The notes: generated by a model not told the origin, from the sequence alone. A stretch of 64,000 nt of DNA from Psilocybe cubensis (GCA_017499595.2 CM039006.1:2542001-2606000), one strand, 5' to 3'; shown: positions 1 to 64,000, counted from the stretch's first letter. Program-made: numbers and translations.

Positions 1-440
1 TAAATTTTTGAAGGATTCGTCGGAGAATCGACTCGTCTTCTGTGGTCTTCAAGTTATTGGAGAATGCGATCACATTGGACTGTGTAGTTTGTCAGAAATT
101 CTGGGCAGACTGAGGGGGCTTTAGATGATATCAAAAGAAGCTGGAGCAATGCGCTGCGGTTTTCCAGGAAGCATAGAAAAAAATTGCACGTGCGTGTGGA
201 GTTTACAACTTCAAAAATAAAGCAAATAGTGCTTAAAAATGGGTAATTGTACTGATATTGTACAAGTACTTTATACATTTTGTAAACCTGATCACAAGTA
301 AAACAGTAAGGTATCTCTGCGTGAACAAATCATAATCATCGTTGCTATCGTTATGTACGCGAAGTGGATACAAGTAAATAGGAGAATCGTAATCGTTTAA
401 TCAATACATCAAAGTATTTTTGAAATGTGATAGGCGCCTA

Positions 441-2881
441 TCAATGGGCGAAGCGGAAGTCCAGGCGCTTGTTGCCCTCATCCTTGGTCGTGGAGAGATA
501 TTCACTCTTTTGCTGAAAAAAACAGGAAAAACAATAAGTTATAAGGTTAAATGCAATAATAACAACCAACCTCGTTAGTCATGGCATCCCACACCTTTGC
601 TCTTTTGGCGTTCCGCCATTTGTAGTATAGTTTGGTGCCGGGGTAAAGAATGATGCAGTTGAAAGCGGCAACACCAATAAGCCAGCTTGTGCCCCGGTGG
701 TCTTTTTACATCAAGTAGAGCAACCTTGAGAAAAAAAGCTTCTCCGAGTATGAAGAAAATGGACTGACAGTGGGGTGCATCATCCGCGCGATAGATATTT
801 GAAGAAACTACAACGCCAGCTTGTGCGAACCTAAGAACCACAGACCCATCAATATTTTTTCTTGTAGAATACAAAAAAATACGAACATGTTATAAATGGA
901 TGCATTCACTGTGCGTGATGCTACACCTCCGGCGTTGCGGGAGCACCACCCAACTTGAATTGGGTGCGTGTACGGGAAGGACAGCAAACCAGTCGTAATA
1001 CCCTAGTCATTATTTTGCCTAGTAAGTTTACCGGAGCAATTTCAAGCATACGATAATGACTCACGTAGAACAACCATGGACTTGAAGTCGTTGGAATCGT
1101 ACGCAGCGCGATGAGGAAAGGGAAGGCCCACAGCGCTTCGGCCATTGCAACGAGCGCGCGGTCGTTGACGACTTCGGAGACCATGGTGATGGAAAGCATG
1201 GCAAGGATGTTTCCGAATTGGGATGGTATAGTGAGCAGATTAGTATCCAGTGTGGAGAAGCCGAGGTTGCGTAGGGAGAGCGTCAAGTAACTGCTTGGTG
1301 GGGTGACAGGAATGCCAAACATGAGGCCGCTGTAATGAATGTGTCTTGTGAGTGTGGTACGCCACGGATAAGAGAAAGTAACAAACATGGCATAGAGTGG
1401 CCAAAGATCGTAATCGCAAACGGCCTTCCACAGTTTCTTTAACGAGAGTGCTTCTCTGTTGTGCATATCTCCCTAGAAACAAAACGACGTTCGTCCCTTG
1501 TCATAATTTCGAAGAAAAATTCAGATGTACCTTGGACGGATCATCTCTGAGGATGCGCGTGGTGGCGATAATTTCTTCGCGCTCGTTAAACCAGCCGTTG
1601 GGTCGATACCATGCCTTGGTTTGCGTTTGTGACGGGACCATCATGAAGAATGTCGCGATACCGATCGCAAGAGTTAGCAAACCTCTGCCAAGATGATGAG
1701 CATGACGTTCAAAGAATGTGATTTAATAAAGAATAGAACATACTCAATCAGGAAAAGCCATCTGAAGCCGATACAATGCACTTGGTCAGTTGCGTAGGTA
1801 GCATAGAGAATGAGAATTCTGTACCTCCATCCTGCCAAACCGAGTGTACCACGCATCCGAAGGACACCAACTGCGAGGAAGCTCCCAAAGATGCTGCACA
1901 AGTTCATGGATACCCAGAAGATAGCAAGTCGGAACGGGAGTTCATATTTAGTGTAGAAATCTAAATGAAATAGAAGTGTCAATTTCGATCAAAACAATGC
2001 GGACTAGATGCGTACAAGAGAGGTATAGAATTAGATCTGGAATAAATCCGCCTTGAATAAATCCGAGAAGGGATCGGCAAACGAGCAGAGAGGTGCGTCC
2101 ACTGAGCCAAAATTGTCCCACAGTGACCAGCGCCCAGCAGCACATTTGAATGGGAATCCATCTGTCGGGACCGAGCTGTAAGAGAAAACTATAGGTTAGA
2201 ATTGACGTTCCCAAGAGATTCAGAGAACTTACCCGTTTGGAGATAAGTTGAGATGGTAATTCGGCACTCAAAAATGAAATCCTAAAGAGGGTATTGGCAA
2301 GATTGTAATCTGTATACCAACTCAGAATTAGAGATGGAAGAGAAGGAAATAAGGAACGGTACTTGCCATTTGTGGAGAGTTTTAGATCCTTAAGTATGCC
2401 GTCGCTGTTTGCCAAACTGAGGTTGTTTCTGTCCAGATTAAGAGCAGAGAAACTGATAGCCGCCCATAAAAGAATCTTCCAATCTATTTTTCGAACCAGA
2501 GCCTGAGTTGGAAGATCTCAAGTCAGATCGAACAAGGATAAAAAAAAAATTGCGACGCACTCTTTCTTCTCTGACCGTCCAACGAGCCTTTGGATCAAAA
2601 CGATGAATGTTCTCGTACTCCGGTGTTGGCCAGTAATGGGGGGACAAATGAGGGTCGTCATAGACAGAGCGTCGAGTAGCAATAGCATCGAGATCGCGAG
2701 GCTTGTACAGATGACGGCGGAAAAGGTATGTGACGAACTTGAGTGGTTCAGGCTCATCTTCCACCAGGTCGTCACCGCGATATGACTTCTCATCCACCTC
2801 TACCTGAGATTTCTTTTCGATCGAACCTGAAGATTCGGAGATAGAGCCGGACTTTTGGCTGGCGGGTGAGTTCGGTGACAT
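441..2881 (-). CDS. MFS transporter, allantoate permease/anion:cation symporter-like (multi-exon)
   Basis: Exons give [10 protein letters not shown]..., [69 protein letters not shown] and a C-terminal [10 protein letters not shown] (TGA at 443-441). Short GT-AG introns separate them. Confidence 0.9.
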
Positions 2882-4042
2882 CTGGGCGTCTGTGCTTTCC
2901 GTTGGGTTCGCAAAGAGACGGCGCGCTTCTTGGTATTAAGGACTTTACTGAATTGGCGAGAAGCACACCATCTTTGCATGAACAGAAAGATAATAGCGTT
3001 TGTGGGTCATATGCATGCTTATTTGTCCTTGAAGGCGTCGCCTAGATTAAGAATATGGTGCATTCGAAGTAGAGAGATGGCGCAACGTCCCTTGACGCGG
3101 GAGATCCACTTCTGTGATGGCAGGGAAAATCACGAATACCTCCGTCATCTCAGATTCAGCTTTCTGAATTCGAATTTGATGTTTGAATGTTAACAATTCG
3201 GCCGTTATTCTTATGGAAGCTGTCCCGGGAGTGAGTCGAAGCAGGCTGGTAGAAACAAAGTTTGTTGATTTGTCAATGGATACAATGCAGTCATGGGCCT
3301 GGCAGAGAGCAAGGCGCAGAAGGTACGGAAGCTTTTCCATATCATTCCAGTTTCCCAGCAGTAGAAGAAAGATAAGGACCGTGAGTGAGATTTGAAGCCA
3401 TACACCAGAAAGTAATCCTAGGCGTAATTTGCGATCAAAATGGCGAGCTTGGGGAAGCGTATTGCCCATAATCTAAGTGGTTCATACATGAAGGAAAGAC
3501 CGATATCAAGCCACGCACATGAATATGATGCCGACGCCCTGTTGAAGATCTATTGTGCGTATATTGAATGCCATGAAATTGTGGTGGAAGTGTAAAGAGA
3601 GTAAAGGTGGAAGAATGTTTCGATGCCAAATCTGATGCGGTGTTGTTTTGTGCTGCGATCCGCCCAGGATCGCCCCTCGCGAGTGCCAAACAAAACATAC
3701 TCCAGCACAATTCAATTTTGAAGCATGAAATATCTCAATCGCGTTTTCCTCTAACAAGCGTTGAATGAGGTGACGTGGCCTGGGGGTGTGGATGTTATGC
3801 TGCCGTTAGGATGATGGAACCGTACCGTTGGCCACTAAACAACAACAAAATCCGTAAGAACCAAAGCTAAGCACCGTCACACCTTTACCACGACCACGAC
3901 CACGACCACGACCTTTATAACGACGACCACGGCGGCGACCATACATCCTTTTCTGCCGGCCTTTCGTCGCTCTAACTGATCGTCTGACGAACAACGGTTT
4001 CCTGTCTTTTCACCTCCAGTATCCTCGATATTCAGTGTGAGG

Positions 4043-7000
4043 ATGCATTTCACCAAGCCAGAATGGGTTATGCACAAGGACTCCGCCAAATCTGACCAGC
4101 ACACCAAACGACTATCGATATTCTCTGTTCATGTGCATCCAGATGGATCACGGATTGCCACGGGCGGGCTCGACGCGAAGATTCGGATATGGAGCACAAA
4201 ACCGATACTCAACCCAGCCTCTGAGCTGTCAGGCAAGCCGCCAAAGTCACTGTGCACTCTTACAATGCACACCGGACCAGTTCTGACTGTGAGATGGGCG
4301 CATTCGGGGAGGTGGTTGGCTAGTGGGAGTGATGATGAGACAGTTATGGTTTGGGACCACGATCCGTAAGTGGTCAGCATTACCTTCAGTGTCTCACCAA
4401 CATTGGCTCAAGACGCGTAGAAACGCTCGAGGAAAGGTCTGGGGAACTGACGACGTCAATGTTGAAGGTTGGAAACCTCTGAAACGATTGCAAGGCCATG
4501 AAAGTGGTTCGTATATTACATTGACAGCAGTCACTTTAAACCTCACTCTTCTTCTTTCCGTAGACGTAACCGACGTGGCATGGTCACCAACCGACCGATA
4601 CCTCGCATCAGTGGGACTGGACTCCGCTGTAATTATATGGTGTGGATACACACTAGGTACGTTGGTGTCGTCATGCATGACCATGCGCACTCAACTCAAC
4701 TCACCTTTAGAACGTCTACGCAAACTTGACCAGCACCAAGGCTTTGTAAAAGGAGTTTGCTGGGACCCTGTTGGAGAATTCATGGCCACTCAGTCGGATG
4801 ATAGAACCGTCAAGATATGGAAAACTACAGATTGGTCATTAGAAGCTGAAGTCAGAAAGCCATTCGAGGATTCACCTGGCAGCACATTCTTCCGTCGGCT
4901 AAGGTGGGCGTGTGCAAGTTCTCAACTCTTAAGTTTCAATTAAAATCCATGCATTTAAGCTGGTCTCCAGACGGTGCTCACATCACAGCGTCTAACGCGA
5001 CAAATAACAAAGGATATGTATTCATTGCCGCAGTAATTACTCGGAACACATGGACATCAGAAATTAGTTTGGTCGGACACGAAAATACTGTTGAAGTGGC
5101 GGTGAGTTGTTATTCATCTTTCTCTCTTTTCACGTCTGAGTCTCATCGATCCCATAGTGCTACAACCCCCACATATTTCTCCGTAATCCTTCAGCTCCAA
5201 TCTCGACATCCAACATATGCTCTGTGGTGGCTCTTGGTGCAGACGACAGGTCTGTCTCCGTTTGGCAGACAAAATCAGCTCGGCCGCTTATCGTGGCAAA
5301 GGAGGTGTTCGAACGGCAGATCATGGACCTTAGCTGGTGCGCATATGAATCGTGATACCTTAATCTTTGTTGAATTGACTTATCTCTATACAACAGGTCA
5401 TGGGATGGAATGACCCTCTACGCCGCATCGTCCGATGGTACCATCGGTGCCTTCCAATTTGACTCCTCCGAACTCGAAGGTATTGCCACACACGCCGACC
5501 AGGAACAGTACCTCGCCAAATTTGGGTTCGTCCCCCCTCCCCTTCCCGAAGGCTACTCGCACCTCTCAAAACAGGAGCCTGTCACTGCTCCCCAGGCGCA
5601 CCAGGCCAACGGCTTCGTCAACAACCCGTCTCCAGAAAAAGTCAACATACTCGTCGCGAAACGCGCGCCAAAGGACAAGAAACGCGCCACGCTCGTCTCC
5701 AGCACCGGCATCAACGTGCCCACCAGTGGCAGCGCTATCCCACCGGGCTCTGTCTCTGCGCCCGTCATCAGGTCCAACGGGAGCCTTGGCGATGGCACGC
5801 CCTCAAACCGCCCCCCAATGTCACAAATGCACGACGTGAAGTCAACCTCGCTGGCGCCTTCGAACTTCTCTGGATCCTCGTTCCCCCACCCTTCGGAGCA
5901 GACGTTCGGCGATTCATCCATGAGCAGCTGGGCGCGCCGTGCTGCTGATCTAGCCCATGCCGCGATGGAGCTAGACGCGGCGCCTGTCGACTCTTTCCTC
6001 AACGATCAAAGTATCAGCAGCATCAGTACCCTGGCGAAGGGCAAGAGGAAAGTGTCGTCAGTCGGTGACCTTGCAGATGATATGAACCCGAAGGGTGTGA
6101 AGGCGCGCACGCTGGGTGGAGACCGTCCGTTGGAGGTACATGTGCCCAAGCCAATAGCTGCGTGGGGGACAGGCCCCGGAAGGCACCCGTACGCGAATGC
6201 TGGCCCGGGAGCGTGGGGGAGCGGGTCCGGGATGCAAGAGGTGTTATTACCGAATCCCCAGCTGCTGAGTTATGTGAGCTCTGAGGTCGAAGGGAGTGGT
6301 GATGTGCTAGAAGCAAAAAATATTGAGGAAAACGGTATGTTGGGATTTAGAGAATGTGTACTTTGTTTATTTTTAACTGTGTGCTTGTAGGAACTACGGA
6401 AATTGCTCTAGTTAGTGGCAAGCAAACAGAATGGCTAGATTATCTGCCATCACCGGCGTTGCTTGTCAAAGCTACTAGCTCATATTGTGCAGTAGCAATG
6501 GAGGACGGGACAATTCATGTCTATTCACATACCGGTAGACGGTGAGATTCTTGTCTTGATTTCTTGCTCTAAAGAATGACTAAAACGATTTACAGAATCA
6601 TGCCCACCATCGCTCTCAGTGCCCCATGCTCTGTAATTGAAGGATGTAGAAATGCATTACTCGTGATGACCGTCAACGGAGAGGTTCACTCATGGTAAAC
6701 GCACCTTATTCCGTTTCTCCAAGTTCAAAGTCTAATTTTAACACCGTTCGAAACTTTTGCAGGAACATCAAAAAACAAACAGCCAACTTTCCCCCAACCT
6801 CCATCCGCACTCTTTACGCTGCATCCTCTTCTCCCAACTTCCGCCTCGTGTCTGCGGCGGTACGAGAGAATGGTGCACCTATTGCCCACTGCTCCAACGG
6901 GATTGTATATTCTTACGATCCTTCTCTTCTTACCTGGGTCAAGCTTGCTGACAAATGGTATGCTGATGGATCAGACTTCTGGCAAAGTCGCCAACGGGGC

Positions 7001-7558
7001 AACGCGAGCACCGCGAATCGCGGTATTATGACCGCCATTGAGGGCAGCATATCCAGTCCGCCGGACGAGAGTGCTGCGGAGATCCCGAGGCCGAGCTGGT
7101 GGAGTTCTGCACTAACGCTTGCCCATCTGGAAACGAAGCTGCATGCAACAAGACTTCTGGATAGCCCACAGGAATATAAACAGGCGCTGTTGGTCTATGC
7201 GAAGAAGATGGCAGATGAAGGCTTCAGAAGTAAGGCGGAGGAACTGGTGAGGGAGCTTTTTGGGCCAGTTTATTGGTTTGTTTTTTTTTTTTTTTTTACC
7301 TGTATGTCTGGTGACCTAACGTCCTTTTTAGGCGTCCTGGAAAAGAGGAAAATTGGAATCCAAGTGTCGCAGGTCTTTCCAAACGAGACCTCTTGAAGGA
7401 CGTCTTATCTGTGTTCGGTATGTCATCTGTGCTGTTTTATTTCTATCAAGCTAATGTATAATTTCATCCGATCAGCTCGTAGCAAGACATTATCAAGTCT
7501 TGCTGCCCAATGGCAGGATACCCTTAAAAAGGCGACAAACGATGAATCATTCACCTGA
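4043..7558 (+). CDS. HIR1: Histone transcription regulator HIR1/HIRA (WD40 repeats, HIRA B motif, Hira C-terminal domain)
   Basis: MHFTKPEWVMH...IFSVHVHPDGSRIATGGLDAKIRIW; WD40 motifs GFVKGVCWDPVGEF and STFFRRLSWSPDG; C-terminal LTLAHLETKLHA..EYKQALLVYAKKMADEG. The spliced last exon ends at TGA 7556-7558. Confidence 0.95.
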
Positions 7559-8890
7559 TAACATGAATGCCCCATGTCCCCGTCCCCGTCCCCATCCGCT
7601 TTGCTTTATGTTTGCTTTGCTTTTATCCCATTTGACACGGTGTATCTTATGTTACCTTTTGTATGTCTACATTACTTCACGTTATTCAGCAGGAAATTGG
7701 GAAGAAGTAACCCACCCTGATATTGGCGACCATTACCCTCGACCTATCGCCTTCACAAATGACTCGACCAGCCTGTCCTCGAAGCGGAGTCGCCCATTTT
7801 TTGCGAAATCCCGAGGGTCAGAATGTCGAGCTGGTTGAGGAATGCCCCTCGAGAAACCGTCGAGACCGAGCTGGTGAAGTAAGAGAGAGATAGGCCTTTC
7901 AAGCTTCAAGCTTCATCCCTCGAGGTTGCTCTGCCCCGGTTTCTCGCACTCGAGCAGAAACAGAAAGATAACGTTCGAAGTGGAACTTCTCGAACTCCAT
8001 GTACGTGTAATGCTGAGCGGTCATCCTTCGGCTTGCTGTAAAAATGTTCGCGTTTTGCCACACGTCGCTATTTTATCGCGCACTACAACGACACGGCCAT
8101 CCAGGGGATTGCCTGAAAAGGCAATCAACGTTCATCATGACTTCCAATTTTTGGCCCACTGTGGTAAGTGTACCTTGGGTACTTTTGCGGATGACATTTC
8201 CGCCCGGTTGCCGAATCTGGCCTCGACAAGGCTCGTCGCACAATTACAGCTTCCACATATTTTCCTCTGCACTGTGTAGCTCGTCGGGCTTGACGTGCAC
8301 TGTGCGATTTAAGCGCGATTGCAGTGGTCATGTAGAAATCACCATGGTCTATGAATCGTGGACTAGTCAATGGTTGGATGATGACTCCTATGCCAGGTGC
8401 CTGAGGTCAATTCAATTATTCAACGTCATAGTTTACATTTGCAATGATATCCTCTCGTGCCATTTTGCTCAGAATTGAAACTGTGGCGTATCTTTGGTCG
8501 CGTTCAATGGATTATTACTCTGACCAATTGACCTACTTCATTTTACTAGATAATTATAAGTGACCCCTAGGGTGATTGTATGTGAATCTCTCAGTAAACA
8601 CTGGATGTATTTTTAGGTCGGTCTCAATTTTGATTCATTACTCCGACTATCTTTCTTTCTTATTCTATCTTCCTCAGATCCACGGCCCCTGGTGCCGTTG
8701 TAGTGCGATTCTATCAAGATTTGCGGTCCGAGGTATTCGATCTTTTGCTGCAAATCTTAAATGCCCATTTGCTACTTTATGGGGCCTTAGTATCTGACAT
8801 TTTACTCGGTCAACTGGGTTGTATTTATAATGAGTATAAAAACGAGGTATGAAGTACTGCTTTCCATACCACTATTCACCGAGCTCAGTC

Positions 8891-11208
8891 ATGTCGTCAG
8901 TCTCTGCCTTTGTGCTCGACAATCCTGGGCTTTGTGCGCTCGCGCTATGCGGCGTTGGCGCTGTCTGGATTTACAACAAACGGGCGTCCAAGTTACCCAA
9001 CATCCCAGGGCCTCGCTCTTCTTCCTTTTTGACTGGTATAACCCCTCACCACTTGATTGTAGCTATCTCTTCTAATTCTTTTTCAGGAAATCTATTCGAT
9101 CTTGTTGCTCCTACTACGGGTCGTGACTGGGTTATTAACACCAGCAACACCTACGGCGGCGCAACCAAGTTGTCGACTCTTTTTGGTGTGAGTGGCAACT
9201 GCCCAAAGGATATTACTTACCACTAATTTTCAACATACAGGGACGGTCTCTAATGATCAATGACCAAAAGGCCTTGCATCATCTATTGGTTAAAGAGCAG
9301 GATAACTTTGAAGAATGGGAGGCTTGGACGACGTAAGTTATCAGTGGTCAGCAATAACCACAATCTGAACTCCGTTTTACAACGCATTCTCAGGACAAAC
9401 GATTTACTGTTCGGACCTGGATTGCTTTCTACAGCCGGTGCTCAGCACAAGAAGCAGCGAAGGATGCTTACACCCGCTTTCTCTGTAAAGAATTTACGAG
9501 GCATGACGCCCATGTTTGTGTCTATCGCTCGGGAGGTACGTTTCTTTCCAGTGGCAGTTTTCTACTCGGGATTCTGTCTCACCAATTTGGAAACAACTAG
9601 CTAGAGGGTGCTATCTCGGCAATGGTTGAAAAGGGCCCCAAGGAAATTGACCTTACTGCATGGTTGAGCAGGGTGGCCCTCGAAGCTATTGGACGAGGTG
9701 GAATGGGGGTCTCTTTCGGCAAGATGTCGGAACCGACAACGTTCTCCACTGCCACTAAGCAGCTTGCGTAAGTACCCCATACAAAGTGCGATATTTGATG
9801 CCCATCTACTGACACTATCTTTCCTTATTCCCTTTCTTCAGAGCCATTTTATCTGCTTTGCTTCCTATCGGTACCCTTACACCATTCTTCAAATATCTCG
9901 GCCCAGGCGAATTCCGTCGGTTCATGATCAAATTCCTTCCGTTCCCGCTTCTCAAGAGTCTGGAGGTTATTGTTAATATTATGGAGGATGAAGGAAAGAA
10001 GATGCTTCGGGCGCAGGACGCGACTCTCGCAGCTGAAGATGATTCAAGCGAGACGAAGAACATCATCGGAATTCTACGTACGATTGCTGCTCATTCTGCC
10101 GCTTAAAACAGCTCTAATCATCACCTAACAGTGAAAGCAAACCAAACATCTATCGATTCCGAGCGCATGTCCGACGAGGAGCTCATTGCGCAGACATCGT
10201 GCGTTCTCCTTTGACACTCAGAGTCCGATCCAAGAATGAACTAACGTTGCTCTATGCCCAGAACGCTCATTTTCACAGCCATGGACACAACCTCGTCTGC
10301 TATTTCCAGAGTTCTCCACCAGCTCGCTATACATCCTGAAGCTCAGGAGAAGCTACGCGCCGAGATTTCCGAGGCTTACCACAATCAAGACGATGCCATT
10401 GACTTTAACAACTTGATGGCCCTGCCCTATATGGACGCCGTCATCAAAGAGACCTTGCGAGTGTATGTTTGTCGACAGTCTTGAATCCAAAAAGTGGACA
10501 CTCACCTTCTTCTCCAGGTTCCCCCCTCTTCCTGTTGCCTTCCGTCAGTAAGTGATCTAATGCTCCTTTTTTTTGACCGGCATCTAAAGACTTGCTCAGA
10601 ACGCTTAAAGACACCGTTCTCCCACTGCTTCATCCTATCACTGGTGAAGACGGAACAATCTTGAACGAAGTACTCGTCGAAAAGGGAACCGACGTCTTTG
10701 TCAACGTTATCGGAGCAAATCATAATCCCAAGACATGGGGTGACGACGCTGGTGAATGGAAACCAGAGCGTTGGCTTTCAGAACTCCCGGAAAGCGTAAC
10801 CAAGATTCGCGACTACTCTGGCGTGTTTGCACACCAGTAAGTTTATTAAAGACCTTTAATGTCTTATCTTGTTTAATCTTGCTTTAGAATGACGTTTATG
10901 GCTGGAAACCGCTCTTGCATGTGAGTTTATTTTCATAATATTATTGCACAAATCTGAATGATTCTCGCAGTGGTTTCAACTTTGCTCTGCTAGAGATGAG
11001 TGAGTACTTATTCTTTGAACTATTGCCTGATATACTGAATCTCCGAGCAGGGGTTGTTTTGGCATTATTCCTCCAGTCCTTCGAGTTCAGTCTCCCGAAG
11101 GATAAGGATATCGTATGGAATCTTGGTCTATTGATGATCCCTGTCATCAAGGGCGCAACCTCACTGGAAAGTCAGCTACCTCTTGTTGTAAAGAAACGAG
11201 GAACTTGA
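8891..11208 (+). CDS. Cytochrome P450, CYP5150-like, multi-exon
   Basis: N-terminal anchor plus IPGP hinge, I-helix TLIFTAMDTTSSA, ExxR (KETLRV), WKPERWL and spliced heme motif FMAGNRSCIGFNFA. Family assignment is by recalled motif similarity only. Confidence 0.92.
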
Positions 11209-12210
11209 TGGGGGAAAGCTCCCTCTTTATTTTAGATTTTGGTATTTGACTACCAAACATACTTTAGTAGACTAGTTATTACAAGTCCTCCCTTGGAGGA
11301 ATCGTTATTATATCCGAAATCGATGAAACGCTTAATGAGCCGGCGATCAATCGGCAGGTTTTGATTGGAGATTGAATGAGCCATTTTTACATTTTGGCCG
11401 TTCACATGTGCGAGAATCGCTGCTTTCGCTTTTTGAGGCTTTGAGCCGGCAATGGCTCGGCAAGGAAGTCGGAACTTCAAATATCTTGCCACTCGACATT
11501 GATCAAAATCTGTTTGAATTTTGAAAGGTTTCTTGTTGCTCCAGCATTGTATGGCCTACTTTGTTACCTACAACAACTAAATGGTTATTTATGACTATAT
11601 CATTAAAGGCCTACTTATTTATGTAGACCTAAGAAATTCACCAGTTGTTCATTACCCTTGCATTCATGGCTTATATAGCTTATCTACAATAGGACAACTT
11701 ACAGCTATTTTCATATCGATAGGCCCAACCTCAAAATATATTCATACAGTCGGCCTTGAATTTTTGCGTAACCGAGTTACATAAGGAATGCTCCGATGTT
11801 GAGTTTATGTCAAACTATGGTACGATCTGGCAGCAAAGCGTCGACATGCCTTTCAGTTTGAGAAGGGAATGGCTTTAGGCGTGCTGATAATGTGGTGGTA
11901 TCGACATTCGTTCTCATAGCTCAACTTTTTGTAAATACTCATTGACAATTTTGCGAGTTTCCGTGATTCTGCCGTCTTCAAATTTTATGTTCCGCTTAAT
12001 AAAATTCGTTGTCCGTGTATGTGTAAATTTAGGGAATAGCTCTATCGATATGAAAATAGCTATAAACATTAGTGATTTCATTCTTTTCAGTCCAGTCTTT
12101 GTCTTCAAGTTAGATGGAGCTGTTACAATCTTATAATATACTGGATGATGCCCCTCCTAAAATACATGTCTTATAATTTCCAAAGGAATTGATCACAAGG
12201 ACTCGTATCT

Positions 12211-12241
12211 GCCGTGCGTAGCAACGGCCCACCTTACAAGT
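12211..12241 (+). mobile_element. Possible Helitron-like 3' terminus (hairpin followed by CAAG|T)
   Basis: An imperfect GCCGTGCGTAGCAACGGC hairpin, then a short spacer and CAAGT, closes an AT-rich non-coding stretch. The canonical end would be CTRR, and no 5' end was identified. Confidence 0.3.
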
Positions 12242-12665
12242 ATATTTTGATTTTAGTTGTTTGTGATATTGAATGAAATTCATACGTTGTAGTGTGTTTT
12301 GGTGTCAAATGGAAGTGAGATGGCTCATATAACAGAAGTATAAATTTTAGCAACTCAACTCGAGCAGGTAATAGGGACCCACACGTTCGTCTGATTTCCA
12401 GTTAGATGTAAAACCCTAGGTGCATCATGATGTCGATCCAAAATGCTGCGCGATGCCGGCTTTACCGTTAGCCGAGACAACCGTGCCGTTAAATCCGAAC
12501 CATGCTTGAATCATTCTTGACTGGTGACGCCATGAGTTGATGATGTTCCCTCGACCCAGCGGCATACGAACAACTACTCCATCTTTCCTTTTCACCACCA
12601 CCCACTCCTATCCAAAAAGATCTATACTTTCATCTTCTCACAAATCAAGGACGTTGAACACCGCC

Positions 12666-13992
12666 ATGTCATCTGAAACTGTTATTCGGGAGGTAAGCTT
12701 TTGGATACACTCAATACTCGCGGTTTGCTCACGGTCCCATCTTGCAATTTATCTTCTGACCTGTAGGTTACGAAAGGAGTCTGGACCTTCTCAAAGTGCG
12801 TACTCACGATACCGGTTTTTCAGACAACTAATCGCTTCCCTGAAGGCCTTTCGCTCGTTTTGGTATCTGGCCAATGGGCGGACGATCGACAGCCATCCAA
12901 TTAAGTAATGGTGGTGTCTGGATATTGGCGTCCACTCCTTTGGACAGCGAGACGAAATCTAAGTTAGAAGAACTGGGTCCTATCAAGTGAGAATGTTTGA
13001 TAAAAATTTTTGTGTGTCCGTCCTCTGACCATTCCTTTTCGAAGGTATATCATCGGCGCCGATGCCGTACATCACCTATTCCTCAGTAAGAAACGTTCAC
13101 CTACCGCTCATGGCTTGAATGATAATTTGATTCGGCAAATGAATCATGTATCATGTGCTTACACCTTCATTTTAGGCGAATACAAAAAAGCTTATCCAAC
13201 AGCGAAACTGATCGCTCCCGAAGCTACCATTACAAACCATCCAAACAAAGAACTGGTCTTCGACGGAGGTTAGATCTTTTTAAGACCTTGCTGAAATAAG
13301 GTTTTCATCACACCCGTTCGTAGTCTGGGGTCGAGATCCACAAGATACGAAGTATGGCTTCGAAGACGATGTAAGCCATGCTTATTTTTTTCTACCAACC
13401 TTACTAACACCGTCTTTCTGATGCCTAAAAGATTGAGCACTGGTCAGATAATGATACACCTATACTCGGCATAGAATACCTGCTCATATGGATTTCGTCC
13501 AGTTATTTCTCAGGTTTCAAAAACAAGGACGTTGCATTCCTTCATAAACCATCAAAATCACTCATTGAAGCAGATTTGCTCATGAATCTTCCGGGCAATG
13601 AACAGGTAGTCGCATAGATTCCGTATAGATCTAAGCTTCTGATAACCTCTATATAGTACTCAAAAGCTAAGCAAAAACCTCAATGGTTCAGATTTAACGT
13701 CAGCCCTGCATCAACATGGATCTATCCAAAGCTAATATGGAGCCTCGGAGAAGACAAAGAGTATAATACTACATGCTAGAGTTTTTATCAAAATCTCACG
13801 CGCGTATAGGGCCATGCGAAGAGACGCGAAAACTGTGTCTGGGTGGGACTTCGATAGAATTATCCCATGTCATGGGGTACACTTTCTCCTCGATCCCTCC
13901 CTCCTCCGTCGCTAATAATATGTTTGCAGGATGTTATCGAGACTAATGGAAAGAAGGCCTGGAATGACGTATACAAGTCTTTCCTCGACTGA
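12666..13992 (+). CDS. DUF4336-like / metallo-beta-lactamase-fold protein (about 11 exons, including an 11-nt micro-exon)
   Basis: Spliced product MSSETVIREVTKGVWTFSKPFARFGIWPMGGRSTAIQLSNGGVWILASTPLD...YIIGADAVHHLFL...DVAFLHKPSKSLIEADLLMNLP...WDFDRIIPCHGDVIETNGKKAWNDVYKSFLD*. Micro-exon ATTGAGCACTG lies at 13432-13442. Confidence 0.85.
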
Positions 13993-14637
13993 ATGAAAGA
14001 CATTTTTTTTCTGCTTCATTTCTCATAGATGGGAGCTCCGTTAGTGTCAACCTGGTGTGAAAGGGGGGTTTAAACAAGGGTTTTGCGTATTAAGTTCAAA
14101 TTACCATCAATTTTCAGAGAAGATTGCTTATCATGCGAGCATGTGAACCATGCCCTTAGCGCCCGTAATATCATACGTGAGAAGATCAATCCAGACATTC
14201 GGATCTCACGAGTAAACGCACACTCAACATCCTTGAAGTATGCTGAACTTCTTTCACGTATGATTTGGCTTCAAAGACTCGGTGAATGCACAGTGCCATT
14301 CAGTGTCTTACAATAATAATTCACCATGACGGCTGAGATGGCGGCTGAACGAACGTGGTTTTTCCCCTGTCGCATCACATAATATAAATATTAGAAAGAC
14401 CTGAACTGCCCCTCCCTATACAAGCAATCGTGTGCTACCGTCTGAAGAAACACTATTCCTTTGATTGACTGTCCAGTCTGGTAGCATCATCGCACTCAGT
14501 GTCTCGTACATTCGGCCTTGTATAATCCCTGTACGATCATCAATCTCAGTGCCTCATCAAAGCTCGTCGTCTTGATTTGCTAATTTATCAGATAACTCAG
14601 CGTATTTGCAGGTCTATACCATTATCAAAGTACAGAA

Positions 14638-14945
14638 ATGCCACCAATGTGTCATTGCGGGAAAAAGGTATTTACTTTGTTAAGTATGTGACACTACACA
14701 CAATTCATTGACGTTTTCATCAATATACAGATCATGATGATCGACAGGTTGAAAGAGCAAGCAAACCAAACGCAAGCACAGCTATTCAATTGATCAAACG
14801 CCGAAGTTGTACGACGTGCATCGCTGTCGGAGTAGCATGCATTATTTTTGCCGGTAGGGATAGCGGAAGACTGGGTCCATGCATTTTATGTCGGGCATCT
14901 GTGACCAGAACGAAATGCTCCCTGATTACGCGTGCTTTGATATAG
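14638..14945 (+). CDS. Putative 86-aa two-exon protein with a Zn2Cys6-like cysteine cluster
   Basis: Exon 14638-14683, 47-nt intron (GTATGT...ATTGAC...CAG) and exon 14731-14945 give MPPMCHCGKKVFTLLNHDDRQVERASKPNASTAIQLIKRRSCTTCIAVGVACIIFAGRDSGRLGPCILCRASVTRTKCSLITRALI*. It is not in the ORF track. Confidence 0.55.
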
Positions 14946-15624
14946 ACAAGAGACTCGGAATCGCACAGGATTTACAGAGAAACGGGAGGGGTAGTGATAT
15001 AGATGAGCAGCCTCTTGAAGATTAGATTTTGTAATCTTACTTCTACTCCAGAGTTCTGGCGCACACAATTTACACTTTCTTTTCTCAACGCTGAGCGCAC
15101 TAATAAACTTCGAGCTCAAGGAAATCCAAAACGAATTTCAACTTCAAGTTCAAATTCAAGTCGTTTGGTATTAGATTAGATTAGATCTGTCCCTGAGTCA
15201 TGTACATAATGATGGTTATGTAACTAGTTCCTTAGCCTCGAGGCCGAACACATCGTTCTCTGACACGATGGCACCGCTTACGCAGACTCTACCTAAAATC
15301 ACTCATGACGATCGTCGAAAGCTTGATTTTAGGCTTTGTCAAGAACTACAACGGCGTTCAGGGGGGTAACATGGCTAGAAGTTGGTGGACGATATCATCT
15401 CGTTATGCCTCGACAATAATAGTCACAGATTCTCGAACTGCAATCTGGAAACGATGATGATGTGGGCAGCTGGCAGGAGAAAATATATTCATACACGATG
15501 TTACAAAAACACGACATAAACACGAGGCTGCCGCCTGCTCTTCCATCCAAGTTATTGAAAACCACATCACCCACCTACCGCGTAGATAAATCACTTGCTC
15601 CACGTTCTTCACTCCCTGTGTGCT

Positions 15625-18006
15625 ATGCCGGTGTGTCCCCAGTGCGATAATCGACCTTTCAGCAACAGAGAGGCGTTATTACAACACATGAAGAGTAGCA
15701 GCGCTTGGCATCCATTTTGTGCCAGCTGCGATCGACGATTCTCGAGCCAAATGGCGTTCGATGCGGTAATCATCCCCTGCCATTTGACAAGTTGCGTATC
15801 CCCACTCATTTGTTATTTCGTTGTAGCATATGGCGGACAAGCATCCGCCTACTTTCGACTGTACGATATGCAATCGGAGCTACCATGCGCTGTTTGCACT
15901 GGAGGACCACTATCGAGGATCCGCTGCACACCCTAATTGTGTGCGCTGCGGTCGCGGCTTTAAGGACGCGTTGGCCTGTGAAGAGGTACGACCTAGCTTA
16001 TAACACAAGAGTATTTTGCTGACTTTCCAAAGCACCAAAATAATGAACATGGGGACAATTTTGCCTCGGTATGTCGGTTTAATTGGCTCATTACGCCACT
16101 GCGCCGTTGAATCCGAATTGACACCAGCCTTTGCACTAGCACTCCACAGATTCTGTAGTCTCATCGGTGTCCTCTAACTTTGTCACCACCCCACCAGCCA
16201 TACCAAGTGACGATGATCCTTCAACTAAAGAAAACAATGAGTTGGAATCTTTAGATTCAGCCGAAAAAATGGTTTTAGATTGCACGAATGCCAGTGACAT
16301 ATCTCCCACCAGCTCACAGGGCAGTGTCCAGGTGAGAGAGGAATAAAGATTTTGCTAAGCAGGCGACTAAATTTTTATAGGAGCTCATTCCACAGATAGA
16401 GCAAGGAGATACCTCCCCAATCGATTTGCAGGTCGATTTCCGGGTCTCTTCACCACTGACACAGGTGACTCCTCCATTCAGTCCGATGTCACCTAGCTTG
16501 CTTCCCCGACCGGGAACAGACATTGAACAATATTGGACGTCTCGACAGGTAATTTCTTCAAACAAAAATTCGAATACTGTTTCTTATCCATTACCCATCA
16601 GAATATTAGCGCCTCGCGTCGCGTACTGCCCCTTACCAATGGTGTTACGACGAGGATAGAGAATCCTCTCTCCCCTGGACCTGGGACATGGTTCGGGAAC
16701 CGGCTTCCTCCCAGACAATCGTTATTGCCACCTGTGGCTCTTCAACCGACAATCAATTCGCCTTCCCTTCTCCCTTCGCCTCCAATCTCCGCTCAGAGGC
16801 CAGATTTTACTTCACGTCTCTATCCCGGGAGCGTTCGGCAGCACCTGAGAATGCAAAATGAGGCTTTGGGAAGACAACGGATGCCTGGATCCGATACTAG
16901 GCAGTGGGATTTTCACTCAAGGGATCTCACTTCCAGCCATACTCTTACGAGGTATCGAGGTTTGGGAAAGCCTGATGAATCCAGGTGGACCCTGCCACTT
17001 AGAAGGGAGGATGTGCCGCCAGTTGTAACAACTGGAGATCGCCCGTCCATTTTTTATGAGACGTTAACACCGCGAGCCGGCACAATTGCCTCAGAGGGAT
17101 CACCCCAAAGCTCTGACGATATTCTTCGCCAATCCCCTGGCTCTAACAAAAACGAGGTGAGAAAGGATATATATATATGATTTTTCTTTTTAAATGTTAA
17201 CATTTGTGCGCTCCCTAATGCACAGACAGATACAAGACCCACCTCTGCGTCTTCCACTCCGTGTATTAGCCCGGTGAAATACAAAATAACCCCCAGCAGG
17301 TGTGTATAATTCCCGTTCACATTTCAAAAAATTCGCTGATGTACGATACAGCGATTGTCCGAGCCCCCGATCTCCAGACGTGGTCTCCCCCATAGGACTG
17401 GGTGTCCTCCCCTCGATCTCGCCGCTCCCCACAACTCCGATCGACTTAATAGATTTAGATATACCAGAAGCTCGTAAACCCCTTCCAGACTCTCCTATTA
17501 GCTCGCGCACAAGCTCCCCCCCACATACCAACAATTCTACTAGCCATGAAGTTGCGTCTTTTCTCGCTGCTTCAAATACAGACCCTCTGGCGACCAACTC
17601 GCCACTTTCAACCTCGTCGACGAAGAGCTTCGCCACTTCGCCTCAGGAGCCCCTGAACTTCGCTCACCACTCACCCCCCGCGCAAACTCCTCCAATCACG
17701 CCGGTTGCCCTGACAGTCGCTCGGACCACGAGCACGAGCACAAACACGAGCGTAACTTCCAAATCCAATCCAAACCCACTTCATTGCAGGGTTTGCCTCG
17801 CAGACAGCTGCGACGATATCACGGCCAGCATGTGCGGCCATATTTTTTGTAACAGGTGAGCCGGTCTGTAATCGAAATAATCTCGATATTCTCATAATAG
17901 TATGGTTAGATGCATCACGAATGCCGTCATCAAAACGAATCGGTGCCCAGTTTGCCAGACACCAACACTACTTTATTGCCTTTTCCGACTTGACATCGCT
18001 GCCTGA
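15625..18006 (+). CDS. N-terminal C2H2 zinc fingers, Ser/Pro-rich linker and C-terminal C3HC4 RING (probable E3 ligase)
   Basis: Fingers: CPQC..H, CASCDRRF..H, CTICNRSY..EDHY and CVRCGRGF. The spliced C-terminus reads CRVCLADSCDDITASMCGHIFCNRCITNAVIKTNRCPVC...DIAA*. Confidence 0.85.
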
Positions 18007-18378
18007 TAAAGATTGCAAACTGCCTTTCTTGTTGTCGTACATAATCACCCTGTAGCCATACCTCTGCCTTCAACTTTGATAGCATCGAAACTAGACAAAA
18101 AATTGTAGAATACATATAACCAATGATGTTGCCTTTGTCAGACCTTGTGCACCGTCAGCAATTTCGCCGTTGTCAATTATTTGCTTTGGTCTGGCTACAA
18201 ATTTGCAGCAAATAATAAATTTACATACGTCAACTCAGAACTGCGTAAAATTTCCAGGGATTCTCGTTTGGCAGTGGCTCTTCTTCGAACCGTCTTCGGT
18301 CCGACCTGCCGCATAGGGGCCTTACTTTTTTTCCTTTAATTGCATCGACTTTTTCAGCGTGTAAACCGGTTTCCTACA

Positions 18379-20740
18379 ATGCCAGGCCCCGGTAGTCACA
18401 AGAAGTCAAAATCAAAAGCTCCAAGATCCCAGGAGAACGTTCGTCAAATACGCATGGCGGAGATCGACAACGCGGAGGGTTGGAATGCGATAGTAACCTT
18501 GCTTTGCGATCTTTTTCAACTCCCAGGTATGTACCTTCCTTATTCTGCTAGCTTCATGAGATACTATTGTCTCGTCATTTGTCAGATCTCACCTCTCGAA
18601 CTGGATTGAAGCAAGTGCACACCAAATTCAACACCGTGTTCGCTAAAATCGAGGATGTTTACCAGAGAAACCCACAGAATTACAAACTACGAGGCGGAAT
18701 AATTGGGATTTTCGCTAAAATGTGTGTAGACTCCTTGTTGAGAGACAAGCTTTTCGAGAAAGGTACGCAATTTGAACCTTGAAACCCCTTCATATTAGTC
18801 ATATTTTCTCTGGAGGTGTCCTGGGAATGATCACGCCTCTTCTCGAGATAGACGACACCCGTCATTTGGCTCTACGTTGCCTCAGTACCATCACCCACCA
18901 CGGCGGCTCGAACGTTCGGATCGAAATCGCCAAATACGCCAATGTTCTCGCCAAACTTGTTAGAAACCTCCCCGACGATGAAAAGGTCGCAGAGCTTGCA
19001 GTATCGACCCTCGCGCATTCCATAACCGCTGTAACGGATGGTTTCCCAATTCCTGCCAGTCCAGCCGTCCTCAAATCAATAGACATGGTCGAGGTTCTCA
19101 AATCAGCACTCGAAGCTGTCAAAAGATACCACAGCGACCCTCTCTCGCTCATCGACCATGCTATCGAGCTAGTGTGCATGTCGAGCATGCATACCTTGAA
19201 TGCATTCAAGGCATATCCTCCTGCTATCAACTTCATGATCGCTGGCCTTCGGAGCAAGGATTGGGTTACCCGCGCTACATGTCTAGGCGGAATGCTCAGA
19301 CTATATCAATCTGAAGCAGAAGAGAATCCGCGCATTTTTGACACGAGGAAGCTGCTGACCTCAATACGCCGTCGCATTCCCGACCATCTTATTGACCTCC
19401 AGACGGACTACGGGTTCGCGCGATGCGAATTCTATCTATTGGCCAAGGCGTCGGGTGAATTTCCCAAAGCAATGATGGCATGTGTCCAAACCCACGACTT
19501 CCACGCGCTGGGATTGAAACTGGTAGAGCTAATCCTTGCGGCAGAGTTTTCTGTCGTAGAAGGTACGTTCGACGCTGAGGACCCAGTGACTGGAAAACGT
19601 CTGAACGACAACGCTGGGCTCCCGTTCAAAATGTGGTCTGAATCGCTTCCTTTCTGCGCCCAAGTTATCCGGAAGCTGGGAAAACCCAACGAAGCAGACA
19701 TTGCCGACATTCTGGATCTCAAGTACCTCATCATGACACAACGCATCCCGGACGCTGTGGCGTTGGCGAAGAAGTGCATCGAGCGTAATCCACAACAGGC
19801 GTACTTCCACTACGCGATCACGCTTGCGGCTGACAACGTGCAGGGTCTGCGAGCTGCGAAGAAGGGGTTGAAGTGCAAGCTCCTCACCCCCTTTGTCAAG
19901 TGGCAGTTGACGCAGCGCGCGGTCATTCACGCTGCTGATATGGGCGTCAAAATCCTCCAAGATATGCCAGACGTCGGTGACAAGCGGTGGGAAGAAGGTA
20001 TCGCGTTTTTGTCCAGCGCTTGCGAAGATGCCAAATCATTCTTGGAGGGCGCTCCTCCCGACAATCGCTACATGAAAGACGTTGGATATTGGTACATCCT
20101 ACTCAGTATGCTATTGAAGGACGATCTCAGCGCTGATCTACATGAACTCAAAGTGAGTGCTATCTCCGAATGTAGACGAATAAGCTAAGTTTTGTTTCCA
20201 TTGTAGCCTGACCTCGAACGACTGAAAGCTGCTGATGAATTCAGCATTTTCATGGGACTCCCTCCCCCGAAGACGGAACTTCGCCTTGCTCAACAGACCG
20301 CCGTAAAGCATTATCCAGCAGCAATCAAAGAGTTCTCCCGCGTCTTCGACCTGCTAGATAAATGCAAAGGCGAGGCAGGCTGTACAGCGCCTGACCAGGA
20401 TAAACTCGAGGACGACCTCGCTGCATGGCTTGGTGACATGAAACTCAAGGATGGAACGATGCAAAGTGTGGGCGCACGCTGTCCTGGTAACATCGGGCAG
20501 GTAAAAGTCAGCTATGATCAGCTTACCTTGTACCGTTGCTCGTGGTGCGGAAATCCGTCTGCAATGTTGCGGAAATGTACGTGTATCCTTGTCCCGTGTT
20601 TGCAGTATTTGTCGAATTTAGACTGACGGTTGATTCCACTCTACTTAGGCGGGGGATGTGCGAAGACTAGGTATTGCGACAGTGCCTGTCAAAAGTTACA
20701 TTGGGGAGATCATAAGAAGACATGCAAACTTCAAACTTGA
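18379..20740 (+). CDS. ARM/TPR-like helical protein with C-terminal zf-MYND
   Basis: A long helical exon (469-aa ORF) includes TPR-like AVALAKKCIERNPQQAYFHYA. The spliced MYND finger reads CSWCGNPSAMLRKCGGCAKTRYCDSACQKLHWGDHKKTC. Intron 2 appears to need a GAG acceptor. Confidence 0.88.
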
Positions 20741-21609
20741 GCGCTGAGCATGTTCACGATAATTTTATTTGAGGCTAGCAGTGAACGGTCTGTATATTAT
20801 GTATGTACATTTTTGACGAAAAGAGCAAACATCACTACGGCCCCCCACCACTCTGCAAAACATTCCGTGAAGAAAAAAAATCCGATGTCCGTTTGTCGAT
20901 GGCAACCTGAATACTCCGTTTTTTTAAAACAAAAAAGTTAAAGGGAGGATATAGAGCCATAAAAAAGTACAATGAATTGAAATAGTACTCTACAATCAAT
21001 CACCTTTAATAAAAAGTAAACACTAAAGGTGCAACTGCTCAAAAACTGGAAGATTCCAAGTCAATGAAGATCGAATAAAAAAAGGAGTCTTGGAATTTAA
21101 GAGAATACGAGAAAATGAATATATACGATAAGCAGTGCGATCTCTAATAAGTAAGCTATGATGGAAGCATTATAACTCGCCGACAAAGACAAAGTGTGGA
21201 CTCGGGAAGTGGGGTTGATTTCATCGAAGGGTCGGCGGCGTGGTGGTATGTTTTTTGATTTAAAAGAAGAAAAAATTGGGAAGTGGGTGAATAATGCAGG
21301 GAATTCAATTATGCAGGTATATGATACATCCCCCCCTTCAATCCGTTGGGTAAAAAAAGGGGAATTCGAAAAAATGCTTTGACGAGATTGGTTGTTGCTA
21401 GATATCGATGGGTTGATGCTGCAGCGGGTTTGGTCTAATAAAAAATGATGATGACGATGATGGTGATGGTGATAATGTGTGTGTGTGTGCAAGTGCGAGT
21501 GCGAGTGCAATTGTGTGGTGCAGTGAAGACGAGGTCTGAGAGGATGGGGACAATAGGAATATCGTACAAGAAAACAGGTGAAAAAAGAGAAAAGACACGC
21601 CCAATCCAT

Positions 21610-24600
21610 TTACTGTGAATAAGGCGGTATCGACTTTGTCGACGAAGAAGGCGACATCGGCATCTGGATCTGCACGCTCTTCGCCTCCTCCTTCTCCTCT
21701 TCTTTCCCATACGGTGGCGCCGGCGTCGAAGGTAACTGCGCGCGCAACACTGGACTGCCGCTCCTCTCGATCGCAGGCGTCGAAGGCATCGACACAGCCG
21801 GTGTATTCGTCTGCGACCTATTATGCGCCATATGAGCGCGGATGAGGTGACCCGCCGCGAGCGCGCTGAGAAGGGACAGTTCGCCAGCCATAACGGCAGC
21901 TGCGATGAGCCGCGCGAGCGCCTGTGCGTTTTGTCCTGGATGTGAGGGGTGAGCGCCTTTCATGCCGAGCATCTCGAGCACGCTTTGTTGTGGGCCCAAC
22001 ACGGTGCCGCCGCCTACGGTGCCGACTTCGATACATGGCATGCTGACTGTCATAAGCAGATCCTTGCCGTCGTTGATCCTAACAAAACCATAAGCCACAA
22101 AAAAACCAACAAAACGGAGAAAAAAGACATACGACTCCATCAAGGTCATACACATCGAGCTCTCCACATTCTGCGCGGGGTCCTGTCCAGTAGCAAGGAA
22201 AATAGCAGTGAGGATATTTGCAGCGTGCGCATTGAACCCGCCAATCGAACCCGCCATCGCGCTCCCGACAAGGTTTTTCTTCGTGTTCAAATTCACAAGC
22301 GAATCCACCGTCGTCTTCAACACGCTCGTCACAATTTTACCCGGTACCACCGCCTCCGCGACCACACTCTTTCCTCTGCCTTCGATCCAATTGATCGCAG
22401 CTGGCTTCTTATCCGTGCAGTAATTCCCGGACAAAGCAAGGACGACCATTTCAGGGTAATACCTCTGCATCACCTCGAGCGCCTTCTCCGTCCCCTTGGA
22501 AATCATATTCATACCCATCGCATCACCGGTACCGGTCGCGAACCTCACAAAAAGCGTACGTCCCGCCATAGCAGTCTTCAAACTCTTCAACCTCGCAAAC
22601 CTCGATGTGCTCTCAAACGCCTCTTTGAGCACCGCATACCCGTCTTCAGAGTCGATCCACAGCTTCGCGTGCGCCGCCATTTTGATAGTCGGGAAATCGA
22701 TAGCCGGCCCGCGCGTCATACCGTCTTTCACCAGTACGGTTGTTACACCTCCACCGGCGTTGAGCGCTTTGCATCCGCGCGAGGTGGATGCGACGAGGGT
22801 GCCTTCGGCTGTGGCCATGGGTATAGGATACAGTGTGCCGTCGACGTTGAGCGGGCCCGCGATACCGAGAGGGAGAGGGATGTATCCGACGACGTTCTCG
22901 CAGCACGCACCGAGCACACGCGAGTAGTCATAGTTGGCCAGGGGGATATCCGACGATTCGAGTGTCTGCGTCAAGGACGCACGGGCTATTAAAACACAAT
23001 CAGTACATCACATAAAAACAAATCAGAAGGGGAAAGGCAACTCACAAATCAACGCCCTCCTGATCCTCACCGCCCTCTCCAGCTCATTCATACCAAGCAC
23101 CTTCTCAAGCGCATACGCCGCAATCTTCCCGTTCTGCGCCAACAGAATAACTTCCTCATCATTCAACAGCGCAAGCGACTCGCTGATCGGTCGGGGCCCG
23201 TTCTCAAACACATCAATGCACTCCTCGAGCGTGCGGATCGCCTGGACACCATTAGCGTCATTGTCGTTCTCGTTACCCAATGAAGAAGAAGTGTCAGATG
23301 CAGAAGACTCCGAGTAAGGTGGTGTAGGCTGTCCAATAACAGACGTCGATACCGCAGAAGAACCAGAGAGAGGACGAGCAGTGACCGTCATCCGCCTCTT
23401 ATTCCTGCCATCCTTCGTCACAGCCGGGGAAGCCGCAGTATACTTGCGCTCGTGTTCCAGGCGCCTGTCCACATCTTCAAGCGAGAATGTGCCGACCGAT
23501 TTAGCTGCCAAGGTGAGCGCCGAGCTTTCGCGGCGCAGAGTGTGCGTGTGTTGAACAGGTTTAACCTTTTCTTCCTCTGCCTCAACCTCATGTTCCTCTT
23601 CCTCTTCCTCCTCCTCATCTCCCCGCGCAAGCCCAACCCCTTCAAACCTGACCTCCCCTTTCAACCCAAGCACACCAGCTCCAATCCTTGTCCCCACCAC
23701 ACCCGCCGCAATCCCCTTCAAAAGGTACCCATTCAGGGCCACACTAATCGCCAAAATGATCACTATCCATTTACTCAGAATCGGGTCTCCAACGAGGCGT
23801 GTCCAGGAGGACATGAACGACTCGATGACTTCGGAGGTGGTTCTGCGGACGCCGCCAAAGCCGTTGACGGGAGTAGATCCGGTGGATTGGGATTGGTGAG
23901 CGTGTGCGTGGTATGTGGTGTGCAGCGAAGAATCAAGTGAGGGTACAGCGGACGAGGAGACAGAAGACGCGAATGTCCTCCGCGTAGCCTTACCAGCACC
24001 TCCCATAGACGTGGGTAGTACAATACGAACGTACACAGGCGGGGACACTTTCACCAGCAAATCCTTCGGCGTGCGCGTCTGTGTCGCGTTATCGTTATCG
24101 CCACTATGGTCCACATCGACATCAACATTGTGTTCGAGGTTGAGGTTGAGATCAAACCCGAGCTCCTCAGCGGACGCTTCTACGAGCGCATTAAGCGCCG
24201 TACGCACTCCAGGAGCAGTGATATCCACCTTGCGAACCACAACTTGCTGATGCTGAAGGTCCGATCCAGAATTATGCCTCGACGGCGTAAGCGGCGTGAT
24301 AAGATTCAAGATATGCAGCGTCAAAAACGAGGCGATCTGTCCGGCAGTACATTTAGTTTACGCGGTACACAGCGGAGAAACAGATAACAGAGACAGGACA
24401 TACCAAAAGCAATTTTAACCTTGCAACCGGGTTCTCCTGCCCGGCCACCTCTTTACCCTTGCCTTTACCCATAGCCAAAGTCAAACTCTTATCAACCTTC
24501 TTCGCACCTTTACCCAAACCCAATCCATACTCCCACTCATGCAACCCACTCCCCTTCACACCCAACACCGCGCGCTTCACCCTCTCCTTCATCGAAAGCG

Positions 24601-27600
24601 GCAGGGGCGGGGGTGCTGGCCGGACCATCGCACTGCGTGTGTTCGTAATTGTGTTTGAAGAGGCAAATGTAGAAGCAGAAGCAGATGCACTGCGCGGCGT
24701 AGTTGATCCTTGGGAATTAGGTGTAGTTGACGAGTGCGCGTCGGCGTTGATGCTCGTGCTTGTGCTGGATGTGAAGGAGTTGGCGCGGCTTCGCGTGTGG
24801 CTTTGCGTCATCAGACGGACGTTTTTGATGCGTCGGACCTGTTTATTATGTGGATGTACGAGGAAGGTATAGTCAGTAACCGATCAAATTGATAGGTAGA
24901 TAGAGAAGGAGAAGGAGATGTAAGGGGATAGGGGTATAATAAAGAAAGAAAGAATAGAAAAAGCAAAAATGGAGAAAGTTTAAGTAGTCATTTCGTTCCG
25001 CTTCGCTCTGCCTCGCAAAAACATAAAACTTGAGCATTCGACATTCGACAAGCACCTCCGCACATCACATCGGCATCGGCGCAAAACACAACGCGACGCC
25101 AGAAATATCGCTAGCACCCGCAATACCACCACCACTATCAATAGCCCCAGATAACGGTGGACAGGCACAGCATAGCACCCAGCACAGCACCCCGGGACCG
25201 GCACTCGCAAGTAACCATACATGCAAACCCAAACCCAAATCCAATCCAAAGCCCACACACACACCCCAGAATTAACGAAATTCCCGTTAAGGAAGGAGGA
25301 GTCCTCGGGGTCATAAGGTTATAAGTCACGACACTCCCACTTTGGAGCTGGTACAGGCACAGGCACTCTCGGTTCAAGTGCAAAGCGGGGGTGGGGTCCG
25401 AGCACCACAAAAAGACAAAAGAAAAGAGAAAGCAGAGTAGAGTAAAGAAAAGAAAAGAGAAAGCACAGTAAGGAAAAAGAAAAACGGCAAAATCGAAAAC
25501 AAAATAAAGGAAAAACAAAAACAAAATAAACCATTTCGAGCACCGAAAGCACTAACTCTGGCACCAATCAAACCCACTTTCAAAGTTCCACAAAAAACGG
25601 ACCACCGAGTGCCGAATAACGATACCATCCATCCCCCTGTCATATCCTAACCCATCCCATCCCATCCCATACCTTCCGCCTGTCACATAACCTCCAGACA
25701 AAACGGACCCAACCGGAAATGAAAAAAACCGAAAAACACAAACCGTAAAACAAAAAACCGAAAAACCGAAAAACCAAAAGGCGGAAAAAATAGAGATTGC
25801 AAGTCCATGTCAACGCAGCGGAAGACATACAAAGCCGCGACATCGAACTCGAAGAACCCAAACACAAAGATAAAGGTAGAAATAAAAATAGAAAGATAAA
25901 AGAAACAAAAATAGACAACCGCAAAACCCATCCCATCCATCCGCTCTAGCGTGCTCGCGTACAAGCGAGCCACACCAAAAATACACAACCATTGGGGATT
26001 CGCATACCCATACCCATATCCATACCCAAAAATAACCGCAATAGAAAATGTTGCAAAAGACACGCCACAAATGATAAATGTTGAGATGAGAAAGTGAGAT
26101 ATGAAAAAAATGAAAAGTGAGACCACAATCAATAAAATCAAAGTGGCAAAGTGCCAGTGCCAAAACTAGAGTGAGAAAAGAAGATGATGCGAGCAAGAAC
26201 GAAAGCGAAAGCGAAAACGAGAAAGAGAGCGAAAACGAAAACGAAAACGAAAACATAGCCGCAAACCAAACCAAAAAAGAAGAAAAAAACCCAATCAAGA
26301 ACTCACCTCAACCATAACCCCCAAAATCGCCGCCAAATACGTGCACAACAAAAGACAATCCACACCCAACATCAGCGCCGCCAACGCACACACCTCGCTC
26401 AATCCACCAACTCGACTGTACGCGCCTACGGCTAGGACAGCGATTTCAAGGATGTAGTCGCGGATAATGGGGGCGTAGACTAGATGTAAGGATTCAGTTA
26501 TGATTAGGGGTGCGGGTTTGAGTGTCATTGAGGCTCCTGCTGAAGCTGAAGCCGAGGAAGAGGGTGGTGGCGCGAGAGTGTTGGTATTGGTGTTGGTAGC
26601 ATTGTTGGAATTGGAATTGGACGAAGAAGCAAGAATAGGATACCCGGCATCGGTCTTAACAACCCCCTTGACAAGCGCTGGCGGCACACTCAAATGCGGG
26701 TGCAAAAACACCGCTCTCGCAAGCCTCAGCGGTTTATCAAAGCCGACAGTACACACCAAAAACGGGAGTGCCTCCGTCAGCGCTACTGGGTCGATCCTAA
26801 TCCTCAGAGCCATGGCGATAGGGAGCGAAATGAGCATGGCAAGGACGGCGGAAGAAAGAATGGCGAGTGGGAGCCAGAACGAGGAGCCTAGTGCGCGCGA
26901 GCGGATGAGCAGGAGGTAGAATGTTGTGTGCATGAGGATGTATCCTGCGAGGATGAGCAGAATGTCCAGCGAGTCTGCTTTCTGTTTCCAAGTGTATGTA
27001 TATCGATAGGGGTGTGAGAGGTGAGTTAGGAGGTGGTGGGACGAGGAAGGAGGATTCAAAACGCACCTTGGCGAGATCCCAGAAACGCACGACGAGCGCG
27101 CGTGCGGCGTACGCGACCCATTTCCCATTTCGCATCTGGTTAATTGGGACACTCTCAGTCGTTGCCCGACCAGCGTCCACCTCAAAGCGGACACCATGTT
27201 CATCCGTAAACACACGCGGGTGTTGCTGATGCTGGTTATAATGCTGGTGCTGATGTTGATACTGGTGCTCATCACCAACGAGAGCAGCGACAAACTCGTC
27301 GCGCATACCCGGTCTAAACGCCAGCGTCTGCACGAGAGCGCGCGAGCCGGGCTGCTGGAGTGTGAAACACGGTGCACCCTCCCCGTCCGCTGCTGGCAGA
27401 CGATGGCACAGCGCCGCGTACGTGCGCCCCGCTGGCGTCTGAAACGTCTGTGCGAGGTGCTGCGTCATGTTTACCACGGACGCTGCCAATGGAGCCTGTG
27501 TGAGTGAGAGAGACTGCGCATTCGCATTGGAGTAGTCCTGCCAGTGAAACGGTTGGTACAGAGAAAGACTTGTAAGGGTGTAAAACCCGCACCTCAGCGT

Positions 27601-27919
27601 GTCTACGCGCTGCCCCGTCGAGTGTGACCACCACCTGCTGGAGCTCAAGCACCAGCTCATCCGACCTGTGCAGTGCCTTGGCCGCATGTGTCCACGTCCC
27701 CTCGCGCACACCAACCCACTCACCGAGGCGCCACAGCGCATACGCTGGCCGCAGCGTCGGAGGCGCATATACCGACAGCGAGGGGTCAATGAACGCCGAG
27801 TGCTTGATCGCAGAGAGAATGTGGAAGTACGCGAGCGTGCCAATGATGCAGAAGAAGACGATGGTCTCAATGGGTGTGTACGCTGCATGCAGCGCGAACG
27901 GGCGGAAGAGCGCACGCAT
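21610..27919 (-). CDS. HMG1: 3-hydroxy-3-methylglutaryl-CoA reductase (HPIH-like N-terminus, sterol-sensing domain, class I catalytic domain)
   Basis: N-terminus [21 protein letters not shown]; sterol-sensing segment [21 protein letters not shown]; catalytic motifs [52 protein letters not shown] and GHLIRAHM. Confidence 0.97.
24839..26306 (-). other. 1468-nt low-complexity intron of HMG1
   Basis: Donor GAG|GTGAGT at 26306, branch-like ACTGAC and acceptor CAG at 24841-24839. Splicing joins ...GVMVE to [12 protein letters not shown]... in frame. The interior is T/G-rich simple repeats on the sense strand. Confidence 0.85.
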
Positions 27920-30900
27920 GGCGTCTCGTCTTCGTCGTCGTCGTCGTTGATGTGGACGTTGAATAGAGTGCTGCTGCCTCTGTTGAGAGAGTCAGTGCAA
28001 GAGGGAAAACAATTGAAGAAAAAAGTCCCTCGTACGACAGTCTCTCCATTTTTTTATTTCAACACCCACCATTTCATCACAGAGACCCCGAACACCCTTC
28101 CTTTTCTATTTCCGGAGTCCCGGTTACTTAAGGTTCCGTTTAGTTTAAATTTCTCCCTTCGTTACGCTCGTCACTTGTTCCCTGCCGACAATTCACCCTG
28201 GCAGCCATTTTTAGTACGCGTCGCCTAGCGCTGTCGATCCGTCAGCTGTGGGTCCTTCCTTTCCTCGCTTCGCTTATCTATGTCACTTTGTGAATATCGA
28301 CTGGGACGAGGAGGTGGACAGCCATCCGGTGAATCTCACTGCGAAATGTTATTCGCAGGGTTATATTTCTGCCTAGCACAACTCCAGTTCGGTCCCAATA
28401 CACTTCCACCGCACTCCCAGTACACTTTGATAAACTTCAAGTTCCAAGACCGGGGCGTCTGTGTCTGATTCTGAGCCTGGAGATAGATGTACGCCGATAG
28501 CATACCTTCAATTCTCCATGTCCATGTCCATGTCTCTCCACTACACCGAGTGCACGATAACGATAACGACACCATACCCAAAAAAACCAAAAAGCCCAAA
28601 ACACAGAAAGAAAAAGCCAAAGGAGATGATCCTATTAGCATGCGTACGACCACGCCGCGCCGCGCACCGCTCTTTAGAGGGCACATTTTTGCAGACCAGG
28701 GTACAGATGATACAAATATCACAAATCTCGCGGATGATCGTCGCGGGCGTTTGATTTCTGATCATGAATAATCATACTTCAAGCCTCAAGTACTACTAGA
28801 ACCACTACTACCACCGCACTACACCGCAGGGCAAGGGCAAATGCAAAGGTTCCATCACCATCATAAATTCAAAATTAACAACTACCCCGGTACACGAGTC
28901 CACATCAAATTTGGGTGAGCATGTATGTACGGGGCTTCTTTTGGAAAAGATTGGCCTCTTTTGGGAGTGATTGGTCTCTTGTAGAAGAGATTAGATATTT
29001 TGAATGGGAAGATGATTCAAAAGTTCCAATAGCGTTGTGCAGAAGTGGGGTATGTGGTCGGAGCAGAGTATGACTGCCTGAAAAAAACATAATTATACGG
29101 GTCGGATTGTTTACTTTAACTTAGCGTTCAGACACCTAGACTCCTATCCTAATACTCTTCGAGAACGAACACGAAAATGGGAAAGAGAACGGACACCTTA
29201 ATTCATAATCCAATCCTGATTTCATAATCTCAATCTCAATCCCAATCCCGATCCCATCACCCCCGCCCGCCCCGCCCGCCCCTTAAAAAAAGCCTTAAAA
29301 AATGCAATACTACTCGGTGTTATCCTGACATCCGACCATTTCCAGATATCAGAAACACCACAAGCCAAAAACGCCCTGAGGAAAAATTTGAAGAATGAAA
29401 GTCTGCATTAAGACTTACTACTAGTGACATCAAGTCTAACATTTGATACACAATACTCAAGCTCAGCCTAAAGCTCATCCTCAAGCTTCCCCAGCCCAAC
29501 CCAAGCCCTCCAAACCAATCCAACCTCAAAACATTGAAGCATCAAACCATCAAACCACAGAAACACAATTTTCTTGACTTTCTAATCTATTTCTTTAGTA
29601 TTTGTGGTGTTTGTGGTACCCCGGTTCGATGTAATACATTACGTAGCAGTAACCCATTACCCCATAATCCATACTATACACCCTATACCCTGAAAGCAGC
29701 AGAACAACTCCAAAAAAGCGAAAAAAAAAATGCTCTAAAGAACCATCACCATCACAATCCCAATCTCGCTCCCGTTCCGCTCGCCTATACAAGCGAACCA
29801 CGCGCCTACTCGATTACGCGCTACGCGAGCCGACGGTACACTAGTACTCATCCCTATACATCTCCCTAATGCATAAAATACGCGGAGTCACCCCACATCC
29901 GAGTCTGCTCCTTGCTCCCTGCTCATACTCGAATACATAATGTCATAGTTGCCTGATCGACAATCACCATCTCCTCGCCTATACCTCCCCGCTATCCCTC
30001 TACACTTAGGTTACTTAGCCTAGCTCGAGAGAGGGTTCGAAGAGAGGTGTCAATTGCACGCACCGGACTGCGCGCCGAGCAGATGAATAAATCAGCATAA
30101 ACGTAAATCTCAACTTCAACGCGCATGTATCCTACTAGTATTTCTTAACGCTAATAAATACATAAGCGCCAGTGCGAGGTATAGTATAAACAACCCTAAA
30201 TCTGAACACCCTGTGCGTGTTCAGCATCCTCACAAGCGCCCGATGCTCATCGCATCGTCTCCCCTGCCGGCGGCTATTCTCAATCTCAATCCTATGCTAA
30301 GCGCTAGCGGGATATACAATGCAATAAGCGAGATAAGCGAGACAGGGCAGGACACAGAGTACATACTCACGCCGAAGATGTGGGGTGCCGGAGCAGTCAA
30401 CAGAAAACGTGGAAGTGGAACGTGGAGCGGGCGCCAATGTACGACGATCCTTTAGACTGTCCATCTCCCATCACCACGCCAGTCAATTAAAGTCCGCCCA
30501 CGTCAGATATCAGATATCCTTCTCCTCCCGCCGGACTGCGCCGTATCCGTGATTCCGTATCCATATCCGTACCTGATGATGATATGAATATTGACAAGTA
30601 TAAGTAAAAGTATATTCTTCTTTTAAGCCTGCGTCATACCGGTCTACAGTGTATAATTACACTTGAAGCATGAAGTTTGATCTGTTTGAACTGCTTCAAG
30701 TTAGAAATTGGAAGTTGGAAGAATGAAGCTTGAAGGATGACTCGGAGAAGATGACGATGCAGTCGTACGTGCGTTTCATGCTATAATACGTTGATATCAC
30801 TGCATTCCTCTTCTGCAATTCTCCAGAAGGTGCCGGGCCCGGTCAGCAACTTTCTAAAGCACTCAAATATAAACATCGATAACACTCGATGTATATCCAA

Positions 30901-33900
30901 ATCCACAAATCACAACTCCGGATATTCCAGGCTCAGTCGGACATTGGATCTAGCCTGAATTGTCCCAAGAGTCCTGTTCGGTTATATTCTTGTTTTGACC
31001 GTCTCCAAAGCGCACTTGATGGCTGCTTAAAGCTGTCCAATCCCCAAGTTTACCCAAACTCATCATCGTCATCATATCACACAGACCATCGTGCTATATT
31101 CAGACTGCAACATGAATGTAATGTATCATGAACACCAACAATAGCAGTGATAGCGATAGCGCCTATCACCTGAAAAGGAACCTCTCACCACCTCCCACCT
31201 GCCTCCTAGCGCAACGGGCTCGGAGGTAGCACACAGCCATTTCCTGGAAATACAGCTCATTCTGAGCTTGCATCTACACTACCGGTGATTAAAGCTCGAG
31301 AATGGACCCCAGACACTGAACTATCTCCCTCAATCCCCTGCGCACAATGTACGCAGGGTGTTTTTCGCTTTTCAAATTCGAAAAGTTAAAAATGGCTGGG
31401 GATATGTATAGGGTCGTTGGTATATATTGTCACAGATGAAAATACGGCATTTAATTTAATTGAATTTTCAAATGCAATTGTATCTTATATCACTCGCTAG
31501 AACTCTGTTCTGAGCTCATTAGGATGACGATAGTGCCTACATAGTATATTCTAGCGCTAACCTTAATCATCCAACCCACTGGGTCCCAGCGCGCTTCGCG
31601 TGGCGCGCGTAGCCAACGCGTGATCTCAGGGTCTCAACGACACCCTGAGTCCAGAGAGTCCAGACCTCCCTTCAATGAAGTTCAATCAGTCGCCCACAAC
31701 TCACCGAAGCACCATGTCCACAAGTGCGCATTAATGATTACGAAGAAGGAGCACACAAATTAAATGTACAGCATCAACACATAAGAAGGCACGCTAGGCT
31801 CGCCTCCCCCACACACGTTTAAATTGGGGGTGGTCGTGGCTAACAGACACACGTAAGGCTGGGTTGATATGTCGCTGATAGCGATAGCGATAACGCGTAA
31901 TGCGAAAAATGGATAATGCGATTGGGGCTAGTAACAATTCCGCGCTAGTTCGTAGACTATGCGTCAACAAAGCGGTCTGCTGAGTCGTCGCATGACTAGT
32001 GTCTAATTGTCTGAACCTGCTGCGTTGTTCAGGGACTCATATAACTCCTCAGCATCTTACGAACCACATCTACATTCCATTAAACACAAATTGACTGGGT
32101 GTAAAGGTGTTTCTACACCTCTTTGTAAAATCTGCTCCATGATATTGATATTAAAGTCTTCCAGTCTCTATTGAATCAACTCCATAATAATCGGAAGCTG
32201 GGCGTTGGGGTTGGAGTGGCTGCCGACTGTCGGCTGTGCAATTCCTCCCATCCTCCAGAAGATCTCCTGTTTTGACGGCGAGAATGTGAACTTGGGGATG
32301 AGCAGAGATAGAACGACTTCTATGAAACAGGATTCATTTTCTTAGTGTGCATAGCTTGAAGCTGAAAATAAATTCTCACTCATTTCAAGCTGGGAAAACT
32401 TGAATCCGCTGAGAAGAGAATAGACAATGAGCAAGCAATCCCCGCCACCACCTTCCAACGACACGACTTACATGCACGCTCTACTCCCACCAATAAATGT
32501 CATCCTAGAATATACACAAGCCATTCAGATACAGAAACACAATATGCTAACATCAGCAACAAGAAAAGAGCAAATGGCGGACCCACAAATTGGAATAGAC
32601 GCCCGGGAGATGCGCACGGGCCACACTTTCCGGCAACGGCTCGAGCCAGCGCTCGGGCCTCCACTCCTCCGCGTCCGGTCCCCATATCTCAGGATCGCGG
32701 TTGCACGCCATGATACCTATGGTGACGGTGGTATTCTTCGGCACTGCGACAGCTGGGATCTCCTGTCCGTCAATGCCCTTGATGGGTTTTGATAGGGATA
32801 GCATGACGTCCTGTGTCGTGCTGCAGGTATGGTATGGTATGATATAGTTACTACGTGCCAGAATTGAACCCGTATAATGCGGGACGGATACTTACCACCT
32901 CGAGACACGGGTAACGGGCGGATGGCTATCCGTAAAATTCAACACGGCTGATTCCAAACGGAGCGTCGATAGTACTTACAGTCTCAGCGTCTCGCGGCAT
33001 ATAGCGTCGAGGTACGGCAGACCCACCAGCTCATCGTACGTTAAATCGCGACCACCTACCTCGTCGCGTGCGGTCTCTAGCTCGCTCCGTAGTTTATCCT
33101 GTACATCCGGGTGCAGCACGAGCAGGTGAAAGATCCGGGAGAGTGCGCTGGATGTGGTATCGGTCGCTGCAAATATAAATGTCCTACAGCGCCCCAAAAC
33201 GAGCGGGGGTGTAAGCTTCTTCCTGGATAAAGAAATGGTGAGATGGCGATGTGAAAATACGCACGACATTTGGCCTAGCACCTCTTCCTCTGGAAGTCGG
33301 TCCGCACTCGACGCCTTCATGTTTTCTCTAACTAAGAAAATGAAAGAAAAACATCAGGACAATAACCCATCATTTCCCGTGCAAAGCACAAGAACATACT
33401 GAGAATACTGAGCAGATCCTTCCCCTGCCCTACCTGCTTCGCAACAGCCTCGTCTCCTTCAGACAGCGCGCGTTTCTTCGATTCGAATATATCAACAGAC
33501 ACATTGTGCAGCACATATGAGATATCATGAGCATCGTGAAGAGGCTGCCATGGTATCCATTTCGCGATGATGCCTCGCATGCGCGGTGTACCGATCTTCA
33601 CGAGGTGGGGGAGCAAGTACCTAGCAGGTAGAAATATCTTCATTCCGGCAGGACTGTTGGTCAAAGATAAATAATATGCCCGCGTTCAGGGATTAGCCTC
33701 ATCTAAATAACGAACAAATGACCAGAGGATTGACGCACCCAATTCCTTTGATCGCGGTGATGTATGGATGTGGAACGGCCTTGCTGGTGAGAGGGTCGAA
33801 TGAGTATCCTAGCCCTCCTTGACCAATGAGCTCAAGGGCAGCGCGGGACATCCACTCTAAAAGGTCTATCTAGATTCAAAAAGTTAGCAATGGGGTGTTT

Positions 33901-35059
33901 TAAGTCCAGATTGAGAACTCACCTCCGTCGGTCCATTCTTTGCCTCTTTTTGCAAAGTCTCAAGAAGCTTATACATCACATTGTAGAAAACAGGGACTGA
34001 GGATGTTGTATTAGTGTGACGATTTTTTAAAGGCATGTACCTGCGAAATGACGTACTCATCTCACGCAGGTGTGCGATTGAGAAAACGGGATTGAGCATT
34101 TTTCGCTGTCTGCGATGCCGGTCCCCTATGCAGAAAATTGGTTAAAGTTATGACTTGTTTGAGTGGAGTTAATTAGATGAAAGCGCGTACATACCGAGTG
34201 TTCCAAGCAGGCCAGGTCCGAAGACTAACGTGTTGAGACTTGCAATTCTATGTTACTCGAAAGAATCTGTGAACGCGTCCGAACTCACTGAATAAACCCT
34301 TGTGTCTCCTCGAAAATGTGTTGATCCTTTCAGGAAAGTCAAGTCAAGTAAATAACTGGCTTTTAATTCAGTATCACGAGGATCAAACAAACCTTTGTAA
34401 ATATCTGTTGCAAAGCTTTGGGGTCGAAGACGTAAAGTTGGTTTTCCTATAACGCAATTGCTTCGTAAACACGATTGACCATTGACGTAAGGTAGTCGCC
34501 TACTCCAAACAAGCCTTTTATCTTGATTACACTGCCATCTATAGTCCTTTGAGCATTTCCTCGCGTATTCAGCGAAAAGAACCCTACATTTCTTGATTAT
34601 TTCATGGTGAAAACACCACGCATTGGGTCCTGCGCAAATAGACCACCTTAAAGTGTAGTATAGTATACCTGACATACCACCAAGATACGTACCCTACATA
34701 CCACCTAATTCAACAACCAACATCATATTTGTACTTTTCTCATAAGACACCGGTAAATGTGTATTCAAGTTAACCCATACCTACACCTACTATATATCAT
34801 CAATCTACATCTGAAACCTCTAATCCAAAAACAGTATTCATTGGGTATAGAATGAGCGTTCAGCTCATTTGACATCTGACGGGTCAAAATTCAAAATAGA
34901 TTTCTCACAAGACAGTGATCGTGAGAAAGGTCATGTGAGCGTCGGGACTTTGACATTTACATTTAGAAAGCTGCAATCAACTTGAACGCGAGGCTTGTAT
35001 TGAGATGAATAAAACTTGAAACATTGTAGATTTTGCATCTGAGATCTGAGAATGTGATT

Positions 35060-35910
35060 TATACATGCTAGAAAGGAGCGCGGAAATCCACATTTGGAAG
35101 GCTGAAGGTTGCATGAATATACATCTAGAAATGTTATTTGATGCCTCTTGGTGTCGGAATCAAAATGACATCTGTGAGCAGTAAATTAACCACAATAACA
35201 TCTGTGAATGAGGTTTAGTTTGCTGGAAGGGGCGTATAAATCAACATTTGGAAGGTTAAATCTTGCATAAATACAGATCTGGCAATGCTATTTGACGGTC
35301 CTCGGACTCGGAATTAAAACAGCATCTGGCAGGCTCAACATTGCATGAATACACATCTGGAAATGTTATTTGATGCCTCTCGGAGCCGGAATCAAAATGA
35401 CATCTGTGGCCAGTAAATTAACCACAATAACATCTGAGAATGAGGTATATGCTTGCTTGAAGCGGTGTGTAAATCAACATTTGGAAGGTTAAATCTTGCA
35501 TAAATACACATCTGGCAATGTTATTTGACGGTCCTCGGACTCGGAATTAAAACAGCATCTGGAAGGCTCAACATTGCATGAATACACATCTGGAAATGTT
35601 ATTTGATGCCTCTCGGAGCCGGAATCAAAATGACATCTGTGGACAGTAAATTAACCACAATAACATCTGAGAATGAGGTATATGCTTGCTTGAAGCGGTG
35701 TGTAAATCAACATTTGGAAGGTTAAATCTTGCATAAATACACATCTGACAATGTTATTTGCTGTCCCTCGGATTCAGAATCAAAACGGCATTTGTAAGGT
35801 TCAATGGGCCATGAATACACATCTTGCAATGTTATTTGACCCCCCTTGGAGACGGAAACAAAAAGAGATCTATGAGGCCATAAATCATGTTATATATAAT
35901 CTGAGAATGC
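35060..35910. repeat. Subterminal tandem array: 233-bp unit, about 3.5 copies, built from roughly 78-bp sub-repeats
   Basis: AAATCAACATTTGGAAGGTTAAATCTTGCATAAATACA starts at 35238, 35471 and 35704. ACATCTG and AATGTTATTTGA sub-motifs recur. Array ends are approximate. Confidence 0.9.
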
Positions 35911-36040
35911 CTATCAGATGCGCTCAACATTGCTGTGCCAAAATTAATTGTTAGACCTTGAACCAGCACAAATTTCCATTCGAAAGTTTGACTTGACAAT
36001 GTAGGATATGATTTGCATACACTATCTGTACTCTACTGAG

Positions 36041-39000
36041 CTATGCAGTATCAATCTGCATAGTATCATTAACATCATCAATTCCATATGTAACAACCTT
36101 GATGCCTTTTAATCTCGCCTTCAATTCTTCCCCAAGGCGAGTGAAAGAGACCATCATTAGATGTGTCTCACGTGAAAATTTCCCTCGTGGTCGGTGATCA
36201 TTGTAGATATCGCTTGCGGTCAGCATTGTTGCCGAAGTGAAAAGCTTGATCACAAATGCGCGGATGCGAGGCGGAAATACATCAGTCTTCATTGTTTCTT
36301 CAACGCTTTGAAGTTTGGGATTGGTTGATCGGATTGACAGTGTCTTCCAGAAGTAAAAGTCAAGGAGGACATCGTCTATAAGGCATCCACAATTCATGTG
36401 GCCTTCCTGAGGCGCAGCGCTATAGTCCGCACGGTAGGCCACTCCAGCTATATGGGTTTCGTTATCGCACTTCTTCACCATCGAGCTACGTTCGTGATAG
36501 CGGCACACTAGGTTGAGGTGAGAGGTCATGTGAATCCCAAGTGCAACTTGGCGGTGTGTAATGCACAGCTCAGGATGCATAAACTGAAGCATTCGTAACG
36601 CTTTACGATGCTTGACCTTCAGACTTGGGAGTTTTCCGGTTTCTAGGAACTCTTGAATAGAATTCTGAGCCCCATCTACTAAACTTTAGTGATCCATATA
36701 AGTAGAATAAAGCTGTAAAACAACGCACCACTAAGCGCCTGAAGCTCCGCACCAGTCATCCTAGTATACGCCTCCATTGCCTTTCTAAAATCACCAGCAA
36801 TTCCATCCTCTCCAAAAGCACCGGACAATGAATCTTCCCCCTCTGCCACCGAGGGAATTTTGGGGACTAGAACATCTGGAACAGATCCTGTTGGCTGATG
36901 TGCAGATTTCTCTGGCCTCTTTCGAGTGTTCAGCTGATCACGAATGGAAGACAACTCTTGCTCAATGGTACGTAGCTTTTCTTGAATATCTGCAAGATTT
37001 TGACTTGTCGCCGTCTTGAGAGAATTGGAAACAAGGGTCCTTTCCTTTCTCAAAACTTTCCGTCGATCCTCAAGGGGCTTGCGGTTCTGCTGCTCTCGAT
37101 ACGCACGTTCATGCTGGATAATTGCAGCTTGAAGTTCGCCCATCCGTGCAGTTGCTTTCTGACAAATATCATGGTTTGAATCGATAGCTTGCAAAGCACC
37201 ACGTATCTCGTCCATGGTTCTTTGTTTTGGGCTGCATATATCAGCCTCTAGCTCAGCTGTCTTGCAGTTAACCGAAGCAAGGAACTGGGAAATTTGCTCA
37301 AGCTCTGCCGTAATCTGTTTCTGCAATGGTGGAAGCGACCCGGAAAGTGGGGGCGAGATAAGAGACATCATGGCTAAATCAAAGATTTTCTTAGCTTATA
37401 GTTATAATGAGAATTGTAAATGCGAACCAGTTTGATGTTCTCTGTTGTCTGAGACAGGTATAGCCTTTAAATCCCTCATCTGTATTCGGTAGTATCCATC
37501 AGATGATAGGTTACACTTCAAGTCTTTGGATTACATTACCTTCTTTGTCTTTCTTTCAGATATATTAAGCTCCTTGCTACCAGTTACAATTTTATCGAGG
37601 TCTTGTAAGTCAGTGTCTTTGAATAGTTCCATTGCCTCAATAAAAGAATAGTCAATATAAAGTTGGAACCGCTAGTGTGGAACTGAAATTACCTCCTTAT
37701 TATGGTCCTCTAACCGATTTGATTGGGTTTCAGCATCGTCAACTGAGGTCGTTGGCACGGTCTGGCAATGAGTAAGAGTTAGATTTAACATATAGACATA
37801 TAGATTTGTGCAAAATGGCGTTCGGGACTCCAGATTTCGCAGTGGCATCATATCACATTCTAGAATGTTAAATTGTCAAACACTGAGTATAACTCAGCAC
37901 TAAACCCAGTGAGATGCGATTTGGCATCTCAAAATGGAGATTTGGTTATATCTCCTCAGAATCAAGACACGCAATTTGGCACTGCAGATGTAGAATCCCC
38001 AAAAACAATATGCACGTACCATAATTGCATCGTCATTTACGTTCCCAGTATTCTGCACCACACATAAGCCAATATTTGACTTTGCACCGGTGCATATCAT
38101 ACCTTATCACTTGTAGTCTCTACTACGTTATGTTTCTGAGAGTTCCCATTGATCATCACATTTGAACATGGCGCTTCCTATCACGGAGAAGAGTTGTATT
38201 AGGTTCAAGTTCATGCAATTGAGAAATAAGATGATAAAACACACCATTGGGTTTGACGTGTCTGTGTCAATTTCCATCATCCGGGAACCGTGATCCGGTG
38301 CTGTACTGGTAGAATTATGAACACCAGAAGAAGGAAAAGCTGCTGCGCTGTCAGCAGGGGTGCTAATAGGTGAATTGGCAGCCGGAGATGACGTTGAAGA
38401 GGGCCTAGGATCCATGGAATCATTTGAAGATGTTTCACCAGTAGGAGCAAAATTCGGAGCGGATAATGTAGTAGAAAGGGTTTGAGCAGTAGAAATCGAA
38501 GTCGGCAATTCCACAGCAGGCAATTTGAGGGCAGAAATGGAGGCAGACAGGAGTGCAGAAACGGGTGAGCCAGAAGCAAGACTGGGATCAGGCAATGCCG
38601 CAGCAGCAAAGTGAGTGACAGGTGAATTCTGCAGTATTGGATCAATCATGTCTTGCTGATCCAGCACGATTGCATTGCCCAGGCTATCACCCTAACAAAA
38701 ACAATACGTAGATTAGTTTTTAGGTCTTTAAAATATCCAGTAACACACCTTTGTGGTGTTGAGAGCTGGAATCTCTTCCATTTGTACGTTAACTTGCTCT
38801 CGCTTCACTTTCTTTCCACGGGGACCGTCAAATCTTGTCTCATAGGTCTCTCGGAGCCTCTTAACCTTCTCTTGAGCATCATGCAAGCGCTCTTGATCCT
38901 GCGCCGACAGTCCCTTAGGTGGCGCTGCCTTGCGCAAAGGCTGTTTTTTGGACTTTGAGGGTAGCAAGGACTGCATTAGCTCCTCGCATTCCTTCTCTGC

Positions 39001-39161
39001 CGCAACTATAGACAATTTGGAAATCAAAACAGACATTATAAACTGCAAATATCTTACCTAGCTCGGCTCTCTGCACCTCCGCATCGAGGTAGGAGAAATC
39101 TGCATTGTATTAGACCAATATCATCGATAGCGCCCAATGACTTACCAAACTCTGTTTGCAT
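36041..39161 (-). CDS. Transposon cargo ORF-A: uncharacterised multi-exon protein with Ser/Pro-rich and coiled-coil regions
   Basis: ATG at 39161 gives MQTEF|DFSYLDAEVQRAEL|VAAEKECEELMQ through canonical GT-AG joins. Large exons match ORFs 38728-39048, 38128-38667, 36679-37371 (heptad-rich) and 36041-36592 (HMNCGC..DFYFWK). The internal small exons were not fully resolved. Confidence 0.7.
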
Positions 39162-39419
39162 TGTACGTTCAAACCTCCAAAAATGACAATATAAGATGTG
39201 GAATTGTTCAAGCGTCGTCAAATTCTACCAGGTCTGTATCAAACAATTTGAAAAGTCACTCAATGTACATTTCAAAATGTCATTTTATGCTGTGGTGTAG
39301 AAAATATAGCATTGAAGAATGTAAATTACATACCAACAGGATGTCGGCTCAGCCCATGTGAGATGTCTTGGAATGTGTAATTCCCAATTCCCAAACTGGA
39401 TGCACCAGTAAAGCACACA

Positions 39420-39830
39420 TTCCAGTCCGTTTAGTCGCATCAGGCTGCGTTGACTCGCATCAGATCGCATCCCAATCTCATATATGGTCCAAGCGGAATT
39501 CACACTTTCCAGTCTGTTTAGTCACATCAGGTTGCATTGAGTCGCATCAGGTCGGATTTGCATGAGGTTGCGTTGAATTGCATGAGGTCGTATCCCGATC
39601 TCATACATGGTCCAAGCGGAATTTCAGGTAGTTGAAGCGAAGGCCAGCCACCAAGTACAAGATTGGATAGCCCTTACCCACCGGGTCCGCTTTAACTTCC
39701 ACCTTGCATCTCTTCCCCCCTTTCCACCACGAGGTCATGTGGGTCAAGAATATATAGCCCTTACCCACCGCGTCTGCTTTAACTTCCATCTTGCATATCT
39801 TTCCCTCTTTCCACCGCAAGGCCGTGTGGG
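39420..39830. repeat. Short imperfect direct repeats in the divergent intergenic region between cargo ORF-A and ORF-B
   Basis: CCAGTCyGTTTAGTCrCATCAGGyTGC occurs twice (~39422, ~39509), ATGGTCCAAGCGGAATT twice, and ATAGCCCTTACCCACCG..TTTAACTTCCAyCTTGCAT twice about 87 bp apart. Confidence 0.75.
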
Positions 39831-39854
39831 TCACCGTTTAGTTTTACTTAGGAG

Positions 39855-40740
39855 ATGTCTTCTCAAGGTAAGGTTCCTATCTCCTCAGTCTTTTTGTTAC
39901 TGCTTACTTATTTCTATTGTCAGACTCTGATAAAGGTCAGCTCGTGTAGACCGTCTCACTATGAAGTATTGAACTGACAGCTTATGTATGTAGATGTGCC
40001 TTGCATTGAATGTCAATGTAAGGACTGCCAGTGTCATTGTCATTGTTCTGGTGCAACTGGAGATGAGCTTCCACCACCCGATGAGAGGTGGTATAGCGTA
40101 GTAGTTGGACGGTCTCCTGGCGTTGTCCAGGGACAGTAAGTCTTCTGTTTAACTTCTTGATTCTGAATGCTTATCTTGACTACAGGGACCATGCAGAGCG
40201 TAACTGGAGGGGTGTATCTGGAGGTGCTGCTTTTTACTGTCCAGATAGGCCTAGTGCAGAGCAGCATTTTGTCTCTGCCTTGCATCGTGGCGAAGCTGTT
40301 CATGTCATTCCTGAGGTTCGGATTAGACTTGGTAGTCAAGACCGTGCCACGCTTCCCGGATTCCGTGTGCATGACCCTTGTAAGTTTTCTAATCTTTCTG
40401 CTTCATATTTTAAATTATTTACTCCTTCCAATTAGATAGTCCTGAGAACGCAACTTGGGTTGTTGTTTCAGTGGGGCGAGAGCCCGGGATCTACCTTATT
40501 GACTCCAGGTGTGTTTCAATCACTCTTTGTTAGTCCCGGTTCTCAAATAATGTATACAGCTATTCTGGATATGGTCTTACCCTTACCTCCAACGTGAACG
40601 GGGTTAGTGGCGGCCATGTCATTAAATTTAAAAGCAGGTCTGCCGCCGTAGAGGAGTTTGAACGCATGTTGTCGGTGTCATTGATTGTCCGTGTTGTTAC
40701 CGAAGTTAGAGCAGTACTTATGTCTGATGGTGTGGAGTAA
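39855..40740 (+). CDS. Transposon cargo ORF-B: 204-aa protein with a Cys/His-rich N-terminus and two RNase H1 N-terminal-like (hybrid-binding/Cauli_VI-like) domains
   Basis: Six exons (39855-39867, 39924-39935, 39994-40135, 40186-40379, 40436-40508, 40560-40740; 615 nt). Motifs: CIECQCKDCQCHCHC; WYSVVVGRSPGVVQG..NWRGVSGGAAFYCPDRPSAEQHF; WVVVSVGREPGIYL..NVNGVSGGHVIKFKSRSAAVEEF. Confidence 0.8.
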
Positions 40741-41778
40741 ACTATACATTCCTATGTAGTATGGATTGAAAAATTACATTGCTTATGAGTCTGGAAATGT
40801 GTTAATCAACTGCGCTTTGATGTTTAAGAGTGAAGCTGCTTCAACGTCAAGCTTTGTGAAGGCATCGGCTGTTTCCACAAATCAGGTAGCGTGAGAATCT
40901 TGACTTAGTCTCACCTGTGTGTTCACGTTAATGCTTCAAATGCTTCATTGATTGCTCAATCGTTCAACACAGACGTAATTCATCATCCCGAATGAGTCTA
41001 CCCAGACATAAAGTAGGTTTTGGCTACCTGATTAAAGAAACCCATGGTCTATTTATCAGCCATTTGATGCACAGTACTATGACGAGAGATTTCGGAACTA
41101 GAAAAAGCAGATTGTGAAAAGTCGAGTTTCTGACTTGAATGAGCAATCATATCACTGTAGAAGATGTTCTTAGGTTTGTGTTTTCCAAGTCAAGATGGTA
41201 GTTTAGTCACGTTAATAGAAAAGACTTTGAAAAACTCGACCTGATATTACTGTGAACACTTTCTCTATATATCTAGTCTTGTCAGACAATGTGCACAATT
41301 GTATCACTGTATAAAATGACTTGACACTCATGTTCTCTGAGTCAAGATAGTGGTTTAGTAGCGTTGATAGAAAATTCTTTAAAAAACTTGACCCCATTCC
41401 ATTATGAACACTTTCTCTATACACCTAGGTCTATACAGCAGTTTCGTCAACAGTAACAATGTTGAAATAATGTGTCACATTACATAGCTGTCTACAATGT
41501 CTGTTACAAGAGACACAATCCAATATATGTGTATGTGATGTATATGATCTAGTACTAGTCATTTGTATCATAGGAGCTACAGAATTTCGTGTTTAGTACT
41601 GAATGACAAGTCGCATACACAACTGGCAGTCGCATATCTGATGTATCTGAGGTCGCATACGGTCGGGCCGCATACCAGGTCACATACACCGCATTTATTC
41701 GTGCTATCACCTCGCATTTATTCATACCATCACAATCTTACATTCAAGCTTACCTTTACAAACATTGTCCTTTTCTTA

Positions 41779-42537
41779 ATGGCCCCCCAAAAACATAGCA
41801 ATCAACGTGTTGGTGCCGATGGAAAAACAAAGCATCAAAGATATTTAGAAAAGTATAACGCTATTCTCACTGTCTTCAGTGCTTACTGACAAACTTTTAA
41901 AGGAATCGCTCGAAAATATATGCTAACAATGCTCGACGAAATCGTGAACGCCGTCAAAGACAGTAAGACTCTTAATTTGTACACTACACATGACACATAC
42001 CTAAAGGCTCTTAGAAAGATGGAATCTGCTTGTACTCCCTCCCCTTCTTCAACTGTATCCCTTCCTGAAGTCCCTGCCGACGTCTCAGAAACTCGAAATG
42101 TCCGTATACAGACCCATATTTCCCTCATCCATTCGTCTTCAATGCATCGACCCCATCCTCGGATGCAAATTGCTCGTCTCAGCACACCAGAATTAGACAA
42201 TGAGGAGTTGATGCATTTCAAGAATCGCGAAAAGTCACTGGAACTGCTAAATCGCACTGTCGAGATACAACAAGAAATCACACTATGGGAGGAACTAATG
42301 AGCGACAAGTGGTCTTATTATTATGGTTGGATTATCAACTTTGATTTTAAGGGTACCACATACGAGCAAGTGACGAGCGAGGTGATGGAAAGAGTAAGCA
42401 AGTTGCTCCATGAGTGGTGTGCACTTGTGACAGACTCGGTCCCACAGGATTTCGATTACAAGACTGCAATCAAGCATATACAGGAGCTTACCATTGCCTT
42501 AAACTTCATGCAGAAGTTGAGCGACAATTCTGATTAG
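41779..42537 (+). CDS. Transposon cargo ORF-C: three-exon uncharacterised protein with a basic N-terminal helix
   Basis: Spliced MAPQKHSNQRVGADGKTKHQRYLEK|NRSKIYANNARRNRERRQRQ|KMESACTPSPSS... joins the 41920-42537 ORF through two short GT-AG introns. Confidence 0.7.
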
Positions 42538-43259
42538 TATTGTAGCTATTTTTCAATCCAAAACTTGGCAGTCGTCTTGTCTCTATGTGCATAGCTTCTT
42601 CATTTGAACTTGTCCATGTGGTATAGTGGATAAGCGAAACTTTGAGTTAATTTGCAATGCAAATCTCTTGGATCCAATTCTTAATGCCTCCATGTTTAGC
42701 TTAAAAGGGCAGCACATTCAATTGCTGTAGCCAGTATAATCAGCCATGGAAATGATTTGTAGCAATCCCATGTGCAACCAAGTTCTGTGTCAAACACTGA
42801 TCACAAAGACAGTATATATCTACACCGATGTATGTGTCCAGTCTCACGATAATCTACGTTTGGCTTATCTATTTCATTCATATAGACGCTTCAGGGACTT
42901 CCATTGATCTGGAGTCTGCGATCAATGACTGGTACCCCCGTCTTGGCCGATGAAAAACACTTGTTTCACTTGATACAGACACCGAGCATTCCCTTTTTTC
43001 GACTTGTCAAGGAATCTTCAGGAATGGCAGAGAAAGTGACGCATTTTTGGACCCTTTTTAATCCACATGAGCCCCTTTGTGATCCCGATTTACACATTGT
43101 GTTACGACGGAAGGATGTTCCGGAGCAGGCTTGCATAGGGTTGGATCGTTTGACTACACTAGTTAAGCTCAAGGACAGCTGGGTGTTTTAGATATGTAGA
43201 TAACTAGCAAAACAACTATTTACGCCCACTAAAAGAGCTGACAAATATGTACACAATAT

Positions 43260-44527
43260 CTAGCTAGGGAGTAAACCATGAAGCTCCTGATACCGAGCCA
43301 ACTGTTGAGAAAGCAAACGCTGGCTGTCACGCTCTGCTGCTATTGCATGCTCCATCTCCTCTGCGTGGCGACGAGATTCCTCTAACTGCTGCTGGAGATT
43401 AACATTGTCCTGGATACGAGCTTGGATCAAATTCCGGGTGATGGAAGAAAATTGAGTCCCAATATTGCCGGCTTGAGCTGCTGCATCTCTTCGAAGACGC
43501 GGAGAAGCGTAGCTAATTGCGCCAGAGCGAGCAGTGGCATGTTGTGCTCCAATAAACAGCCAGCAACCGGTTTGTTTGGACAGGTCTTCACACTGGAAGC
43601 AGTATCAGTCATATAATCCCACAAACAAGCTAAAACTGACCTTTTCAACGATTGCATTGATGGAATTTGTGAACTGCTTTACCAGTCGAGTGTTTTCGGA
43701 TATGGGTGACGGCAAACTGTGGCCTCGAACAATTTCTATGGTAGATATTGGGTTGGTTAGAGTAGAGAGTAATAAAGGATTTTGGATGTTTAATACTCAC
43801 GATATACCTCAGTCCCACGAAGTGCGCCCTGCACATATCCATGGTACGGATTCTGAGCACTTGTTCTAGGTGGCTTAGGGTGCGAAGGAGTAGTACGAGT
43901 TCGCAATGTTAACTGGGCCAAACTACTTGAGGTCATTGATGAAATTGACGCAGTTTCCTGGAGCAACGACGAGCTTGTTGGGGTTCCGGGCGCGGAAATA
44001 GATGGAAACGTTGTGCTTGGTACCGTTGCAGAAGCACTGGAGGTAGGGTGATCTTCTGGACCTGTCAGTGGTGCAGAAATTTCAGGCCTCTCATCGTTTT
44101 CAGAAGCACTTGCAGAACCACGTTCCATCGCATCCACACTAGGTTCACGCAGACTCTATATTAGAGTAGACAATAATGTTCAATGTCAAAACCGGAGTTC
44201 ATAGTATTCTCTTACCTGTAAAGCCTGTTGTTCCGCAATATACTGCTGCCCCTTTTTGGTATGGATGCACTGCGACCGCAAAGGCCTTCCCGGACATCTT
44301 TTACACCTAGCATCCTGACGTGAAGCCTTGAAAAATGTGCTTCAGATGACACGTCATAACACAGCATTGAATGCAGACGACATACAGTGATAATGGGCCC
44401 CTTTTTAGTACCTCCATTGCGTTTCTAAAGATCTGTAAGACACTGAAAATTCTGGATAGTAACTTCTCACCTTGTGTGGTGTAGACTCTACCAGTGTAGA
44501 GGCCTTTGCCGCCCGCTGTTTTGCCAT
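43260..44527 (-). CDS. Transposon cargo ORF-D: CxxC..CxH knuckle, Ser/Thr/Pro linker, divergent MADS-box-like segment and coiled coil
   Basis: Spliced MAKQRAAKASTLVESTPHK|KRNGGTKKGPIIT|ASRQDARCKRCPGRPLRSQCIHTKKG...|...ISENTRLVKQFTNSINAIVEK|CEDLSKQTGCWLFIGAQHATARSGAISYASPRL...QELHGLLPS*. All introns are canonical. Confidence 0.75.
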
Positions 44528-45327
44528 TAATGTGGGTGGTAGGACAAGAGGAACAACTTGAAATTTGAAGACGCTACTGGAAATGTATATACATTCACAC
44601 ATTGATGAGTAATATCCTATCTTAATGGTCCATTTTACATCAACAGATGTCAAATTGAATTAGGCTAATATACATTGTACCCAGATACAAAGAGTAATTA
44701 TCATCTAGAAATATAAATCCTATGTAGAATGGCAAAACAAGGCTTGACATCGAGCAATGCAATGATTGATTAAGTCAGTTTGACATTTCTAAGTCCAATT
44801 CCCACAGCTCCCACGGCCTTGTGACCGTCGGAGTTTTAACAAATGACTGATAAAATGACTACCAATTCTCATTTGTTTAGGCTGTTTATGGCTTTACTAA
44901 CAATTTCTCCAATATATAAATGATTAATACAATACATATATCACTTTTTCAAAGGTGCACAGTACCTTGGGCAGTTTGTGCGCCGTTTTCAGTCACATCA
45001 GGGTACGAGGTAGGGGTGTCACATTTATGTGACCCGCGAGTCACAAAGGTCAACTTTTGACAATGTTTGCAGTCTGCACACCGGGGCATAAGCTGCTAAG
45101 GTATGAAAGGTGCATGGTTCAATAGTGTATGGTACTTGGTATGATTTTGTGTAAAAAATCAATGTCACAGCCAAATGATTATAAAGTAATATCTACCTGT
45201 ATGATTAAACAAAGTTATCTTGGCGTGGTATACTGGTATTTAACAAACCTAGCACTAATGGCTCTGTTATGTACACGTGTATTCTTTCTTCGCAACACAT
45301 CTCTTGATTCACTTTGTGCATGCTCCA

Positions 45328-48300
45328 ATGAGCAGAACTCCTTCTCCAGTAATAGTCTATGCACCATTGCCGGAATCTCCCACACAGATAGACTATACTC
45401 CATTGCCAGACATCCAGGGCTACGATATTAGCACTCCCCAGCGCAAAAGGAGAGTTGCTAAAGGAGCACGTCAAGGCAACACCAAAAAAAAAAGGCATGG
45501 CAATTTGAGCAATGCTTCAATTGAGGATCTCTTGGATGACAATGAGCCATCTGATATGGCTATGATGGATGTTGAGCAAGGACCTGGTGAATCTGAAGCC
45601 AACATGAATGATGATTCCAAGGATTTTCTGCAATTTGCTGAGGCAGTAGAGTGGCAGAAGAATGCCCTATCTTTCAGTTAACCGAGCGGATGTTTGTTGT
45701 GAGTGGCTGGAATGCAGCCAAAAGAGAGTCAAATGTGAGTATTATGTGAATATATTTGAAGAACTGGCTGACATCATTGTATTCAGAAATTCTGGTACCA
45801 CGCTATGCGGGATAATACCCAGGACACAGTTTCAGTTGTTTGTCTGTGTCCACTTAACCGGTCGCAAGCATGTTATCATGTGAGGTACCTGACCGAAGAA
45901 CTTCCGCACAATGCGACAGTAAACGAAGTATCTCTATCTGGTACGTGTGGCAGTGACCTTCATAGATTTGTAGTAAACTAATAATTGTGTATTTCAGCCT
46001 ATCAAGAGGCACGAGCATTTCTTTTCTACAGAAACGAAGGTGTCATGGATAACTTTTATACCAATATTTTTTCAATCCCAACTTCCACACGATTTCCAAC
46101 CATTAAGAATCGTAGCATTGTTGAGCATTATGGAGACGACTCTGGTAATGGGACATGGAAATGTAGCAGGGATCAAGGCGCAACATCATGCTCCCACATT
46201 GTACAAGCCCGTCACGCACTGCAGAAGTATATTCATGGAGACTGGAATGCACAAGATGAAACCATTGATAGTAGTGTAGCTACAGATGGTGTTCAATTTG
46301 GTGGTACGCTTGTATTTGAATGGTTCAAGTCCAGAGTATTTCTAACTAATGAAGTAGGAGTTCCATTACGACAGGTTTCTGGAGTTGCTGAATCAATTTC
46401 GTATAAGCGAATTCCACCTCCCTGTTGGTCCCAAATTGGGGCAGACCCTCCTGCACCACCCAGAGTTATTTTCAACTCACCGCCATCATCTATTTCTCTA
46501 GGTGACAATGGCACATGTATCTGCTCCAACCCTAGGGAATGTTTTGACCCATTTAGGCCGTCAATCGACAAAGAGTGTACTGTTTATACACTTACCGGTG
46601 CTTCTAAGGCAGTAATCTCACTGCAACAATGTCTAAAATGCTCACACCGTTTTATTGGGCCAGAATGCAGTGATCTGGGTTTATTCAATTTCAATAACAC
46701 CAGCCTCTTTGCCCATGATCTGTTGGACGACTACACAAGTGCATTTTCCACCTCGGAAACTCCATTTATATCCTGGGTTAACACTGTGTCACGGCGCTAT
46801 CAACTTCGTGGGTCTGACGTCCCCTTTGCAAGCGACAAGCTCTTTCGTGCTGCTTGGTTCTCCTATTCACGGCTATTGCTATTAGAAAATGACATGACCT
46901 GTTTAGAATGTGGCCCAAATCCCAAGGCAACAATATGGGATGGAGTAACTGTAGCATTCAGTCGTCGAATGCTTCTACCTTCGCTTCATCCACCGACGTT
47001 AACAGGTCCCTCTTCAATTGAGAGGCCAGAGGTTCATCCCACATCTAATCTGCACGCTATTCCAAACCGAAATATTCGTATACTTATCCGATTCATTCTC
47101 AAGGGCCCACCACTCACTACACTGTCAACCGAAGCAGAGGTCACAGAGGCTAGTCCACATTTTGAGAGAAACAAGAAAATTGTAGAACGCCTATCAAAAG
47201 TCTCGGAACTAGTCAACAAGCTTTCCAATATTAACACACATCTAGGTAATCTGTTTAATAGTCAGTTTGGACTCTCCGCTGTTTTCAGAAAGCAATCCAT
47301 CCCTGAAGTTTACATTAAATTCTTTCTCCAGGTATTTTTTTTTTATTCTGCATAATTTTCACACCAGTACTCATGTCCTACAGGTTGCTGCGGATGAGTC
47401 AATCCTACAAGCCTTACCATATCCTTCAATCTTGAGCCTGAGGCGATTTCTACGAGATCCTAGTGCACAGCATATTACCTGGTTGCGATATACACCTTTC
47501 ATTCAACGTGTCATCCAACATGAAGTGCGCTTCGGGAATATTTCAGCAGATACCTTAGCAGTATGTGAGTGGCTCTACGTGCGGGCTATGGCTGTGTTTA
47601 GCATCATCAAAGTGCATGATGGACCGGCCAAAAATGATGACACTGTCAATTCAAATATTGAGCAGGAAGATTGGCTTAAGGTACGTATATAGTACTCAAT
47701 CATATCTTCATGTGGTGTGGTATACTTATGCCATAATAGACAGGCTGCCACTATGCAATGGCACAGATCCGTGAACGGCCAAAATATCCCAACCTCCCAT
47801 ATGAAGCCGGAAATGATCTTGTTGGCGCCAATGAAGATGAGGACACTTGTCATAAGTACTATTCAACATATTCCAAGAAGCGCCTCACCGGTGGAATCAT
47901 GTGTGTCTGGTGCACACACAGTGTTTGCTACGGTTTCCATTGCATCCGCGCAGCCGAAGGCCGCAATGATGTATTTTCAGCAATATACACACGGTGGAAA
48001 CAGGCTCCGGAGGTCATCGTCTACGATTTTGCTTGCGCACTTCAACCCTACTGCATGTCACGCGAGCCAGACTTCTTCAAAAACACGCGTTTTGTGATCG
48101 ACATTTTTCATTCCAGTGAACACAAATGTGGGGAGGCCTGTTTCTTGGCCACATACTGCCAGGAAAACCCAGACCTTCTACGATTGAACTCAAGTGCAGC
48201 GGAATGTGGCAACAGTGGTATTTCCAAGATCAGGAAAGGGGTTAGTTACATGACTCAAGACCGTGCTGTCATGTATATGAAGGTTTTTTTTTCATTATGG

Positions 48301-48348
48301 AATCGACAGCAGATCAGAAAAATGGAAAGGACTGGGATTAGGAACTAA
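45328..48348 (+). CDS. KDZ/Zisupton-like transposase (SWIM-like fingers, CxC cluster, catalytic region); possible frameshift near 45650
   Basis: SWIM-like CLCPLNRSQACYH; CxC4-like CLKC..GPECSDLGLFNFNNTSLFAHDLL; CLECGPNPKATIWDGVT; CHKYY..TGGIMCVWCTHSVCYGF..EG..VIVYDFAC..FVIDIFHSSEHKC..NSSAAECGN. This is the motif order of KDZ/HMGXB3-type transposases. Confidence 0.88.
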
Positions 48349-51307
48349 TGTACTGTCTTTACATATTTAAATGTGCATGGAAATTTGTACATGAGTCGTA
48401 ATTTCTCATTTGTAGGCGTCAATTTATGATCAACAAGGATATTCCACTGGCATTGGTTAAAACCTGTAATTACTGACCCCAAGGATGTAGATTGTACAGT
48501 GTTTACCAAAGTGTTGATTTGGCCTCGAGAGATGAAGATCTGTGCCAATTTCTCACATGCATACCGGGCAATCCAGCATTCAAAGTATGAGCATTCAAAA
48601 CACATCTGTAAATACGAATTCTTAGTTATTTGAAACGGTGCTGCAGATATAGACTCACAGTATGTAGATTGTGGTACATTCTCATAGTGTGAATTTAGCA
48701 TTCAGAGATGAAGATCCGTGCAAAATTTTTGCGCACAGATACAATCCAGTTTGCAAGGTACGAGTATCCAAATCACATCTGCAAATCCAAACTGTGTGCT
48801 ATTCAACACATCTGCGGCTCTAAATGCAATATACATGCCAGGATGTCAATTCAAAGAGTCTCACAGGGTTGGCATTGCTGTAGTTGGAACGCTCAAAATA
48901 CATTTGGTGATGTCGATTATAATTGCTGGACAATCAACATTAATTAAACACATTCTGAGACGCTGGCCGCTCAGAGAGGAGATTTCTATGCAGGGGAGCC
49001 ATTTAGCCCACATGTTGGGTAGCGATTACTATGGGATGTCGGGTACATTATATCTACTTTTACATATAGTCGTTAACCCGGGTCCTGTAAACTGACGGAG
49101 GACACCTATGAAAAGTCACATTTGTATAATATCATTTACAATGGCAATCAAATGTACCTGTCCATATAGACGTAGATGGCGGCCCAGGAATGTTCTCAAG
49201 ACTCCATCTATCCTTCAGAGTCGTAGCTATCTTCCAGACAACAACAAGGAGGACGGATACAACGACCGTTTGAAGTGAAATCATGGCGGTAGGTCGAAGT
49301 CGATGGCAAGAGTCACGGTGTCAGTTCGATGCCTTTTATATGTCGTTAGACAGGCTTGCATGGGAACATCATGGACGGTGCTGCTCTTCGGCGCGCTGAT
49401 ATCATGGGCTTTACATATCGAGGGCCTTCTTGAGCTATGTATAGAACAAGCGTTACAAAAAAGTCGTCAGACGTGATTGCGATAGGCCGCAGGACATCAT
49501 AATGGCGGGTAGCTCTAACTGTCACTGTCTGAACTCTATGCACGAAATGAAGCATACGGCTTTGAGCTGAGCAGGTGTAGTTGAAAGCCTCATCCCCTGT
49601 TAATGATAGGCGTCAGCATGGAGGCGGATGTAATTTACTGTACAGGAGTGCGCGTGTCTTGGCTTAGACTTCATTACGATCCATTAGCCGTGATAGACTC
49701 AAAGATACTAGTGCTTACCACCGCAACGTCGATGTAGCTATGAAGTTAAAACTGCGCTTCCAAAATGATTGTAATTGTCGTGCCATTAGTACCGGATTAC
49801 CCAAGCAAAACACTTTCAGCCATCCGCAGGAAGAGGTCCAGAGACAGGATTTGAGAGTCGGAGATTGGAATAGCTCAGTTGCGCTGATGTCCTAGGATAA
49901 TGAGCATGGTCAGCGTTTGACCTCAATCGCCTCATCGAAATATCAATACCAGGTCAATGAATTATTAGACGAAATCACTTACATTATCCCGTGCGTCGTG
50001 TCACCGGAACAGGCGGTCATGTATTCTCTTTCACGGGACCTCTAAGAGGACAATTACTCCAAGAGAAATAGAACTAGTGGCAACCAGTACGTAGCCAATT
50101 TTCCCAAATACCCCGAATCAACCGGGATCCTCCTCCTTCACCGTCGAACTTGAAGTTGATCGAAGACATCGTTGCCGACCGTCCTGTTAGGCGACATGCA
50201 TGATCCACTGCGTCTCTTGTATCATCTCGGACATCTAGGATATTCACCTCCATCACACAATCTGACTAGCAACAATTAAATTACAGTCGGCAATTTCTCG
50301 CTCTTGTGCCCGTTACGGACACGTATCGTTTATTTATAGCAGGACATCAGCTTCGAACACGACATATTTGAAGCAAAGGGGCTCGTGGCTAATGTTATGA
50401 CTTTTTATGCATTCTATATCTAGGCTATGGAGTGGCCCATGGAGCTAGCTCTATATTTTACCTCGACTCAGCGATGAAACCTTCATTGGGATCATCGGCA
50501 CTCCTTGGCAGCCTACATATCTTAAGTTCTGTAAAGAAGGGTGTTTGGACCAAGAGGGTCACTTGGGTAGTAACAGCATATTTACAAATGAAAACGGATA
50601 TTCTTCGCATGGTAAATGTACGCAATGCAATGGTGCAATGTGTCGACCTGCGCAGGCTGCTTGCGATTGGCCAAACAGATTTAAATAGACCGGCATACCT
50701 ACCCGCAGTTTCCAAGTTGTGGTCAACACGACCGGCCGTAATAGGTATTAAAACATTGGGAGTTATGAGCTCCCATACCCATCCATACTTATAGTCAAAC
50801 CTGTGAGCTCCTAAAAGAGCATTATAAAGTTTCTGTATCTGCAGGCAAAAATCTTCTGACCTTTGCTACTTGCGCCAGTGTGCACCGAGTAGGTCCATCA
50901 TCTGTGAAGATCCGACCCATATATGTTTTTGGAGCTCTCGGGATGACATTGGAAGTCGCCTACTCGATTTCGCTGTCCGCAGAAGCAAAGTCTATTACAC
51001 CCGTGTCCGATTGCATTGATGGTTATTTTTAGCAAGGCCTAAAGAGAGTGAGCTCGAACTTCGATCCCGTTTCCAGAGCCCTGCGCTCTCCAACGATGGT
51101 GTCATGCAAAGAGCGAGTGGACACGGGAGAATTTTGTCATGGAGTTTTTGTAAATCACTTTCAATATTCCGCGCGTTCGCCGTCTCGCTCGCGTGATACA
51201 CTACATCTTCACACTCTTGACCGGGTTTTTACCGCTTCGAAGTTATAAAAGCTGCACAAACGGGTTATGTTCTCGATAGGTTAACTCAGAAACTCACAAG
51301 TCTTCCA

Positions 51308-52038
<731 letters not shown>

Positions 52039-52913
52039 GGTTTGTTGATTCGTTGATACCTTGCAGAATATATCTCATAATGGGCGTCTTTAGTAATATT
52101 GGGAGCTTAACCGTTGAACTGAGTCGAAGACTTGGACGAAAGGTTATTCTACAGATTTTATATCAGCCTCCGATGAAAATATAACATGTACCTATATTCA
52201 ATGAACCGTTGTGTATGAAAACAATCTCTGCAAGGTTTTAAGCCACTTTATGCACGATGCGCTTCTGCCTAGAAGTGGACTCGTTAGCAAAACCATTTAA
52301 GCTGGAAGTGTCCAGATTTTACATTCAAATATACAAGTTCCCAAAGTTTAATGAAGCACCTGCAATGATTCCCTTATGACCACAAATTCTATCAAACGCA
52401 TTTACCTTTCCGTGCATTTTCCATATATTTTGCACAGGACTCTCTACTACTTTGGGCGCGTGGTTGGCACCGTGGGTGTGGTCGGGGTGTTTTGCACGAA
52501 GTCAATTCATGATCAGGGGCTGCCATTTTCGAATCTCGCTACCGGAACCACCCGGTCGGAGAATCAAACGTGACGTAACGAAAGCAAAAGCGAAAGTGCC
52601 ACGCACCGTGACTGAGCCCTACTTGCGCTTTTTCGACCTACCAACTCATAGTCTCATACGTACCTATCACCCGATATTCGGGCTCCTCCTCGTTTCTTGT
52701 CTTCAACGATCTACTAGCTCGTACTCGTACTTCACAACTCAAAGCTCATCATATACATACTCAACACATGGACCCACTCGCAACCTCTCAAATCTGAGAA
52801 AATGCGATTTTGAGCTCAACTCAAGTGCCGTTCGTTCACTCCCTCACTGGCTCACTGCCTATGACTATCGATTGTCGATTGTTACGATGTTAGAGGGATC
52901 GTCTAGAGCAGGA

Positions 52914-53780
52914 CAACGCAAACGCAAACGCAAACGCAAACGCAAACGGATACTGATATAGGTATAGGTATAGGTATAGGTATAGGTATAGATGCGCATC
53001 CCAAAACATATTCTCGTGTCATATCATCGATCAACCTTGAAGCTTGAAGCTTGAACCTTGAACCTTGAACCTTGAACCTTGAACCTTGAACCTTGAACCT
53101 TGAAGCTTGATTTTGTTGTGCCTGGCGATTATGATTATGATTGTGATCATGAACGTTTTCTTCTGCATACCCCATACCCCATACCCTATACCAAGGAAGT
53201 CAATATCAATCTCAATCCCGGCGCGAATCCCATGGACCTTGGAAATACTTGTTGACTTTGGCAAGCAGACTACACATCTCTTCCCTCTTCCCTTTTCCCT
53301 TTTCCCCCTTCCTACTCGACATTCGGTACAAGCACAAGCTACAACCTCATCGGCACCGACACCGACATCGATATCGTCTGGCATCTGCCCTGGTGATAAA
53401 CGCTAACCGTTAAATACCGATATCAAAGCAAACATTTGTTCTCCTTCATCGTTTCTGTTCTATCTCGTACGCTTGGATCCTTGTTTTTATTCTATCTCGT
53501 ATGCTTCCTTGGGTCTATTTCGTACTCTCGTTCTTTCGTACGCGACATTCATCGCATCGCACGGCGCACGGCGCACGCATCTTGGCTGGGGCCCCACTCT
53601 TGACTCTTTCACTTGACTCTTTCACTTGACTCTTACTTGACTCTTTCACTTGACTCTTACTTGACTCTTTCACTTGACTCTTTCACTTGACTCTTGACTC
53701 TTAATCTTGAACTTGAACTTGACTCTTTCACTTTACTCTTTCACTTGACCTTAACCTTAACCTTGACCCTTGACTCAATC
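52914..53780. repeat. Cluster of simple tandem repeats
   Basis: (AACGCA)n ~52915, (TAGGTA)n ~52960, (AACCTTG)n ~53033-53104 and a 13-mer (CACTTGACTCTTT)n at ~53595-53750. Confidence 0.9.
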
Positions 53781-55381
53781 TTGAACAAGGCATCGCTTCT
53801 GTGTCGGTGCGTCGGTGTGGTGCGTATGTCGACGAGCGTGATATTGTCTGACGGGAACTGGCGGGCGCTGGGATCATGGTGGGGAGATAACGCAGGAAGT
53901 GGGGTTTACTGGTGAGAGAGGTAATGGTGCGTACGAAGGGAAGGGATTCAGGGAAGGGGAAGGGAATGGAATGAGGGAATGTGGGCAAAAACGTGCGGGT
54001 GAATGAAACGAAAGTCATTGGCTGTCAGATGTCAGAGATGTTAAATTTACGGGGGGACTGATACCAGTGAAGATGGAAAGAGGACCTCCCTTCTCCCTTC
54101 TCCCTACTACCCGCCGCCGACGCCCTACGCGCCTACACACCCACAAATATTCATATCGCCACAGATAATGATTACACGCGTGGCTATCGCCTGCCGTCTC
54201 CTCCTCCCTCTCTGTCCCTGGGCCTGAACTTTAACGCGTCCTCCCTCCTCCTCCTCAATACGCGCCATCCCTTTTGGGTCACTCCGGATGTCGCTTTACA
54301 ATCCTTCAAGTTGTTAGTTGTTGATGTTGCGGGGAGGGGTGGGGGCGGGACGCTAACACCTAATCGGCCATCGGATGGCGTCATGACCCGTGCGCCGTGA
54401 AATGGCAGATTCAGAAATAGAAGTAGATGCCCGACGAGCAGTGCCGCCAGTGCGTCTACTGCAGCACATCCGAGCTGCCTCTGGCATCCGAGTCTCGAGT
54501 CTCTCCTGCTTGACGCTCGACCGGTGACCGCATTCACCTCCACATTCACCTCACCCACCTCACCCACCTCACCCACTTCATCAGGGATCCCGCCCGCCCG
54601 CCGCGCCTCCCCTCCCCTGCTCTTCTCCTCTCCTCTCGCCTCCCAGGCTAGCTCCCACAGCTACAGCGCCAGCGCCAGCGCCGCGGAGAAGGAGACGGAG
54701 AAGTGAAGCACCATTTGCAGTTGCAGGGACAACAGCGTCAGCGTCAGCGTCGTGAAGAAGCGCCGTTTGTGCGATAGTGAGTAGTTAGTGACAGCGCCAT
54801 ACGCCACACGCCACACGCCATGGAGAAACGCCGTCCACGATCATACCAGTAGTAAGACACACTATATATTCGCGAACACTCTCGCTCTCAGAACCTGCAC
54901 ATCTCATAACATTCCTGAGTCCTGAGTCGGACCGGACGTTCGCTGCAAACTGCAAACTACAAACTGCAAAATACAAACTCATGTACTCAGCGATATCATC
55001 TGGATTCTGCCCGGCGATTGGCAATAATCGATAAACGCCAATATAAAGCATACATTTACTCTCGAGTCTCCACCATCGTTTCTATCTCTTACACGACATC
55101 CAGGTGATTTTGCACATATGATTCATGTAATGGTCCGTTTTGTTCTCGTTGGCTGACATCCTCCTCCTCCTCCTCCTCCACCCCTGTTGCTTCTGTTTTC
55201 ACTTTCTCCACCGCCTTGACCCTTGCTGGCATATCACCCAATTTATTGATCAAAATTAACAGATCCTGAGTACTGCATGTCCTTTCTCACTACTCGCTAC
55301 TAATACTATAGGGCCCTGGTGCACACTCTGCTTAGGGGGGAAGCTTGAGTCGTTTTATCCTGACAGTGAGAGTGACCTCTC

Positions 55382-55640
55382 TGTGACGGGGCGCGTTATT
55401 CACACGGGTCCCGGCACACTGTCGAAGCTCAAATGACTGGATAAAGTGGTCTATTCAAGCTCCGTCCTTCTACCTACTCTACCTACTGCTTATATACCTT
55501 ACTGTAGTACATACGTCATAGATAGAATAATGAGAGAAATATCAAATACGAAACTTGTGGAAAGCGATAGAAAACTGTGTCGCTCCGGCACGTCCATGCC
55601 GGATATGCTCGGCATTCCCTATTAGGATGCCGCCGTCACA
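55382..55640 (-). repeat. 3' LTR
   Basis: 259 bp, TG...CA ends with an 8-bp terminal inverted repeat. No difference from 57959-58217 was seen by eye. Confidence 0.95.
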
Positions 55641-57792
55641 TACGCCCTCCAGGCATTCCAAAGGAATGACTTATGTTGCCGCTTTCATGGGTGAACTCGA
55701 TAGGGCAAGATTTCTGACACTCGATACCTTGTTTAACCAAAGAATCTGCATCAAAAAGGGATGTAGCAATTTTCTCCGGCTCGAGGTCAACATCTTCATC
55801 CTGAAGTTGGGCTGTCACGGTTTGTGCAAGTTGTGTCCACCCGCCCTCCAAATCTTCGGATACGAGGATTTGATTAACGTGTAATTCGCTCAGTTCGACA
55901 TTAGTTCCTTGTGAGGCTGTAGTATCAATAGCAGAGTGGTCACTGTAACTGTAAATATCTGTGTTCAACCCTGTGTCTGCAATGTCACACATAGCCACTT
56001 CAACTTCCATGAAATATGATCCCAAACAACTGGCAGTCTGGTCTGTTGCTCCGTGGTGCTCATTCTCGCTATTACTATCGAGCGCACGGTCACGGTTGCT
56101 TACACTCGGTGACTCGTTATATGTAGACGAGATGTTTCGGCGAACATTCCTGCAGTGACGTCCGATATGCCCAGTTTTCCCGCATCTGTAGCATTTAATT
56201 TGGGCATTTCGGACATATCCGCTAGCTTTCACATTTGAATCCTGAGGTAAAGCTAACACCTTGTCTTCCTTGTCTTGATCTGAGTCATCATCTGTTCCCC
56301 CCGATGAAAGTTGACCATGATCACTGTCACTCGGCTCGTCGTCATTATTTACACCATAGTTGTTATCATGTGTCTTGTAGTCATATTTACCAGAAACATA
56401 GTATTGCTTATTGTATTTTATATATTGTCGTTGATTTCTTTCAATTTCATGCGCAACTTCATAGCGAGTAGCAATTCTAATGACTTCATCCCACGTGTTT
56501 TGCTCGTAGTCGAGTCCTTCCTTCCAAAGGGCGGATTGTAATTCAGGTTTCAATCCGTTCCACAAACGATCTACGCGTTGCGAAGGAGTAGACTTTCCCA
56601 CAATGCGGAATAAAATCAATAATTCGGCAGCATACTCAGCCACAGTCATTGATCCTTGAGAAAACTTCTCGAGTTTCTTTCTTTGTTTCAGTCTGTAATC
56701 GGGTGGGAAGCAATAATTATAAAGTTCAGTAAAGAATCGTCGCCTGTCCCAGGAGTCTACACTTATGGACACCATTGTAGAGTAGAATTTGTATGCTTTT
56801 CCGGCGAGGTAATCAGCACATTTCACTACTTGATCCTGGGGAGGTAATGCAGCCTCTTTACAAAATCTGTCACACTGAGTAATGTATTTGTAAAATTTCA
56901 TAAAGTCTGCATCGCCATGATACTTATCCGGGGCTGTAGGCGGTAACGGTTTGAATCTCGCGGGATTTATTATGTGTCCCTCGGTGTCCAACGGTCCCAG
57001 TGCTCGGGCGCTTAACTCGGCATGCTCCTTGCCGCTATTACCTTTCGGGTTGGCCAGAAGCTGTCCGAGTAAACTTTCCGCGGGTAACTGGTTGCTAGGC
57101 TTAATAGCCTCTGTCCGTCTAGCCTGCGTTTGTTGACGCGCCGCTTGCGTGATAAGATCTTCGACATCATGAGACATGGGAGTGGTGGATATACCACGTC
57201 TCTCAGTTTTCGGTTGAACTTCAATGGATTGATATCGTCTCGTGTATGCCTTCTTCATTTCAGTGAGTTTCCTTTCCATTTCCTGAATTTGTAAGTAATC
57301 ATTATCAATTGTAATTTCCTGCGATTCTTCGCGACCGTGACTGTTATCGGAGTCCTCTGGTGCACGGGAAACCTCAAAAATGCTACCATTCATATTAATA
57401 GCATTCTCAATTCTACTTAACCTATCCATCAAGGATGTAATGAGTTCCTTAGTTTCAGTAACAACAGTCTGTGCATCATTCACAGAGCTTCTATAGACAC
57501 TATTAATCTCAGTGTCTACCATATACCTATTCAAACTATTCAAGCTTAAGCTTCTACGAGCGCGCCTGGCTGCAGCGGCTGCGCTCCCGGTGTTGTTTGG
57601 ATTATTCCCGCGGTGGTCATCCCGACCACGCGCGCCGCCTTCCTCCATTCCGGTAGGCAAGGCTTCCTGCTTGGGGTCGTCACCTCTCGAAGCAGGGGGA
57701 TCCCAGTCAGACCCCGTGGTCGGCACGTCCCTGGCAGCCGCATGACTCCTCGGTGCTCGACCACTTCTCAATGTGGCTCCTCTGCTGGCCAT
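55636..57792 (-). CDS. Gag protein (retrotransposon capsid-like region plus CCHC zinc knuckle), 718 aa from the first ATG
   Basis: Intronless ORF with PDKYHGDAD..YLAGKAYKFY..W..F..EL...FSQGSMTVAEYAAE..LWNGLKPELQ and CYRCGKTGHIGRHC. The stop codon lies in the first bases of the 3' LTR. Confidence 0.92.
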   Translation of the reverse strand: MASRGATLRSGRAPRSHAAARDVPTTGSDWDPPASRGDDPKQEALPTGMEEGGARGRDDHRGNNPNNTGSAAAAARRARRSLSLNSLNRYMVDTEINSVYRSSVNDAQTVVTETKELITSLMDRLSRIENAINMNGSIFEVSRAPEDSDNSHGREESQEITIDNDYLQIQEMERKLTEMKKAYTRRYQSIEVQPKTERRGISTTPMSHDVEDLITQAARQQTQARRTEAIKPSNQLPAESLLGQLLANPKGNSGKEHAELSARALGPLDTEGHIINPARFKPLPPTAPDKYHGDADFMKFYKYITQCDRFCKEAALPPQDQVVKCADYLAGKAYKFYSTMVSISVDSWDRRRFFTELYNYCFPPDYRLKQRKKLEKFSQGSMTVAEYAAELLILFRIVGKSTPSQRVDRLWNGLKPELQSALWKEGLDYEQNTWDEVIRIATRYEVAHEIERNQRQYIKYNKQYYVSGKYDYKTHDNNYGVNNDDEPSDSDHGQLSSGGTDDDSDQDKEDKVLALPQDSNVKASGYVRNAQIKCYRCGKTGHIGRHCRNVRRNISSTYNESPSVSNRDRALDSNSENEHHGATDQTASCLGSYFMEVEVAMCDIADTGLNTDIYSYSDHSAIDTTASQGTNVELSELHVNQILVSEDLEGGWTQLAQTVTAQLQDEDVDLEPEKIATSLFDADSLVKQGIECQKSCPIEFTHESGNISHSFGMPGGRM

Positions 57793-57958
57793 GGTCTGAA
57801 ACAATAACGAAGTTAACACAAAAATGAAGTCCGTCACAACGTACCTGGTATCCTCGGGTGATCAAGCCGAAGGGGAACGCAAAGGTCGATGTCGGCGACG
57901 GCGGTGGAGAGTAAGAGAGTAAAGTAGTACGATGGGAATAGACGTAAAGTCAAAAATA

Positions 57959-58217
57959 TGTGACGGGGCGCGTTATTCACACGGGTCCCGGCACACTGTC
58001 GAAGCTCAAATGACTGGATAAAGTGGTCTATTCAAGCTCCGTCCTTCTACCTACTCTACCTACTGCTTATATACCTTACTGTAGTACATACGTCATAGAT
58101 AGAATAATGAGAGAAATATCAAATACGAAACTTGTGGAAAGCGATAGAAAACTGTGTCGCTCCGGCACGTCCATGCCGGATATGCTCGGCATTCCCTATT
58201 AGGATGCCGCCGTCACA
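57959..58217 (-). repeat. 5' LTR
   Basis: 259-bp copy of 55382-55640 with TATATAAG on the minus strand. Confidence 0.95.
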
Positions 58218-58374
58218 CTCTCCCGACCTCTCCCGACCTCTTTGACCAACCCACGCCACTAAAATTCTTCCTCATGAACTTGAAAAAATCATCGAAATTC
58301 TTGTTCTTGTTCTTGTTCCTCCGCATAACCAATTGGCAATTGAAATATATCAATAGGAAGAACTCGGGATTCAC

Positions 58375-58519
58375 CTGTCCATCTTGACTTCGACGGCGGC
58401 CCTGGTATATTATCCAGACTCCATCTGGTCCAGGCTCTATCTCTGAGTGTAGTAACAATCTTCCAGATCGATACGACGAATCCGGATATGATAATTGCTT
58501 GTAGTAGGAATAAGATCAT
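58375..58519 (-). pseudogene. Orphan first exon of a CYP5150-like P450
   Basis: MILFLLQAIIISGFVVSIWKIVTTLRDRAWTRWSLDNIPGPPSKSRWTG is followed by a phase-1 GTGAAT donor. It closely parallels exon 1 at 49284-49158. No further P450 exons are recognisable next to it. Confidence 0.8.
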
Positions 58520-58863
58520 GGATGTGTTGGAACTTGAAACGGATGGTAAACCCATGGTATTCAAGGCAATCGATGGACGCCTTTTATACGTTGACTATAA
58601 TAGATATGGCACAAGAGGGGAATTGGCGGTGTTATGTGGGACTTGTATCTCATGTCCCATCGTGCCTCTATACATAGCTCAGCAAGCCGATATATACAGC
58701 TCTGGTTGAACTTCCAGAGGAGGGAAGGAAGGTTTCATTTTCTAAATCTTTTCACTTTGCGATGATGTTTTCACCAAAAGTGTTATACTCTAATAAAAAT
58801 CTCCGGATAGTGATGACTATGATGAGGTTTGCTTAGCGGATACATGGCCGGTTCTCGCCTTGT

Positions 58864-60673
58864 TTACAATCCTAACCCATGTTCTGTCAATTCTTCGAAA
58901 AGCCGGCTCTGCGACGTAATCGAGACTCCGCAGTAATAGCTAGGCGCCAGAAAGAAACGTGATACTCAGGGTCATTTACCAATTTTGTTTCTCTGGCAGC
59001 CTGCGCCCACAGGCGAGTGATACGCGCAGTTTTGACGCCTAATGTTGCGATGATCAGAGATAGTCATGATAGAGGCGAAAGGCATATACAAGCAAAGAAG
59101 CCCACGAGGTTGAGTCTGATGATGATGTAGACCACAGCGATCGACCAACTGGTTCCCTCCCCTGATTTCAAGGCCATTCCACTTTTACAGAATGCTACGA
59201 TATTCACTTGACGCCGGGACATTTGTTAAAGACAGTTGATAGATACTGATACCAGGCTGAGAGGACCTACTGAGGTTTATTATGACACACAGTGTACTGT
59301 CCATGTACTCTTTACCCGCCAGAGTCCTCTTAGGCCCGAATTTATACTCTTTCACGTTATTTTGAGTTCTAATACTGTCAGATACTGATATCAGACGGGC
59401 GGAATCCTGTTACTTGAGATCCATAAACTCACAGAACCACAAGAATTAGTAGAGCAATAATCGAAAACGAGGAAGAGGCGATGTAGAGATTTGGCCCAAG
59501 GTGTCCATGATCTGACATATCCGCTTTCATACCCTACATCATTCAATACTGAAAGCAATCTTACACATAACCGCGGTGCTGCAAGCCATGGAACCAATGT
59601 GGGCCCCAGTAGCGATCCCTGTCACGCATAAGCATTGGAAAGACTCTCGAAATGGCGCTGGACAGAAATGGAGTCACACTGATTGACTTACAGCAGTACA
59701 TTGCTCGATCCTGCAGGAAGTCTCTCACACCTACTATTCCACTGGTGGATCGGAACGCATCAGCAATTATTTCCGTTTTAGGACATTGTGTAGCTTCTTA
59801 CAGATTCATTTTCTTCTCATTCACTGCCACTGCGGGCATTGGCTTCAATAACTACTGAGTATATTTTGAATAAATGATATTCTGAGTAATTTTATTTTTC
59901 AACATGTACTCAAGATATAACCCCTAGTAATTGTAGAAAAAATTTTCAGCCTTTGTTCAACATGTACAGAGGGATAAATATTGAATTTATGCAACTGAAC
60001 AAAGGTTGAATATTGTTTGAACTAACATCTACTATACTTGGTATACTATTTTTTACCAAAAATATGTTCGACCAAAACGTACACATGTTCTTTTGTAATA
60101 TAAAGAGCCCTTTCAAATCTGCCCTTTCTACCAATACTAGTGCTAATTAGTGATCATGAGTAAGACAAGGTGGTTAAGCTCATTTGTGGAGCTTATTATA
60201 TATTGTGACCTGGCCGGTACGTATGCATGTACATGTGTGGGTGTGTGTGGTTGAAGTTGGTGTTATAAGGTGGTGGCGGAGGGCGTGACGGGTTATTGAG
60301 CCCATGGCCAGTCATGTTGAGGTGTATGGCGGGCAGAGATAGGCGGTTCATTGTGGCGGATTGGTTTACCAGATTTAGATTACTATAATACGCAGTTGAT
60401 GGCTAGAAATATCCAAAAATATAAATAATCAACTTTGTTGGTCTCTCAACATGTATTCAAGCTTTAATCAGGACCAAAATTTCTTGTTTAGGATGCTGAA
60501 TACATTTTGAAAAAAAATTAAGTAAATGTTAAATATTTTCAAACTTTAACGAGCCGCAATACATTTTGAATAATTATTGAAAATAACGAACTACATTTCA
60601 ACATTTAATCATGTGGTTATTGAAGCCAATGCCCGCAGTGTGCGAGGGATGCAGCATTTTTGTTCTTGGTCAT
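58864..60673 (-). pseudogene. Uncharacterised membrane-protein paralog D, disrupted by a CACTG element and an in-frame stop
   Basis: MTKNKNAASLA[insertion]VNEKKMNL*...STSGIVGVRDFLQDR, with C-terminal ETKLVNDPEYHVSFWRLAITAESRI. The in-frame TAA is at 59800-59798. Confidence 0.7.
59828..60640. mobile_element. Non-autonomous CACTG (CACTA/EnSpm-like) TIR element, 813 bp
   Basis: Perfect 25-bp TIRs CACTGCGGGCATTGGCTTCAATAAC, a 3-bp TSD TGC (59825-59827 and 60641-60643) and an AT-rich non-coding interior. Confidence 0.92.
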
Positions 60674-61024
60674 CTACTTGGGGTATTCTAGCTGGTGTGG
60701 GGGGAAGGGGAAACAATGTGATTGATGAATAATTACAACCGCAGGATATTTATACAGTCATAATCTACACACTGGTAACAATAATAGCACTTTAGCATTG
60801 ACATCCTCAGCAAACCGTATCTAATGGCATGGTCCGAGTAAACACAAGAACAAATGCTAAGTAATCATGTACACGAGTCCCAATCACACCCTGAGAAATA
60901 ATATATTCCCACGCCTTCCAGGAAGCGGGAAGATGCCATTACACGTCGAACGACGGTTAATAGAGGCGTACACTACTAACAGTTACCAAAGAATACAGTC
61001 CAGAGTTCCTAGCCATAAACAAGC

Positions 61025-61950
61025 TTAGACAGGGAGCTGAACTTGCCTGTTGGCTTTACGATAAATCCGGGACTCCGCAGTCGTAGCCAAGTGCCAGGAA
61101 GGAACACGATGTTCCGGGTCGTTCACCATCTCCGTTCCTCTGGCAGCCTGTGCAGAGAGGCGGGTGATACGGGCTGCTTTGAAACCTAAAATTTTGCTGA
61201 TTGAAGATATGCGTAGAGGAGGAGGTTAGAGGGGACATACAAGCAATAAGACCAGCGAAATGAAGTCCAAATATCATCCAAACTAAACTCGACCACTGGC
61301 TAGGCTTTACACATGAAAGAAATAGTAGACAGTTTACTGTTGACGGAAACCGTCGCTCAGAAGCTTGGCAAGAATAAAATACCATGGAGAACCTACTGAA
61401 ATTGTACATGACACACATTCCTGCGTTTGTGTAGTGTTTACCCGCTAGAGTCCGTTTAGGTCCGACCTCAGATTTCGATACATTGTTTTGAGCTCGGATG
61501 CTGATGATTATATGAGCAAAATAATATCATTTGAGCAAGTCGGAGAACTCACAGCAATGCAAGAAATATAATACTGACGGACGAGTACGAGCAAGAAAAA
61601 GAGTAGACGATAGTAGGAGTTTGATTCTTATCTAAAATACCCATTCTCATGAAGTATAATAACATTGCGATACTGAAAGGAAGTCTTACAGAGAGCAAAA
61701 ATACTGCCACCTATAGAGCCAAGCTGGAAAATAATGCCCAACCCTATCATTCACATGAAATGGAATTTGGTTAAACAAATAACATTGGCAAGCTACAAAA
61801 GCATTTTGATGCCTCACAGTAGTATGTTGTACGGTCGTTCAGGAAGTCTCTCACACTTGTTCCACTGGTGGAAGGTCCTGGTTGTGCTGCTTCCAGACCC
61901 ACTTCTTTCTCATTTGTGATTAAAGGCTCATCGGTCTTGTTCTCTGCCAT
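61025..61950 (-). CDS. Uncharacterised membrane-protein paralog C (intactness uncertain)
   Basis: MAENKTDEPLITNEKEV...STSGTSVRDFLNDR, hydrophobic internal exons and C-terminal GTEMVNDPEHRVPSWHLATTAESRIYRKANRQVQLPV*. Confidence 0.55.
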
Positions 61951-62349
61951 CTCTCTGGGATATTCTAGCTGGTGGAGGAAGGGAAAACAATGCAGTTGAT
62001 GGATCATGTCTTTCCTCATTGCAGGATATTTATGAAGCCCCCAGGGTCAGCTGCAGCTTTCATCATCCTAGTATCCCTCTACTTGTATTATTTTTAATGC
62101 AGTGTGGGAAAAAGTCTGAACTGAGCATATTTCGGCCATGCTGCATCAACTTAAAATCGCAATCTATAGATACTTTCTCAAGTCGGCATACCGGCTGCTT
62201 GCTTTCGACTGTCTGTGGAGTTATTGTAATCGATAGTATCATCCATTCTCCGCGCACACCGTATCTAATGCTCGGCCCAAGTTTATACGAAAGGCTATGC
62301 TATGAACCTTCCAGAGCAGCCTCAGGCAAATTAGCGCCTAGTAACCTCC

Positions 62350-63301
62350 TCAAGCCAATTGTAATTGTCTGTTCTTTCTGCGACGGCAAGACTGTGACTC
62401 TTCCAGGGTAGCCAAGTGCCACGCGGGAACAAGGTGGTTAGGATCATGCACGCGATTGGTTCCGCGAACCTGGATCGCAGAGATACGGATGATGCGTGCA
62501 GTGGCCATGCCTAAATAATGGGCCGGTTAACTCACCAACTTGCGAGGAACAAGCTAAGGAATAGATACGCACAGGAGACTGCAGCGACAGCCAAGAATCC
62601 GATTTCCAGAGGAATGATGATGCCTTGCACAGGGCCATTGAACGCGAAGAGTTTGACCGAAGAAATGATCAGCAAGAAGATGCAGTTCACTGATTTTATT
62701 AGTTAGAGTAAAACATTTAGAAATGGGGTTCATTACCGCTGTTAATGGATGCACAGAAAGTGGCGCAAATGTAATGTGTTATAGCAGTAGTGGGGGTGTC
62801 CCCGTCCTTATTCTTTTGACTAGAGGATTTGGAATTTCTGAGAAAGTAATTAGCATGCTGGCTAACGTCTGGGAAATAAATACAAACAGTGATTTGACAA
62901 TGGTCAACGCCCACAATGAGAACCATCCAGACATAAACTCTTTATACAGAACTGGATTCACGCATCAGAAGGCGAGGAGTCCTGTTGGCACAACGCACTT
63001 ACCCTTTATCTCGTCGCGGTATACTAGGCTAAGCCCAAATACAATGCACGCCAGCGCCAGGTGAAAGAACTGAGCAATAAATGCGATACCTATGACGATT
63101 CTGAGAATATTGATAATAAAGAAAGCTGTCTATGTGCTCACGGGTGTAGGTAGATCTGTGCGACAATGGATCTGACAGTCTGCTGAATCCACAAGCACCT
63201 GAATCCGAGTCGCCGATCTGAACTTCAGAGTCTTTCTTTGCTGTGATTTCATTGTTCTCGCTCAGAAGCGGAGTCTCTTGTGCTACGATATTGTTGTCCA
63301 T
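62350..63301 (-). pseudogene. Uncharacterised membrane-protein paralog B, probably pseudogenised
   Basis: MDNNIVAQETPLLSEN..., TM-like AFFIINILRIVIGIAFIAQFFHLALACIVFGLSLVY and C-terminal GTNRVHDPNHLVPAWHLATLEESQS..QLQLA*. There is an in-frame TAG at 63132-63130 and apparent frameshifts. Confidence 0.65.
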
Positions 63302-63878
63302 TGAGGATTCGACACTGTGGTTCTTATGTTGGGTAAAAGTGAAGGACGTGGCTCAGTGATGGGTTTTGAGAACCTGAGGCTGTACTGAACTGAGCCATGA
63401 ATACAAACATTCCACGATCCACCAGTTCCGGCCGAAATAATGCGTTGAACAGATAAGTTAGTTAGCCAGTTAAAAGTCCTCACTTACCTCTCTCGTCTCT
63501 TCTATGGCGACGGTCCTGTGAGATCGCGTTGCGTTTTATGGTCGGCACCAATCAGCTTCATTTTGAAATTATTTTCGGGTCATGCGGCATGTCTCGGAGT
63601 ATGAATAGCGCAGATATGTTTAAACTCCGAATGGCCGGTAAATTAAAGCCGAAGCCTTGGCCGGGTTTTGGCAAATCCACGGAGTTATATACTCCATATT
63701 CAGTACTCAGATTCAAATGGACTTATCGTGTATGTCCTCATCGTCGTGCGCAGGGAAGATCAGATTGAACAGTCACATTTGTACAGTACAGAAGCTATAC
63801 TAGGAACCTTCTAGAGCGCCCCCCCCCCCCTCCTCCCCCGAGTCAGGCAAGCCTTGAGATTGGCACCTCCTGCCACTC

Positions 63879-64000
63879 TCAAACCAATTGTACTTGTCCG
63901 TCAGTCCTACGACAGAACGATTGCGACTCCTCCAGAGTAGCCAAGTGCCATGCCGGGACAAAATGGTTAGGATCGTGGACGAGCTCGGTCCCGCAAGCCT
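63879..64000 (-). CDS. 3' end of membrane-protein paralog A (truncated by the window edge)
   Basis: ACGTELVHDPNHFVPAWHLATLEESQSFCRRTDGQVQLV*. The nucleotide sequence resembles 62350-62470. Confidence 0.65.
   Translation of the reverse strand, partial: ACGTELVHDPNHFVPAWHLATLEESQSFCRRTDGQVQLV

Follow-up and report, generated by a model that had tools for sequence, protein, structure and literature searches.

A 14,447-bp transposon of the KDZ/Zisupton type occupies positions 34633-49079 of a 64,000-nt stretch of Psilocybe cubensis DNA (GCA_017499595.2 CM039006.1:2542001-2606000; hereafter, the window), where it interrupts a cytochrome P450 gene in exon 2. The interval represents one copy of a KDZ transposon that has been active recently and moves whole, by cut and paste, and it is a real and previously undescribed element within the known KDZ/Zisupton kind. 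Taken together, the observations are best explained, with good confidence, by a recently active KDZ transposon whose accessory genes have been kept by its lineage, some of them perhaps as cofactors.

The element is flanked by two exact copies of an 8-bp sequence, GGGTCCTG, one at 34625-34632, within codons of P450 exon 2, and the other at 49080-49087. This pair is not beyond chance by itself, since the 8-mer matches three times in the window, where 1.32 matches are expected, and at least 3 are found in 15 of 100 shuffles. The tips of the element read CGCAAA... and ...TAACCC. The left terminus (34633-34705, + strand) and the right terminus (49005-49079, - strand) are degenerate inverted repeats of each other; a 26-nt stretch, offset 22-47 from both tips, is identical at 21/26 positions, a score equaled in 4 of 500 shuffles.

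Copies of the element were counted using contigs and raw reads of public sequencing runs (X2, X5, X6, and X12). An exact empty site, in which 34624 is joined to 49080 with 14,455 bp skipped and 8 letters fitting both sides, is seen in one 886-nt contig (X6) and in 20 raw reads with 16 starts (X12). Thus, the empty P450 allele, which the sequence-only reading had proposed to look for, is present in two runs. In X2, X5, and X6, ends 34633 and 49079 abut three other flanks, and these insertions have their own perfect 8-bp duplications (GCAATGTG, ACTTTTGT, and AACTGCTA). A perfect 8-bp target-site duplication (TSD) is therefore present in all four resolved insertions. The same ends recur at other sites, with other copies starting exactly at 34633, and the boundaries, previously placed to within 1 bp, are fixed to one base. 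In X2 and X5, contigs also bridge the two P450 junctions; the whole element is covered by contigs with 0-52 differences per piece, and the depth in X2 is 31-34 within the element versus 15-17 in the flanks. That other copies enclose the same content and that contigs span both junctions had been named earlier as checks on a mobile multi-gene unit; both are observed, and the whole 14,447 bp is found moved as one piece. The chance that there was no transposon insertion, and that the interval is an assembly artefact or another structural variant that happens to have a flanking 8-mer, is practically nil. In favor of such a reading, the 8-mer repeat is not significant by itself. However, the interval contains a KDZ transposase, and since the exact empty site and three more insertions, with their own 8-bp duplications and identical ends, are seen in independent runs, it is already refuted. 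An inversion of 37145-45860 in the X6 copy was also considered and was rejected, as its loose ends do not match the reverse-complemented window sequence of the opposite breakpoint.

The host gene lies on the - strand. Its start (49088-49284; splice sites read by eye) contains exon 1, from the ATG at 49284 to 49158, followed by a 52-nt intron and by exon 2, which runs from 49105 downwards; the downstream part of the gene is at 32553-34624, with exon 2 ending at 34588. Excising 34633-49087 restores an open exon reading GVLRQFTGPNAWCFHHEIIKK, with canonical splice sites on either side. Consequently, the earlier statement that exon 2 is rebuilt in frame once the element and one TSD copy are removed holds. 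A neighboring ORF of the same gene (32979-33353, -) matches Pfam p450 (E 1e-18). The P450 gene has been knocked out by the insertion in some P. cubensis strains, though not in all.

Five genes are present within the element in the order -,+,+,-,+, as first read from the sequence and as now given by predicted splice models and by deposited proteins that are 98-100% identical. The last of these, on the + strand, encodes the transposase in five exons (45328-45698, 45787-45940, 45998-47331, 47384-47680, and 47740-48348), which join in frame through GT-AG introns. Matches to CxC4 (Pfam PF18717, E 1.6e-43) and, in the ORF at 47740-48348, to KDZ (Pfam PF18758, E 4.6e-7, 30.2 bits versus a cutoff of 26.6) bear out the KDZ identity proposed earlier. 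Thus, the features of the KDZ superfamily, a KDZ domain with a CxC cluster in the same protein and a discrete mobile unit with TSDs, are all found. As judged from the domain sequences, the CxC4 + KDZ architecture is Zisupton-type. The 8-bp TSD fits the Zisupton clade, but this feature is common to Dileera too. PMC12730594 gives 8-bp TSDs for Zisupton and Dileera and 7-bp TSDs with 5'-CA..TG-3' termini and no terminal inverted repeat (TIR) for Kyakuja; the Kyakuja clade is rejected for this element, in which the TSD is 8 bp rather than 7 and the ends are CGCAAA/TAACCC rather than CA..TG. The canonical Zisupton architecture is described as KDZ + CxC4 (+SWIM) in bioRxiv 10.1101/2024.08.15.608186. 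Six transposase-region ORFs scanned with Pfam gave no SWIM match, a scan that exon-split domains could escape. A tyrosine-recombinase "captain" gene at one end, as in a Starship-type giant element, was not found. For the KDZ transposase, the fold has been assigned as RNase H-like and of the DDE type (Iyer 2014, cited by PMC5751038). In line with established knowledge, the enzyme would make target cuts staggered by 8 bp and would then join the ends of the element there.

In the window copy, exon 1 of the transposase gene contains two additional bases (45648-45649), with which the 5-exon CDS is 2765 nt and reaches a stop at codon 117; without them, 920 aa are open. The element had been called complete; it is full length and has all five genes, but the transposase frame of this copy closes early. 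That the window copy is not complete and autonomous but dead and non-autonomous, having been mobilized in trans, is a serious possibility that we place somewhat short of even. In its favor, the two bases are absent from X2, X5, and X6 (all contig depth) and from 10/11 X12 reads. A copy disabled by the +2 frameshift would depend on sibling copies. However, an 800-aa frame from the ATG at 45690 still has both CxC4 and KDZ. Since X2 and X5 have the P450 insertion too, and the two letters are missing from their collapsed contigs, the extra bases are private to the assembly from which the window comes and may have arisen there by error.

Gene 1 (36041-39161, -; deposited model P0001, 788 aa) consists of a basic, disordered N-terminal part, a coiled coil, and a conserved C-terminal domain of ~170 aa (exon 36044-36679); a separate gene may account for the N-terminal 363 aa. 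The domain carries an invariant C..H...CGC motif, K, and R, the invariant positions being C59, G79, C97, C99, K112, and R140. Its family comprises 219 cluster representatives at E<=1e-3, in proteins of 113-1307 aa, and has been seen so far only in Agaricales. The AlphaFold model (pLDDT 92.7, pTM 0.86) is mainly helical and not a beta-helix, and as modeled the domain is confidently folded and Zn-site-like. This model matched no PDB structure, a profile search of PDB sequences gave no meaningful match to the domain, and the ESM Atlas returned scores of <=0.86 and no family. No mention of four locus tags of the family was found in a full-text literature search.

Gene 2 (39855-39867, 39994-40135, 40186-40379, 40436-40508, and 40560-40740, +) encodes 200 aa in five exons. 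The N-terminus is Cys-rich, and the motif (W/F)Y.V..GR.PG...GVSG occurs as two tandem repeats. Presumably, this motif resembles RNA/DNA-hybrid-binding domains (RNase H1/caulimovirus, PF01693). No match to PF01693 was found, with only half-domains used as queries since the repeats are split by introns, and pieces of gene 2 matched nothing in Pfam or the PDB. The label "RNA/hybrid-binding" is one of putative motif likeness, with no profile support from half-domain queries. Relatives of gene 2 in two related metagenome loci (L016 and L013) have a clearer FYAVTVG(R/K).PGVY motif. Gene 3 (41920-42537, +), a single exon of 205 aa whose deposited model starts at 41929, is an orphan, for which the searches turned up a single relative, a 98% copy carried by a different P. 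cubensis contig. It has no likeness to the ORFs at the same position in L013 and L016 (E 1.4 and 4.1), and a PDB sequence search gave no meaningful match.

Gene 4 (43260-44527, -; P0002, 329 aa) encodes a CxxCPGRPLRSQCxHT knuckle, a disordered linker, a conserved block (..EKCEDLS..TGCWLFIGAQH.TAR..ISYASPRL), and a long coiled coil. It had been described as MADS-like, a label that failed every profile test. SRF-TF (PF00319) matched none of five full-length members of the family at E<=1 and none of six ORFs of relatives at E<=10, and a gene-4 profile found no MADS match among PDB sequences. The sole basis for the label is a set of weak structural neighbors in the ESM Atlas, where 4/7 neighbor rows are SRF-TF clusters with TM 0.33-0.42, below the tool's bar. 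The AlphaFold model is poor in the putative MADS block (pLDDT 54-73, helical); Foldseek with this model, like PDB profile searches with gene 4 and the gene-1 domain, returned only coiled-coil noise. More generally, no Pfam match above the curated cutoffs was obtained for nine accessory exon pieces, five gene 2 pieces, the full-length deposited proteins, nine long gene-1 relatives, or 16 ORFs of related loci; hence, none of the nine long relatives tested shows a KDZ domain. PF12851 matched no ORF or deposited protein tested, which agrees with the earlier failure to recognize a TET/JBP gene. Genes 2-4 are too small or coiled coil for such an enzyme, with the reservation that gene 3 could conceivably encode a very divergent PE-type enzyme.

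The accessory genes can be followed beside other transposases. Among 18 metagenome loci with the gene-1 domain, four are longer than 8 kb, and three of these (L009, L013, and L016) have a gene-4 relative upstream of, and on the same strand as, the gene-1 relative. In L009 and L013 there then follows a divergently oriented CxC4 (E 8e-48 and 7e-41)/KDZ transposase, 43-61% identical to that of P. cubensis. The fourth (L005; 8.1 kb, ~7 kb of it upstream of the gene-1 domain) has neither a gene-4 relative nor a transposase, and in another locus, L017, the KDZ gene lies on the downstream side of the gene-1 relative, the two being convergent. A gene-2-like tandem motif lies between the gene-4 and gene-1 relatives in L016 (E 2e-5), there on the opposite relative strand, and in L013 (E 0.026). 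In Gymnopilus dilepis, relatives of genes 4 and 1 have neighboring locus tags on one contig.

Because their order and orientation are conserved beside distant CxC4-KDZ transposases, genes 4 and 1 have been kept by the lineage of the element and are not random passengers. Gene 2 appears from the sequence comparisons to be kept likewise, although more weakly supported than genes 4 and 1. An origin of the extra genes as passengers, host or foreign genes that were taken up by one ancestor copy and have no role for the element, is accordingly improbable. It would fit gene 3, which is without relatives beyond near-identical copies in P. cubensis, and the occurrence of the gene-1 domain in many proteins of widely varying length, the nine long ones tested showing no KDZ domain. 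However, the conserved arrangement beside transposases that are only 43-61% identical, the neighboring locus tags in another genus, and the multi-copy state of the gene-4 and gene-1 families within P. cubensis, as expected of element-borne genes, all speak against it, and for genes 1, 2, and 4 it is already largely refuted. Of the earlier term "cargo" it remains that the companion genes move with the element; they are better termed a lineage-conserved accessory module.

What such a module might do is suggested by the subterminal DNA. The left array (34807-35871, +) is built of 3.4 copies of a 233-bp unit (with a 78-bp sub-period at 35091-35871) and carries ACATCTG 12 times, always on the + strand; the right repeats (48482-48814, +) contain three, also on the + strand. 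The window has 22 copies versus 10.95 +/- 3.27 expected, a number reached in none of 100 shuffles; 15 of the 22, which share one strand, belong to the left and right subterminal regions, and 10 of the 12 at the left end belong to one tandem array and so are not independent. In L009, arrays immediately downstream of the gene-1 relative contain 11 copies of CCATCTG; no such enrichment was seen in the stretches of L013 and L016 examined. In En/Spm (CACTA), Harbinger, and VANDAL elements, a transposase works with a dedicated element-encoded protein (TnpA with TnpD, a Myb-like protein, and VANC, respectively) that recognizes short motifs repeated near the ends, and VANC keeps the motif arrays of its element unmethylated. 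These systems are mentioned in PMC12730594. They belong to different superfamilies, have no sequence relation to the P. cubensis element, and are analogies of working only; binding at the P. cubensis arrays is putative.

By this analogy, genes 4 and 1, which both encode coiled-coil proteins with cysteine/histidine clusters, may be transposition cofactors, a possibility that we consider less likely than not. Their products would bind the subterminal (A/C)CATCTG arrays and aid the assembly or targeting of the transposase. No accessory protein matched a DNA-binding family, all Pfam matches being below the curated cutoffs. Alternatively, as the sequence-only reading proposed, the accessory genes might form a system that modulates silencing or transcription. 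It would stand in for the TET/JBP dioxygenase of other fungal KDZ elements, for example if its proteins, in the manner of VANC, bound the element's own arrays and protected them from methylation. Although without a TET/JBP gene, the element has kept three conserved extra genes, its short-motif arrays are in non-coding subterminal DNA, and the gene 2 motif may resemble hybrid-binding domains; in addition, Kojima makes the case (PMC12730594) that TET genes are carried by transposons as a means of escaping silencing. However, profile and fold searches found no chromatin, methylation, or RNA-silencing domain, and we consider an anti-silencing role unlikely. Rather doubtful, too, is a four-gene machine in an Agaricales Zisupton-type lineage, in which the transposase would be joined by three undescribed proteins that recognize (A/C)CATCTG arrays and are needed for transposition or for an unsilenced state, an independently arisen TnpA/VANC-like system replacing TET/JBP. 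In such a machine, the gene 4 protein would combine its zinc knuckle and coiled coil with a dimeric DNA-binding block of a possibly MADS-like kind. The gene 2 protein would bring two hybrid-binding-like repeats in tandem, and in the gene 1 protein a coiled coil would be coupled to the zinc-site domain, whose predicted fold has no counterpart in the PDB.

Mushrooms have KDZ elements in abundance, yet these are barely characterized, and Zisupton is said to have been first described in fish. Like the P. cubensis element, the Zisupton superfamily has an 8-bp TSD, a KDZ-type transposase, and cut-and-paste movement; the canonical Zisupton TIRs are clear, whereas those of the P. cubensis element are degenerate and are joined by a multi-gene accessory module, the likeness being one of architecture and TSD. 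According to Kojima 2025 (PMC12730594), Zisupton alone is well characterized as a transposon with TIRs and TSDs. The TET+ Kyakuja/Zisupton elements of Agaricomycotina treated there are likewise mushroom KDZ elements with extra genes believed to serve the element; the P. cubensis element differs in having no TET/JBP gene. As described in bioRxiv 10.1101/2024.08.15.608186, Cryptococcus KDZ elements are 6.4-10.9 kb and have extra ORFs without known domains. There, KDZx1 (C. deneoformans) and KDZ1-3 (C. neoformans) are likewise large, insert into genes, and have 8-bp TSDs; KDZx1 has KDZ + CxC4 and no detectable TIRs, and KDZ1-3 have CxC1 and group with Dileera. The P. cubensis element differs from these in its 14.4-kb length, four extra genes, lack of a detected SWIM domain, and Agaricales host.

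A base-resolved, full-length element with occupied and empty alleles and several fresh insertions among public strains provides a natural system in which to study KDZ transposition. The companion genes define two or three unannotated protein families, one with hundreds of Agaricales members and a confident new predicted fold, and these families offer a concrete, testable answer to the role of the KDZ "extra ORFs". One further piece of the element, 345 bp between the divergent gene 4 and transposase gene (44876-45220), has raised depth and, in X2, X5, and X12, is bounded by loose ends at either side. It occurs at other places in other genomes too, between flanks that are less similar, and is probably common to a diverged sister family.

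A KDZ/Zisupton-type transposon of 14,447 bp (34633-49079) interrupts a cytochrome P450 gene that lies on the - strand. The element is flanked by the 8-mer GGGTCCTG, at 34625-34632 and again at 49080-49087. Taken alone, this pair has little meaning; the 8-mer occurs three times in the window versus 1.32 expected, a count that 15 of 100 shuffles reach. Joining 34632 to 49088 recreates an open exon on the - strand, reading GVLRQFTGPNAWCFHHEIIKK. In our reading of the surrounding gene, exon 1 extends from an ATG at 49284 to 49158, a 52-nt GT-AG intron follows, exon 2 in its empty form runs from 49105 down to 34588, and the next exon reads ..YGSVIKIKG... Farther down the same strand, the ORF at 32979-33353 matches Pfam p450 (E 1e-18). 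Given the rebuilt exon with its splice sites and this p450 match, the insertion site is, on the predicted gene structure, coding exon 2 of a P450 gene.

A sequence-only reading had described a complete, base-resolved, cargo-carrying KDZ transposon with five genes, to be checked against other copies of its termini, an empty P450 allele, and transposase profiles. When four public sequencing runs (X2, X5 and X6 as contigs, X12 as raw reads) are aligned to positions 33000-50700, a joint of 34624 to 49080 appears that skips 14,455 bases, with 8 letters fitting either side. X6 shows it in one contig of 886 nt, with 240 letters to one side of the joint and 646 to the other, and X12 shows it in 20 raw reads that begin at 16 different positions. 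Thus, the exact empty site, with a single copy of the 8-mer, exists in other samples labelled as this species. Contigs of X2 and X5 span both P450 junctions, and therefore these samples contain the same insertion. Both ends of the element, at exactly 34633 and 49079, also adjoin other flanks in X2, X5, and X6, where the 8 letters before the element equal the 8 after it (GCAATGTG, ACTTTTGT, and AACTGCTA). Counting the window's own site, the target site duplication (TSD) is a perfect 8 bp at all four resolved insertions, the length that had been claimed. A fifth left flank is seen in X12, its right flank not being among the matches listed. In each of the three contig runs the full length of the element is spanned by contig pieces, at 0-52 differences apiece, and the depth of X2 is 31-34 on the element versus 15-17 on the flanks; within the window there is no second copy. 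Because of the empty site, the 8-bp duplications elsewhere, and the full contig coverage, the 14,447 bp are seen to move as a single unit, recently, with all genes included. The transposon itself is thereby confirmed.

In the P450 flanks, 18-25 X12 reads at each of 33416-33457 and 50494 continue into unlike sequence, and many single-letter differences there are common to X5, X6, and X12; a second haplotype or structural variants are present in this region. The GC content of the element (34001-49000) is 0.37-0.46 per kb, slightly under the 0.46-0.49 of these flanks. In X6 only, contigs of the element break at 37144-37146 and 45853-45862, and reverse-complementing the foreign letters at either point gives those at its counterpart. 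The pattern resembles a small element that inserted twice, in opposing orientations, or else a rearrangement; a plain inversion of the stretch between the break points does not fit.

The transposase is identified by a CxC4 domain (PF18717, E 1.6e-43) in the ORF at 45985-47355 and a KDZ domain (PF18758, E 4.6e-7, 30.2 bits versus a cutoff of 26.6) in the ORF at 47740-48348; a Pfam scan of the transposase ORFs reveals no SWIM domain. Our model for the gene has five exons on the + strand (45328-45698, 45787-45940, 45998-47331, 47384-47680, and 47740-48348), separated by GT-AG introns of 88, 57, 52, and 59 nt. As present in the window, this coding sequence of 2765 nt meets a stop at codon 117, and two extra letters in exon 1 (45648-45649) shift the frame. 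These letters are missing from X2, X5, and X6 (at all contig depth) and from 10 of 11 X12 reads; when they are omitted, translation can proceed through 920 aa before it meets the stop at 48346-48348. Thus, sibling copies are predicted to encode an intact transposase, and the window copy has either a private +2 frameshift or an assembly error. An alternative 800-aa frame from an ATG at 45690 retains both CxC4 and KDZ. Consequently, the word "complete" holds for the unit that moves, but the transposase frame of this particular copy may be broken.

In Kojima 2025 (PMC12730594), Zisupton and Dileera elements are described as having 8-bp TSDs, and Kyakuja elements as having 7-bp TSDs, CA..TG ends, and no terminal inverted repeats (TIRs). 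The P450 insertion fits the Zisupton/Dileera rule as worded there and fails the Kyakuja rule. KDZ plus CxC4 plus SWIM is called the canonical Zisupton architecture in a Cryptococcus study (bioRxiv 10.1101/2024.08.15.608186), whose elements measure 6.4-10.9 kb, duplicate 8 bp at the target, in some cases lack TIRs, and contain additional ORFs with no known domain. Abundance of Zisupton elements in Agaricomycetes is also reported (PMC5751038). Since published KDZ elements have like features, this kind of transposon is already known, and the present one adds a new member, larger and lacking TET, whose natural polymorphism is resolved to the base. As the sequence-only reading had stated, no TET/JBP is recognized: there is no match in any ORF or protein scanned.

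Besides the transposase, the element carries four genes, giving the order -,+,+,-,+ that had been written down for it; deposited proteins 98-100% identical to the element's genes bear the name Psilocybe cubensis. Gene 1 (39161-36041, - strand) equals the deposited 788-aa model P0001; its N-terminal third is basic and of low complexity, and a coiled coil and a C-terminal domain follow. Several relatives have their start at about residue 364-403, and so the preceding 363 aa may constitute a gene of their own. Gene 2 (39855-40740, + strand) is modeled here with five exons and 200 aa; a cysteine-rich start precedes two repeats of (W/F)Y.V..GR.PG ... GVSG, each split by an intron. Gene 3 (41920-42537, + strand) is a single exon of 205 aa whose sole relative found is a 98% copy on another P. 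cubensis contig. Gene 4 (44527-43260, - strand) equals the deposited 329-aa protein P0002; with its last exon as query, three paralogues are seen in P. cubensis, at 51-65% identity over that exon, and Gymnopilus dilepis has one relative.

None of the extra proteins, scanned as exon pieces and as full-length deposited proteins, reaches a Pfam cutoff. The gene 1 C-terminal domain has 219 relatives at E<=1e-3 and 90 at E<=1e-10, counted among 50%-identity cluster representatives. Sixteen of 20 relatives looked up bear an organism name (Galerina, Gymnopilus, Crepidotus, Psilocybe, Candolleomyces, Coprinellus, Coprinopsis, Mycena, Laccaria, or Tricholoma), and all 16 belong to genera of Agaricales. 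In a 51-sequence alignment C59, G79, C97, C99, K112, and R140 are invariant and H62, D72, G98, L105, and D157 nearly so; the C-x2-H ... C-G-C pattern suggests a zinc site. The AlphaFold model of this domain is confident and mainly helical (pLDDT 92.7, pTM 0.86). A full-text search on four locus tags found no paper naming the family.

Two labels given to the extra proteins draw no support from profile searches. Gene 4 had been called MADS-like, yet an SRF-TF match is seen in none of five family members at E<=1, in none of six ORFs of relatives at E<=10, and not with the gene 4 profile against PDB sequences. Its AlphaFold model, from an alignment of five sequences, is poor (pLDDT 59.4). Among ESM Atlas structural neighbours of residues 160-329, SRF-TF clusters take 4 of 7 rows at TM 0.33-0.42, under the tool's bar, and a MADS-like conserved block, improbable as it is, is kept as a lead. 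The "hybrid-binding" label of gene 2, which goes back to a motif likeness, is likewise unsupported, the half-domains that served as queries having no match in Pfam or PDB searches.

To distinguish cargo from a kept module, 18 related loci were drawn from metagenome contigs by the gene 1 domain (eleven under 4 kb, three of 4-6 kb, and four over 8 kb) and searched with all element proteins. In three of the four long loci, a gene-4 relative (knuckle and conserved block) lies upstream of the gene-1 domain on the same strand. In local coordinates, L009 has CxC4 at 3619-2283 (-), KDZ at 1876-1295 (-), the gene-4 relative at 4471-5507 (+), and the gene-1 domain at 7310-7738 (+); L013 has CxC4 at 1390-87 (-), at the edge of the stretch, followed by 2430-3928 (+) and 10001-10582 (+); and L016, whose available stretch starts at gene 4 and shows no transposase, has 333-1903 (+) and 10001-10483 (+). 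For L009 and L013, both CxC4 (E 8e-48 and 7e-41) and KDZ are borne out by Pfam. This layout, transposase (-), gene 4 (+), ..., gene 1 (+), is that of the window element flipped. The transposases are 43-61% identical to the window's in the main segments, the gene-1 domains only 25-35%. L016 and L013 also have a tandem motif like that of gene 2, ..FYAVTVG(R/K).PGVY.. then ..W(H/Y)S(V/I)T(V/I)GTQPGLYPG, in the interval that separates the gene-4 relative from the gene-1 relative; it is on the + strand in L016 (E 2e-5) and, matching the window, on the - strand in L013 (E 0.026). In G. dilepis the gene-4 and gene-1 relatives bear neighbouring locus tags on one 49-kb contig, and P. cubensis has a second such pair, seven tags apart. 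Against a kept module count L005 (8.1 kb), with neither gene-4 relative nor transposase; L017, where a gene-1 relative (33-554) and a KDZ gene about 3.5 kb downstream (4041-4443) are convergent on opposite strands, unlike the window, L009, and L013; and gene 3, which has no relative in the related loci. Our conclusion from these comparisons is that this transposon lineage retains genes 4 and 1, and probably gene 2 as well, and that gene 3 is variable. The extra genes do travel with the element, but "kept module" is a better term than "cargo", given genes 4 and 1 beside CxC4-KDZ in related loci. With four corrections (the possibly broken transposase frame of this copy, a kept module in place of cargo, the two unsupported domain labels, and the function proposed for the extra genes, which is a candidate reading), the sequence-only interpretation is supported.

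What the data show is a KDZ transposon whose insertion duplicates 8 bp and which travels as a whole. The catalytic core of KDZ transposases is RNase H-like (Iyer 2014, cited in PMC5751038), so transposition would be cut-and-paste, with target cuts staggered by 8 bp. The accessory proteins would act on the element itself; with Cys/His clusters, long coiled coils, and disordered parts that are basic, they have an architecture that fits sequence-specific, multimeric DNA-binding cofactors. Arrays of short motifs near the ends are candidate binding sites. Inverted repetition between the two tips is no more than degenerate, with 21 of 26 positions identical in a stretch offset 22-47 from each tip (score reached by 4 of 500 shuffles). 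A left tandem array (35091-35871) has a 233-bp unit repeated 3.4 times with a 78-bp sub-period. ACATCTG occurs 22 times in the window versus 10.95 +/- 3.27 expected (0 of 100 shuffles reach 22); 15 copies are subterminal (12 at 34807-35747 and 3 at 48602-48814), all on the + strand, and 10 of the 12 left-end copies sit in one tandem array and hence are not independent events. Just downstream of the L009 gene-1 relative lie arrays of 66-bp and 33-bp units (7933-8640 and 9476-9864), in part inverted with respect to one another. They abound in CCATCTG and GGTACCATAT and hold 11 of the 13 CCATCTG copies; length alone predicts ~0.6 per strand. The available stretches of L013 and L016 lack such enrichment. 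A role for the accessory proteins in end recognition or transpososome assembly is thus put forward tentatively, as a possibility somewhat short of even; an anti-silencing or regulatory role for the same proteins is unlikely.

Two further intergenic features lie elsewhere in the element. Just upstream of gene 2, the stretch 39667-39833 is made up of 1.9 copies of an 87-bp unit (87% alike), which give rise to a spurious 114-aa ORF. Between gene 4 and the transposase gene, a 345-bp piece (44876-45220) has raised depth (54 versus 32 in X2 and about 41 versus about 14 in X12) and, to its left and to its right, is bordered by foreign sequence that is shared among X2, X5, and X12, the preceding flank resembling the window's own sequence at lower identity; this piece is probably a conserved regulatory region of a diverged sister family.
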